Shown here: positions 1 through 64,000 of the stretch, piece by piece | Layout: every line of letters starts with the position of its first letter | Position numbering within the stretch: the first letter of the stretch is position 1 | NCBI GenBank assembly: GCA_964454835.1 | Contig: CAYVTU010000009.1 | Coordinates: forward strand, 8,817-72,816 | Source: an uncultured Brachyspira sp. | GTDB lineage: Bacteria > Spirochaetota > JAAYUW01 | DNA: 64,000 bases | Direction of reading: 5' to 3' | Position numbers and translations under genes: made by a program | The notes under the pieces: generated by a model | What the model was told of the DNA's origin: nothing | Database searches by the model: none | What the model saw: the letters and a program-made list of their open reading frames with translations, nothing else

Positions 1-21309: not shown

Positions 21310-22467
21310 TTGGTGTATATAAGGAATTGTATGAATAGAAAAAGAAAGGTAAAAATAAAAAATTTAATATTAATTTCAGTAATTTTTTTTATATTTTTTG
21401 TTATTCCATCTTTTTCTGAAACAAAACCTCAAATTCCTCAAGATAAAATCAAGTATTATGAAGATGTGCTTCTATATGGAACCGAAGAAGAATTGCAGAA
21501 AGCTTTGAGTGAATTATTGTTATATGATGTAACTCCGCTTTTGGATCAGCTTTTAAAGCTGTTAAATTCATCAATTAAACCATCAATAAAAATAGCAATA
21601 ATAAATTGCATTAGAACATTAAAAGATAAATCTCAGATAATTGCTCCTTCGCTGAAAATAATTTTACAAGATAAATATGTAGACAAAAACCTTCTTGCTA
21701 TTACCATACTTGCTTCAGGTGAGTTAGGATTAGTAGAGTTTGAAGATGATCTATTCAATATTTTTAATGATAAAGCAAACAAAGACAATTTAAATTTATT
21801 AAAAAATGTACTTATTTCTCTTGGAAAGATGCAGTCAAAAAAATATATGGAGCAAATTTTTCAATATTTAGTCGATTCCAAAAATAATTCTGAGATAAGA
21901 TCAGCTGCAGCCTTATATTTTTCTGAATTTGAAAGTATAGATGAAAAATATATTCAAAAATTCAATGAAATGGTTATTGATAAAACAGAAAATTCCTATG
22001 TTAGAAGATATCTTCTTTATGCTTTATCAAAATATAAAAATCAATCATCTTATGAATATATTGTCAAAGCTATTAGCGATGAAGATCCATATATTCAAAT
22101 TTATGCTGCAAGGGCATTAAAAGAATATAAATCAGAGCAAGCAATTTCAGTATTATTAAATGCTTTGAGAAGTAATAATCCCTCGGTAAGAATAGAGGTT
22201 TTAAATCTTTTAGGCGAGATTAAAAGTTTAGAACCAATAGATGCCATAATTTATAAAATAATGAATGATAAAGATACAAATGTTAGAAAAGCAGCTAGAG
22301 ATGCTTTTTTAAAAATAGTAGAAGCAAATAAGTCAGCAAGTTTTAATAGTGAGCAAGCAGAAGCAATCAAAAATACTTTACTTTATATATTTAAGTATGA
22401 TCCTTTAGAATCAAATAGATTAAAGGCTAAACAGTTATTGCTTGAGATTTTTAAAATGAGTGTATAG
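21310..22467 (+). CDS. Secreted HEAT/PBS-lyase-like repeat protein
   Basis: Signal peptide followed by repeated ~30-aa helical units (…VRxxAxxALxxI…). Confidence 0.5.
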   Translation: MVYIRNCMNRKRKVKIKNLILISVIFFIFFVIPSFSETKPQIPQDKIKYYEDVLLYGTEEELQKALSELLLYDVTPLLDQLLKLLNSSIKPSIKIAIINCIRTLKDKSQIIAPSLKIILQDKYVDKNLLAITILASGELGLVEFEDDLFNIFNDKANKDNLNLLKNVLISLGKMQSKKYMEQIFQYLVDSKNNSEIRSAAALYFSEFESIDEKYIQKFNEMVIDKTENSYVRRYLLYALSKYKNQSSYEYIVKAISDEDPYIQIYAARALKEYKSEQAISVLLNALRSNNPSVRIEVLNLLGEIKSLEPIDAIIYKIMNDKDTNVRKAARDAFLKIVEANKSASFNSEQAEAIKNTLLYIFKYDPLESNRLKAKQLLLEIFKMSV

Positions 22468-22530
22468 TGTAATTTAATTAGATTTGTTTACTATTTATAA
22501 AATAAAGAACATATAATAAAGGGGTAAAAA

Positions 22531-23616
22531 ATGCCAGATATTGAAAAATCAAAAGAAAAAGAAAAATTAATTGATACAACTATTGAAGCCATTAAAAGAC
22601 AATTTGGCGAAGGTTCAATAATGAAATATGGTGAAAATAAACACCCGGATATCGAGGTTGTTCCAACCGGGTCTTTGGCTCTCGATATTGCCTTAGGAAT
22701 AGGTGGTTTACCTAAAGGAAGAATAATCGAAATTTATGGAGCTGAATCTTCTGGAAAAACCACACTTGCACTACATTCTATAGCTGAAGCTCAGAAACTT
22801 GGAGGTGTTGCAGCATTTATTGACGCTGAGCATGCACTTGATCCTCTATATGCTCAAAAATTGGGAGTAAAAATAGAGGATCTAATAATATCACAACCTG
22901 ATAATGGTGAGCAGGCTTTAGAAATTACCGATGCATTAGTTAAATCAGGCGCAGTAGATTTAATAGTAATAGATTCAGTTGCAGCATTAGTACCAAAATC
23001 AGAGATTGAAGGAGATATGGGAGATTCATTTATAGGTGCACAAGCAAGATTGATGTCTCAAGCTATGAGAAAGCTTACTGGTTCTATATCCAAATCAAAT
23101 ACAATTCTCTTATTTATTAACCAAGTCAGAATGAAAATTTCTACTATACCGTTTGGAAATCCAGAAACCACTCCAGGCGGTCTAGCTTTAAAATTCTATT
23201 CTTCAGTTATTATACATATTAAAAAGCTTGAAAATATTACTCAGGGTGAAGAGATTCTAGGTTCAAGTATTAAAATGACTATTAAAAAGAATAAATTATC
23301 TCCTCCATTTAAGGTTGCTGAAACAGTTTTGTTATATGAAAAAGGATTTTCGAAAGAACTTGAACTTATTGAATTAGGTACAAAACTAGAACTTATAAAA
23401 AAAACAGGAACCTGGTTTAGTTATGAAGATATTAAACTTGGTCAAGGAAAGTTAAATGCAGCTTCTTTTTTAAATACTAATCCAGAAATTTCCATTGAAA
23501 TTGAAAATAAAATTAGAGAATATTATCAGTTAAAGCCATTAAAATTATCTGTAGCAAAAAACAATGATAATAAAAACACTGAAGAAGAGACAAAAAAAGG
23601 GAAAAAGAATGGGTAA
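22531..23616 (+). CDS. recA: Recombinase RecA
   Basis: Motif [36 protein letters not shown] is canonical RecA Walker A and L1 context, in a 361-aa protein. Confidence 0.95.
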
Positions 23617-24409
23617 TACTATTCCATTGAACATTGGATTCTCTGGTAGTCTTGGACAGATGAGTCAATCAATAATAAATCTTGCCTTAAAGGATGAGTC
23701 TTTTAATATAACTGCTCTTTATGAACCTCAAAAAAAATTATCTGAAAATGATTTTATAATTACAAAATATGGCAAATTATCCCATAGTAGTGATATAAAT
23801 GTTTTAGAAAAGACTGATATAATTCTAGATTTTTCGCATGATATTAATACTTATAATACTCTTCTTCTTGCTAAAAAGTTCAAGAAAAAAGCTGTTATTG
23901 GAACTACTAAATTATCACAAAAAACTAGAGATTTGATGGATGAAGTAAGCAAAATAACAGCAATATTTTATTCTCCAAATATGAGTTATGGTATAAATGC
24001 TTTTTTTTCTTTAATACCATATTTTCTTGAGAAATTTTGTGATTTTGATATTGAAATAATAGAAACCCATCATAGAAGAAAGAAAGATGCACCTTCTGGA
24101 ACAGCTTTAAAAATATTTGATATTATAAAGAAAAACAAAGAAGAAATAATTCCTGTTTTTGACAGAAGTAAATTAGATAGATCAAGAGAAAACAAAGAAA
24201 TAGGAATATCATCAATTAGAGGTGGTGGGGTATATGGAAATCACTCCATTTTATTCCTTGGTGAAAATGAAGAAATTGAATTCACGCACAGGATGCTCAA
24301 TAAAGATTCTTTAGCAAAAGGAGCTCTTATAGCTACAAAGTATATATCATGTAAGAATAAAGGGCTTTTTTATTACGAAAATTTATTAGAAGAAAAATTT
24401 AATAGCTGA
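23609..24409 (+). CDS. dapB: 4-hydroxy-tetrahydrodipicolinate reductase DapB
   Basis: [14 protein letters not shown] motif (DapB E-HHxxKxDAPSGTA) and an N-terminal Rossmann GxxGxxG. The internal start MGNT overlaps the recA stop by 8 nt. Confidence 0.7.
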
Positions 24410-24416
24410 GTATAAT

Positions 24417-24845
24417 ATGAAAAATATTCCAGTTGAATGTCTTTTAATACTTGGTTCTTCAAAAAATAATGGAGAACAGATACTTAAAGATGCATTAATA
24501 GAAATCTCAAAGTATTATTTCATTAAAAAGCAGAGCGGAATAATGAAAACTGCTGCTTATGGAGTTGATTTTACCGATTTTTTTTATAATCAAGCTGTTT
24601 GGTTAGAATCTTCTATGTCTATACATTCTATGATAAACAAACTTCATAAGATTGAAAAAAGTTTTGGACAGAAAAGGAAAAACCAATTCTGGGGAGACAG
24701 AATACTTGATATAGATATAATTTATGTTGGAAATCTTTTATACTATGATTCACAAATAAATATTCCTCATGAAAGTATCTATTCCCGTGAATATATTAAA
24801 AATCTAATAGAAGATATAGGATGGACAAATGAAAAACTTTGGTAG
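24417..24845 (+). CDS. folK: 6-hydroxymethyl-7,8-dihydropterin pyrophosphokinase (HPPK, FolK)
   Basis: 142 aa with LDIDIIYVG and IPHE motifs typical of HPPK. Confidence 0.6.
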   Translation: MKNIPVECLLILGSSKNNGEQILKDALIEISKYYFIKKQSGIMKTAAYGVDFTDFFYNQAVWLESSMSIHSMINKLHKIEKSFGQKRKNQFWGDRILDIDIIYVGNLLYYDSQINIPHESIYSREYIKNLIEDIGWTNEKLW

Positions 24846-25623
24846 TTTTCAGAAAAAAAAGAGACAACATATACCACTAGTACTTATTACAGCATATTCT
24901 TATTCATTTGCCAAAATTGTAGATGATATTGAAGATATAGATGCAATTTTAGTAGGAGATTCGGTTGCAAATGTTGAATATGGTTATAATTCTACATTAC
25001 CTATTACATTTGAACAGATGCTAAACCATGTAACAATCGTATCTCGAACATGTGTAAATAAACCTGTCATAGCCGATATGCCTTTTTTATCTTATGGAGC
25101 CTCGATAAATGATTCTATTATTAATTGTGGAAGAATGATAAAAGAAGGTGGGGCTAATGCTATTAAAATTGAAGGTGGAAAGATATTTGGCGAATTAGTA
25201 TATAAATTAACTTCTTTAGGTATTCCTGTAATGGGGCATATTGGTTTAAAGCCTCAGCATTATAATATAATGGGTGGTTATAAAATTGCTGGTAAGACTG
25301 ATGATGAGATAGAAGAACTAATAGATGATGCAGTTACATTAGAACAAGCAGGAGCTTTTTCTATCATACTTGAATGCGTTACAGAAGAAGCATCAAAAGC
25401 AATAACAAATTCTGTATCTATACCTACAATTGGGATAGGTTCAGGAAAATTTTGTGATGGTCAAATTTGCGTTATTAATGATTTGCTTGGATTATCTTCT
25501 TATATTCCTTCTTTTATGGAAAAATATATAGATCTTTTTTCATTATCTAAAGAAGCCATACAAAAATGGGCAAAAGATGTTATGGATAATCAATTTCCTA
25601 AAAATGCATATCATAAAGGCTAG
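24829..25623 (+). CDS. panB: 3-methyl-2-oxobutanoate hydroxymethyltransferase PanB
   Basis: Motifs TAYSYSFA…ILVGDSVANVEYGYNST match the PanB N-terminal signature, at a length of 264 aa. Confidence 0.8.
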   Translation: MKNFGSFQKKKRQHIPLVLITAYSYSFAKIVDDIEDIDAILVGDSVANVEYGYNSTLPITFEQMLNHVTIVSRTCVNKPVIADMPFLSYGASINDSIINCGRMIKEGGANAIKIEGGKIFGELVYKLTSLGIPVMGHIGLKPQHYNIMGGYKIAGKTDDEIEELIDDAVTLEQAGAFSIILECVTEEASKAITNSVSIPTIGIGSGKFCDGQICVINDLLGLSSYIPSFMEKYIDLFSLSKEAIQKWAKDVMDNQFPKNAYHKG

Positions 25624-25631
25624 TTATTATT

Positions 25632-26483
25632 ATGATTATTATTAAAGAATCTAAAATTATTCAAAAAGAGCTCATTGAATTAAAGAAGAAAAATAAAAAA
25701 ATTGGATTTGTTCCAACTATGGGGGCATTGCACCAAGGACATATTTCATTGATAAGAGAAGCAAAAAAAGAAAATGATATAGTTGTAGTATCTATTTTTG
25801 TAAACCCCAAGCAATTTGGTCCAAACGAAGATTTTAGCAAATATCCTAGATTGCATGAACAGGATAGTGCTCTTTGTGAAAAAGAAACTGTTGATTTTCT
25901 TTTTTTACCCGATGAAAAATCTTTTTATGAACCTGATCATTTAACTTATGTTGAAGTTGAGAATTTAAGTAATATACATTGTGGAAAAACAAGACCAGGG
26001 CATTTTAGAGGTGTTACAACTGTTGTTTTAAAATTATTTAACATTGTACAACCAGATAAAGCTTATTTTGGTAAAAAAGATTTTCAACAACTTACTATCA
26101 TTAAAAAAATGGTGAAAGATTTATCTTTACCAATTGAAATAATAGGCTGTCCAATAATAAGAGATTTTGATGGGCTGGCTCTTTCATCAAGAAACAAGTA
26201 TTTAACTGAAGAAGAAAGAAAAAGTGCATTATCAATTTCTAAAAGTCTAATTAAAGCAAAAGAATTAATATTAAACAAAGAAAGAAATCCAGAGAAAATT
26301 TATAAAATAATTTTTAATATTCTTAATGCTACTCCAAACTTAAAAATAGATTATATCAGTATAGTAGATGATAAATTACTGCTTCCCATTACTAAAATCG
26401 AAAACAATTCAGTGATACTTTTAGCCTGTTATGTTGGAACAACCAGATTAATAGATAATCTACATTGCCAAGATTTTTTATGA
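25632..26483 (+). CDS. panC: Pantoate--beta-alanine ligase PanC
   Basis: Motif GFVPTMGALHQGHISLIREA is the PanC HIGH-like signature, at a length of 283 aa. Confidence 0.85.
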   Translation: MIIIKESKIIQKELIELKKKNKKIGFVPTMGALHQGHISLIREAKKENDIVVVSIFVNPKQFGPNEDFSKYPRLHEQDSALCEKETVDFLFLPDEKSFYEPDHLTYVEVENLSNIHCGKTRPGHFRGVTTVVLKLFNIVQPDKAYFGKKDFQQLTIIKKMVKDLSLPIEIIGCPIIRDFDGLALSSRNKYLTEEERKSALSISKSLIKAKELILNKERNPEKIYKIIFNILNATPNLKIDYISIVDDKLLLPITKIENNSVILLACYVGTTRLIDNLHCQDFL

Positions 26484-26511
26484 TAAAATATATTTTAACT
26501 CTTCTATTTAT

Positions 26512-26538
26512 TTGACTTTTTTATATTGTTTGTATACT
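26512..26538 (+). promoter_or_regulatory. Candidate sigma70-type promoter upstream of rpsA
   Basis: TTGACT (26512-26517), a 15-nt spacer, then the extended -10 TG-TATACT (26531-26538), about 35 nt upstream of the rpsA start. Confidence 0.3.
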
Positions 26539-26572
26539 TTCGTAGACATCATTTTCTCAAAGGATAGTAATT

Positions 26573-28222
26573 ATGCATGAAAAAACTTTAGATTTTAGCA
26601 AGGAAATTGAAAATTCGCTAAGAAATATTAAAGAACCCAGAGCAAATACTCTAATAAAAGGTAAAATAGTTTCAATCACTCCAGTAGAAGTCTTTGTTGA
26701 TATTGATTGGACTCAAGAAATAGTAATTCCTATAGAAGAATTCACTACTTCCCCTACAATATTAGATACCATTGAAGTTTTTTGTTACACAGATAAAGAA
26801 GGAGAAATTCAATTTAGCAAAATTAAAGCTGATGAAATTAAAAAAAAGGATGAAATTTTTTATAAATATAAAAATCTTATTCCTGTTGAAGGGAAAATAT
26901 TAGCAATATCTAGAGATAAAAAATACTTTTCAGTAGATATACAGGGGATAAAAGCAATTTGTTATGTTGATAACCTTATCCAGGAACAAAAGGAAGATCT
27001 CTCAAGTTTTATTGGTAAAGAATATAAGTTTTTAGTGAAATCAGCAAACTCTAATAGAATTGTTGTTTCTCATAAAGACTATTTAGCTAACCAGACTAAA
27101 ATAGAACGAGATAGGTTTTTTAAAGAACAAAAGATAGGCAATACAGTAGAAGCAATAGTCAAAAAAATTGTCAATGATAATAAAGGTATTGAAGTAGATA
27201 TAGGTGGGTTTACAGGTTTTGTTCCTTTTTCTGAATTATCATATTCACGTTATAAATCTATTGAAGAAATTGTTACAATAGATGAAAAACTTAAATTAAA
27301 AATAATAGATTTAACTCAAGAAAAAAATAGAATTATTCTTTCTTTAAAAAGAACAAAAATAAATCCTTGGATTTCTTTATCCATAAAAAAGAATGATGTA
27401 GTTAAAGGGATTGTTCGAGAAATTAGTGAAAATGGAATAGTCGTCGAGATTGATGAGGGAATAACTGGTTTTATTTCAAAAAAAGATTTTTCCTGGTTTG
27501 AAAGTAGTAATGAAGAACATAAAAACATTAAAATTGGATCTTATCTTGAGGCTATGGTGTTAATGATAGATAAGAAAAATCACAAAATTTCTTTGGGATT
27601 AAAGCAACTGACTCCTCATCCATGGGATCAATTTATTGAAAAACATGAAGAAAAGACAATAGTGAAAGGAAAGATTTCTAGAGTAGTAGATTTTGGTTTC
27701 TTTGTTGAATTAGATAAAGGGGTAGATGGCTTACTTCATAAGAATGAATTATCATGGAATAAGCAGGAAGAGGTATATAAAGATTTAAGCGAAAAGATTG
27801 GAAAAGAAATAGATGTTTTACTTGATTCAATAAACAAAGAAAAAAGACAGATATCCTTATCTTTAAAAAAATTATCCAATGATCCATGGAAAATTGTTCA
27901 GACTACTTATCCAGTAGGTACTATTACTGAAGTAATAATTTCAGAGATTGAGGAAAAAAGGTTAAAAGCAGTTATAATTGAAAATATCGATGGTATAATT
28001 CCTATATCTGAAGCTTCATTAGATACAATTTATTCATTGAAAGATAATTTCAAGATTGGAGACAAAGTAACTGTAAAAGTTAAAAAGATTGAACCTAAAA
28101 AAGGTTCCATTTTGCTTTCTATAAAAGACTATCTTGAACAACAACAAGAAGCTGAAATTAAAGAATTTAAATATAATGCACAGAGCTCTAAAATAACTTT
28201 TGCTGATTTAATAAAAAAGTAG
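26573..28222 (+). CDS. rpsA: 30S ribosomal protein S1
   Basis: 549 aa built from repeated S1 RNA-binding domains (…GxVxGxVxxIxxFGxFVxL…). Confidence 0.85.
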   Translation: MHEKTLDFSKEIENSLRNIKEPRANTLIKGKIVSITPVEVFVDIDWTQEIVIPIEEFTTSPTILDTIEVFCYTDKEGEIQFSKIKADEIKKKDEIFYKYKNLIPVEGKILAISRDKKYFSVDIQGIKAICYVDNLIQEQKEDLSSFIGKEYKFLVKSANSNRIVVSHKDYLANQTKIERDRFFKEQKIGNTVEAIVKKIVNDNKGIEVDIGGFTGFVPFSELSYSRYKSIEEIVTIDEKLKLKIIDLTQEKNRIILSLKRTKINPWISLSIKKNDVVKGIVREISENGIVVEIDEGITGFISKKDFSWFESSNEEHKNIKIGSYLEAMVLMIDKKNHKISLGLKQLTPHPWDQFIEKHEEKTIVKGKISRVVDFGFFVELDKGVDGLLHKNELSWNKQEEVYKDLSEKIGKEIDVLLDSINKEKRQISLSLKKLSNDPWKIVQTTYPVGTITEVIISEIEEKRLKAVIIENIDGIIPISEASLDTIYSLKDNFKIGDKVTVKVKKIEPKKGSILLSIKDYLEQQQEAEIKEFKYNAQSSKITFADLIKK

Positions 28223-28231
28223 AGTAAACTA

Positions 28232-29734
28232 ATGCTGGATATAGAAAAGATAACCAAAATACTAGAAGTATTTTCGACTTTAACAAAAACCGTCCAAATT
28301 GAAGAACTACTAAAATTAATAATCGATAATGCTACTAATGTCATAGAAGCAGAAGCATCTTCGTTGTTATTATTTGATGATGATAGAGAAAATCTTTATT
28401 TTTTTATTGTTACAGGTGAAAAAAGAGATGAGATAAAAAGGCAAGAATATGAGCTAAAACCAGGGCAGGGCATCGCAGGATGGGTTGCTAAATATGGTTC
28501 TCCTCTTATTGTCAATAATGTTGAAGAAGATCCAAGATTTTTTCCTGATATATCTAAAGAAATTCAATTTAAAACAAGAAACATTTTATGTACACCTTTA
28601 ATCATCGAAGATACAATAATTGGAGTAATAGAACTACTAAATAAAATAGGTGGAGATTTTACAGAAGAAGATCAAATTCTCTTAACAGCTTTTTCAAAGC
28701 AATGTTCAATTCTAATTCAGCAAAAAAAGATATTTCATCAACTCAAAAATAAAACTGAATATCTTGAATCTCAGTTAAATACATATAAAATATCAAGAAA
28801 AATAATCGGAGACTCTCCAATTTTGAAAGAAAAATTAAAAATGGCTGAAATAGTTGCCAATTCGGATTCTACAGTTTTGCTTCAAGGAGAGTCTGGCACA
28901 GGAAAAGAATTATTTGCTGAACTTATTCACAATTTATCAAAAAGAAAATCAAAACCATTTATTAAAGTAAATTGTGCCGCAATTCCTGATACTTTGCTGG
29001 AATCAGAATTATTTGGATATCAAAAAGGTGCTTTTACAGGAGCAATCAAAGATACAATTGGTAAACTGGAACTAGCTGATGGAGGAACAGTTTTTTTAGA
29101 TGAAATTGGAGAAATACCATTATCAACGCAGGCAAAATTACTTCGTTTTCTTGAATCAAAAGAAATACAGAAACTTGGTTCAAGTTTACCTTTTGCAGTA
29201 AACGTCAGGATTATTGCTGCTACAAATAAAGATTTACCTTCTGAAATAGCAAATAAAAAATTTAGAGAAGATCTTTATTATAGATTAAATGTATTTCCTA
29301 TTTATCTTCCTCCATTACGAGATAGATCGGAAGATATTCCTGTCCTTGCAAATCATTTTGTTGAAAAATATAACAAAGAATTAAATAAACATATCAATTT
29401 AATATCTGAAGAAGCATTAAAAAAATTGCTAGATTATCATTGGCCTGGCAATATAAGAGAACTTGAAAATATTATAGAACGCTCATGCGTGTTATGTGAT
29501 GGAAATGAGATAAAAGATGAGCAGATTCTTTTAAATATAAAAAATCCTACAACTTCATTATCGTTGGAAAAAATAATACCGTTGAAAGATGCTATAAATC
29601 AATTTAAAAAAGAATATATTACGGATGTATTGAATAAGAATAGCTGGAGACAGAACGAAACAGCTCGACAACTCGAAATTCAACGAACATATCTTTCCAG
29701 ATTAATTAAAGAACTTGATATTAATAAAAATTAA
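28232..29734 (+). CDS. Sigma-54-dependent transcriptional activator with N-terminal GAF domain
   Basis: GAF-like N-terminus, an AAA+ core (GESGTGKELFA, the GAFTGA-type loop region, ESELFGY) and a C-terminal HTH (…RQNETARQLEIQRTYLSRLIK). It has no receiver domain. Confidence 0.8.
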   Translation: MLDIEKITKILEVFSTLTKTVQIEELLKLIIDNATNVIEAEASSLLLFDDDRENLYFFIVTGEKRDEIKRQEYELKPGQGIAGWVAKYGSPLIVNNVEEDPRFFPDISKEIQFKTRNILCTPLIIEDTIIGVIELLNKIGGDFTEEDQILLTAFSKQCSILIQQKKIFHQLKNKTEYLESQLNTYKISRKIIGDSPILKEKLKMAEIVANSDSTVLLQGESGTGKELFAELIHNLSKRKSKPFIKVNCAAIPDTLLESELFGYQKGAFTGAIKDTIGKLELADGGTVFLDEIGEIPLSTQAKLLRFLESKEIQKLGSSLPFAVNVRIIAATNKDLPSEIANKKFREDLYYRLNVFPIYLPPLRDRSEDIPVLANHFVEKYNKELNKHINLISEEALKKLLDYHWPGNIRELENIIERSCVLCDGNEIKDEQILLNIKNPTTSLSLEKIIPLKDAINQFKKEYITDVLNKNSWRQNETARQLEIQRTYLSRLIKELDINKN

Positions 29735-29739
29735 ACTGC

Positions 29740-30480
29740 TTGGGAGTATTTATGAAACAATTGAACAGACCTATAAGAAAAAATTATCCTACAACATTTA
29801 GTTACAACGTCGACCTTTTATTTTATTATCTAAAAAAAAATAGGATAATTTTCTTAATTTCTTTTATTATTATTTTTGTTTTTACTATAGGAATATTTAC
29901 ATATAGTCTTATAGCTCAAAACAATGCTAAAAAATCATTAATTCTAATGGAATCCGTATATGATAATGTTACTTTATATATAGATAAATATAGCACAATA
30001 AATAACAAAGAAGAATTAAGATCCAAAATTGATCCTATTTTGGAAAAGATAATTAAAAAATATCCAAATACTATTGAAGCTACAAGAGCTCATTATTATC
30101 TTGCTTTAATGGATTTTCTTGATCAAAAATTTGATAATACAATTATACATCTTAAAAAAATAATTAAAAAAAATACTCATTTTTCGATTAATGTATATTT
30201 TGGAATAATTCAATCATATATAAATAAAGAAGATTTTGCAAATGCTGAAAAATATGGTTTGATGATGTATAAGAAATTCAAGAAGAATAATTTTGGCGCA
30301 TTGGCATGTTATCTTTTAGGAAAAATATATGAAATCCAGAAAGATCCAAATAAAGCTTTAGAATATTATCACAAAATAGAAAGAGACTATGGTTCTTCTT
30401 ATTTGGCTATGGATCAAAAGATAAAGAATAATATTCTTTTATATGAAATAGAAAGCAAAATGTTGCCAAACATCAAATAG
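29740..30480 (+). CDS. Membrane-anchored TPR-like protein
   Basis: One TM helix, then Tyr-rich helical repeats (…ALEYYHKIERDYGSS…). No specific family recognised. Confidence 0.35.
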   Translation: MGVFMKQLNRPIRKNYPTTFSYNVDLLFYYLKKNRIIFLISFIIIFVFTIGIFTYSLIAQNNAKKSLILMESVYDNVTLYIDKYSTINNKEELRSKIDPILEKIIKKYPNTIEATRAHYYLALMDFLDQKFDNTIIHLKKIIKKNTHFSINVYFGIIQSYINKEDFANAEKYGLMMYKKFKKNNFGALACYLLGKIYEIQKDPNKALEYYHKIERDYGSSYLAMDQKIKNNILLYEIESKMLPNIK

Positions 30481-30525
30481 ATAATATAATATAAATATAA
30501 AGTAAATAATTTAAAAGAGGCAACA

Positions 30526-32607
30526 ATGAATTTAAAGGGATTGAAAAAAAACAAATTATTGATCCCTGTTTTGATAGCACTTTTTGTATCTCTAATTATT
30601 ATTGTTTTTTATTTTGTTTTTTTATCTTTTGATAGATCAACAATATTCGATTTATTTACTGATTTAAAAATACCAGGTTCATCTCCAAAAGAAGTAAAAG
30701 AAGGGATTGAAATTTCTCAAGAAAATCCTAATGTACTTCCTTCCATAGAATTAATCGTTGTTGATGCAAGATCTTTACAAGCAGATAAAATGGGCGAATG
30801 GCCTTTCCCAAGATGGATGTATGTACCTGTTTTTGAATCTTTTATCGATTCTAAGGGTAATCCAATACCTAATGGGGTAGTCTTCGATATAGCTTTTTTA
30901 TCAAAAAGAAGTGGTTCAACTTTAACTTCATTAAAAGAAGATGAAGATAAAATGCTTGCTAAAACAATTAAAAAACTTGGTAATGTATACATGCAATTTT
31001 ATTTGGAAGCAAAAAAATCAAACTCAACTTATGGCACTGATGAGATCGAATATATTAAAAAGAATTATTCAATACCTTTGAATAATGCTAAATTCAAAGG
31101 CAAAATAATAGATGAAAATACTGCTCAATATTTAAATTCATTGTACTGGAAAGAATTAATTCCTCCTTATAAAGAATATATAGGACATGAAAAAGCATTT
31201 GGTTCCCCTTCTACTATTTCTTTACAAGATCAGATAGTAAGATTTTTTCCTTTGATTTATATTTATGATAACAATATCTATTTTAATCAGGTTTTTTTAT
31301 ATTATCTTAATAGAATAGGGGTTTCTTTCAACGAATTAGAAATCGATATAGGGAAATCAATTTATATTCCATCTAAAAATATAAAGATCCCAATAGATCT
31401 ATATGGGCAGATGAGAATAAACTATGTTGGTAATGCAGGTTCTTTATTTCATGGAATATCGATATATGATTTATATAATCCTGAGCAGATGGATAAAGAA
31501 ACTAAAGAAATCTATTTCAAAGATAAAGATATTTTCGTGGGAGTCTATACCACTGGAGCCGCAAGAGACTATAAACCTACACCAGCGGGTATGATGTATG
31601 GAGTGGAATGGCTTGCTCTAGCATTTAATCAACTTATGACACAAGGCTTCTACTATGAATTACCATATATTTATTCTATTTTTATAATTCTTCTTATGTC
31701 TATTTTAGTAATGGCTATTATTTCGAGATTTTCAACTCTAAGATCTTATCTGTTTGTGGGAATTATTCTTTTTGTATATTCTTTTGTGGCTTTTTGGCTT
31801 TTTAAGAAAAATATCTTAATACCTTTTTCTTCGGTTGTTTTATCAATATTACTATCTTTTATTGGTCTAATAGCTTATAGAATTTTGACAGAGGAAAAAG
31901 AAAAGAAATTTATTAGAAATACTTTTTCAAACTTCGTTTCCAAGGTAATAGTTGATGAACTTTTAAAACATCCAGAAATGATAAAACTTGGTGGAGAAAG
32001 AAAAGAGATTACTGTCCTTTTCTCAGATATAAGAAGTTTCACGACTCTATCTGAGAAATATCAACCAGAAGAGATTGTCGGAATCTTAAATAATTATCTA
32101 TCAAGAATGACTAACACAATATTCAAATATGAAGGGACACTCGATAAATATGTTGGTGATGAAATAATGGCATTCTGGAATGCTCCACTTTTTCAAGAAG
32201 ATCATGCAATTTTAGCTTGTTTGACTGCTTTAGAAATGATGAAAGAACTGTATACGTTCAATCAGGAGATGCCAGTTGAATATAGATTAAATATAGGAAT
32301 AGGTATAAATACTGGAGATGCCATAGTAGGTAATATGGGTTCGACAAGTAGAATGGATTATACTTTAATTGGAGATACAGTAAATACTGGAGCTAGGCTT
32401 GAGGGAACAAATAAAGTATATAATACCAATATTATTATTTCTGAATTTACTTATGAAAAAATAAAAGATTTTTTTATTTGTAGATTACTTGATAAAATAA
32501 GAGTAAAAGGGAAAAGTATTCCTGTATCAATTTATGAACTGGTTGATGTTAAAGAAGACTTTAATGTTGATAATTTATTAGCTAAATATAAAAAGATAAA
32601 AGCATAG
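30526..32607 (+). CDS. CHASE2-sensor class III adenylate/guanylate cyclase
   Basis: N-terminal TM plus a large extracytoplasmic region, then ~3 TM helices and a C-terminal cyclase domain (VLFSDIRSFTTLSE, …GDEIMAFWNAP…, …GDTVNTGARLE). Confidence 0.7.
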   Translation: MNLKGLKKNKLLIPVLIALFVSLIIIVFYFVFLSFDRSTIFDLFTDLKIPGSSPKEVKEGIEISQENPNVLPSIELIVVDARSLQADKMGEWPFPRWMYVPVFESFIDSKGNPIPNGVVFDIAFLSKRSGSTLTSLKEDEDKMLAKTIKKLGNVYMQFYLEAKKSNSTYGTDEIEYIKKNYSIPLNNAKFKGKIIDENTAQYLNSLYWKELIPPYKEYIGHEKAFGSPSTISLQDQIVRFFPLIYIYDNNIYFNQVFLYYLNRIGVSFNELEIDIGKSIYIPSKNIKIPIDLYGQMRINYVGNAGSLFHGISIYDLYNPEQMDKETKEIYFKDKDIFVGVYTTGAARDYKPTPAGMMYGVEWLALAFNQLMTQGFYYELPYIYSIFIILLMSILVMAIISRFSTLRSYLFVGIILFVYSFVAFWLFKKNILIPFSSVVLSILLSFIGLIAYRILTEEKEKKFIRNTFSNFVSKVIVDELLKHPEMIKLGGERKEITVLFSDIRSFTTLSEKYQPEEIVGILNNYLSRMTNTIFKYEGTLDKYVGDEIMAFWNAPLFQEDHAILACLTALEMMKELYTFNQEMPVEYRLNIGIGINTGDAIVGNMGSTSRMDYTLIGDTVNTGARLEGTNKVYNTNIIISEFTYEKIKDFFICRLLDKIRVKGKSIPVSIYELVDVKEDFNVDNLLAKYKKIKA

Positions 32608-32631
32608 ATATTGTTTTTTTAATTTTATTTT

Positions 32632-33219
32632 ATGAGAAAAACATTATTCTTTTTTTTCAATATTATTTCATTATCAATAATATTCTTTTTTTTTATTAGT
32701 TGTGGTATTCCTGAAGTATTACCTTTTCTTGAAATTCCTATAGCAAACCAAAATTCATATATAATTCAATCAAGTTTAGACTTTATTGAAAAATCTCTTA
32801 TTTTCAAATGTAACAATAGTGAACCATATTTCAAAGGATATTTGATTTTTTATCGAGATTCAAATTTATACTTGAAACAAGGTTATTTTTCATATTATGA
32901 TAATCAATCAAACAAATGGGTAGTAGTTAATAGTATTCCTGCAGAAAGTGAATTACCAGATTATTTAAATACTAAAGATTTTCAATTCACATTTTATTTA
33001 AGTAATATAAATTATCCTTATTCAAATACAAACGAAGATATTCTAGACAATTATTTAATTCTTAAAGAAGATAAAGAAAGTTCATTTTCTGAGTTATATG
33101 AACAGGGAAAAAGCATTTCATTATATCTAGTACCAATTGGAGAGGACATAAAGGGGATTTATGTATATACTCCTGCTTTTTCAACGACATCAAATAGGGT
33201 TGTATTTAATTTCAAGTGA
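32632..33219 (+). CDS. Putative lipoprotein
   Basis: Signal peptide with a lipobox-like FFFISC/G and no recognisable domain. Confidence 0.35.
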   Translation: MRKTLFFFFNIISLSIIFFFFISCGIPEVLPFLEIPIANQNSYIIQSSLDFIEKSLIFKCNNSEPYFKGYLIFYRDSNLYLKQGYFSYYDNQSNKWVVVNSIPAESELPDYLNTKDFQFTFYLSNINYPYSNTNEDILDNYLILKEDKESSFSELYEQGKSISLYLVPIGEDIKGIYVYTPAFSTTSNRVVFNFK

Positions 33220-33226
33220 GGGGAAA

Positions 33227-33532
33227 ATGCAATATAATATTTTAAATGATCCTGTTATAAGATTTATTTTTCACATTTTATTTTATTCTATTATTGGGTT
33301 TGGAAGCGCACTTTATTATTATTATTTTTTAAAGAAAAAGTTTAATACAAATTTCTGGTTTCTTTTAGCTGTATTTTTTGGATTAATAGGAGCAGCTCTG
33401 GGTTCTTACTTTTTAAATGATTTTTTTAAACTTCTTACTCAATGGCCTTTGGGAATAAATACATTAGCGACAATATTTGGAGCCTTTTTTTTAATTGGAA
33501 TATATTCATTTATTTCTTCAATAAAGTCATAG
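33227..33532 (+). CDS. Small integral membrane protein
   Basis: Three hydrophobic helices. The internal start at 33227 is preceded by a GAGGGG RBS. The longer track ORF overlaps the upstream gene. Confidence 0.3.
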   Translation: MQYNILNDPVIRFIFHILFYSIIGFGSALYYYYFLKKKFNTNFWFLLAVFFGLIGAALGSYFLNDFFKLLTQWPLGINTLATIFGAFFLIGIYSFISSIKS

Positions 33533-33599
33533 TATTGTTGTTTTTATTGGTTATTCTTTAATATTAAAAATCAAAGAAATAAATCAGATAAAAATATTT

Positions 33600-33854
33600 T
33601 TACTTTGAATTTTGTTTAGAACAGTTGCAACTAGGATTTGTAGAACAACATTTATCTTCTTTCTTTGATTCTTTTTTATAATCTGTACAGTAAAATCCTG
33701 TTCCTTTGAATACTATACCGCTTCCTGCTGTGAATACTTTCCTTACATTTTCAGAACCACAATTTGGACAGGAAGTAACATGTTCTTCATTCATTGAAAA
33801 CCATTTTTCAAAATTACTATTGCAATTATTACAGTAAAATTCATAGGTAGGCAT
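33600..33854 (-). CDS. FmdB-family zinc-ribbon protein
   Basis: MPTYEFYCNNC…CPNCGS is the FmdB CxxC…CxxC signature. The C-terminal Cys-rich tail is CCSTNPSCNC. Confidence 0.6.
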   Translation of the reverse strand: MPTYEFYCNNCNSNFEKWFSMNEEHVTSCPNCGSENVRKVFTAGSGIVFKGTGFYCTDYKKESKKEDKCCSTNPSCNCSKQNSK

Positions 33855-33860
33855 AAAATA

Positions 33861-34853
33861 TTATCCTCCTTTATTAGTATAATTTTTTAAAGTTTTCATT
33901 AATATTTTTAAATTATCGAAATTGATGTAAATGATAAGAGCGATCAATATTATAAAAATACCTAATATTTTATAAAATCCTACATTTTCAAATAAAATAA
34001 TTGAATTTATTATTAAAACAACTACTGGTTTTAAATAAAATACTAAAGAAACCTTAACTGCGTCAAGATTTTTTAAAGCAAAAAAATAAGTAATATAAGC
34101 TAGTCCAGTAACACCGAAAGAAAGAATAGATAAAAATAATATTTTATCAATAGTCAAATTTGTTAGAAAAGAATAAATATTAGATTGGTAGAAAAAAATA
34201 GAAGATATTAGCAAAATAAAACCATTAATTGAAAATGATATTGAATTTAATGTTATAGAATTAATTGTTTTTAGCAATTTTTTAGAAAAAATTGTGTATA
34301 AGGCAAAACTTAAAGATGCTAATACTGCAAGAATAATGGATAAAGTGTTATCACCTTTATCTTTTTTATAGACTACTAAAAATATTCCAAAAATTCCAAC
34401 TAAAAGTAGTAGAAATTTAATGAAAATAAATTTATTTTTATTATCAGAAGAATGATTTAATGCTTTTCCTTTTATTTTTTCTCCAATTGCTTGAATTAAG
34501 AAAACAAAAACAGGATTAGAACTAATAATTATTGCGGAGGTGGTAGCATTTCCAATTTTAACAGCAAATTGTAAAGCCAGCATAGCGATACATACATTTA
34601 AAAAACCAGAAAAAAAGATTTTCAACCTATTTTTTATATTTAGTGAGAAAAATTCTTTTAAAACGGTTTTAAAAAATAATAATAAAATAAATAAACCGCC
34701 AAAAAAAAATCTTAGACCGGTTAAAGTAACTGAATTCAATTCTATTTTCTTAGAAATAATTTCAAAAAGAGAAAATAAAATTAATGTAAATAATAATGAT
34801 AATATTATCTTAATTTGCGTTATCTTTTTTTCTTTCCCAGACAAGTTGACCAC
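33861..34853 (-). CDS. EamA/DMT-family transporter
   Basis: About 10 predicted TM helices in two repeated halves, 330 aa. Confidence 0.55.
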   Translation of the reverse strand: MVNLSGKEKKITQIKIILSLLFTLILFSLFEIISKKIELNSVTLTGLRFFFGGLFILLLFFKTVLKEFFSLNIKNRLKIFFSGFLNVCIAMLALQFAVKIGNATTSAIIISSNPVFVFLIQAIGEKIKGKALNHSSDNKNKFIFIKFLLLLVGIFGIFLVVYKKDKGDNTLSIILAVLASLSFALYTIFSKKLLKTINSITLNSISFSINGFILLISSIFFYQSNIYSFLTNLTIDKILFLSILSFGVTGLAYITYFFALKNLDAVKVSLVFYLKPVVVLIINSIILFENVGFYKILGIFIILIALIIYINFDNLKILMKTLKNYTNKGG

Positions 34854-35931
34854 AAGCTCCTTTTATTTTTTGACCTCTTTTATATCTAAATGAATAAGCA
34901 ATTTTTGATTTTTCTAAATTTGAAATTATATCCTTTTCTTTTGAAGAAGATTTGTATTCTATACCATCTACTTCATTATAAGAAATAAGGTTAATAAAAG
35001 CTGATAATCTTTTAGCAATATCTATCAACTTGTTTATTGATTTTTCATCATCAGTTTTATTGTTTATTAATATATATTCTAATGTAATTCTTTTTTTTGT
35101 CTTTTGCTTGTATATCAAACATTCATTTATAAGTTCAGAAATAGATAAGGAGTTTGGCATTATTTCTTTTCTTATATTATCAAAGGGAGAATGTAAGGAA
35201 ATCGAAAGTTTAACTGGAAGATTAATTTCTATCATTTTATTTGAAAATCCTTTTATTGCAGAAGTCGATAATGTTATTCTTCTAGCAGAAAAGCTTATTA
35301 TAGGATTAAAAACAATGGAGTAAATAAACTTTTTTACATTATCGAAGTTTAGTAAAGGTTCACCCATCCCCATTATCACAATATTATCTATTTTACCTTT
35401 CATTTTCTGAGATATTAAATATTGCCAGAGCATTTCATCATCTGAAAGATTTCTTGAAAATCCTACTTTTCCTGTTGCACAGAATTTACAAGCCATGGCA
35501 CAGCCAATCTGAGAAGACAAACATAATGTTTTTCTATCATTTTCATCTATTAATATAACAATTTCTATCAATAAATTATCTTGAGTTTCAACTAGTATTT
35601 TACTGGTATTAGTTTCTTCTTCTTTTAAAATATTTATAACTTTTAATGGTTCAAGTTGCAAACTATTCTTGAAATATTCTTTTGTTTCTTTATTTAAATT
35701 TGACATTTTATCAATATCAAATTCTGAATGTAAGAAAATCCATTGGAGAAGTTGGTTTATTCTATAGGATTTTATACCAGATTCTTGAATTATTTTTTCT
35801 ATCGGATTTAAGTTATTGCTAAAATCTTGTTCTGTTTTTGTTTTAAGATTTATTTTATTATTTAATTTATTATTTTTCTGATTAATAAGATAGTATATTA
35901 AATCAATTATTCTTATTTTCGCTTGGATCAT
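34810..35931 (-). CDS. rlmN: 23S rRNA/tRNA adenine-C2 methyltransferase RlmN (radical SAM)
   Basis: RlmN/Cfr signature RKTLCLSSQIGCAMACKFCATGKVGFSRNL, with MGMGEPLLN following. Confidence 0.8.
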   Translation of the reverse strand: MIQAKIRIIDLIYYLINQKNNKLNNKINLKTKTEQDFSNNLNPIEKIIQESGIKSYRINQLLQWIFLHSEFDIDKMSNLNKETKEYFKNSLQLEPLKVINILKEEETNTSKILVETQDNLLIEIVILIDENDRKTLCLSSQIGCAMACKFCATGKVGFSRNLSDDEMLWQYLISQKMKGKIDNIVIMGMGEPLLNFDNVKKFIYSIVFNPIISFSARRITLSTSAIKGFSNKMIEINLPVKLSISLHSPFDNIRKEIMPNSLSISELINECLIYKQKTKKRITLEYILINNKTDDEKSINKLIDIAKRLSAFINLISYNEVDGIEYKSSSKEKDIISNLEKSKIAYSFRYKRGQKIKGACGQLVWERKKDNAN

Positions 35932-35978
35932 AGCTAAATCAATTTAGTATACTTTTTTATAATGTCAATATGGCTATA

Positions 35979-35986
35979 TGTATACT
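35979..35986 (+). promoter_or_regulatory. Extended -10-like element TG-TATACT in the divergent rlmN / ASKHA-gene intergenic region
   Basis: TGTATACT sits about 130 nt upstream of the 36115 start. A second, palindromic AGTATACT lies at 35946-35953. The same GTATACT core recurs in other intergenic regions. Confidence 0.25.
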
Positions 35987-36114
35987 TTATTGTAATATTT
36001 AACAGATATCTTAATAGTTCATATTTAGTGAAATTGAAGTTGATTTAACTTTTTTATATTTAAGTTGATTTTTAATATTTTTCTTTATAATTGCTATGTG
36101 TTTTGGGAGTAGTT

Positions 36115-37455
36115 ATGAATATTGATTTACTTACTGTGGAGATTGGTTCTACAATAACTAAGGTTAATGGTTTTAATGGAATAGGTACAGATAAATTGAC
36201 TCACATTGGTCAGGGTATAGCTCTTACGACCGTTGATTCAGATGTAAGGATTGGTTATGAAAATGCTAAAAAAAACTTTATGGATAATCTTGGAATAAAT
36301 AAGTTGGATATAAAGGACATTGTAGCTAATTCTTCTGCTGCTGGTGGTTTGAAAATGGTTGCAACAGGTTTAACATGGGAAATGACTGCTAGAGCTGCTA
36401 AAGAAGCTGCTTTGGGTGCAGGAGCTTTGCTTAATTATCTTACAGCAGGTCCATTGACTCAAACAGATTTGAATAAAATTAAACAAGCCAATGCTAATAT
36501 GATTTTATTTGCTGGTGGAGTCGATTATGGTGAACAGCAAATAATTATAGAAAATGCTCAAAAATTAGCTTCACTTAATCTTAATATTCCAATAATATTT
36601 GCAGGAAATAAGGTAGTAGAAGATGAGATAAGTGAGATTTTTTCTAAGACAAATTTTATTCTTGAAATAGTACCAAATGTTTATCCTTCTATCGATGAAT
36701 TTAATATTGATCCGACTAGAAAAGCAATTCAACATATTTTTTCAGCTCATATTATCCATGCTAAAGGCATTGATAAATTACAGGAAATAGTAAAAAAAGA
36801 TATTATTCCAACTCCATATGCAGTTTTAAAAATAGCACAAGCCTTATATGAGAAAATAGGTGATGTAATTATAATAGATGTTGGAGGAGCAACAACAGAT
36901 GTTCATTCCGTAACAGAAGGTTCACTAAAATATAAAAAACTTTTAATTGCACCTGAACCTCTTGCTAAAAGAACTGTTGAAGGAGACCTTGGAGTATATG
37001 TTAATGCAGCTAATGTTAAAAAATATTTAGAAGAAGAATCTATAGGAATAGATTTGCATAAATTATCCGCATTACCTTCTATGGATGAGGAGGTGTATCT
37101 TTCTCTTACTTTGGCTGATAAAGCTGTAAGAACTGCCATAGAAAGACATGCGGGACATATTATAGAGACATTTGGTCCAGAAGGAAGAAAAATATTTATT
37201 AAAGGAAAAGATTTAACTGCAACAAAGTATATTATTGGAACTGGTGGAGCTTTGACAAGATTAAAAAATGCAAAACAAATCCTGGAAAATATAAGAATTA
37301 CAGAGGTATATAAAAAACTATTACCATTACAAACATCTACTATTCTTATAGATAAAAAATATATTCTTTCTGCTTGTGGTACTATGTTAGATTACTATAA
37401 AGAAGAGGCTATTAAATTATCTTTAAAATCCCTCGATGAGTCAATAGGAAAATAA
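36115..37455 (+). CDS. GlmL/MutL-like ASKHA-fold protein (putative reactivase-like)
   Basis: N-terminal IDLLTVEIGSTITKV resembles the ASKHA phosphate-1 loop and the GlmL (glutamate mutase L) family. A GGGAG RBS precedes the internal start at 36115. Confidence 0.45.
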   Translation: MNIDLLTVEIGSTITKVNGFNGIGTDKLTHIGQGIALTTVDSDVRIGYENAKKNFMDNLGINKLDIKDIVANSSAAGGLKMVATGLTWEMTARAAKEAALGAGALLNYLTAGPLTQTDLNKIKQANANMILFAGGVDYGEQQIIIENAQKLASLNLNIPIIFAGNKVVEDEISEIFSKTNFILEIVPNVYPSIDEFNIDPTRKAIQHIFSAHIIHAKGIDKLQEIVKKDIIPTPYAVLKIAQALYEKIGDVIIIDVGGATTDVHSVTEGSLKYKKLLIAPEPLAKRTVEGDLGVYVNAANVKKYLEEESIGIDLHKLSALPSMDEEVYLSLTLADKAVRTAIERHAGHIIETFGPEGRKIFIKGKDLTATKYIIGTGGALTRLKNAKQILENIRITEVYKKLLPLQTSTILIDKKYILSACGTMLDYYKEEAIKLSLKSLDESIGK

Positions 37456-37519
37456 CAAATACCAAAGAAATATTGTTGGTAATAATAGAAAAGTTAATAT
37501 TGAAAAAATTGGAGGAAAG

Positions 37520-38647
37520 ATGTCCTGTATACTTTATTGTAACACTTCGGCTATAGCTCATAATGTATCATATTTATCTAAAGTAATTCATGAAAGAAAT
37601 GGTTACATTTTTGGAGTAACCAAGGTTTTGTCAGGAAATCCAGTTCTTGCTTCTATATTTATTGAGAATGGTTGTGATGGGATTGCTGATTCAAGATGGC
37701 AAAATTTAAAAAATATAAAAGAATCAGGTGAATTTAAAGAAATAATTTCAAAAAAAGGATTTATTCCATTCTTAAATTTGAGATTACCCGCATTATCTGA
37801 AATAGAACAGATAGTAAAGTATTCAGATATAAGTCTTGTTTCCGAAATAAATATTATTGCTGCTTTAGATGAAGAATCAAAAATCCAAAAGAAAAAGACT
37901 CAAATTATTTTGATGATCGATATTGGTGATTTAAGAGAGGGTATAATACCTTCAGATGCCAGAGAATTAGATTTACAAAAATGGCAAATTGAAACTGAAT
38001 CTTTTATCAAAGAGATATTAAGTTTTAAGAATATTGAATTTGTTGGTATAGGAACAAATTTAGCTTGTTTTGGAGGAATAGTACCGTCGAAAGAAAATAT
38101 GGGACTCTTAGTCAAATTATATAATTGGATACAAGATGAATACAATATAAAACTGAAATATCTTTCAGGTTCTAATTCATCTGGAATTCCTTTTTTGCTA
38201 GATGGAAAGATGCCAGCTGATGTAAATTTATTTAGAATTGGTGAAAGTATGATATTAGGAGTAAACGTTTTAAATAGACAACCAATAAATGGATTAAGAC
38301 AGGATACTGTATATATCTCAACTGAAGTCATTGAGAAAAAATTTAAGCCTTCAAAACCAATAGGGCAAGGTGCGCAAAACGCGTTCGGGGAAGTTCTGGA
38401 ATTTGAAGATAGAGGTACAATTTTAAGATTAATCTGTTCAGTAGGAAGACAGGATATTTTAGTTGATGGTTTAACACCTATCGATAATGATATATCTATT
38501 TTAGGAGCAAGTTCAGATCATCTAGAATTAGAATTAAAAAATAATAAAAATAAGTATAATATAGGTTCATTTATTGATTTTAAATTAAATTATGGAGCAT
38601 TACTTTCAGCTTCTACATCTAAATATGTTCAAACAAAATTTATTTAA
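37520..38647 (+). CDS. YhfX/ornithine-racemase-like PLP enzyme (alanine racemase N-terminal fold)
   Basis: YIFGVTKVLSGNPVLA…GCDGIADSR aligns with the E. coli YhfX PLP-lysine region (YLMTKQFGRNPWLA…GYSGIVAVD). A GGAGG RBS is present. Confidence 0.5.
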   Translation: MSCILYCNTSAIAHNVSYLSKVIHERNGYIFGVTKVLSGNPVLASIFIENGCDGIADSRWQNLKNIKESGEFKEIISKKGFIPFLNLRLPALSEIEQIVKYSDISLVSEINIIAALDEESKIQKKKTQIILMIDIGDLREGIIPSDARELDLQKWQIETESFIKEILSFKNIEFVGIGTNLACFGGIVPSKENMGLLVKLYNWIQDEYNIKLKYLSGSNSSGIPFLLDGKMPADVNLFRIGESMILGVNVLNRQPINGLRQDTVYISTEVIEKKFKPSKPIGQGAQNAFGEVLEFEDRGTILRLICSVGRQDILVDGLTPIDNDISILGASSDHLELELKNNKNKYNIGSFIDFKLNYGALLSASTSKYVQTKFI

Positions 38648-38777
38648 TATTAATTAAATTATTTTTTGAGGCATCTCAAATAATAGCTATGATATAAAAC
38701 TGCAAAGAATAATAGCAATATAAAAAAAGCATAAGGTGCAAAAGATAAAAAATAATAAAAAAATTGTAAATCAATCG

Positions 38778-38805
38778 TAGTTAACATAATGTATCTTATG
38801 GGAAG
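38778..38805. other. Candidate dif (XerC/XerD) recombination site
   Basis: The minus strand reads ACTTCCCATAA-GATACA-TTATGTTAACT. The B. subtilis dif is ACTTCCTAGAA-TATATA-TTATGTAAACT, giving 9/11, 4/6 and 10/11 matches across the three blocks. The site lies in the convergent intergenic region where gene orientation flips. Confidence 0.5.
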
Positions 38806-38909
38806 TTTTAGATTTGCCAAATAAATAGAGTTTATATCAGATTGAAAGATTTGATTATATTTTTGATGTTTAATTCATGTTATAGACAGATAGAATTGTT
38901 ATTGAATTA

Positions 38910-39710
38910 TTATTGAAGATAATAATGACCTGCAAATTCATTAATATATTTTTCAAGCGCTAAAATATATTCTTTTGACAATGGGATTTTTTTCCAGGAA
39001 AACTTATTATCAAAATTCTTGAATTCAGGATTTAAATTATAGGCCATTAATTCAGTTTTTCTATATTCTCCATTGTCACCTATTAAAAAAAATGCTTTGG
39101 AAATTAACCAATAAGAATAAGATTCTTTATATTTAAAAGATTTAGAAAACAAAAAATAATTTATGCATTTATCATAAATTCCAGAAAAAAAGTAATAGTA
39201 GCCAATTCTAAAATATGCTTTTGAATATATAGTTTGTTTATTTGGTAAAATTGGTATTAATCTATAATATGTTTGATCAATATATTCAGAATATTTATCG
39301 TTTTGAATAAGTAATAAAAGGGATGATAAAAAATCACTATATTTTTTCTGAAAAAAATAGATTTCAGAAATTTCATCATAAACTAGAACTATCATTTCTT
39401 TAATCTGAAATTGATTTTTATATTCTAGAGCTTTATTAAAATAAAAAAGAGATATTTTATATATATTCTGTATTTTATAAATTTTTCCAAGATAATAATA
39501 AACCTCTGGATAATCAGGTTTAAGTTGAAGTGCTTTTTGATAATATTCTATAGCTTTTGCATAATCTTTTAAAAAATAATATCTATCACCTAAGATTTTA
39601 TATTCCCAATATTGTTCAGCAGATAAAAAAATAAATAAAATTAATAAAACTAATAAACAAAACAAGATTTTATTTTTTATTTTATTTTTAATCATAATAT
39701 AATTTACCAA
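38910..39710 (-). CDS. Membrane-anchored TPR-repeat protein
   Basis: N-terminal TM segment and Tyr-rich TPR-like repeats (AIEYYQKALQLKPDYPEVYYYLGKIY). Confidence 0.5.
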   Translation of the reverse strand: MVNYIMIKNKIKNKILFCLLVLLILFIFLSAEQYWEYKILGDRYYFLKDYAKAIEYYQKALQLKPDYPEVYYYLGKIYKIQNIYKISLFYFNKALEYKNQFQIKEMIVLVYDEISEIYFFQKKYSDFLSSLLLLIQNDKYSEYIDQTYYRLIPILPNKQTIYSKAYFRIGYYYFFSGIYDKCINYFLFSKSFKYKESYSYWLISKAFFLIGDNGEYRKTELMAYNLNPEFKNFDNKFSWKKIPLSKEYILALEKYINEFAGHYYLQ

Positions 39711-39729
39711 AATTATTAACTAGATATAA

Positions 39730-40533
39730 TTAAATATTTTCCTCTGGAAAAATAAAATCAATATCTTTATATATTGTTTCAAATAAATTACAATAATTCC
39801 TTTCAATATTATTACTATTATTTTTATTAGAATTTAAGCTTGTTTTATTCTTGATAGCATCTTCCAAGATCTTCTCTGTTCTTTCTTTTGGTAATACGAA
39901 ATTTTTTACAACTTTTAAGTTATTGCCTGTAATTATGAGATCTGGATTATCAAGTGCATTCAGTACATATAAAGTATGAGCTGATGTATTAAATTTTAAA
40001 GCAATTTTCCACAATGTATCACCCCATATTATTTTATAATCACCAATTTCTTTTCCTTCAAATTCTTTTAAGAGAATCGAATGATATGCTTTTATGTTTT
40101 TTGAAGTAATAATTTTCCCATCAATTCCTACTCTTTTTTCTGATGGAGTAACACTGGTTACTGTTGGTTTTGTTGTAGTTACTTGAGTTTGAGATTGAAC
40201 AGGTTTTTGTACTTCTGGTTTAGTCTGAGTAATCACTGGTTTTTCAACAGGTTTTTCTACTGGTTGTTCTACCGGTTTTTGTTCTGTTAGTATTTTTTGA
40301 CCATTTGTTTTTCCAACTTCATAATAGGCAAAATCAATCTGCTTATTTGTTTTCCTTACATCCATTGATGTAATTGTAAATTTATTGCTAATTAATACAG
40401 AGAATAATAAAAGCAAAATCAGAAAAAATATTAACACAATAGTAAGAAGTGTCTGCCTTTTTTGTTTAGATGTTTCCTCAAGAAATTGTTGCTTGCTTTC
40501 CGGAACTTTTGTCTTTGAAGTATAAGTCGACAT
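39730..40533 (-). CDS. LysM-domain protein with Pro/Lys-rich repeat linker
   Basis: TM anchor, (E/V)KPV repeats (EQKPVEQPVEKPVEKPV) and a C-terminal LysM (YKIIWGDTLWKIALKF). Confidence 0.6.
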   Translation of the reverse strand: MSTYTSKTKVPESKQQFLEETSKQKRQTLLTIVLIFFLILLLLFSVLISNKFTITSMDVRKTNKQIDFAYYEVGKTNGQKILTEQKPVEQPVEKPVEKPVITQTKPEVQKPVQSQTQVTTTKPTVTSVTPSEKRVGIDGKIITSKNIKAYHSILLKEFEGKEIGDYKIIWGDTLWKIALKFNTSAHTLYVLNALDNPDLIITGNNLKVVKNFVLPKERTEKILEDAIKNKTSLNSNKNNSNNIERNYCNLFETIYKDIDFIFPEENI

Positions 40534-41060
40534 TTTTTACTCCTTTTAAATTTATTCCTATACTTCTAAATCGTAAAAATTCCATAAATAATAAGAAAAG
40601 CCACTATAATAAAATTAATAACTGTTTACAATATTTAGACTTTTTGTCATAATTTTCTTATCTGTATGAATTTTTATAAAATTTTGGGTTATATTCTAGA
40701 TTTAGTTACAATTTTTCATACAATTTTATTAAAAAATCGTTAAGATGGAATTTATTTTTATTAATTTAAGTGTTGTAAAAAAGTATACTATGTGTATAAA
40801 AATTACAATCTAAAAATAAAAACAATCTTCGAATTATAACCAATATTAACATGTATATAAAAGTATACCTTAGATTAAATTAGGGTTATGAAATTTTATA
40901 ACTTTCTTAACAGGATATATAAAATCTATTAGATGTGAATAAGAATAGGAATAGGAATAAGAATAAGATATGTTACTGAATTTGGTATAATTTGAATATA
41001 TTTAAACAAAAAATTAACTTATGAAGTTAAATTTAAAAGTAAAAGATAAAAATGGAAAAG

Positions 41061-42194
41061 TCAGCAATCTATATAATAACGCTTTACCCTTTTACTTATC
41101 CAGCAGGTTACTTCATAAGGTATTGTGGATAATTCATTTGCGACAGTTGTTGCTGTGATTTTATCGAAGTCGAAAAAAACAACCTCTGTTCCGACATCAT
41201 AAAAATCATTTTCAAGATTTATCATAGTCTGATCCATGCAAATTCTTCCAGCTATTCTATATATCTTACTATTGATTATTACATTATGCTTATTAGAAAG
41301 TTGCCTATTTAATCCATCAGCATAACCTATTGGTGCTGTAGCTACATAGCAATCTTCAGTAGCTATGAAAGTTCCTCCATATGAAATTGGAGTTCCTTTC
41401 TTAACTCTCTTAATAAAAGCAATTTCAGTTCTTAATTTCATAGAAGGGAAAATTTCAATAGATTCACTTGTTTCATTCGATGGATAATATCCATACATCA
41501 TTACTCCAGGTCTTACCATATCAAAATAGCTTTCTGGTAAGTCTAAAATAGCTCCAGAATTTGCCATATGGTATAAAGGTATCATTATCCCTTCATTTTC
41601 TATTATTTTCTTAATTTTTGAAAAAGTATCAATTTGCATTTTTGAAAAGCTTTTATCTTTTTCATCAGATTTTGGAAAATGAGTAAAAACTCCTTCTAAA
41701 GTTATGTAATCACTTGATACTGCCTTCTTTGCTATTTCAATAACTTCATCTGGAAAAGCACCAATCCTACCCATTCCTGTGTCTACTTTAATATGAATTT
41801 TGGAATTTATATTATATTTCTGGCATATTTCTATTGCTTCATGTAATGTTTGTAGCGATACAATAGTCAAAGTAAGATTATTCTTTATTGCTTTAAGAAT
41901 TTGATCTTTGAAAGTAACTCCAAATAGTAAAATTGGTAGTTTTATTCCATTTTCTCGTAGTTCAATACCTTCTTCAACCGTTGCTACCCCAAGGTAATCA
42001 GCAAGGCTTTCTTTTTCTATCATTTTCGAAATAACAATAGCTCCATGACCATAGCCATCTGCTTTAACAGCAGGACATATTTTGACTTTTTTCCCAATTT
42101 TCTTTCTAATTCCTATTAAATTTCTTCTAATTGAGTTTAAATTAATTATTGCTGCGGTTTTTCTTTCAGATTCAAATGATACTAAATTTTTCAA
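41061..42194 (-). CDS. alr: Alanine racemase
   Basis: PLP-lysine motif AVKADGYGHGA and a C-terminal beta domain, 377 aa. Confidence 0.85.
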   Translation of the reverse strand: MKNLVSFESERKTAAIINLNSIRRNLIGIRKKIGKKVKICPAVKADGYGHGAIVISKMIEKESLADYLGVATVEEGIELRENGIKLPILLFGVTFKDQILKAIKNNLTLTIVSLQTLHEAIEICQKYNINSKIHIKVDTGMGRIGAFPDEVIEIAKKAVSSDYITLEGVFTHFPKSDEKDKSFSKMQIDTFSKIKKIIENEGIMIPLYHMANSGAILDLPESYFDMVRPGVMMYGYYPSNETSESIEIFPSMKLRTEIAFIKRVKKGTPISYGGTFIATEDCYVATAPIGYADGLNRQLSNKHNVIINSKIYRIAGRICMDQTMINLENDFYDVGTEVVFFDFDKITATTVANELSTIPYEVTCWISKRVKRYYIDC

Positions 42195-42213
42195 GATTCT
42201 ACTCCTTAATCAC

Positions 42214-42840
42214 TTATTCTACAAATCTTATTTTTATTATTTTGCTTTTTAATTTACTTAAAATAAATGAAGATTTATCTTCACTTATTTCCAATATAAT
42301 TGAAATATAATTTTCATTATTTTCTTCAAAATATTCAGTTTTTTGTATTTCTATATCTTCTTTTAAACATTCATATTTTACAAATTCATAGAATAAATGT
42401 TCATTTAATATGGGTATAATAGCTTTAATGTTAATTTTTCTTTTATATGGAACTAATTCAGAATAATTTAAAGCATTTAATACTACATCTGAGTATGCTT
42501 TTTGAAGCCCTGATGTTCCCAGTTTTATTCCTCCAAAATATCTAATAACAATCACTCCTATCTGTATTAATGATTTTTGTTTTAATATATATAAGATAGG
42601 CCATCCTGCTGTTTTTGGTGGTTCTCCATCATCTGAAAAATGTTCTTTAATCTGTTTAGACTCAGTAAAAATTCTATACACTGGAATTATATGTGTTGCA
42701 TTGTAATAAATTTTTTTTAAATCTTTGTGTTTTAATTGGAAAGTATCTACATCCATACATGGAAATATGAAAGAAATAAATCTTGATTTTTGAACATTAA
42801 TTTCAGAAGATTTATCATTTTTAATTGTCATAAAATCCAT
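42214..42840 (-). CDS. yigZ: IMPACT/YigZ-family (UPF0029) protein
   Basis: Motifs KSRFISF and DDGEPPKTAGWPIL…VIRYFGGIKLGTSGL match the YigZ signature. Confidence 0.6.
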   Translation of the reverse strand: MDFMTIKNDKSSEINVQKSRFISFIFPCMDVDTFQLKHKDLKKIYYNATHIIPVYRIFTESKQIKEHFSDDGEPPKTAGWPILYILKQKSLIQIGVIVIRYFGGIKLGTSGLQKAYSDVVLNALNYSELVPYKRKINIKAIIPILNEHLFYEFVKYECLKEDIEIQKTEYFEENNENYISIILEISEDKSSFILSKLKSKIIKIRFVE

Positions 42841-43946
42841 ATTTCTTCTGCTGCTTTAATTAATCTATTCATAATTGCTAGTTCTATTCCATTATCTTTT
42901 ACTAAAGGTTTAACAAGGATATATTGTAATTTTTTATTATCTGCCTCCCTAAATTTTGAATACATATTTCTTGCTAAATTATATGAATTTTGAAAATTAT
43001 ATGAAAAAATAATACCTTCGGGAAGACTAATAGGAGTCGAATCGGTAAGAACAAGAAATTTATTATTTTGAAAAAATTGTATAGGTAATTTTGAATACTT
43101 AACAATTTTATTATTAAAAATATTATTAAAATTATATATATCATCATATTTTTCTAAATCTGAAATATCTAATAATATTATTACTTTTGCATCTGGTTTA
43201 TAATGAGTATATTTCATTCCAGGGGATTTGGGATTGTTTTCGATACCGATTTTTTTGTTATGAATAATTAAATCTGGAAAATCCTTAATCAAATCCTCTT
43301 TAGTAATAAATCCAGGTCTTAATATAATGGGAACATCAGAAGATAAATCTATGACTGTTGATTCAATGCCATATACTGAATCTCCTCCATCTATTATATA
43401 TTTAATTTTTTCTGAAAAATCATTATAAACATCTTCTGCCCTTGTCCCAGATGGTTTACCTGATATGTTTGCAGAAGGAGCTGCTATTGGAAATCCAGAT
43501 AATTTAATCAATATCTGTGTAATTTTGTTATCTGGAAATCTTATAGCAACGGTAGATAAATTTCCTCTAGTAACTTCTGGAATAAGCTCTTTATTGGCAG
43601 GAAAAATAAATGAAATTGGACCAGGCCAGTATTTAATCGCCTTTTGGAGTCTATCTAAAATTTTCTTATAATTCTCATTTTTTCTAATATCAATAAGTTT
43701 TTCGACATCTGAAATAGATGAGATGTGGACAATGAGAGGGTTATCTGATGGCCTTCCTTTTATTTCAAATATTTTTCTTACTGCAATTTCATTCAAAGCA
43801 TTTGCACCAAGACCATATACAGTTTCAGTTGGAAAAGCAACAACATTTCCTTCTTGTAACTCATTAATAGCTTTTTCAATTAGCTTGTGAATTTCAGCTT
43901 CGTTTAATGTTAAATAATTCCTTAAATTAATAATTTGAGTTTTCAT
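42828..43946 (-). CDS. tsaC: L-threonylcarbamoyladenylate synthase (Sua5/TsaC, YrdC domain + Sua5 C-terminal domain)
   Basis: VVAFPTETVYGLGANAL is the YrdC motif. The 372-aa length indicates the long Sua5 form. Confidence 0.8.
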   Translation of the reverse strand: MKTQIINLRNYLTLNEAEIHKLIEKAINELQEGNVVAFPTETVYGLGANALNEIAVRKIFEIKGRPSDNPLIVHISSISDVEKLIDIRKNENYKKILDRLQKAIKYWPGPISFIFPANKELIPEVTRGNLSTVAIRFPDNKITQILIKLSGFPIAAPSANISGKPSGTRAEDVYNDFSEKIKYIIDGGDSVYGIESTVIDLSSDVPIILRPGFITKEDLIKDFPDLIIHNKKIGIENNPKSPGMKYTHYKPDAKVIILLDISDLEKYDDIYNFNNIFNNKIVKYSKLPIQFFQNNKFLVLTDSTPISLPEGIIFSYNFQNSYNLARNMYSKFREADNKKLQYILVKPLVKDNGIELAIMNRLIKAAEEIWIL

Positions 43947-44015
43947 TTATAATTTTATTTATAAAGTTTATTTATAAGGTCAGTTTATAAAAATTTAAAT
44001 CACTTTAATTAATTG

Positions 44016-44678
44016 TTATAAGTTATACATAAGTATAACTTTATTTAATTTACCTATATGAAAAAGTGCAATTGCCTTTTCATAGCTCTTTTCAGATTCT
44101 TTTGAAAAAAATTTTAAATAAGATGGATATCTTTGCCTTAAATCTATAAATCTTTCTTTAATTGATACAATTTTAGTATGAAGAACAAGTTTATCTGCAA
44201 GATTAATTATAAATGGTATAAGAGGCAGTTTTAAATTTATAAATGAGTTTATTAGATGATACTTGCAGCTAAATGCTTCTAAAAATCTATTTTCTTGAAT
44301 AAGTATCTGATATCCAATTTCTGAATGTGATAATTTTTTAATATTTTCAATTTCAAAAATTTTCCCAATATCATGAAGTAATGCAGCATCAATTATAAGA
44401 GTAATAATTTTTTCGAAGTTATTACTCTTGAGATAATTATTCAATATTCTATAATAATAATTTGTTTTACTTTTTTTAATATTTAAAATCAAATATACTG
44501 CTATAATAGCTACAATTTTACAATGCTCCTGAATATTTAAATACATTTTATATTTATCCCATATTGATTTGACTTTTTCTAATTCAGAATAAAAAATATC
44601 TACTATAAATTTAGAATTTTTATTTTTAGAAAACAATATCTTTATTAAATCATCTATTTCAATAACGAAGTTATCCAT
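44016..44678 (-). CDS. HD-domain phosphohydrolase
   Basis: An H…HD motif (AALLHDIGK) in an all-helical 220-aa protein. It overlaps the upstream TraB gene. Confidence 0.6.
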   Translation of the reverse strand: MDNFVIEIDDLIKILFSKNKNSKFIVDIFYSELEKVKSIWDKYKMYLNIQEHCKIVAIIAVYLILNIKKSKTNYYYRILNNYLKSNNFEKIITLIIDAALLHDIGKIFEIENIKKLSHSEIGYQILIQENRFLEAFSCKYHLINSFINLKLPLIPFIINLADKLVLHTKIVSIKERFIDLRQRYPSYLKFFSKESEKSYEKAIALFHIGKLNKVILMYNL

Positions 44679-45820
44679 GGTATACCTATAAATGTCCCTA
44701 TTGAAGCACCTATTGAAGTAGCAAAAAAAACTACCAGAGCGTGTAAGATTCTATTTTTAAAATATCCTTTAAACTTAGAAACATCTTCTGTCAGATTTTC
44801 AAAATCTATTACTCGGGGTTTTTTAAGTGTTGCTTCAATTAAAGATAAAAACATACCTGCACCAATTGTAGGGTTTAGTGTTGTTATTGGAGCTACAATC
44901 CATGATGATAATATAGTTAATGGATGAGATAATACAAGAATAGATGAAATACAACAACTAAGTCCAGAGATAATTACCCAATATTTTAGCATAGAAAAAA
45001 CAACTTTTGGACCTTTTATGAAAAAACCAGAAGCAAATAACCCAATAATAATGAGTGTAATAATCCAGCTAATTAAATTAGCCTTATTTTTTTTAACCGG
45101 AATTTGTTCAATATCCTTGTTATAGTTAAAATTAGATTCAATTTTTTTTGCAATACCATCCATATGCCCTTTACCAATAGCTGCTACTATGACTTTACCA
45201 TCAGAAGTTAACAGTTTATTGGCTATATACTCATCTCTTTCATCTATGAAAACTTTTTTTACATCAGGTAATTCTTTAGCAAATTCATTCATCATGGTAG
45301 TAAGAAGGTCTCCATCCTGCAAAAGATTTTGAACCTCAGAATCACTTACTTTTTCTTTTGTAAATATAGAATCAAGAAGTAATTCCAATATTTTTATTTT
45401 ATCTTTAAATTTTGAAAGAGCCCATGCTCTTTTTAAGGTTATGTTAACATCTCTATCTGCAAGAATTAAGTCTATATTTTTCTCTTTAGCTATATTAACT
45501 GCTTCTATCATTTCTGCACCAGGTGAACTTCCCAAATCCAGACCAATCCTCTTCTGGAAAGAAGATAATATCATAGTAGCTAATAATAGAAAACCTTTAC
45601 CTTCTTTAATTACTTTTATTATGTCAAGATTCTCCCATCTATTTTTATCCTGTAAAGAAGAATATCTAGATTCACATAATTCGACAGCGACTCTATCTGG
45701 TTTGAACTCTTCTATAGCTTCTTTAACATTTTCAATGCTTTCTTTTGAAACATGAGCTGTACCAACTAGTATTATTTTTTTGTCTTTAATTTCAATGACT
45801 TTTCTGGGATATTCATTCAT
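44654..45820 (-). CDS. TraB/GumN-family protein
   Basis: N-terminal ILVGTAHVSKESIENVKEAIEEFKPDRVAVELCESR is the TraB/PrgY signature. C-terminal TM helices follow. Confidence 0.7.
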   Translation of the reverse strand: MNEYPRKVIEIKDKKIILVGTAHVSKESIENVKEAIEEFKPDRVAVELCESRYSSLQDKNRWENLDIIKVIKEGKGFLLLATMILSSFQKRIGLDLGSSPGAEMIEAVNIAKEKNIDLILADRDVNITLKRAWALSKFKDKIKILELLLDSIFTKEKVSDSEVQNLLQDGDLLTTMMNEFAKELPDVKKVFIDERDEYIANKLLTSDGKVIVAAIGKGHMDGIAKKIESNFNYNKDIEQIPVKKNKANLISWIITLIIIGLFASGFFIKGPKVVFSMLKYWVIISGLSCCISSILVLSHPLTILSSWIVAPITTLNPTIGAGMFLSLIEATLKKPRVIDFENLTEDVSKFKGYFKNRILHALVVFFATSIGASIGTFIGIPWITSLLK

Positions 45821-45896
45821 TTTAGTTTTCCTTATTTTGTTTTAGTTATTTACATTAGATATTTATTAAATAATTATTAATTAAATTGATTTTATT

Positions 45897-47033
45897 TTAA
45901 TAAATTTCATCTTTGGGTTGTTTATAATTTAACAAAAAAGTATTTTTAAATTCTTCAAAATTATCTTCCATTATAGAATTTCTTATATCATCCATAAGTT
46001 TTTTTAAAAATGAAAGGTTATGAAGTGAAATCAAAGTCATTGCTGTTATTTCTTTTGCTCTGAAAAGATGCCTGATATAAGATTTTGAAAAATTCTTACA
46101 AGCATAACAGTTGCAATCTGAATCTAATGGTTCATCAGAAAACTTATAGTTAAGATTTTTTATGCTTTTCATTCCATATTTTGTGAAAAAAGAACCATTT
46201 CTTCCTGCTCTTGTAGGAAATATACAATCAAACATATCAATTCCACGAGCTACACCTTCCAGCAAATCTTCTGGTTTCCCTACTCCCATAAGGTATCTTG
46301 GCTTATTTTGGGGTAATATTTCATTTACAATTTCAATCATATCAAGCATAGTATCTTTATCTTCTCCAACTGAAAGACCTCCTATAGAATAACCAGGAAG
46401 ATCAAACTCAGAAGTCACAGATGCAGATATTTTTCTTAAATCCTCAAATTTGTTACCTTGAACAATTCCAAAAAGCAAGTTTTTTTCGATCGAGTTTCCT
46501 TCTTCCCATCTTTTTTTTGCTCTATTAAGCCAGGAAATTGTTCTTTTCATGGCTTTTTCAGCAATAGAGTACTCAATAGGTATAGGTGTACATTCATCGA
46601 GTGGCATTAAAATATCTGAACCAAGTTTTAATTGAAAATCTACCACACTTTCAGGAGAAAAAAAATGTTTAGATCCATCGACAATAGAAGAAAATATAAC
46701 TCCATCATCAGTTAATTTTCTAAACTCTGAAAGAGAAAAAACCTGAAAACCACCCGAATCTGTGAGAATATTTTTATTCCAATTTATAAATTTGTGTAAG
46801 CCATTAAAATGGTCAATAATCTCTACCCCTGGTCTTAAATAAAGGTGATAAGTATTCCCCAGAACAAGGTTAAATCCAATAGCATCTATTTGCTGCCAGG
46901 TGCATGCTTTTATGGTACCTGTTGTTCCAACAGGCATAAATACAGGAGTAAGAGTACTACCATGTCCTAAATTTAATATACCTGCCCTTGCTGAGCTTTT
47001 TTTAGATGTTTTGATTAATTCAAAATGCTTCAA
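45897..47033 (-). CDS. tgt: Queuine tRNA-ribosyltransferase
   Basis: TGT family motifs (…TPVFMPVGT…, DSGGFQ) and a C-terminal zinc site CxCxxC…H (CNCYAC…H). Confidence 0.85.
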   Translation of the reverse strand: MKHFELIKTSKKSSARAGILNLGHGSTLTPVFMPVGTTGTIKACTWQQIDAIGFNLVLGNTYHLYLRPGVEIIDHFNGLHKFINWNKNILTDSGGFQVFSLSEFRKLTDDGVIFSSIVDGSKHFFSPESVVDFQLKLGSDILMPLDECTPIPIEYSIAEKAMKRTISWLNRAKKRWEEGNSIEKNLLFGIVQGNKFEDLRKISASVTSEFDLPGYSIGGLSVGEDKDTMLDMIEIVNEILPQNKPRYLMGVGKPEDLLEGVARGIDMFDCIFPTRAGRNGSFFTKYGMKSIKNLNYKFSDEPLDSDCNCYACKNFSKSYIRHLFRAKEITAMTLISLHNLSFLKKLMDDIRNSIMEDNFEEFKNTFLLNYKQPKDEIY

Positions 47034-47058
47034 GTTAAAAACTCCAGAAATATTTTAA

Positions 47059-47577
47059 TCAATATTGGTCAAAAGGAAGATAATTCATACTGAATTTTTC
47101 ATATTTAGGTTTAGCAAATTTGACTCTTTTTATTATCATAAATTTCTTTTCACTTTTAATTTCTTTTATTTCTCCAAAAGTACCTGCACCAAGATACATA
47201 ATTTTATTTTTTGGATCAGCATTTAAAAGAATTTTAGCTTCGATTAAGGCACAATCAAAACAATAATCTTCCTTTTTTTCTTCATTATGGAAAGAGCTTA
47301 GTTCATCAGTAATCTGCCTATTGCATTTAGAGCATTTTTTTATTGGAAGAATTGTTTTTTCTTCATTGTTGTTATGATGCAGTTTATTCTGGTGTTTATT
47401 ATAATAAATAAATCTGTTTTTACTTTGTTTTCTTTTATAATCAATATTATGTTTAATAGGTTTTATTGGCTTAACATCATTAATTATGATGTTTTCATTA
47501 TAAGAATCTATATTTTTTGAGTTATCCTGTTTTGGAATATATTTATAGACTTTATCGCTATTTAACCTTTTCATCAT
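47059..47577 (-). CDS. Hypothetical basic protein with CxxC…CxxC zinc ribbon
   Basis: KCSKCNRQ…YCFDCAL; no recognised family. Confidence 0.3.
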   Translation of the reverse strand: MMKRLNSDKVYKYIPKQDNSKNIDSYNENIIINDVKPIKPIKHNIDYKRKQSKNRFIYYNKHQNKLHHNNNEEKTILPIKKCSKCNRQITDELSSFHNEEKKEDYCFDCALIEAKILLNADPKNKIMYLGAGTFGEIKEIKSEKKFMIIKRVKFAKPKYEKFSMNYLPFDQY

Positions 47578-47598
47578 TGATTCCTTATTATATTTATT

Positions 47599-49041
47599 TT
47601 AATTAATATTTTTCTTTATCATTTCTATTTTTTCTTTTAATAATTCTTTTACTTTATCTATCTGCCCCGTACCTTTTAATTCTTTCATTACCTGCCCTAC
47701 AAGAAACATAAAAACAGATTCTTTTCCTTCCAGATACTTTTTCAAAGCATCATCTTTCTGTTCATTTAATATTTTTTCTATTGCATTTAATATATTATTT
47801 TTATCACTAGTTATTTTATAGTTTTCAAGAAATTCATTTACATGTATTTTTTGTTCTAAAATTTCTGTGATTTTTTCTTTAAAAGCTTTTTCTGAAACAA
47901 CATTTTCTGTTATTAATTTAATTATTTTTCCCAGTTCTTCTGGTTTTAGGTTTATATCATTTATTGTTAATTGCTTTTGATTTAAATAACCAAAAATTTC
48001 TGTAACAATAATATTAGCCGTTTTTAAAAAATTACCGGAATATTTGACTGTTTCTTCATAGTAATTGGCTATATCTTTATCTGATGTAAGAAGGTCTGCA
48101 AGATATAAACTTAGATTATATTCTTTAATAAATCTTGTTAAAATTTCTTCAGCTCTTTCACCAATATTCTGTTTAATCTTGGTAATTTCATCATCTGAAA
48201 TCTCAATATCAGGAATATCGGGCTCTTTAAAATATCTATAATCTGCTGCTAATTCCTTAGTTCTCATAGTTTCAGTTTTATTTGTTTCAGTATTAAATAA
48301 TCTTGTTTCTGTTATAATATTTTCTTTTTTATCGAGAAGTTCAGTTTGCCTTATAATTTCATATTCTATTGATTTTTTTATTGCATTGAATGAATTTAAA
48401 TTTTTAATCTCGACTTTATGCGATAAAGGAGAATCAATTTTATTTACAGATACATTTATATCACATCTCATTGAACCAGATTCTAATGAACAATCCGAAA
48501 TACCTAAGAATTCCAATGTTCTTTTTAACATTTTAAGATAACTTATTGCTTCATATGAATTTTCTATTTGTGGTTTTGAGACTATTTCTACAAGAGGAAC
48601 CCCTGCTCTATTATAATCTATTAATGTGACTTTATTGATAAAATCATGAAGCATCTTTGCTGTATCCTCTTCCATGTGAATTCTTTCAATTCCTATTTTT
48701 TTCTCTAAACCTTTTTCATCATATATTGTTAGATATCCATCATATCCTATTGGGGTTTGATATTGAGTTATCTGGTAACCTTTAGGCAAATCGGGATAAA
48801 AATAATTTTTCCTATCAAAATGAAACACTTGATTTAGCTTGCAATGTAAAGCCAGTGCAGCTAGGGCAGATTTATAGACCATTTCTTTATTTAATGAAGG
48901 TAAAGTTCCTGGTTCTCCAATGCATATTGGACAAATTTGAGTATTTGGTTCAATAGAAAATGAGTTCGGGCAACTGCAAAAAGCTTTTGTCTTTGTTTTT
49001 AATTGAATATGAACTTCTATACCTATTACAGTGCGATACAT
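47599..49041 (-). CDS. gatB: Asp-tRNA(Asn)/Glu-tRNA(Gln) amidotransferase subunit B
   Basis: N-terminus MYRTVIGIEVHIQLKTKTKAFC with the GatB metal site, and a C-terminal GatB_Yqey domain, 480 aa. Confidence 0.9.
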   Translation of the reverse strand: MYRTVIGIEVHIQLKTKTKAFCSCPNSFSIEPNTQICPICIGEPGTLPSLNKEMVYKSALAALALHCKLNQVFHFDRKNYFYPDLPKGYQITQYQTPIGYDGYLTIYDEKGLEKKIGIERIHMEEDTAKMLHDFINKVTLIDYNRAGVPLVEIVSKPQIENSYEAISYLKMLKRTLEFLGISDCSLESGSMRCDINVSVNKIDSPLSHKVEIKNLNSFNAIKKSIEYEIIRQTELLDKKENIITETRLFNTETNKTETMRTKELAADYRYFKEPDIPDIEISDDEITKIKQNIGERAEEILTRFIKEYNLSLYLADLLTSDKDIANYYEETVKYSGNFLKTANIIVTEIFGYLNQKQLTINDINLKPEELGKIIKLITENVVSEKAFKEKITEILEQKIHVNEFLENYKITSDKNNILNAIEKILNEQKDDALKKYLEGKESVFMFLVGQVMKELKGTGQIDKVKELLKEKIEMIKKNIN

Positions 49042-49060
49042 TTAATTTCCTTATTTTTAT

Positions 49061-49867
49061 TTATGAATTAATTCTTTTAAAGTTATTTCTTGAAAAATCT
49101 AATAATTCTTCTTTTGTCCTATATCCATTCTTGTAAAATAAAGCAAATAATGCAATTTCTGCTTTAAGTGTATCTGCAACTATTTCTTTGATATTTTCAA
49201 TTTTATTTTTATCAATATACATAAATTTCGTATTAATAAAATTATATTCTTCCTTAATATTGTTTATAAGATGATAGGCAGAATTTGGAGTTATTTTACC
49301 TCCAATAGATATCTTTGAACCTGGTAGATTTGATTTTATAAAATTAATAATATTTTTTATTGTATTATCAACTTCAACCGAATTTATATCAACCTTCATA
49401 GAACCAGAAAGATCAGTTCTTCCTATTGTGAATGACTTAAAATAAATGAGTAAGTCTTTTACAGAGGTTAAATTATTTACTATAGTGATTGTTTCTATAT
49501 TCATAGCAAGAAGAGGATCATAATCATTATCTTTATTTTTTAATATATTTTCAAGAAAATTTTCAATAGCATATCTTGATTCGGCCATTGGAAGGGTAAT
49601 AACATCTACTTTATTTTTTAATGCTATTCTTATATCATTTTTAGCACCACTTCCACCAATTTTGAATCTCAACTTTTTATTGAAATGATTTTTTACATAT
49701 TCCAATTCTTCAAAAGAATTATCTTCAACCTCAGAACCTAGTTTTATTGAATCACACCAGGGTTTTGTTATTATTTCTTGAAAAAACTCAAATATTTCTT
49801 CTTGATGAATAACATTAGAAATTATTTTTTCAATTTCGTCTATTGTTTCAAATTTACAATGGTGCAT
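49061..49867 (-). CDS. HpcH/HpaI aldolase/citrate-lyase-beta-like family protein (tentative)
   Basis: ITLPMAES and NIETI resemble the (I/M)LPKVES and IETA motifs of HpcH/CitE. It overlaps the mutS2 stop by 28 nt. Assignment is weak. Confidence 0.4.
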   Translation of the reverse strand: MHHCKFETIDEIEKIISNVIHQEEIFEFFQEIITKPWCDSIKLGSEVEDNSFEELEYVKNHFNKKLRFKIGGSGAKNDIRIALKNKVDVITLPMAESRYAIENFLENILKNKDNDYDPLLAMNIETITIVNNLTSVKDLLIYFKSFTIGRTDLSGSMKVDINSVEVDNTIKNIINFIKSNLPGSKISIGGKITPNSAYHLINNIKEEYNFINTKFMYIDKNKIENIKEIVADTLKAEIALFALFYKNGYRTKEELLDFSRNNFKRINS

Positions 49868-52167
49868 CCTGCACCTCCTTCTGCTAAACTAGCATAATTA
49901 AAAGAATCTATTATTTTTTTCTTGCTATTTAAATATTGATGTACAAAGTTTGAAAGTTTGCCAGTTCCTTTTCCATGAATGATATATATTTTATCGTAGT
50001 TAGAGTTAACAATCTCATTAAAATAAAAGTCAAGCTCAACCTTTGCCTCTTCAACAGTTTTACCTCTTATATCTATTGTTTGAGGTACTCTTTTTGCTGG
50101 AATATAAGAAAAATTAGATATGTTTTTTTTATTCTCTTTTACTATTTTAACCAATTGAGAAATAGGAACTTCAAAAATAAAAGAATCGGCTTTTACTTTA
50201 GCTTTTTCTTTATCAATGTTTATTATTTTCCCTTTTTTCCCAAAAATACCTGTTTCAACAGTATCACCAATTTGAAAAATTTCTATCTGATTTTCTTCTA
50301 TTTCCTCTTTTATTTCCTCATTTTGGGTGAGACTATTTATTATTTTTTCCTCTTCTTTCATGAAATTTTCTATTAAACTTCTAGATTTTTCCTTTGAATA
50401 GCCCTGCCTTTTCATCTGTGCAATTTCATTTTCAATGTTTTTCTTTAGTTCATTTATATTATTTTTAGTGGCAAATAATAATTCTCTTTCTATCTCTTTT
50501 GATGTCTTATTGTATTTCTTTTTTAATTGTTTAATCTCATTCTCTTTATCAAATAAATCTTTTTCTAATTTTTCAAGTTTAGAAAGTTTTTCTTTATATT
50601 CGATAACAAGATTTGATAATTGTTTGGATATAGATATGCTTGTTTCATCTAAATTAGCTAATTTTTTAGCGTCATTGATAATATTTTGGGGCAAGCCAAG
50701 TCTTAATGCAATTTCAAAAGCATATGAATATCCAGGAATATCTGTCATTAAAATATACTTAGGAGACATTTTTTCTTCATCAAATATCATCGAAGCAATT
50801 AAAGTTGATTTGTTTTCCATGGCAAATCTTTTTACCATGTCAAAATGAGAAGTAATTATACCAAAAGTACCTTTTTTTAGTAAAGTATCCAAAATTGAAA
50901 CAGCTAAAGATTCTCCTTCAACAGGAGAGGTAGCTGTCCCAAGTTCATCAATTAAAATCAAAGTTTTTTCTGATGCTTTTTCTATTATTTCTTTTATTTC
51001 TAAAATATGAGAAGAAAAAGTAGAAAGAGATTGCTCTATTGATTGCATATCACCAATATCTATTAAAATATCTTCAACAATTGGAAGAGTCGAACCTGCT
51101 GAAACAGGTACAAAAAATCCTGCTTGAAAAAGCATCTGAATTAGACCAATAGCTTTTAATGTTACAGATTTTCCACCCGCATTAGGTCCAGTAATCACCA
51201 CAAATTGCTTGTCTTTACCATATTCTATATTATTTTTTACAGGGTTTTCAAGTAAAGGATGGTAAAATTGATTCAATTTAAATATATTTTCTTCATTTAT
51301 TTCAATTTTAGAATAACCTTTTTCAAAAGATAGATTTGCTTTGGAATTTAAAAAATCAAGATATCCAATAATTTCAGTAAAATCTACTATATTATCAATT
51401 ATTTTTGAAAAAATTTCTGTAACCTGAAATAATATTTTTCCAATCTCCTGTTCTTCTTCTGCTTTTAATTGATATAATAGATTATTAATTTCAACAATTT
51501 CTATTGGTTCTATTAAAATAGTTTTTCCTGAATCAGAGAAACCAAAAGTAACTCCATTGACATTATTTTTTTTGCTAAGTTTAACAGGCAAAAGATATCT
51601 ATCTTCTTTAAGTATATAATTATCTGAAATAAGATATTCTTTATACTTATTTGCAATGTTTGTAACAATTTCAAGAAAATCTTTCTCTGCTTTTTTTATT
51701 TTTTTTCTTATAGATGATAATGTATTTGAGGCATTATCAGAAATTTCACCAGAATCTGTAAAAATATGCTGAGTTAATTCTATTTGATTTAAAAAATTAT
51801 ATTTTATTTCAAACCTTATCTTAAATAGAGGTGATTCCACTTTTTTGATACTATTTATTAATCTTTCTGAATTTTTAATAAATGTATATATTCTAAATGC
51901 GGATTCAGTATCAAGTACTAACCCTTTTTTAATATTGTCTATATCAATATATATATCGGGGAAACCCCATAAAGGAAAAGAATTGCCTTTTCTAATGTAT
52001 TCTAATACTTCATCTAAAAGATCTAATTCAAATTTCAAATACTTTTTATCATAGAAGAAATTTAATTTATTGAAATATTCTTTACCATATATGGTATTAC
52101 ACAATTTAGAATATGAACTAATAATATTATTAAATTCGAGTTTTTTAACAGATTTATAATTTATCAT
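49840..52167 (-). CDS. mutS2: Endonuclease MutS2 (MutS domain + C-terminal Smr domain)
   Basis: Walker A VITGPNAGGKSVTLK and a DELGTAT motif are present. The C-terminal Smr domain reads IDIRGKTVEEA…IIHGKGTGKL. Confidence 0.85.
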   Translation of the reverse strand: MINYKSVKKLEFNNIISSYSKLCNTIYGKEYFNKLNFFYDKKYLKFELDLLDEVLEYIRKGNSFPLWGFPDIYIDIDNIKKGLVLDTESAFRIYTFIKNSERLINSIKKVESPLFKIRFEIKYNFLNQIELTQHIFTDSGEISDNASNTLSSIRKKIKKAEKDFLEIVTNIANKYKEYLISDNYILKEDRYLLPVKLSKKNNVNGVTFGFSDSGKTILIEPIEIVEINNLLYQLKAEEEQEIGKILFQVTEIFSKIIDNIVDFTEIIGYLDFLNSKANLSFEKGYSKIEINEENIFKLNQFYHPLLENPVKNNIEYGKDKQFVVITGPNAGGKSVTLKAIGLIQMLFQAGFFVPVSAGSTLPIVEDILIDIGDMQSIEQSLSTFSSHILEIKEIIEKASEKTLILIDELGTATSPVEGESLAVSILDTLLKKGTFGIITSHFDMVKRFAMENKSTLIASMIFDEEKMSPKYILMTDIPGYSYAFEIALRLGLPQNIINDAKKLANLDETSISISKQLSNLVIEYKEKLSKLEKLEKDLFDKENEIKQLKKKYNKTSKEIERELLFATKNNINELKKNIENEIAQMKRQGYSKEKSRSLIENFMKEEEKIINSLTQNEEIKEEIEENQIEIFQIGDTVETGIFGKKGKIINIDKEKAKVKADSFIFEVPISQLVKIVKENKKNISNFSYIPAKRVPQTIDIRGKTVEEAKVELDFYFNEIVNSNYDKIYIIHGKGTGKLSNFVHQYLNSKKKIIDSFNYASLAEGGAGCTIVNLKQ

Positions 52168-52233
52168 TTTTTAAAAAATTTTCCTAATCAATGATTTACT
52201 TGCTTGTAATTTATTTTTTAATTTTTAAGTTAA

Positions 52234-52743
52234 TTATTTATTTTTAACCTTTATAAAGTTGCCTATTATTTTCAAATCACTTAAATTTTTTGTAAAGAAC
52301 TTATAACTAAAAGAAGATTCTACAAGCTTATTCAAGGCTTCAAATTGAATATTCTTAATAAATAATTCAAATATTAATAAAATAACTAATGCAAAAAAAA
52401 CTCCTAAAAAAAGACCAAGTATAAAGCCCAATAATTTATCAATAGACTCGAAATTTGATCTATCTAATTCGTTATCAAGAAGTTTTTTTATAGGATTTGT
52501 CAATAATAGGAGTAAAAGATAAAAAGTTAAAAATGTAGCTACAATTGATATTATTCTTGCAATATTTTGCCCAATTCCTTTTTGAATTAAAAAACTATTT
52601 ACATGTGGGGAAATAACTAAAGTTAACAAAATAGAAAGAATAAGAATTAAAATTCCAATAATTTCTTGAACAAATCCTTTTAAAAGTGTTTTAATGCCAA
52701 ATACGACTATTATTATAATTAAAAATAAATCAAAGTAATTCAT
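52234..52743 (-). CDS. cvpA: CvpA-family membrane protein
   Basis: 169 aa with four TM helices and an N-terminus MNYFDLFLIIIIVVFGIKTLLKGF, typical of CvpA. Confidence 0.5.
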   Translation of the reverse strand: MNYFDLFLIIIIVVFGIKTLLKGFVQEIIGILILILSILLTLVISPHVNSFLIQKGIGQNIARIISIVATFLTFYLLLLLLTNPIKKLLDNELDRSNFESIDKLLGFILGLFLGVFFALVILLIFELFIKNIQFEALNKLVESSFSYKFFTKNLSDLKIIGNFIKVKNK

Positions 52744-52752
52744 TCTTTTTCC

Positions 52753-53628
52753 TTATATTTTATAAAGTAATGTATCTACAAAAGAGTTTTCAGAAGCATC
52801 AATATAATTTTCTATTTTTTCACCAAAACTTGCAAAAGATATCGGTAGTTTCAGTATACTACAAACGCTGAAAATTGCACCACCTTTTGCAGAAGAATCC
52901 AGTTTTGTAATACCAATACTATCTATATTTATAATTTTTTTAAAAATTTCAGCTTGATTAATGGTGTTTTTACCAAGATTTGCATCTAAAACAAGTAGTG
53001 AATGATAATTAATTCTATCGGAATATTGATTTCTTTTCTTGTCAATCACCTTTATTATTTTATTAAGCTGCTGCATTAATTCATCTTTGTTTTGCAGTCT
53101 ACCAGCGGTATCAATTATCAAAAGATTAAACTTTTTTTCTTGGTTTATCGCTTTATCAATTGAATCAAAAACGACAGCTGCGGGATCTGCCCCCTGCTTC
53201 TGTTTTACTATTTCTATATTAAGTTTATCTGTCCAATGATTTATCTGTTCTATAGCTGCAGCTCTGAAAGTATCTGCTGCTGCTATTATAGGTAAATATC
53301 CTTTATTCTTGTAATAATTTGCAATTTTGGAGATAGCTGTTGTTTTACCTACTCCATTTACACCAACAATATTTAATACATTCAATTTTGCAGGGTCAAA
53401 TGCAAAAGGTTTTATTATAAGATATTCTTTTAAAATTTGTTTTAGCTGATCAGCCCTATCTTCTTTATTAGTCTTTTTTAACTTTTCTATTATTTGCTTC
53501 GTCAAATTATAATCAAAATCAGATAATAGAAGATTTTTTTCAAAAAGCTCGATATTATCATTTTTAATAAATAAATCTTTTAATTTTGCAAATAAATTCA
53601 CAAAGACCTCAATAAAACTTACTTTCAA
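52753..53628 (-). CDS. ftsY: Signal recognition particle receptor FtsY (NG domain only)
   Basis: The SRP GTPase G1 motif IVGVNGVGKTTAISKIA is present, along with DTAGR and TKLD motifs. The 291-aa protein is a short form without an acidic A domain. Confidence 0.85.
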   Translation of the reverse strand: MKVSFIEVFVNLFAKLKDLFIKNDNIELFEKNLLLSDFDYNLTKQIIEKLKKTNKEDRADQLKQILKEYLIIKPFAFDPAKLNVLNIVGVNGVGKTTAISKIANYYKNKGYLPIIAAADTFRAAAIEQINHWTDKLNIEIVKQKQGADPAAVVFDSIDKAINQEKKFNLLIIDTAGRLQNKDELMQQLNKIIKVIDKKRNQYSDRINYHSLLVLDANLGKNTINQAEIFKKIINIDSIGITKLDSSAKGGAIFSVCSILKLPISFASFGEKIENYIDASENSFVDTLLYKI

Positions 53629-53663
53629 GACAAAGTTATAGAATATTATTAAAATTTCAATAT

Positions 53664-53694
53664 AAAAAAAGGGTGCCCTAAATTTAGGACACCC
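53664..53694 (-). terminator. Rho-independent terminator downstream of the flaA-like gene
   Basis: The minus-strand transcript reads GGGUGUCC-UAAAUUUA-GGGCACCC followed by UUUUUUU. This 8-bp GC-rich stem is unusual in this AT-rich sequence. Confidence 0.8.
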
Positions 53695-53711
53695 TTTTGT
53701 TTAAATATTAA

Positions 53712-54665
53712 TTATTTTTTAGGTTGATCTGATGAAGATTCTGTTGCCATCTTCTGTTGTTCTTCCCATCTTAAAAGTTGAATAATTCCAACTCTAGCAG
53801 CTTCTGCTCTTTTTTTAGCTTCTCTTCTATCTGAGAGAATGTGCCATACTGCTTCATCGTCAATTTCTTGTTCCATTTTAAGAATAGCAAGATCATATAT
53901 CATCTCAACTGATTTGATATAGATTAAGAAATCGCCACCAATTTGATCTCCGTGTCTATAAACGATAAAAGAATCGAGTTTGACATATGGTTCTTCAACA
54001 GGATATAAAGGATATTTCTTCAACATTCTTTTTCTTACATCTGCGATATAATTAGGATTATCGATCGTAATTGTGATAAAACCAGTGAAATCCAAGTAAC
54101 CGACGAAGAAATCGATTAATTCATCATTCTGGTTTTTTAATCTAACTGTAAGAGAATGTGGGAAATTTAATCCTCTAACTGTTACCATAAGGTTTTTAAT
54201 TGCACCAACATTTCTCAAAACACCTTTACCGATATACTTGTTACCGATAGTATCATTTGCATCTGCTGGTTCATATGATGGGATTTCATAAGGAGGTATA
54301 ATCTTTGCCCAGGAATTATACTTTTCTTTTGGGAAATGGATTCTAGCACCTAAAACAGTCTGCCCCGCATATTGACCTCTATCAACTTTAACTGTTTTTA
54401 CAAAAGATAATGAGATGTTTTCTATTGTTCTAGATGAAGGGGATAAAATAACTTCCCAGTTTTTAGGTTCCAAACTGATAAGCAAATTTTTCCTCTCTTC
54501 TTCTGTCTTTACAGATTGAAAAACATTAGGACCAGCAATTTTAACAATATCTAATTCTGTATTAGCTAAGTTGTTGAAATCAATAAGAACATTTCTTTCT
54601 GCAAGCACAGGAGTTGCAAAGAGGAAAATTAGGAATATTGCAAAAATTAAATTCCATCGTTTCAT
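53712..54665 (-). CDS. flaA: Flagellar filament outer-layer (sheath) protein FlaA-like
   Basis: Signal peptide (…PVLA/ER) and a pattern recalled from spirochete FlaA proteins (LIDF, NW.V.L, R.HFP, NVG.IK, PLYP, VKLDS, GGDF, IDDEAVW). A strong dedicated terminator suggests an abundant structural protein. Confidence 0.55.
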   Translation of the reverse strand: MKRWNLIFAIFLIFLFATPVLAERNVLIDFNNLANTELDIVKIAGPNVFQSVKTEEERKNLLISLEPKNWEVILSPSSRTIENISLSFVKTVKVDRGQYAGQTVLGARIHFPKEKYNSWAKIIPPYEIPSYEPADANDTIGNKYIGKGVLRNVGAIKNLMVTVRGLNFPHSLTVRLKNQNDELIDFFVGYLDFTGFITITIDNPNYIADVRKRMLKKYPLYPVEEPYVKLDSFIVYRHGDQIGGDFLIYIKSVEMIYDLAILKMEQEIDDEAVWHILSDRREAKKRAEAARVGIIQLLRWEEQQKMATESSSDQPKK

Positions 54666-54788
54666 TTTTCAGCTCCTTTTTGTTTAATCATAATATCGGA
54701 AATCCCCTCCCTAAAAATTAACCATTTTTTCATATATTTATTTATAATTTATTTTTAATTTTTTTCAAATAAGATATGATTTATTATT

Positions 54789-55268
54789 CTATTTTTTATT
54801 TTTTAACTGAAAGGAATATGATTTAATTTTTCCAAATATAAAAAATTCCACTGATTCAACATTTTTAAATATTCTGGAATTTTTTATTGATAATAAAGTA
54901 GCCCTAGAAAGAATTTCTTTTATATTATCAGGATATTGCATAAAGATAGAACTAGATTCATTTGATAACATTATTTTACATGTTTTATTTTGATAATAAA
55001 CATTTTCTATTTCCAACATTTGAAAAAGATCTTTTTTAAATTTTTTAACATTAATTGGTCCAGAAAAATAATGCTTAATTAATTGTAAACCATCATATTT
55101 TTTAGGTAAAATTTGAGTTTCTGATTTAATTGATAAGTCTGATGTAATATAATAAAATTTAATTGTATTATAACCTATATATTTAATAAAGACAATCAGA
55201 AAAAATAACACTATTAAGCTTAATATAGAATAAAAGATAACCTTATTGTATTTTTTTAAATCCTTCAC
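54789..55268 (-). CDS. Membrane-anchored hypothetical protein (possibly GerMN-like, amidase-associated)
   Basis: One N-terminal TM segment. It is overlap-coupled to the upstream amidase gene. No clear motif. Confidence 0.25.
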   Translation of the reverse strand: MKDLKKYNKVIFYSILSLIVLFFLIVFIKYIGYNTIKFYYITSDLSIKSETQILPKKYDGLQLIKHYFSGPINVKKFKKDLFQMLEIENVYYQNKTCKIMLSNESSSIFMQYPDNIKEILSRATLLSIKNSRIFKNVESVEFFIFGKIKSYSFQLKNKK

Positions 55269-56565
55269 TTAATGTGTACTCCTTTATAAATAATTCTACA
55301 CCTTTACTTATAGCCGATGCTAATGAATCAAGGTAACTTTCAGAAGTCATTATTTTAACATCATTTGGATTTGTTATGTATCCTATTTCAATTAACATTG
55401 AAGGCATTTCTGAATAAGCAAGGACATAAAATGGAGCACCTTTTACAAATGATACTCCTATTTCCTTTACATTTTCTTTTATACTCTCAAAGCATAATTT
55501 TGCAAGTTTTGAAGACTCAAATATAAGTTGTTCATTTAACATTCTATTTATTATAGTATTCAATATTGAATCAGTTCCAGAATCTTTGTTTTCATATTTA
55601 ACTAAATCTTTAATTTTTTCATCTATAACATCATAATCTAAATAATAAACTTCAATTCCACTTTTTTTATTTGAATACGCATTAGCATTTGAATGCAAAG
55701 AAATAAAAATCCCTGTTTTTGTTTCAGAAAGATATTTATTTGATATCTTTACTCTATCTTCTAATGTCAATTTAGCATCTTTTTCTCTGGTCAAATAAAT
55801 TGAAAGATATGGAAATCTTGTGGTTAATACTTTTTTTAAATGTAAAGCAGCTTTTAAATTTATATCTTTTTCAAAGGTCTTATTTGCGACTGCACCAGGA
55901 TCATCGCCTCCATGACCTGCATCTATTATAATAAATGAGATTACCTTAAAATCAACCATCTTAGCTTGAGCATATGAATAAAATACTTCCATTTCTTTTT
56001 GTATTTGGGTTGATGAATCTACCTGTTCTTTATTTTTTTCATTATTCTTATCATCACTTTTTTTATCTTCTTCTTTTTTTTCTTCTTTTTCTTGTTGGTT
56101 TGGTTTTTCTTCTGTTTTATTGAATATTTCTTCTTTTTGCAAATTTTTTAAGTACTCTGAATACCAGAAATCATAAATTTGTTTGTTTTTAATGGGTATA
56201 AAAAAGATATTAAATAGAGAAAATACCAGCTTTTCTGGAATTATTATTTTTCCATTAATAATTACAATTTGCTTAGATAAATTCTCAACATAATATTTAT
56301 AAAGACACAAACCTGAATTATCGAATATTAATTGTTCTTTAGTTTGCAAATTTATGAAAATATAACAATCCTGTATATGGTCATATGATATTGATATTCC
56401 AAAATCATCTAAAAGAATTGATTGAAAGAATGTGACACTTGTAGAACCATAAATTTGATTAGAAATAAATAAAATAAAAAATAAAATTAAAAAGAAAAAA
56501 TAGAAAATAAAATTATGTACTTTTTTATTATTTTTTAATAGCATAAAGCTCACAAATATCTCCAA
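55243..56565 (-). CDS. N-acetylmuramoyl-L-alanine amidase (Amidase_3, AmiC-like)
   Basis: C-terminal catalytic domain with IIDAGHGGDDPGAV and …SLHSNA… motifs. The N-terminus has a TM segment and a KEE-rich low-complexity linker. Confidence 0.75.
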   Translation of the reverse strand: MEIFVSFMLLKNNKKVHNFIFYFFFLILFFILFISNQIYGSTSVTFFQSILLDDFGISISYDHIQDCYIFINLQTKEQLIFDNSGLCLYKYYVENLSKQIVIINGKIIIPEKLVFSLFNIFFIPIKNKQIYDFWYSEYLKNLQKEEIFNKTEEKPNQQEKEEKKEEDKKSDDKNNEKNKEQVDSSTQIQKEMEVFYSYAQAKMVDFKVISFIIIDAGHGGDDPGAVANKTFEKDINLKAALHLKKVLTTRFPYLSIYLTREKDAKLTLEDRVKISNKYLSETKTGIFISLHSNANAYSNKKSGIEVYYLDYDVIDEKIKDLVKYENKDSGTDSILNTIINRMLNEQLIFESSKLAKLCFESIKENVKEIGVSFVKGAPFYVLAYSEMPSMLIEIGYITNPNDVKIMTSESYLDSLASAISKGVELFIKEYTLSEGFKKIQ

Positions 56566-58348
56566 ATTTTATAGCATTGCTCAGGTTTTTAATAAATATT
56601 TTATTAAATATAGTTGAAATAAAAGGTAAAGCATTTTTAAATCTTTCATAGTGAAAGCTAGGGATTCTAACTCTATAAATATTAAAACCTTTTTTTATAA
56701 AATATTTTTTTAAGCTATAAGGATTAAAGTCATAAAAATGATCTTTTGGTCTTGTTTCAAAATAGGCTGTTCTATTTTTCTTGAAACAAAACATAGGACC
56801 AAATTGAGATGGAAAACTTAAACATAAAATTCCACCTTTTTTTAGTAAATTAAAAGCTCTATTTACTATATGATCAAAATCCTTTATATGTTCAAAGCAA
56901 AACCAAAAAGAAATAATATCAAACTCTTTTTGCTCAATATCATCAATTGATTTATATGAAAAATAACCTTTTTTCATACAAAATTCAAGGGCATACGTAT
57001 TACTTTCTACAATATAACCTTCCATTCTCTTTGATAAAAAAGATAATTTTTCTTTTAAATCATCAAGAAAAAATCCAAGGGCGCCACCAAAATCGATTGC
57101 ACTAATTTTTTGAGAAGTTGATTTCAACAAATGTGGAAGAATATAATTAATTCTATCATGATTAATTTTTTTTATATTTTCTCTATCTTCAAAGTAGGTC
57201 TTACCATATAAATTTTTATATTCATCGATATAGTATTTTTCTTTTTCATCCTCATTCATCTGTTCATAATCAAGATTTTCTTTAATTATTGTTTTACAGT
57301 ATGGACAGATAAGAAGATTAAATTTTTCATATAAATATAATGTTTTTATTGTTTTACTTTCACAGATTGGACATTTCTTAATAAAGTTTTCTTTGTTATC
57401 CTTAATATAATTTAATAAAGAAGTTAATTTTTCTTTTATTTCAAAAATATTTCCTAAATCACTTAAATTAAAAGAATTAAAATTATCATAGAAATAGTTA
57501 TCTTTTTCATAATTTATTTTTTTTATGCTTTGATCATTGGTATCATTTAATATAAGACTTAAAAACTTCTCTTTAACAATCTTTCCTTTTTTTGAAATAT
57601 GAAGATTTTTAAAATATTTATTTGATAGTTTTTCATGATAAGAAGTAGGAGAAAAAATAATAAGATTTTTATTCATCTTTAAAATTTCAAATACAAATAA
57701 TCCAAAATGAGTTATTATAGTATTAGATGCAGATACAAGAAATTTATATTTTTCATCACCTGCTCTTAAAATATCAAAATTTGAATAAATTGAATTCTCC
57801 TTGTTTTTAATAATATTATCATAGATTTTTTCCGGTAAAACAAATAATATTTTTTTTCCGGAAAATAATTGGTTGTTTTGATTTATAAAGTTAGCTATTT
57901 TTTTAGTGCAATTATAAGGATCTAGATTACCAAAGCTAATAAAAATATCATAATAAACTGAATTGCCATCATTGATTTGATTTTTATTTTCAAAATCATT
58001 TATAATAAGGTATTTTAAAGATTTTAAATTGCCAAAATCAACTAATGATGGAATTGAATTCCAGTAAAACCTATAACCTCTATATCTTTTTGGAAGATAA
58101 TAATCATCGAAATCTATGACCAATTTTGAACCGAAAAATATATCTGTTGTCTCGTTGCTATTTCTTGTATCTTTTATAATTAAATCATATTCTATTAAAT
58201 CAAGTTTTAAAATCTCTTTTATATTATTTATTTTTACTATTTCTGAGTTAAATCCTAATTCATTTAAAATTTTTTGTAATATTTTTTGTCGTACAAAATG
58301 CCCCGAGCCAAATTTATTACCAAATCCAGCTATTTGAAGTATTTTCAT
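56528..58348 (-). CDS. Fusion of a PseG/SpsG-like glycosyltransferase-fold domain with a zinc-ribbon class I SAM methyltransferase
   Basis: N-terminal MKILQIAGFGNKFGSGHFVRQ resembles the PseG/SpsG GxGHxxR start. The central region has a CPICES…CPYCK zinc ribbon. The C-terminal methyltransferase-like region reads AIDFGGALGFF…KKGGILCLSFP. Confidence 0.5.
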   Translation of the reverse strand: MKILQIAGFGNKFGSGHFVRQKILQKILNELGFNSEIVKINNIKEILKLDLIEYDLIIKDTRNSNETTDIFFGSKLVIDFDDYYLPKRYRGYRFYWNSIPSLVDFGNLKSLKYLIINDFENKNQINDGNSVYYDIFISFGNLDPYNCTKKIANFINQNNQLFSGKKILFVLPEKIYDNIIKNKENSIYSNFDILRAGDEKYKFLVSASNTIITHFGLFVFEILKMNKNLIIFSPTSYHEKLSNKYFKNLHISKKGKIVKEKFLSLILNDTNDQSIKKINYEKDNYFYDNFNSFNLSDLGNIFEIKEKLTSLLNYIKDNKENFIKKCPICESKTIKTLYLYEKFNLLICPYCKTIIKENLDYEQMNEDEKEKYYIDEYKNLYGKTYFEDRENIKKINHDRINYILPHLLKSTSQKISAIDFGGALGFFLDDLKEKLSFLSKRMEGYIVESNTYALEFCMKKGYFSYKSIDDIEQKEFDIISFWFCFEHIKDFDHIVNRAFNLLKKGGILCLSFPSQFGPMFCFKKNRTAYFETRPKDHFYDFNPYSLKKYFIKKGFNIYRVRIPSFHYERFKNALPFISTIFNKIFIKNLSNAIKFGDICELYAIKK

Positions 58349-58389
58349 AATCTATATTTTTATTTTAAATATTTTTTCTACACAGCAAT

Positions 58390-59151
58390 TTATTCTTTAT
58401 AATTTTTTTGAATTTCATTTAAGTTAATCTCGAATTCTTTTTTATTTTCGTAATATAAATTTTTAATATCATCAATATCTATAAAATATAATGATTTATT
58501 TTTTTCATTAAAATGAGTAATAATATTTTTAACAACTAAATAATCTTTTTTTGTATCTATTGTTAATCTTAATTTTGAAATATCTTCATACCCAATAAAA
58601 GGTTTTTTTAAGATTAAAAATCTATCAGGATTTTCGTAAATATATGGAGTAACATGCTCAAAATGATATGATTTATTCGCATTATTAAAATTATTCCAGA
58701 AAGCTTCTTTTTTAATAATTTCAGTCTGGGTTCCTAAAGGTAAATTTTCTCTTATAAAATAATCTGGTAATTTTTCATTTTTATTTAAAATTTCATTTAA
58801 TATTTCAATATTTTCTTTTAATACAATCAATGAAGTAAAAGGGTTATCACAAGTTACTCTTATAAGATAATCTGATTCATATTTATAAAATGAATCCGCA
58901 AATCTACTCAACACATTTTCTTCACTGCCACTACTTAAATAAAAACAATCTATACAATATTTTTTAAAAATATCTTCTTCAGTTTTTGGAACAGCCAGAA
59001 TATTAAATTTTATTAAATTAGAAAGAGAAGATAATCTTTTTTGAAGAAATATGACTATTTCATCTTTCCCCAACTTTTTTAAAACTTTTTGAGGAAATCT
59101 TGTTGATTTTAGTCTTGCCTGTAAAATTAAGGTAAAATTTAGTTTATTCAT
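58390..59151 (-). CDS. SpsF/PseF-like cytidylyltransferase (CMP-sugar synthetase fold)
   Basis: N-terminus LILQARLKSTRFPQKVLKKLG matches the acylneuraminate cytidylyltransferase / SpsF family signature, 253 aa. Confidence 0.6.
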   Translation of the reverse strand: MNKLNFTLILQARLKSTRFPQKVLKKLGKDEIVIFLQKRLSSLSNLIKFNILAVPKTEEDIFKKYCIDCFYLSSGSEENVLSRFADSFYKYESDYLIRVTCDNPFTSLIVLKENIEILNEILNKNEKLPDYFIRENLPLGTQTEIIKKEAFWNNFNNANKSYHFEHVTPYIYENPDRFLILKKPFIGYEDISKLRLTIDTKKDYLVVKNIITHFNEKNKSLYFIDIDDIKNLYYENKKEFEINLNEIQKNYKE

Positions 59152-60728
59152 CAGAAAAAATAAGTATAGAATTCATTACAATCATTACATAAATTCAAAT
59201 GTTGATTATCACAGTGCTGTTTATAAAAATTCTTCATTGTATCAATAATTATATCTATATTATCATCTATATTAAGGTTAATAGTCTGACCATTATAATC
59301 TGAATAACATAAAGCGATTTTACCATCTGATAAAATAAATATTTCTCTTCTTAAATGGTAACATGGAAACCTTTTTACCGGTGTTAAATCAGCAACTTCA
59401 AGATTATCAAGTTTTTTAGAATATGAATTATATTTTCTAAATATTATATTTTTTTCATATTTTTGAAAATATGAATAAAATGATTCTATCTCATCATCAT
59501 TTTGAGGAATTCTCAAATATGATATAAAAACATTCTCAGGATATTTATCTAGTAAAGAAATTATTGTTTTATTAAGTAAAGGTAAAATCATCTTTTTACC
59601 TAGATTTTTATATGTATCTTCATTATATGCATCAATACTGACTACTAAAAAGATATTGTGAGAATTTTTAAACTGATTATAAAAATCAGGGGATAAAAAT
59701 GACCCATTAGTTTCAATATAAACTTTATTGTTTTCTGATAAAAATTCAATTATTTCGTTGAAATCTTTATGCATTAGTGGTTCACCAAAACCACCCACAA
59801 TAAATACAGAATCATTGAAAAAAATTCTATTTTTATTAATAAAATTAAATAAACTACTCTTGTTTATGAACTCAGAATCTCTTTTTAAACCTTTGGGATA
59901 TGGACAATGAATACATGAAAAATTACATTTGCTGGAAAGTTCAATAATATATGTTTTGGGAATAGTATATAAAATTTCTAATCGCGATATTTTACTTTCA
60001 ATCTCTTCCCATTCTATATTTTTAAACTGGTAAATATTAAAAAAATCAAGTGTAGAAATTGAATTAATTAATTCAACGTAATTTTCATTTTTAATATATT
60101 TTTCTTCCTTGAAAAATAATGCTATTAATGGTAAAGATGAAAAATCAGAAAGAGAAAGAGAAATTCTATACGGAAGATAGTAATCAAGACCTTCAATTAA
60201 ATCTATATCAAACATGCTGATATTTCTTAAAAGAATATCAAAAATCAGATTATGATGATAATAGTCTTTTTCATTTGATAATTTGATTAATTCTTCTAAA
60301 ATAGTATTTCGGAAAACTTCTCCTACAATTCCCTCTGGAAAATTTTCTCCATAATAATAATCTGTTAGATATTTTTCAGAATCTTCAATAATAAACTTGT
60401 TTTTTGAGATTGAAAATAAAGGATAAGATGCAGATAAAAGTAAAGTATAACTATTGTCAGATTGTATGTTTTCTTCAACAATTCTTTTATTATAGGACTC
60501 CAAAAAAGATTTTACTGATTTTGAATAATATATATAATTTGAAAAAGAGAAATTATCCTTTATTAAATCAAGATACTCTTGTTCTATTGCAAGATATACA
60601 TTTAAATCACAATCTTTTAAAAAGGAGTCAATTTTTTTTTGCAAGAATGAAAAATAATTTTTTAATTGTTTTTCCTTGTACAATTTAAATAGCGATTCTT
60701 CAAAAAAAAGTACTAGATTATTATTCAT
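59151..60728 (-). CDS. Radical SAM enzyme with C-terminal SPASM/twitch-like Cys cluster and ~255-aa N-terminal extension
   Basis: CNFSCIHC (Cx3Cx2C) near residue 260 and GGFGEPLMH follow a ~255-aa N-terminal region with no recognised motifs. The C-terminal Cys-rich region reads CYHLRRE…DGKIALCYSDYNG…CDNQHLNLCNDCNEFY. Confidence 0.7.
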   Translation of the reverse strand: MNNNLVLFFEESLFKLYKEKQLKNYFSFLQKKIDSFLKDCDLNVYLAIEQEYLDLIKDNFSFSNYIYYSKSVKSFLESYNKRIVEENIQSDNSYTLLLSASYPLFSISKNKFIIEDSEKYLTDYYYGENFPEGIVGEVFRNTILEELIKLSNEKDYYHHNLIFDILLRNISMFDIDLIEGLDYYLPYRISLSLSDFSSLPLIALFFKEEKYIKNENYVELINSISTLDFFNIYQFKNIEWEEIESKISRLEILYTIPKTYIIELSSKCNFSCIHCPYPKGLKRDSEFINKSSLFNFINKNRIFFNDSVFIVGGFGEPLMHKDFNEIIEFLSENNKVYIETNGSFLSPDFYNQFKNSHNIFLVVSIDAYNEDTYKNLGKKMILPLLNKTIISLLDKYPENVFISYLRIPQNDDEIESFYSYFQKYEKNIIFRKYNSYSKKLDNLEVADLTPVKRFPCYHLRREIFILSDGKIALCYSDYNGQTINLNIDDNIDIIIDTMKNFYKQHCDNQHLNLCNDCNEFYTYFF

Positions 60729-60746
60729 TAATTGACCTACGATTTA

Positions 60747-61442
60747 TCATTTTATCTTAAATGTAACTTCCTCTATATCATCAGAACCAAAAGAAAGAAC
60801 ATCCCCTTTAACAATAGGACCAACCCCTTCACATGTACCGGTAAGAATAATATCTCCTGGTATCAATGTAAAGTGCTGCGAAATAAAGGAAATAAGTTTT
60901 GGGATAGAAAAAATCATGAATGATGAATCAGATTTTTGGACTATATTACCATTTTTTTTAAGATAGAATGGTTTTTTCATAAGTTTTTCAATATTATCAA
61001 AAGGAAGAATTCTTGAAATAGGACAACTGGTATCAAACCCTTTAGAAATTAACCATGGTCCACCATTCTTTTTAGCTTCTGTTTGTAAATCCCTACATGT
61101 CAAATCAAGAGCAATACCATAACCACCTATGAAATTTTTCACTTCGTTTTCTGATATGTTTTTAACCTTTTTTGAAATATAGATAGCAATTTCTACTTCA
61201 TGGTGAACAAGCTGAGAAAATTCAGGATAAATTATATCATCACCTTCTTCTATAATTGAGGTAGGTGGTTTTGAAAAAATTAGGGGTTTGCCAATATTTA
61301 TCGAGTTTAATTCTTCTATATGTTTTACATAATTTTGTCCAACACAATAGATTGTTGATACGGGTAAAAGCCTACCATCTGAACCATGTATGCATTTTTT
61401 TAAGTAGTATTCAGGTAAAATTTCGAAAAAATCTTTACCCAT
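60747..61442 (-). CDS. Fumarylacetoacetate hydrolase (FAH)-family protein
   Basis: 231 aa with FAH-fold motifs (IYCVGQNYVKH, HHEVEIAI, GTCEGVG). Confidence 0.7.
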   Translation of the reverse strand: MGKDFFEILPEYYLKKCIHGSDGRLLPVSTIYCVGQNYVKHIEELNSINIGKPLIFSKPPTSIIEEGDDIIYPEFSQLVHHEVEIAIYISKKVKNISENEVKNFIGGYGIALDLTCRDLQTEAKKNGGPWLISKGFDTSCPISRILPFDNIEKLMKKPFYLKKNGNIVQKSDSSFMIFSIPKLISFISQHFTLIPGDIILTGTCEGVGPIVKGDVLSFGSDDIEEVTFKIK

Positions 61443-61490
61443 AATTATCCTTTAATTAATTATTAAAAAATTAAACAAAAAGCTATTTTA

Positions 61491-62624
61491 TTATATCAAT
61501 TTCAAAAATGCTCTTCTTCTTTTATGCTGTCTTGCATCAAAATATTTCCAATGTCCCTGGACTTTTTCGTTTACTTCCAGTTCAGGATTTGATTCAGCTG
61601 AGATAATACCTGATTCAATTGCTGATTTAGATAGCTCATTCATCATTAAAGCATCAACTCCTTTTCCCTGATACTCTGGAAGAACTGCGCCAAGAAGCAA
61701 GTCTAAATATTTTGGTTTTAAAAGAGCTGAAAGTAGATATATAAAACCAAATGGGAACAATTTTCCTTTCGCTTTTTGTAGCGCTCTATTTAATGATGGC
61801 ATTCCTATTACCATACCGACTATATTATCATTTTCGTTAAAAACAAGTTTAACAAATTTTGGAGATAGAAATGAAAAATAAGATTTAATATAATATTGAA
61901 TCTGTTTTTCTGTTAATTCAGTCACACCATACAAATTCTTATATGCTTTTTCTATAACTTCAAATACTTCTTTCCCATATTTTTTTACCATTAAATTCAT
62001 GCTTTTTATTTCTTTAGTATGTAGTTTAAATCTTTCCATGACAATTCTAGAAAGTTTTTCTGCTTTTTCTGGTATCTGTTTTGGTACTTTTATTTCAAAT
62101 TCCACCCAATCAGCATCTTTCTTAAGCCCAAGTCTTTCATAATGATCTACATAGTATGGGTAATTATATAAAGTAGCCATAGTGCCAAGTTCTTCAAATC
62201 CTTCTATTAAAAGTCCTTCATAATCAAGATCTGAAAAACCTAGAGGTCCATTTAAACCAACCATACCTTTTGATTTTGCCCAATTGGTGACTTGATCGAA
62301 TAATGTTTTAGAAACATCATAATCATCTATAAAATCAAACCAACCAAATCTTGCGTATTTATTTCCCCATTTTTTTATATAATTATGTTGTATTATTCCT
62401 GCTATTCTTCCAACCATTTTATTTCCTTTCCAAGCAGTATAATATATAGATTCGCACACTTCAAATGCAGGATTAATATCTTTTCGCAAAGTATTTAATT
62501 CATCAAGAAAAAGAGGTGGTATCCAATATTTGTTTCCTTTATAAAGGTCAAATTCAAATTGAATAAATTGTTTTAATTCTTTAATTGTTTTAACTTCTCT
62601 AATTTCGATCTTTTTTTCTTCCAT
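61491..62624 (-). CDS. GNAT-fold / FemAB-like acyltransferase family protein (uncharacterised)
   Basis: 377-aa two-lobed protein with a C-terminal GNAT-like segment (…GAVLPEYQGKGVDALMMNEL…). Assignment is tentative. Confidence 0.35.
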   Translation of the reverse strand: MEEKKIEIREVKTIKELKQFIQFEFDLYKGNKYWIPPLFLDELNTLRKDINPAFEVCESIYYTAWKGNKMVGRIAGIIQHNYIKKWGNKYARFGWFDFIDDYDVSKTLFDQVTNWAKSKGMVGLNGPLGFSDLDYEGLLIEGFEELGTMATLYNYPYYVDHYERLGLKKDADWVEFEIKVPKQIPEKAEKLSRIVMERFKLHTKEIKSMNLMVKKYGKEVFEVIEKAYKNLYGVTELTEKQIQYYIKSYFSFLSPKFVKLVFNENDNIVGMVIGMPSLNRALQKAKGKLFPFGFIYLLSALLKPKYLDLLLGAVLPEYQGKGVDALMMNELSKSAIESGIISAESNPELEVNEKVQGHWKYFDARQHKRRRAFLKLI

Positions 62625-62692
62625 TATTTCCTCTTTTTTATCTTAGTATTTATCTAAAAATATAATTTTGGGATAATTAAAGAAATAAATAT

Positions 62693-64000
62693 TTATTTCC
62701 TTAATTCAAATCCTTTATTTTCCATAGATGAAACAATTTTCTTAATTATCTGTTGTGCATCTTCAGAGCTTAAAGTTTTTTCATAAGAATTTACAGTTAT
62801 ATTAAAGGCAACAGATTTTTTATTCTCTGGAAGGTTTGGACCTTGATAAATATCGAAAAGTTCAATTTTTCTAATGTTTTTATCAGCATTATTTATTATT
62901 TGAACAATATCTTGTATATATGACTTAACAGGCACCACAAATGCTAAATCAAATGTTATATTTGGGTACTTAGAAATTTGATAAAATTTTCTAATATTGC
63001 CTTTACATTTTATTAATAAATCTAAATAGGTACTAAATATAGATACTCTTTGTTTAATATCAAAATATTTAGCAATATCAGGATGAATTTCACCAAAAAT
63101 TCCGATTTTTGTATCATTATAAAATAAAACACCACTTTTATAAGGATGCAAAAATGAAGGAATATCGTTTGTTTTAATTTCAATGTCATATATATTAAAA
63201 AGATTACATAATTCAATTATAGCATCTCTTGAATCAAGAATCGATAAATTGTAATCTTTATATAATAAAGCCCCTGCTATTTCAACAGGTTCATTTACTG
63301 AACCATCTTCGTTTAGTAAAAAAACATGTTCAACTTCATATATTTTAAATTCATCAAAGTATCTCAAATTTGTGTTAACATTTTTCAATATATTAGGAAG
63401 CAAAGTTTTAGTCAAATATGGTTTTTCAGTATCCAAAGGGTTTTTGATTTTTACAAAAGGTTCACTAAAATTAAAAAGATTATTTAATTTTTCAGTAGAA
63501 AAAGGATAATTTAAAACTTCTGTAAAGTTTAAGTTATTTGATAAATATTCCTTAACTTTCCTTTTATAATTTGGTAATTCAATTTGAGGAGCTATATCGA
63601 GTTTTACACTTGGAGCTTCAGGTACTATATTATCATAGCCATATACTCTTCCTACTTCTTCTACAATATCTTCTGGTATTTTTATATCTTTTGTAGAGCG
63701 AAATGTAGGCACAGTAATATTTAATACTCCATTATTTAATGTAACATCAAATTCAAGTTTTTTTAATATATCTAAAATAACATTTTCTTGAATTGTTGTT
63801 CCAAGTCTTTTAATTATCAAGTCTACTGGCATAATTATCTTGTTTTTCTGTGGTTGTTTTTCAAAAACAATTTTTTGTCCCATTATTATGATTTTTGAAT
63901 CCAAATCATATAATATTTGAGCAAATTTTTGAATTGCAAGATTAACAAAAGAAGGATCAAGAGATTTTTCAAATCTATTTGATGCTTCTGTTCTTATACC
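62693..64000 (-). CDS. pheT: Phenylalanine--tRNA ligase beta subunit, C-terminal part (5' end lies outside the window)
   Basis: B5 and catalytic-like region VGRVYGYDNIVPEAP and a C-terminal ferredoxin-fold anticodon-binding domain. The frame is open from the TTG at 63904 through to position 64000, so the gene continues beyond the window. Confidence 0.8.
   Translation of the reverse strand, partial: GIRTEASNRFEKSLDPSFVNLAIQKFAQILYDLDSKIIIMGQKIVFEKQPQKNKIIMPVDLIIKRLGTTIQENVILDILKKLEFDVTLNNGVLNITVPTFRSTKDIKIPEDIVEEVGRVYGYDNIVPEAPSVKLDIAPQIELPNYKRKVKEYLSNNLNFTEVLNYPFSTEKLNNLFNFSEPFVKIKNPLDTEKPYLTKTLLPNILKNVNTNLRYFDEFKIYEVEHVFLLNEDGSVNEPVEIAGALLYKDYNLSILDSRDAIIELCNLFNIYDIEIKTNDIPSFLHPYKSGVLFYNDTKIGIFGEIHPDIAKYFDIKQRVSIFSTYLDLLIKCKGNIRKFYQISKYPNITFDLAFVVPVKSYIQDIVQIINNADKNIRKIELFDIYQGPNLPENKKSVAFNITVNSYEKTLSSEDAQQIIKKIVSSMENKGFELRK

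What the first reader, a model, noticed from the sequence alone, without database searches (positions are those of the whole stretch)
53712..62624. FlaA-adjacent sugar-modification cluster of unusual composition; candidate undescribed flagellin/LOS glycosylation pathway
Immediately upstream of a FlaA-like gene on the same strand lie a cell-wall amidase and then five tightly packed or overlapping genes, as read left to right: a PseG/SpsG-like domain fused to a SAM methyltransferase, an SpsF/PseF-like cytidylyltransferase, a radical-SAM/SPASM enzyme, an FAH-family enzyme, and a GNAT/Fem-like acyltransferase. SpsF/SpsG/PseG/PseF homologues define nonulosonic-acid (pseudaminic/legionaminic-type) pathways that decorate flagellins. 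Spirochete flagellins are known to carry unusual nonulosonic-acid derivatives. No NeuB/PseI-like synthase, PseB/C dehydratase or aminotransferase is present in the window. Instead a radical-SAM and an FAH-fold enzyme are embedded, a combination I do not recognise from described pse/leg/neu loci. This is the best candidate in the window for a novel system.
Basis: partly seen in the sequence, partly recalled or inferred. Interest (0 to 1): 0.7.

Follow-up and report, generated by a model that had tools for sequence, protein, structure and literature searches.

The report
Sugar-modifying genes conserved upstream of flaA
Three of the five flagged genes form a previously unstudied sugar-nucleotide enzyme set that spirochaetes from Exilispira-like organisms to Treponema keep directly upstream of a cell-wall amidase and the flagellar sheath gene flaA, so it is a testable candidate for flagellar or cell-envelope glycan tailoring, though its target is not shown.

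Summary
The window holds no nonulosonic-acid synthase, dehydratase or sugar aminotransferase.

- **Conserved core.** It has three genes: a spiro-SPASM radical-SAM protein (TIGR04321), an SpsF-like cytidylyltransferase, and a PseG-like/zinc-ribbon/methyltransferase protein.
- **Evidence for a unit.** In Treponema the last two are fused into one ~826-aa protein. In 7 of 8 lineages the PseG-like gene lies upstream of amidase, a GerMN-like gene and (where the contig reaches) flaA.
- **Transcription.** A strong terminator follows flaA here. In T. denticola, flaA is published as co-transcribed with its four upstream ORFs.
- **Not core.** The FAH gene is an FAHD1/YcgM-type housekeeping enzyme. It and the GNAT-like gene are absent from the Treponema loci and one intermediate lineage.
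- **Not self-contained.** No related locus carries the core nonulosonic-acid genes.

Two unexpected findings concern spiro-SPASM. Its N-terminal domain is a cytidylyltransferase homologue lacking the nucleotide-binding motif. About half the family, including all Treponema operon copies, has lost the radical-SAM CxxxCxxC cysteines.

The target glycan (flagellin, cell wall or other) is inferred only.

The parts
59151..60728 (-). spiro-SPASM protein (525 aa), a member of TIGR04321. It has three parts: an N-terminal cytidylyltransferase-like domain, a radical-SAM core and a C-terminal 4-Cys domain.
   Evidence: TIGR04321 scores 278.8 bits against a cut-off of 250. Radical_SAM Pfam E 9.6e-14. The stop overlaps the start of the next gene by 1 nt.
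59979..60728 (-). N-terminal domain of spiro-SPASM (aa 1-250): a homologue of SpsF-like cytidylyltransferases that lacks the nucleotide-binding motif.
   Evidence: hhalign of the family N-domain against the cytidylyltransferase family gives probability 97%, E 6.8e-11, over 188 columns. The control with the radical-SAM half gives 0.25%. The L024 cytidylyltransferase hits TIGR04321 positions 71-225 at E 1.3e-8. The 'QxRLxSxRxxxK' motif is present in all 20 cytidylyltransferase sequences and absent from the spiro-SPASM N-termini listed.
59904..59927 (-). Radical-SAM cluster motif C268-x3-C272-x2-C275 (CNFSCIHC), intact in this organism.
   Evidence: Alignment. Only 73 of 151 family representatives keep this triad.
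59154..59381 (-). C-terminal Fe-S domain with four conserved Cys (C456, C474, C514, C517). This is an abbreviated SPASM (Twitch-like) pattern.
   Evidence: The four Cys are 97-100% conserved in both triad-bearing and triad-less members. The SPASM Pfam match is only E 0.008.
58390..59151 (-). SpsF-like cytidylyltransferase (253 aa).
   Evidence: PF02348 scores 77.4 bits. The best PDB match is 6oew 'cytidylyltransferase', E 1.1e-17. It matches KdsB models only weakly and far below their cut-offs, and no other cytidylyltransferase model was listed. It is fused to the next gene's product in Treponema.
56528..58348 (-). 606-aa fusion of a PseG-like GT-B domain, a zinc ribbon and a class I SAM methyltransferase.
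   Evidence: AF2 model with pLDDT 86.8. See the domain rows below. Its 3' end overlaps the amidase gene by 17 nt.
57545..58348 (-). PseG-like (UDP-sugar hydrolase / GT28-type) domain, aa 1-268, with a G14-x-G16-H17-x-x-R20 motif.
57296..57373 (-). Zinc ribbon (CPIC...CPYC, aa 326-351).
   Evidence: C326, C329 and C348 are invariant and C351 is nearly invariant. The motif was found in 19 of 21 homologues.
56531..57151 (-). Class I SAM-dependent methyltransferase domain (aa ~400-606).
   Evidence: Methyltransf_23 E 5.1e-11. Foldseek matches many class I methyltransferases. The zinc ribbon plus methyltransferase also aligns with the sugar C-methyltransferases KijD1 (5t6b) and MtmC (4rv9).
55243..56544 (-). 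N-acetylmuramoyl-L-alanine amidase (Amidase_3) with an N-terminal membrane anchor.
   Evidence: PF01520 scores 147.3 bits. It lies downstream of the PseG-like gene, directly or after an ATP-grasp gene, in 7 of 8 lineages.
54789..55268 (-). 159-aa membrane-anchored protein, a probable divergent GerMN-like partner of the amidase.
   Evidence: It has no Pfam hit itself. The positional orthologues in Treponema hit Germane PF10646. hhalign between the two groups gives probability 82%, E 1e-5.
53712..54665 (-). FlaA, the flagellar filament outer-layer (sheath) protein, with a signal peptide.
   Evidence: PF04620 scores 191.8 bits. It is 87-95% identical among the Exilispira-like loci L005-L010.
53667..53698 (-). 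Intrinsic terminator 14 nt after the flaA stop. It marks the likely end of the transcription unit.
   Evidence: A 14-bp stem with 6 G-C pairs followed by a T run.
60747..61442 (-). FAHD1/YcgM-type FAH-family enzyme (oxaloacetate decarboxylase / acylpyruvase type). It is a neighbour, not part of the conserved module.
   Evidence: E 2.7e-53 to human FAHD1 and 5.4e-45 to E. coli YcgM. It is absent from the Treponema loci and from L024. In L013 a GH31 gene separates it from spiro-SPASM.
61491..62624 (-). 377-aa protein with a marginal GNAT signature. It is a lineage-restricted neighbour, not part of the conserved module.
   Evidence: Acetyltransf_1 scores 21.5 bits against a cut-off of 20.7. It has no NCBIfam hit and no PDB hit by sequence or profile. 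It is 76-88% identical among Exilispira-like genomes and absent from the Treponema loci and L024.

Best explanation
**What it is.** The window comes from an Exilispira-like spirochaete. The finding contains a conserved three-protein nucleotide-sugar module:
- spiro-SPASM;
- an SpsF-like cytidylyltransferase;
- a PseG-like/zinc-ribbon/methyltransferase protein.

The module sits at the head of a transcription unit that continues through a cell-separation-type amidase and a GerMN-like protein. The unit ends with flaA and a terminator.

**Proposed mechanism (all steps inferred).**
1. The PseG-like domain removes UDP from, or transfers, a UDP-linked sugar.
2. The methyltransferase domain methylates the sugar or an acyl substituent.
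3. The SpsF-like enzyme activates the resulting acidic sugar as a CMP derivative.
4. spiro-SPASM binds the same sugar or sugar nucleotide through its degenerate cytidylyltransferase-like domain. In this organism, where the cluster cysteines are intact, it adds a radical-SAM step.

**Proposed role.** The module is a tailoring branch, not a complete pathway. The core nonulosonic-acid genes must lie elsewhere in the genome. Its most likely product is the glycan on the periplasmic flagellar filament that the FlaA sheath contacts.

**Excluded genes.** The FAH and GNAT-like genes are unrelated neighbours.
For: **The three genes form a unit.**
- The cytidylyltransferase and the PseG-like/methyltransferase protein are one ~820-850-aa polypeptide in 14 distant homologues.
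- Domain order in that fusion was checked by Pfam and NCBIfam: CTP_transf_3, then PseG at E 3.6e-8, then zinc ribbon, then methyltransferase.
- In the window, spiro-SPASM and the cytidylyltransferase overlap by 1 nt (ATGA).

**Linkage to the amidase and flaA is conserved.**
- The window and L005-L010 share the arrangement.
- L013, with 36% spiro-SPASM identity and two inserted genes, keeps it.
- L024 keeps the cytidylyltransferase, PseG-like/methyltransferase gene, amidase, 157-aa gene and flaA.
- L020 keeps the PseG-like/methyltransferase gene, amidase, 188-aa gene and flaA.
- Four Treponema loci have spiro-SPASM, a ~320-aa gene, the fusion, ATP-grasp, amidase, Germane and flaA.
- L025 keeps the cytidylyltransferase, PseG-like/methyltransferase gene, ATP-grasp and amidase.

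**Enzyme identities.**

**Transcription.**
- A terminator lies right after flaA.
- In T. denticola, flaA (TDE1712) is co-transcribed with its four upstream ORFs from a sigma-70 promoter (PMC9481697).

**Biological plausibility.**
- SpsF and SpsG act in CMP-legionaminic acid biosynthesis in B. subtilis (PMC7439481).
- T. denticola FlaB carries a 2-methoxy-4,5,6-trihydroxy-hexanoyl nonulosonic acid.
- That glycan promotes core-sheath (FlaA) interaction (PMC13439194).
Against: - No locus examined, here or in about 12 related ones, has a NeuB/PseI-type synthase, PseB/PseC-type enzymes or a Maf/FlmG-type flagellin glycosyltransferase next to the module.
- The known T. denticola Pse gene (PseI, TDE0960) is far from flaA.
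- The module is physically tighter with the amidase (17-nt overlap) than with flaA (123-nt gap).
- Both sugar enzymes score far below the PseG, PseF and KdsB equivalog cut-offs.
- spiro-SPASM occurs alone in two lineages.
- It has lost its radical-SAM cysteines in the very Treponema operons that best conserve the arrangement.
- L021 has the PseG-like/methyltransferase gene without an amidase or flaA nearby.
- No flagellin glycosylation data exist for this organism.
Confidence: 0.4

Rival explanations
1. **Cell-wall reading.** The module modifies peptidoglycan, or makes a peptidoglycan-associated glycan. Its true functional partners are the amidase, the GerMN-like protein and, in Treponema, the ATP-grasp ligase. 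On this reading flaA is only a passenger at the end of an old operon.
For: - The PseG-like/methyltransferase gene and the amidase gene overlap here, and in L013 and L024.
- In Treponema an ATP-grasp enzyme with D-Ala-D-Ala-ligase and L-amino-acid-ligase signatures sits between the module and the amidase, overlapping the amidase gene in three of the four loci.
- In B. burgdorferi, BB_0666 is listed as the divisome amidase.
- bb0665-bb0667 is cited there as an operon promoting cell division.
- That flaA is BB0668, the next gene, rests on my memory.
- In L014 the solitary spiro-SPASM lies near a MurA-type gene (EPSP_synthase family).
Against: - To my knowledge, no peptidoglycan modification is known that needs a CMP-activating enzyme of this family.
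- The closest homologues, SpsF/SpsG and PseG, act in nonulosonic-acid pathways.
- No mur, pbp or other cell-wall synthesis gene is consistently linked to the module.
Confidence: 0.25
2. **LOS or surface-glycolipid reading.** The cytidylyltransferase activates a Kdo-like or other acidic sugar for the outer-membrane glycolipid of this lipid-A-bearing organism.
For: - The window carries lpxD, lpxA, lpxC, bamA and ompH.
- The cytidylyltransferase's best NCBIfam matches are KdsB models.
Against: - The KdsB matches are far below cut-off (31 bits against 255).
- The module is not linked to lpx, kds or waa genes in any locus.
- The arrangement is conserved in Treponema. Characterised Treponema species lack lipid A biosynthesis (my knowledge, not tested on these assemblies).
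Confidence: 0.1
3. **No shared function.** The arrangement is inherited gene order in compact, co-directional spirochaete genomes. The sugar enzymes serve an unrelated cytoplasmic role, for example small-molecule or cofactor metabolism.
For: - All genes from about 41 kb to 64 kb run on one strand, and most are housekeeping genes.
- The FAH and GNAT-like genes are such neighbours.
- Spiro-SPASM occurs alone elsewhere.
- L021 breaks the linkage.
Against: - A Rosetta-stone fusion joins two of the three proteins.
- Adjacency survives insertions of GH31, a toxin-antitoxin pair and other genes, and rearrangements of all flanking genes, between lineages sharing only 23-36% identity.
Confidence: 0.15
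4. **Peptide-maturase reading.** Spiro-SPASM modifies a ribosomal peptide or protein, as many SPASM enzymes do, possibly FlaA or another neighbour.
For: SPASM-domain radical-SAM enzymes are typically peptide or protein maturases. The best secondary NCBIfam hits are maturases.
Against: - No small precursor ORF fits the 18-123-nt gaps.
- The C-terminal domain has 4 conserved Cys, not 7.
- The N-terminal domain is a sugar-nucleotide-enzyme homologue.
- The catalytic triad is dispensable in half the family.
Confidence: 0.05

Closest known systems
PseF/PseG of the pseudaminic-acid pathway (C. jejuni PseG, PDB 3hbm/3hbn; the H. pylori neuA/flmD cluster)
   Same: - The N-terminal domain of the 606-aa protein has PseG as its top sequence-profile hit and top fold hit.
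- It keeps the Gly-x-Gly-His17-x-x-Arg20 motif.
- A CTP_transf_3 enzyme is adjacent or fused, as in the H. pylori neuA/flmD flagellin-glycosylation cluster. That cluster's title appears in the reference list seen. That His17 is catalytic rests on my memory.
   Different: - Scores are far below the PseG equivalog cut-off (18.4 and 33.3 bits against 153.55).
- The cytidylyltransferase is SpsF-like, with no PseF or NeuA model hit.
- No PseB, PseC, PseH or PseI gene is nearby.
- The PseG-like domain carries a zinc ribbon and a methyltransferase, and is partnered with spiro-SPASM.
SpsF/SpsG of the B. subtilis CMP-legionaminic acid pathway (PMC7439481)
   Same: It pairs a putative cytidylyltransferase with an SpsG-type protein (PseG-like by COG assignment, from my memory), both required to make and deploy a nonulosonic acid.
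   Different: - B. subtilis has the full set (SpsM, C, D, E) in the same region.
- Here only the F-like and G-like members are present, with extra domains.
- Direct similarity to SpsF and SpsG was not measured.
T. denticola flaA transcription unit TDE1716-TDE1712 (PMC9481697)
   Same: [quoted passage not shown]
- TDE1711, downstream, is a RelA/SpoT-type small alarmone synthetase. This matches the gene after flaA in the Treponema loci.
- A TDE1714 primer translates to ELGFIS, close to the ELGFVS motif in the L023 amidase.
   Different: - The identities of TDE1715 and TDE1716 could not be checked here.
- T. denticola has four upstream ORFs, not six, so spiro-SPASM and the ~320-aa gene may be absent from that locus.
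- No function was assigned in the paper.
TIGR04321 'spiro-SPASM protein' (NCBIfam/TIGRFAMs subfamily model)
   Same: The window protein passes the curated cut-off full length (278.8 bits against 250).
   Different: This is a name only. No paper mentions the family. Neither the cytidylyltransferase-like N-domain nor the frequent loss of the radical-SAM triad appears in any paper held in the library searched.
Twitch-domain radical-SAM sugar dehydrogenase BtrN (from memory; not compared here)
   Same: A single auxiliary cluster with a C-x17/18-C ... C-x2-C ligand pattern, acting on a carbohydrate-type small molecule rather than a peptide.
   Different: No sequence or structure comparison was run. 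BtrN has no cytidylyltransferase-like domain.
NDP-sugar C-methyltransferases KijD1 (5t6b) and MtmC (4rv9)
   Same: The zinc ribbon plus class I methyltransferase aligns over 275-329 columns (Foldseek E about 2e-7).
   Different: TM-scores are modest (0.40-0.44 on the target). Generic methyltransferases score better. There is no evidence for C-methylation rather than O- or N-methylation.

Membership tests
Pseudaminic/legionaminic-acid (nonulosonic acid) biosynthesis locus | A PEP-condensing nonulosonic-acid synthase (PseI/NeuB/LegI/SpsE) in the locus | tested here: not met
   No NeuB-family hit in any ORF of 150 aa or more in the window, in the 10 kb beyond pheT, or in any related locus. The rest of the genome was not available.
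Pseudaminic/legionaminic-acid (nonulosonic acid) biosynthesis locus | A 4,6-dehydratase and a DegT-type aminotransferase (PseB/PseC or LegB/LegC) | tested here: not met
   None in the window or the related loci (same calls). The only aminotransferase nearby is a divergently oriented class I/II enzyme (Aminotran_1_2) beyond pheS.
PseG (TIGR03590 equivalog) | Score at or above the curated cut-off of 153.55 bits | tested here: not met
   18.4 bits for the window protein and 33.3 bits for the Treponema fusion.
PseG-like GT-B UDP-sugar hydrolase fold | A two-Rossmann GT28-type fold with an N-terminal G-x-G-H-x-x-R motif | tested here: met
CMP-sugar synthetase (CTP_transf_3) | The Pfam domain above its gathering score, and the N-terminal nucleotide-binding motif | tested here: met
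   PF02348 scores 77.4 bits against 22.6. The motif ILQARLKSTRFPQK is present. The protein is far below the cut-offs of the KdsB models it matches, and no other cytidylyltransferase model was listed.
TIGR04321 spiro-SPASM | Score at or above 250 bits, full length | tested here: met
   278.8 bits, residues 5-525 against profile positions 2-510.
Radical SAM superfamily (catalytically competent) | A CxxxCxxC triad for the SAM-binding [4Fe-4S] cluster | tested here: met
   C268, C272 and C275 are present in the window protein. The triad is absent from 78 of 151 family representatives, including the Treponema operon copies.
SPASM domain (two auxiliary clusters) | A seven-cysteine motif | tested here: not met
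   Only four C-terminal Cys are conserved (456, 474, 514, 517). The Pfam SPASM match is E 0.008 and below the gathering score.
RiPP / protein maturase system | An adjacent precursor peptide or target gene | tested here: not met
   The intergenic gaps are 18-123 nt with no room for a precursor ORF. ORFs shorter than 80 aa that overlap genes were not listed.
FAH family, FAHD1/YcgM type | The FAA_hydrolase domain and close similarity to FAHD1/YcgM | tested here: met
   PF01557 scores 174.5 bits. E 2.7e-53 to FAHD1 and 5.4e-45 to YcgM. NF007967 scores 187.6 bits, just under its cut-off of 201.
GNAT acyltransferase / Fem-like | A GNAT Pfam domain; for Fem, a FemAB-family match | tested here: inconclusive
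   Acetyltransf_1 scores 21.5 bits against 20.7. There is no FemAB hit, no NCBIfam hit and no PDB hit by sequence or profile.
GerMN (Germane, PF10646) | A Pfam match | tested here: inconclusive
   The window's 159-aa protein has no Pfam hit. The Treponema positional orthologues do. hhalign between the two groups gives probability 82%.
Flagellin glycosylation system | A flagellin glycosyltransferase (Maf, FlmG or GT2-TPR type) and a glycosylated flagellin | not testable with these tools
   No Maf or FlmG-like gene appears in the loci seen. The ~320-aa protein in Treponema and the 342-aa protein in L013 have no Pfam, NCBIfam or PDB-profile match. Glycosylation needs mass spectrometry.

The most novel reading that the evidence does not exclude
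**Proposed system.** The module is a spirochaete-specific tailoring system that writes a methylated, CMP-activated acidic sugar onto the flagellar core. That decoration sets how the FlaA sheath docks, which would explain why the genes travel with flaA.

**Proposed role of spiro-SPASM.** It is not primarily an enzyme. It is an Fe-S, sugar-nucleotide-binding partner built from a dead cytidylyltransferase domain and a radical-SAM barrel. Its radical chemistry has been lost many times independently, while the protein has stayed under selection.
Probability: 0.15. Interest if true: 0.8.

Novelty: new variant of a known kind. Interest (0 to 1): 0.55.

Why it matters
- **Open question.** Spirochaete flagellins carry unusual nonulosonic-acid derivatives needed for filament assembly and for core-sheath contact. 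The genes that make the unusual substituents are not known.
- **Concrete candidate.** A conserved, uncharacterised methyltransferase/cytidylyltransferase/PseG-like module, with an ATP-grasp ligase in Treponema, is co-transcribed with flaA. It can be knocked out in T. denticola.
- **If the cell-wall reading is right.** It would point to an unknown envelope modification tied to cell separation.
- **Independent point.** The spiro-SPASM family offers a natural series of radical-SAM proteins that kept everything except the catalytic cluster.

Tried and rejected
- **Metagenome scan.** It failed with a tool error and was still counted.
- **Word-indexed homologue searches.** Two searches with spiro-SPASM did not reach beyond about 24% identity. 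The exhaustive representative search did.
- **Organism names.** Twenty family representatives yielded names for only two clusters ('Treponema sp.' and 'Spirochaetia bacterium'). Presence in Sphaerochaeta, Leptospira, Brachyspira or Borrelia could not be tested.
- **afdb50 fold library.** It was unavailable.
- **The ~320-aa and 342-aa proteins.** I guessed by eye that the ~320-aa Treponema protein and the 342-aa L013 protein are GT2-like. Pfam, NCBIfam and a PDB profile search gave nothing, and the two show no BLAST similarity to each other. I dropped the claim.
- **T. denticola primers.** Translating published primers to identify TDE1713-1716 supported only TDE1714 = amidase and flaA.
- **Promoter scan.** It is uninformative in this AT-rich DNA: 91 sites found against 96 expected.
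- **Radical-SAM deoxygenation idea.** I considered a radical-SAM deoxygenation step making the 3-deoxy acyl group of the T. denticola glycan. I rejected it because the Treponema copies lack the radical-SAM cysteines.
- **Papers not held.** Kurniyati 2017 and Yang and Li 2009 could not be read.

Full report
**Source and layout**

The window is AT-rich (about 25% G+C). An identical copy lies on a 171.5-kb metagenome contig. The closest named relatives of its proteins are from Exilispira sp. assemblies.

From about 41 kb to the end of the window every gene is on the minus strand. The order, 5' to 3', is:

| Gene | Coordinates |
|---|---|
| pheT | C-terminal ORF 62693-63904; the gene runs on beyond the window end |
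| GNAT-like, 377 aa | 61491-62624 |
| FAH, 231 aa | 60747-61442 |
| spiro-SPASM, 525 aa | 59151-60728 |
| cytidylyltransferase, 253 aa | 58390-59151 |
| PseG-like/zinc ribbon/methyltransferase, 606 aa | 56528-58348 |
| amidase, 433 aa | 55243-56544 |
| 159-aa membrane protein | 54789-55268 |
| FlaA | 53712-54665 |
| terminator | 53667-53698 |
| ftsY, cvpA, mutS2 | downstream |

The gaps are +68, +48, +18, -1, +41, -17, -26 and +123 nt.

**Check of the observation**

There are three refinements:
- The radical-SAM protein is a full-length member of TIGR04321 'spiro-SPASM' (278.8 bits, cut-off 250).
- The GNAT call is marginal, and 'Fem-like' is unsupported.
- A 159-aa ORF between the amidase and flaA was overlooked.

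The window holds no nonulosonic-acid synthase, 4,6-dehydratase or DegT-type aminotransferase. It does hold lpxD, lpxA, lpxC, bamA and ompH. Beyond pheT lie pheS, then divergent unrelated genes.

**Which genes belong together**

I sampled the genomic context of homologues of spiro-SPASM and of the 606-aa protein.

| Lineage (loci) | Arrangement |
|---|---|
| Exilispira-like (window, L005-L010) | Full arrangement as in the window |
| L013 (36% spiro-SPASM identity) | Same, with a GH31 gene and a 342-aa gene inserted |
| L024 | ftsK, cytidylyltransferase, PseG-like/methyltransferase, amidase, 157-aa gene, flaA. No spiro-SPASM, FAH or GNAT |
| L020 | PseG-like/methyltransferase, amidase, 188-aa gene, flaA |
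| Treponema (L017, L019, L022, L023) | xseA (divergent), then spiro-SPASM, ~320-aa gene, fusion, ATP-grasp, amidase, Germane, flaA, RelA/SpoT |
| L025 | Cytidylyltransferase, PseG-like/methyltransferase, an inserted HEPN/nucleotidyltransferase pair, ATP-grasp, amidase |
| L021 | PseG-like/methyltransferase with a homologous ATP-grasp 3 kb away, no amidase or flaA |
| L014, L016 | Spiro-SPASM alone |

In the Treponema loci the fusion protein is 826-839 aa. It carries CTP_transf_3, a PseG-like domain, a zinc ribbon and a methyltransferase on one chain. Fourteen such fusions were found.

The conclusions from this sampling are:
- The conserved core is the cytidylyltransferase plus the PseG-like/methyltransferase protein.
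- Spiro-SPASM is a frequent but not obligatory partner.
- The core is anchored upstream of amidase, a GerMN-like gene and flaA.
- FAH and GNAT-like are lineage-restricted neighbours.
- FAH is a close FAHD1/YcgM homologue.
- Among Exilispira-like genomes the GNAT-like protein (76-88% identity) and FlaA (87-95%) evolve slowly. The module proteins evolve fast (41-67%).

**Enzyme identities**

*The 606-aa protein.*
- The AF2 model has pLDDT 86.8.
- A profile of the N-terminal 268 residues finds C. jejuni PseG (3hbm) as its best PDB sequence, E 3e-4, aligned from residue 1.
- The motif G-x-G-H17-x-x-R20 is present in all 21 homologues, fused or not.
- The C-terminal part is a zinc ribbon plus a class I methyltransferase. 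It also aligns with the sugar C-methyltransferases KijD1 and MtmC.

*The 253-aa protein.*
- It is a CTP_transf_3 enzyme with the nucleotide-binding motif.
- Its best solved relative is an uncharacterised cytidylyltransferase, 6oew.
- Neither sugar enzyme approaches the PseG, PseF or KdsB equivalog cut-offs.

**Spiro-SPASM**

An exhaustive profile search found 406 cluster representatives at E of 1e-30 or better. Three features stand out.

*The N-terminal domain.*
- About 190 residues are homologous to the SpsF-like cytidylyltransferases. hhalign gives 97%, E 6.8e-11; the control gives 0.25%. This was confirmed independently.
- The domain lacks the nucleotide-binding motif.

*The C-terminal domain.* It conserves only four cysteines.

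*The radical-SAM triad.*
- Of 151 representatives, only 73 keep the CxxxCxxC triad.
- Of the 78 that lack it, 59 have no cysteine at any of the three positions.
- The triad-less group includes L013 and all four Treponema operon copies.
- The triad-less L017 copy scores 503.8 bits on TIGR04321.
- Every other conserved position is equally conserved in both groups.
- A rough neighbour-joining tree needs at least 31 state changes.
- The window protein keeps the triad.

The conserved role of this family therefore cannot rest on radical-SAM catalysis.

**Transcription and literature**

- A strong terminator follows flaA. No comparable one lies inside the cluster.
- In T. denticola, flaA (TDE1712) is described as an orphan flagellar gene co-transcribed with its four upstream ORFs from a sigma-70 promoter upstream of TDE1716 (PMC9481697).
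- TDE1711 is a small alarmone synthetase. This matches the gene after flaA in the Treponema loci.
- T. denticola FlaB carries 2-methoxy-4,5,6-trihydroxy-hexanoyl nonulosonic acid, and the glycans promote core-sheath interaction (PMC13439194).
- The known PseI gene, TDE0960, is elsewhere in that genome.
- SpsF and SpsG act in the B. subtilis CMP-legionaminic-acid pathway (PMC7439481).
- In B. burgdorferi, BB_0666 is the divisome amidase, and bb0665-bb0667 is cited as a cell-division operon.
- No paper mentions spiro-SPASM or assigns a function to TDE1713-1716.

**Interpretation**

*Shown:*
- A conserved, fused or translationally coupled sugar-nucleotide module.
- Its conserved position upstream of amidase, a GerMN-like gene and flaA.
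- The exclusion of FAH and GNAT-like from the module.
- The domain findings on spiro-SPASM.

*Inferred:*
- The chemistry: UDP-sugar hydrolysis or transfer, methylation and CMP activation.
- The target.

I favour flagellar-filament glycan tailoring (0.4). The reasons are the homology to nonulosonic-acid enzymes, co-transcription with flaA, and the reported glycan-sheath contact. The methoxy group and the amide-linked acyl group of the Treponema glycan would fit a methyltransferase and an ATP-grasp ligase.

The main rival is a cell-wall role tied to the amidase (0.25). It rests on the tighter physical coupling to the amidase and on the MurG-like fold. LOS, mere synteny and a peptide-maturase role are less likely.

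**Verdict**

This is a real, conserved and uncharacterised variant of a known kind of system. It is not a complete pathway, and it is not the five-gene unit proposed. It is of moderate to good interest because it can be tested directly in T. denticola.

Noticed in passing
window 59904-59927 (C268/C272/C275) and family representatives P0012-P0165: About half of the TIGR04321 spiro-SPASM family (78 of 151 representatives) lacks the radical-SAM CxxxCxxC triad. These members keep all other conserved residues and the four C-terminal cysteines. A rough tree implies many independent losses.
   Followed up: partly
window 59979-60728: The N-terminal domain of spiro-SPASM is a homologue of the adjacent SpsF-like cytidylyltransferase but has no nucleotide-binding motif. 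It looks like a pseudo-enzyme or ligand-binding domain.
   Followed up: yes
window 53667-53698 (minus strand): A strong intrinsic terminator (14-bp stem, T run) lies 14 nt after the flaA stop. It separates flaA from ftsY.
   Followed up: partly
window 12146-18619: The run bamA, ompH, lpxD, lpxA, ruvX, lpxC shows that this Exilispira-like spirochaete makes lipid A.
   Followed up: no
L017 9042-10004, L019 8951-9970, L022 11446-12405, L023 11601-12557; L013 11628-12656: A conserved ~320-aa protein lies between spiro-SPASM and the fusion gene in Treponema. It has no match in Pfam, NCBIfam or PDB sequences. An unrelated-looking 342-aa gene occupies the same position in L013. The window has no counterpart.
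   Followed up: partly
L017 12471-14075 and equivalents in L019, L022, L023, L025; L021 12340-14607: In Treponema an ATP-grasp ligase (D-Ala-D-Ala-ligase / L-amino-acid-ligase type) sits between the module and the amidase. In L021 it is fused to an FMN-dehydrogenase domain. It is absent from the window.
   Followed up: partly
L025 3658-4381: A HEPN/nucleotidyltransferase pair, a toxin-antitoxin-like cassette, is inserted on the opposite strand inside the module in one lineage.
   Followed up: no
L005-L010 versus the window: Evolutionary rates are uneven inside the cluster. FlaA is 87-95% identical and the GNAT-like protein 76-88%. The PseG-like/methyltransferase protein is 41-54%, spiro-SPASM 50-67% and the cytidylyltransferase 46-67%.
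   Followed up: no
L016 5994-8381: In one lineage a solitary, triad-bearing spiro-SPASM gene starts immediately after the stop of a TM1586-type nitroreductase-like gene, with no gap.
   Followed up: no
window 36091-38647: A PF13941 'MutL protein' (the glutamate-mutase-associated type, not the mismatch-repair MutL) lies next to an alanine-racemase-N-like gene. A canonical alanine racemase lies at 41061-42194.
   Followed up: no
L007, L008 record titles: Two public assemblies whose loci match this Exilispira-like gene order at 60-67% spiro-SPASM identity are labelled Brachyspira ('uncultured Brachyspira sp.' and 'Brachyspira murdochii'). The labels may be misassignments.
   Followed up: no

Follow-up and report, generated by a model that had tools for sequence, protein, structure and literature searches.

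BtrN, the butirosin 2-deoxy-scyllo-inosamine dehydrogenase, is a Twitch radical-SAM dehydrogenase, the substrate of which is a small carbohydrate-like molecule (an aminocyclitol) and not a peptide (PMC9012708). As for the spirochete flagellum, Treponema denticola FlaB carries, where core and sheath meet, an O-glycan that is a nonulosonic acid with acyl and O-methyl groups (PMC13439194), and sheath binding is mediated by the FlaB1 glycans in Leptospira (PMC13144727). The flaA gene of T. denticola shares a transcript with four non-flagellar ORFs that precede it (PMC9481697). The NCBIfam collection holds a spirochete-restricted family, TIGR04321 or "spiro-SPASM protein", in which a long N-terminal region is combined with a radical-SAM domain and a Cys-rich C-terminus; no paper naming this family was found in our literature search. 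To our knowledge, neither the Pse nor the Leg pathway includes a radical-SAM step.

The window analysed here is the whole stretch of 64,000 nucleotides from an uncultured Brachyspira sp. It carries a spiro-SPASM gene, and the features of this gene and of its surroundings are as follows.

60747..61442, minus strand: FAH-family gene, upstream neighbour only (Pfam FAA_hydrolase, E 3e-51)
59151..60728 including the stop codon, minus strand: spiro-SPASM protein gene, 525 aa (ORF, ATG start, read from 60728 to 59151)
59958..60728, minus strand: N-terminal domain, aa 1-257, degenerate cytidylyltransferase-like (GT-A type) with a helical linker (by hhalign and Foldseek)
59409..59957, minus strand: radical-SAM core, aa 258-440 (Pfam PF04055 at residues 263-419, E 9.6e-14)
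59904..59927, minus strand: CX3CX2C motif (CNFSCIHC) with C268/C272/C275, residues 268-275 (from the sequence)
59154..59408, minus strand: Twitch-like auxiliary-cluster region, aa 441-525, with C456/C474 (CX12GX4C) and C514/C517 (CX2C) (by Cys conservation)
58390..59151, minus strand: SpsF-type cytidylyltransferase, 253 aa (Pfam CTP_transf_3, E 1.8e-21)
56528..58348, minus strand: 606-aa fusion of a PseG-like GT-B domain, a Cys4 zinc ribbon (~aa 326-352) and a SAM methyltransferase (by Pfam, NCBIfam and profile)
55243..56565, minus strand: N-acetylmuramoyl-L-alanine amidase (Amidase_3), same operon (Pfam E 5.9e-43)
54789..55268, minus strand: 159-aa hypothetical protein, at the GerMN (Germane) position of other spirochetes (by position)
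53712..54665, minus strand: flaA, flagellar filament sheath protein, last gene of the unit (Pfam FlaA, E 1.9e-56)
53667..53698, minus strand: intrinsic-terminator-like hairpin, 14-bp stem and T run, directly after flaA (terminator scan)

The 525-aa protein matched TIGR04321 from end to end (residues 5-525 against model positions 2-510 of 510) with 278.8 bits and an E value of 8.2e-83, above the curated cutoff of 250 bits. Therefore, the gene is not a chance ORF and, by this profile match, is a true member of the catalogued, spirochete-only and functionally uncharacterised spiro-SPASM family. About 406 cluster representatives of the family were obtained at E<=1e-30, and the named matches were all from Spirochaetota (Exilispira, Treponema, Spirochaetia and Spirochaetota MAGs); the window also carries the spirochete sheath gene flaA. 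Close relatives, at 50-67% identity, have kept the full length. When the homologue search was run with a mixed alignment, only the same 15 AT-rich relatives were recovered, and the distant ones were reached after the Exilispira-like sequences had been removed. Furthermore, a scan of the genome contigs returned close relatives only, apart from L007 and L008, two radical-SAM genes without relation to the family. The window protein has the spirochete restriction and the domain layout of TIGR04321, and no difference was seen at the family level; the window clade is set apart by a more degenerate N-domain and a shorter operon. The preliminary description of this DNA mentioned neither the catalogued family nor the linkage to flaA and the amidase. 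What is new here is the origin of the N-domain, the Twitch-type C-terminus, the kinship to BtrN and the phylum-wide operon; the family itself was already catalogued.

A radical-SAM enzyme with its CX3CX2C cluster about 260 residues into the protein had been proposed, and this was borne out by C268, C272 and C275 and by the PF04055 match. The CX3CX2C motif is conserved in 71 of the 74 family members, and the GGE-type motif of the window protein reads GGFGEP. The C-terminal Cys residues of the window protein are located at positions 456, 474, 506, 514 and 517; C456, C474, C514 and C517 are invariant in all 74 members, whereas C506 is not conserved. The C-terminus had earlier been called SPASM/twitch-like. 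The twitch-like part of this assignment holds, since just four C-terminal Cys are conserved in the family, and the SPASM part was dropped: the window protein reached 16.9 bits with Pfam SPASM (PF13186), below the gathering score of 21.5 bits, and the seven-Cys pattern of the canonical SPASM domain (PF13186/TIGR04085), CX9-15GX4C...CX2CX5CX3C...C for two auxiliary clusters, was not found in the family alignment. Judged from these Cys positions, the C-terminal region is of the Twitch type, with one auxiliary cluster, and is not a seven-Cys SPASM domain. The ligation of the cluster is deduced from the sequence because the AF2 model (pLDDT 93.5, pTM 0.91) carries no cofactors.

BtrN was the top fold match to the spiro-SPASM model (Foldseek E 1.9e-9, TMt 0.68), and it was also the top profile sequence match (4m7t, E 8.2e-17), with all other sequence matches at 5e-6 or weaker. 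It has the same four-Cys auxiliary pattern, C...GX4C...CX2C, and the GX4C and CX2C Cys of the family align with the BtrN segments VLPC and LCKNC. Nevertheless, BtrN is a single-domain protein of ~250 aa at ~15% identity, has no N-terminal nucleotidyltransferase-like domain, and is encoded in an aminoglycoside cluster, whereas the spiro-SPASM gene lies in a flaA-linked operon. The canonical SPASM maturases (anSME, PqqE, SuiB, CteB and MftC) share with the spiro-SPASM protein the radical-SAM core and a C-terminal Fe-S region that opens with CX9-15GX4C, but they are weak structural neighbours; the spiro-SPASM protein has neither their CX2CX5CX3C...C block nor an RRE or a precursor peptide.

Two other radical-SAM roles were considered and rejected. 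No B12-binding Pfam match, and hence no cobalamin-binding domain, was found in the 525-aa protein, and its N-domain is cytidylyltransferase-like, so that a class B (cobalamin-dependent) methylase was discarded. The C-methylation that the preliminary description had listed among the possible reactions is unsupported for this enzyme because such a domain is missing and the second gene downstream codes for a separate SAM methyltransferase. A viperin-like CTP dehydratase was rejected as well, since viperin matches the core only, without an auxiliary cluster, and the N-domain has no triphosphate loop.

The structural identification of the long N-terminal domain, which had been suggested earlier, was carried out with AF2, Foldseek and hhalign, and a cytidylyltransferase-like fold was found, not an RRE. 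The N-domain aligned with the adjacent cytidylyltransferase family in hhalign at 97.5% probability (E 7.1e-12, 213 columns), and its Foldseek matches were a Leptospira cytidylyltransferase (6oew; E 1e-6, TMt 0.63), IspD, TarI and GlmU. Moreover, the cytidylyltransferase of a distant locus (L009) matched the N-terminal part of TIGR04321 with an E value of 2.9e-5. The homology rests on hhalign because the direct BLASTP comparison with the neighbouring cytidylyltransferase is suggestive only (E 0.008) and Pfam gave no match for the N-domain, PF02348 (CTP_transf_3) being absent even at E<=10. On this profile comparison, the N-domain and the adjacent SpsF-type cytidylyltransferase are paralogues, the former in degenerate form, and the N-domain is no RRE for peptide binding. 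Fold and sequence both relate it to the SpsF/PseF-type enzymes (CTP_transf_3; 6oew); unlike them, it has no CTP-binding loop and no Pfam match. The loop, ARxxSxRxPxK, is missing from the family consensus and from the N-domain of the window protein, and the motifs of the sugar-binding half, YxxxGxPxGxxxE and RLxxD-type, are kept. Since the loop and the Pfam match are absent and the Asp residues of DxP(L/F)LD are Ser in the window protein, no transferase activity is predicted for the N-domain. Substitutions at polar positions that are otherwise conserved in the family are numerous in the N-domain of the window clade, including D101S, D106S, H117S, D169N, R185L and R254Y.

The ATG of the cytidylyltransferase gene overlaps the stop codon of the spiro-SPASM gene by 1 nt (TGATG). 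Gaps of 18 and 48 nt to the neighbours had been given for the spiro-SPASM gene; the former is indeed the distance to the FAH gene, whereas the latter separates the FAH gene from the next gene upstream. The cytidylyltransferase has 6oew as its sole PDB sequence relative (E 1.1e-17); it reached no NCBIfam equivalog cutoff, gave no PseF model match and showed weak KdsB-type matches only. For the 606-aa fusion, the E value with TIGR03590 (PseG) was 0.0013, and for its L009 orthologue it was 1.1e-7. The PseG-like profile spans the length of Campylobacter jejuni PseG (3hbm), and the motif GxGH17xxR (GxGHxxR type) is conserved; the PseG-like matches, with E 1e-4 to 1e-7, are of modest strength and only slightly ahead of a GT28 glycosyltransferase. 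The methyltransferase part matched Methyltransf_23 (E 5e-11), and the TDP-sugar C-methyltransferase TcaB9 is among its relatives (E 2.6e-9). A single-sequence AF2 model of the fusion was discarded (pLDDT 37). The operon partners thus resemble PseF (cytidylyltransferase) and PseG (GT-B hydrolase, GxGHxxR) of the Pse pathway but stay below the PseF and PseG equivalog cutoffs. The 159-aa protein had no Pfam match and resembles the protein at the same position in L014 (E 9e-13). No further terminator-like site was found on the minus strand between 60728 and 53712, and the promoter scan returned 91 sites against 96 expected at 25% GC. No NulO synthase, aminotransferase or dehydratase genes were found in the window or beside the operon.

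The gene order, with its overlapping stop and start codons, recurs at five distant loci (L009, L010, L011, L015 and L016; 23-28% identity, GC 37-52%) and at L014. There, in the distant spirochetes, spiro-SPASM is the first gene of a tightly packed operon and is followed by a ~320-aa protein, the cytidylyltransferase, the PseG-like/Zn-ribbon/methyltransferase protein, an L-amino-acid-ligase-like ATP-grasp protein, the amidase, GerMN and FlaA. Cytidylyltransferase orthologues occupy the same position in all distant loci (in L011 fused to the PseG/MTase protein), the amidase position is kept in all loci compared, the Germane domain protein is present in L009, L010, L011, L015 and L016, and flaA is the last gene in all syntenic loci. 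The conserved ~320-aa protein was without match in Pfam, NCBIfam and the PDB sequences; its resemblance to GT-A is a visual impression, and no fold is claimed for it. Upstream of spiro-SPASM, the gene varies at the distant loci (XseA/B, STAS, ProB or GH31). Of the two neighbours on which the preliminary description had relied, the cytidylyltransferase is conserved across the phylum together with the PseG-like/methyltransferase gene, whereas the FAH gene is lineage-specific, is not conserved at distant loci and was rejected as a pathway partner. Going by published ORF annotations, the minimal genome of T. pallidum apparently keeps the module (TP0284-0289). The window clade operon lacks the ~320-aa gene and the ATP-grasp gene, and CX3CX2C is lost while the four Twitch Cys are kept in its sister clade (P0012 and P0013) and in P0014. 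Because polar residues of the N-domain are replaced, two genes are missing and the sister clade lacks CX3CX2C, the role of spiro-SPASM may be reduced or altered in the window lineage.

The statement that no small co-oriented ORF lies near the gene was confirmed: no free-standing small ORF was found beside it in the window, and none of the small ORFs within 2.5 kb was conserved across 10 homologous loci. The upstream gap is 14-83 nt in 6 of 7 loci, and the downstream genes overlap. No Pfam RRE/PqqD match was detected in the 525-aa protein. The proposed search of homologous neighbourhoods likewise ended with a conserved cytidylyltransferase and no conserved precursor ORF. Spiro-SPASM is a further SPASM/Twitch enzyme that is unsuitable as a RiPP marker in genome mining.

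Since a dead copy of a sugar-activating enzyme is joined to a BtrN-like domain and encoded in a conserved operon of sugar-activating genes, it is most likely a sugar, rather than a peptide, that spiro-SPASM modifies. The preliminary description had likewise preferred a small molecule (sugar) to a peptide. This preference passed the computational tests (N-domain, lack of a precursor, neighbours and BtrN), and we infer the exact substrate, as we do the substrate class, the oxidation chemistry and the link to a flagellin glycan. We are moderately inclined to regard the protein as a two-domain cytoplasmic radical oxidoreductase of a spirochete glycan pathway, in which it would tailor a sugar; this may be a nonulosonic acid, free or CMP-activated. 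Domain 1 (aa ~1-205, followed by the helical linker to ~257) would be the dead cytidylyltransferase paralogue, with the sugar-binding half kept and the CTP-binding loop lost; it may act as a recognition module for the sugar of the cytidylyltransferase or for its CMP-activated product, and it may pair with the true cytidylyltransferase. In the BtrN-like domain 2, the CX3CX2C cluster would cleave SAM, and the auxiliary [4Fe-4S] cluster would be fully Cys-ligated by C456, C474, C514 and C517. If the enzyme works as BtrN does, H would be taken from a carbinol carbon of the sugar by the 5'-deoxyadenosyl radical and the electron by the auxiliary cluster, so that a keto-sugar would be formed in a two-electron oxidation. 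Partners such as the downstream methyltransferase could next act on the keto-sugar by epimerisation, amination, deoxygenation or methylation. The operon product would most likely be a tailored nonulosonic-acid-type glycan, and it may be the FlaB flagellin O-glycan that contacts the FlaA sheath.

Two readings retain a polypeptide substrate. SkfB, SuiB and CteB were among the Foldseek matches (E 4e-8 to 2e-7), and weak partial matches to several NCBIfam peptide-maturase models were obtained, as might be expected of a RiPP maturase that crosslinks or otherwise modifies a small ribosomal precursor peptide recognised by the N-domain. This reading is scarcely credible against the tight gene packing and the lack of a small ORF beside the gene or conserved over the 10 loci, an N-domain that is cytidylyltransferase-like and not an RRE, a Cys set for one auxiliary cluster only, and conserved partners that are sugar-nucleotide enzymes. 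The strict operon linkage of flaA and the amidase, together with the occurrence of anSME among the structural and sequence matches, would also suit an anSME-like modification of a residue of FlaA, FlaB or the co-encoded amidase before export. We regard this as very unlikely: BtrN is far ahead of anSME (E 8e-17 vs 1e-5), anSME carries a second auxiliary cluster, the enzyme is cytoplasmic whereas FlaA and the amidase are exported through Sec, and the pseudo-cytidylyltransferase domain with a translationally coupled true cytidylyltransferase points to a sugar or nucleotide ligand.

The envelope is a possible target because the operon also encodes a peptidoglycan amidase. The substrate would then be another cytidine-nucleotide-activated precursor, namely a CDP-polyol, a Kdo-like sugar (LPS/glycolipid) or a peptidoglycan-linked polymer, and the amidase, GerMN and ATP-grasp would be true partners. 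The fold matches of the N-domain to the CDP-polyol synthases IspD and TarI, the KdsB-type best NCBIfam matches of the adjacent cytidylyltransferase, the operon content of Amidase_3, GerMN and L-amino-acid-ligase-like ATP-grasp, and lpxA, lpxC and lpxD, which are also present in the window, are consistent with such a precursor. However, the PseG-like domain with its conserved catalytic-type His motif points to a pseudaminic-type pathway, flaA is invariably the last gene, and the O-methyl, N-acyl NulO of T. denticola flagellin fits the methyltransferase and ATP-grasp content of the operon (PMC13439194); we therefore consider this alternative doubtful, with a modest chance of being correct. As to the window lineage itself, the protein might be a largely non-catalytic scaffold or regulator, a relic that binds the cytidylyltransferase or a pathway intermediate. 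The many substituted N-domain residues, the two lost operon genes and the relatives P0012, P0013 and P0014 with Twitch Cys yet no CX3CX2C are in line with this idea, but it appears unlikely for a protein with CX3CX2C, GGFGEP and the full set of four auxiliary Cys, with translational coupling to the cytidylyltransferase, and with relatives at 50-67% identity that are still full length.

The sugar oxidoreductase reading may be extended, tentatively and with less than even odds of being right, to the whole phylum. The spiro-SPASM proteins would then be radical-SAM sugar oxidoreductases in which the pseudo-cytidylyltransferase captures a nonulosonic acid or CMP-nonulosonate, maybe heterodimerising with the true enzyme, and hands the sugar to the BtrN-like site; this would be an undescribed O2-independent step in the synthesis of the O-glycan with which FlaB retains the FlaA sheath on the periplasmic flagella. 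Such a role would account for flaA as the last gene of the operon and for the apparent retention of the module even in the minimal genome of T. pallidum. The spiro-SPASM family is conserved across spirochetes, apparently including, according to published ORF annotations, the reduced genome of the syphilis agent. The dead cytidylyltransferase copy, the BtrN-like half and the operon that ends in flaA lead to the testable hypothesis of a radical-SAM step in spirochete glycan biosynthesis, the possible target of which is a flagellin glycan needed for flagellar assembly and motility, a virulence trait.

The gene under study was located in a stretch of approximately 25% GC:
Window 60728 to 59151, minus strand: spiro-SPASM ORF of 525 aa with an ATG start.

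Against the NCBIfam model TIGR04321 ("spiro-SPASM protein"), the encoded protein gave a full-length match that scored 278.8 bits (cutoff 250). The same protein (100%) was found on metagenome contigs, e.g. JGI 3300022663 (171.5-kb contig), and the closest relatives bearing a name were from Exilispira sp. MAGs. When 1.84 billion cluster representatives were searched with the family profile, approximately 406 were recovered at E<=1e-30, almost all of them 470-560 aa long, and all the named matches were spiro-SPASM or radical-SAM proteins of Treponema, Spirochaetia or Spirochaetota. Neither the family name nor the accession TIGR04321 was found in any paper in the literature search. The gene thus genuinely belongs to a spirochete family that is already catalogued, if uncharacterised, and adds a member to a known kind. 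Apart from the loci described below, the genes of the window were housekeeping ones (clpB, recA, dapB, panBC, rpsA, gatB, tgt, alr, mutS2, and ftsY), and no tRNA gene was found in the window.

The CX3CX2C motif placed about 260 residues into the protein by the preliminary description was confirmed as CNFSCIHC at residues 268-275, within a Pfam Radical_SAM match (residues 263-419, E 9.6e-14), and was present in 71 of the 74 aligned family sequences. The SPASM/twitch-like region described at the C terminus held only as Twitch. The Pfam SPASM match was below threshold (16.9 vs 21.5 bits) and, among the other cysteines (456, 474, 506, 514, and 517), the 74-sequence alignment left four invariant, C456 and C474 (CX12GX4C) and C514 and C517 (CX2C), with C506 unconserved. 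As judged from sequence, these cysteines are arranged as in a Twitch domain with a predicted single auxiliary cluster of all-Cys ligation, and not as in the seven-Cys SPASM motif. The AF2 model built from this alignment was confident (pLDDT 93.5, pTM 0.91), and its top PDB match was BtrN (4m7t, E 1.9e-9, TMt 0.68), followed by SkfB, SuiB, BlsE, viperins, MoaA, SpeY, and anSME. In the family-profile search of PDB sequences, BtrN was again far first (E 8e-17; others 5e-6 or weaker). [quoted passage not shown]

Three family proteins, P0012 (L014:10001-11653), P0013, and P0014 (L012:8495-9928), have lost CX3CX2C, replaced by YLL, YLL, and TC-, respectively, and retain the N-terminal domain and all four Twitch cysteines; they may represent a pseudoenzyme lineage. 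The P0012 locus keeps the ~320-aa gene described below, cytidylyltransferase, methyltransferase fusion, amidase, and FlaA; at the locus of P0014, which likewise lacks the motif, synteny was lost.

The N-terminal region (aa 1-257) gave no match in the Pfam search. However, this domain of the model resembled the Leptospira cytidylyltransferase 6oew (E 1e-6, TMt 0.63) and also matched IspD, TarI, and GlmU. 6oew was likewise the sole PDB sequence relative (E 1.1e-17) of the CTP_transf_3 protein encoded immediately downstream. When the N-domain profile (n=74) was compared by hhalign with that of the adjacent cytidylyltransferase (n=9), they matched over 213 columns with 97.5% probability (E 7e-12). 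Moreover, the cytidylyltransferase of a distant locus, L009, matched the TIGR04321 model in its N-terminal part (E 2.9e-5). In the alignment, the QARxxSxRxPxK loop of the cytidylyltransferase had no counterpart in the N-domain, and the YxxxGxPxGxxxE and RLxxD-type segments were kept. Given the fold and profile matches and the missing loop, the N-domain is a pseudo-cytidylyltransferase, and not the RRE-like peptide-binding domain that would have spoken against a sugar substrate.

On the minus strand, the gene order was pheT, a GNAT-like gene, FAH, spiro-SPASM, cytidylyltransferase, the 606-aa fusion, Amidase_3, a 159-aa protein, and FlaA, with these features:
Window 56528-58348, minus strand: 606-aa three-part fusion of a PseG-like GT-B domain, a Cys4 zinc ribbon, and a methyltransferase.
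Window 53667-53698, minus strand: strong intrinsic-terminator-like hairpin with a 14-bp stem, directly 3' of flaA.

The hairpin marks the operon 3' end, and the operon starts at or upstream of spiro-SPASM. Of the two gaps described earlier, the 18 nt after FAH was correct; the 48 nt was wrong for the cytidylyltransferase junction, because the ATG of that gene overlaps the spiro-SPASM stop codon (TGATG). The GNAT-like gene between pheT and FAH (window 61491-62624, minus strand) encodes a protein of 377 aa whose sole recognisable feature was a weak GNAT signature (E 3e-4); the NCBIfam search gave no match, and the gene holds the same position in close relatives.

In all five distant loci (L009, L010, L011, L015, and L016; 23-28% identity, GC 37-52%), the order was spiro-SPASM, a ~320-aa unannotated protein, CTP_transf_3, a ~600-aa methyltransferase fusion, an ATP-grasp ligase, Amidase_3, a Germane-domain protein, and FlaA, mostly with overlapping junctions. 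The cytidylyltransferase is thus a conserved neighbour. The gene upstream differed among these loci (XseA/B, STAS, ProB or GH31), which places FAH, also proposed as a neighbour, outside the conserved unit and led to its rejection as a pathway partner. The ~320-aa gene directly followed spiro-SPASM in six loci:
L009:11481-12449, ~320-aa protein.
L010:11484-12443, ~320-aa protein.
L011:11568-12557, ~320-aa protein.
L015:11532-12497, ~320-aa protein.
L016:11574-12539, ~320-aa protein.
L014:11628-12656, ~320-aa protein.

It overlapped the spiro-SPASM 3' end by exactly 26 nt in five of the six, and its product had no match in Pfam, NCBIfam, and PDB-sequence searches. Both this gene and ATP-grasp were absent throughout the 64-kb window. 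This absence coincides with substitutions in the window clade of otherwise family-conserved N-domain residues (101-254): D101S, D106S, H117S, D169N, N171S, D183Y, R185L, and R254Y. A degenerate scaffold is a rival explanation that bears on these changes; the window protein itself keeps CX3CX2C and the Twitch cysteines.

The N-terminal half of the fusion was PseG-like: TIGR03590 matched the L009 orthologue (E 1.1e-7), and the fusion profile matched Campylobacter jejuni PseG (3hbm) along its length; a GxGHxxR motif was conserved (invariant GxGH17xxR). GT28 glycosyltransferase scored only slightly below PseG. The zinc-ribbon cysteines include C326, C329, and C348. Among the solved relatives of the Methyltransf_23 domain are TcaB9 and KijD1, TDP-sugar C-methyltransferases that require a keto-sugar substrate.

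Improbable rival readings are a RiPP maturase and a protein modifier. As the preliminary description had it, the gene has no free-standing small ORF next to it in the window. Furthermore, an all-against-all comparison of every ORF of 15-110 aa located up to 2.5 kb from the gene, across 10 loci, yielded no precursor candidate; the cross-lineage matches were all inside large conserved genes or xseB. Together with the pseudo-cytidylyltransferase N-domain, these results point away from a peptide. Another rival is an enzyme acting on a different envelope precursor; a lipid A pathway in this Exilispira-like spirochete is shown by one cluster:
Window 12146-18619, plus strand: bamA, lpxD, lpxA, and lpxC.

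We are highly confident of the domain architecture, and a small-molecule sugar is the probable substrate. The earlier suggestion of a sugar is thus supported as to direction, with family identity, Twitch, the FAH neighbour, and one gap corrected. We propose that the pseudo-cytidylyltransferase domain would bind the sugar or CMP-sugar handled by the adjacent true cytidylyltransferase, that the BtrN-like domain would remove a carbinol hydrogen from it, that this position would be oxidised to a ketone via the auxiliary cluster, and that partner enzymes might then process the product further.

TP0288 of T. pallidum is annotated spsF. In that genome, TP0284/0285, TP0286/0287, and TP0288/0289 each form a single gene once joined correctly (PMC3265458), and TPASS_0285 and TPASS_0289 are annotated as SPASM and methyltransferase, respectively (PMC4403809). 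The joining of TP0288 and TP0289 agrees with the Treponema-type locus, in which a single 813-aa ORF (L011:12554-14995) joins the cytidylyltransferase and the PseG-like/methyltransferase protein. In T. denticola, flaA (TDE1712) is part of a cluster of 11 ORFs and shares a transcript with four non-flagellar ORFs upstream of it (PMC9481697), and FlaB carries an O-linked 2-methoxy-4,5,6-trihydroxy-hexanoyl nonulosonic acid (NulO) at the core-sheath interface (PMC13439194); in Leptospira, sheath binding is mediated by FlaB1 glycans (PMC13144727). An O-methylated, N-acylated NulO would fit the cytidylyltransferase, PseG-like, methyltransferase, and ATP-grasp content of the operon, although assignment to flagellin NulO is tentative and rather doubtful. 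From the published annotations, the TP0284-0289 region appears to be the spiro-SPASM module kept in a minimal genome.
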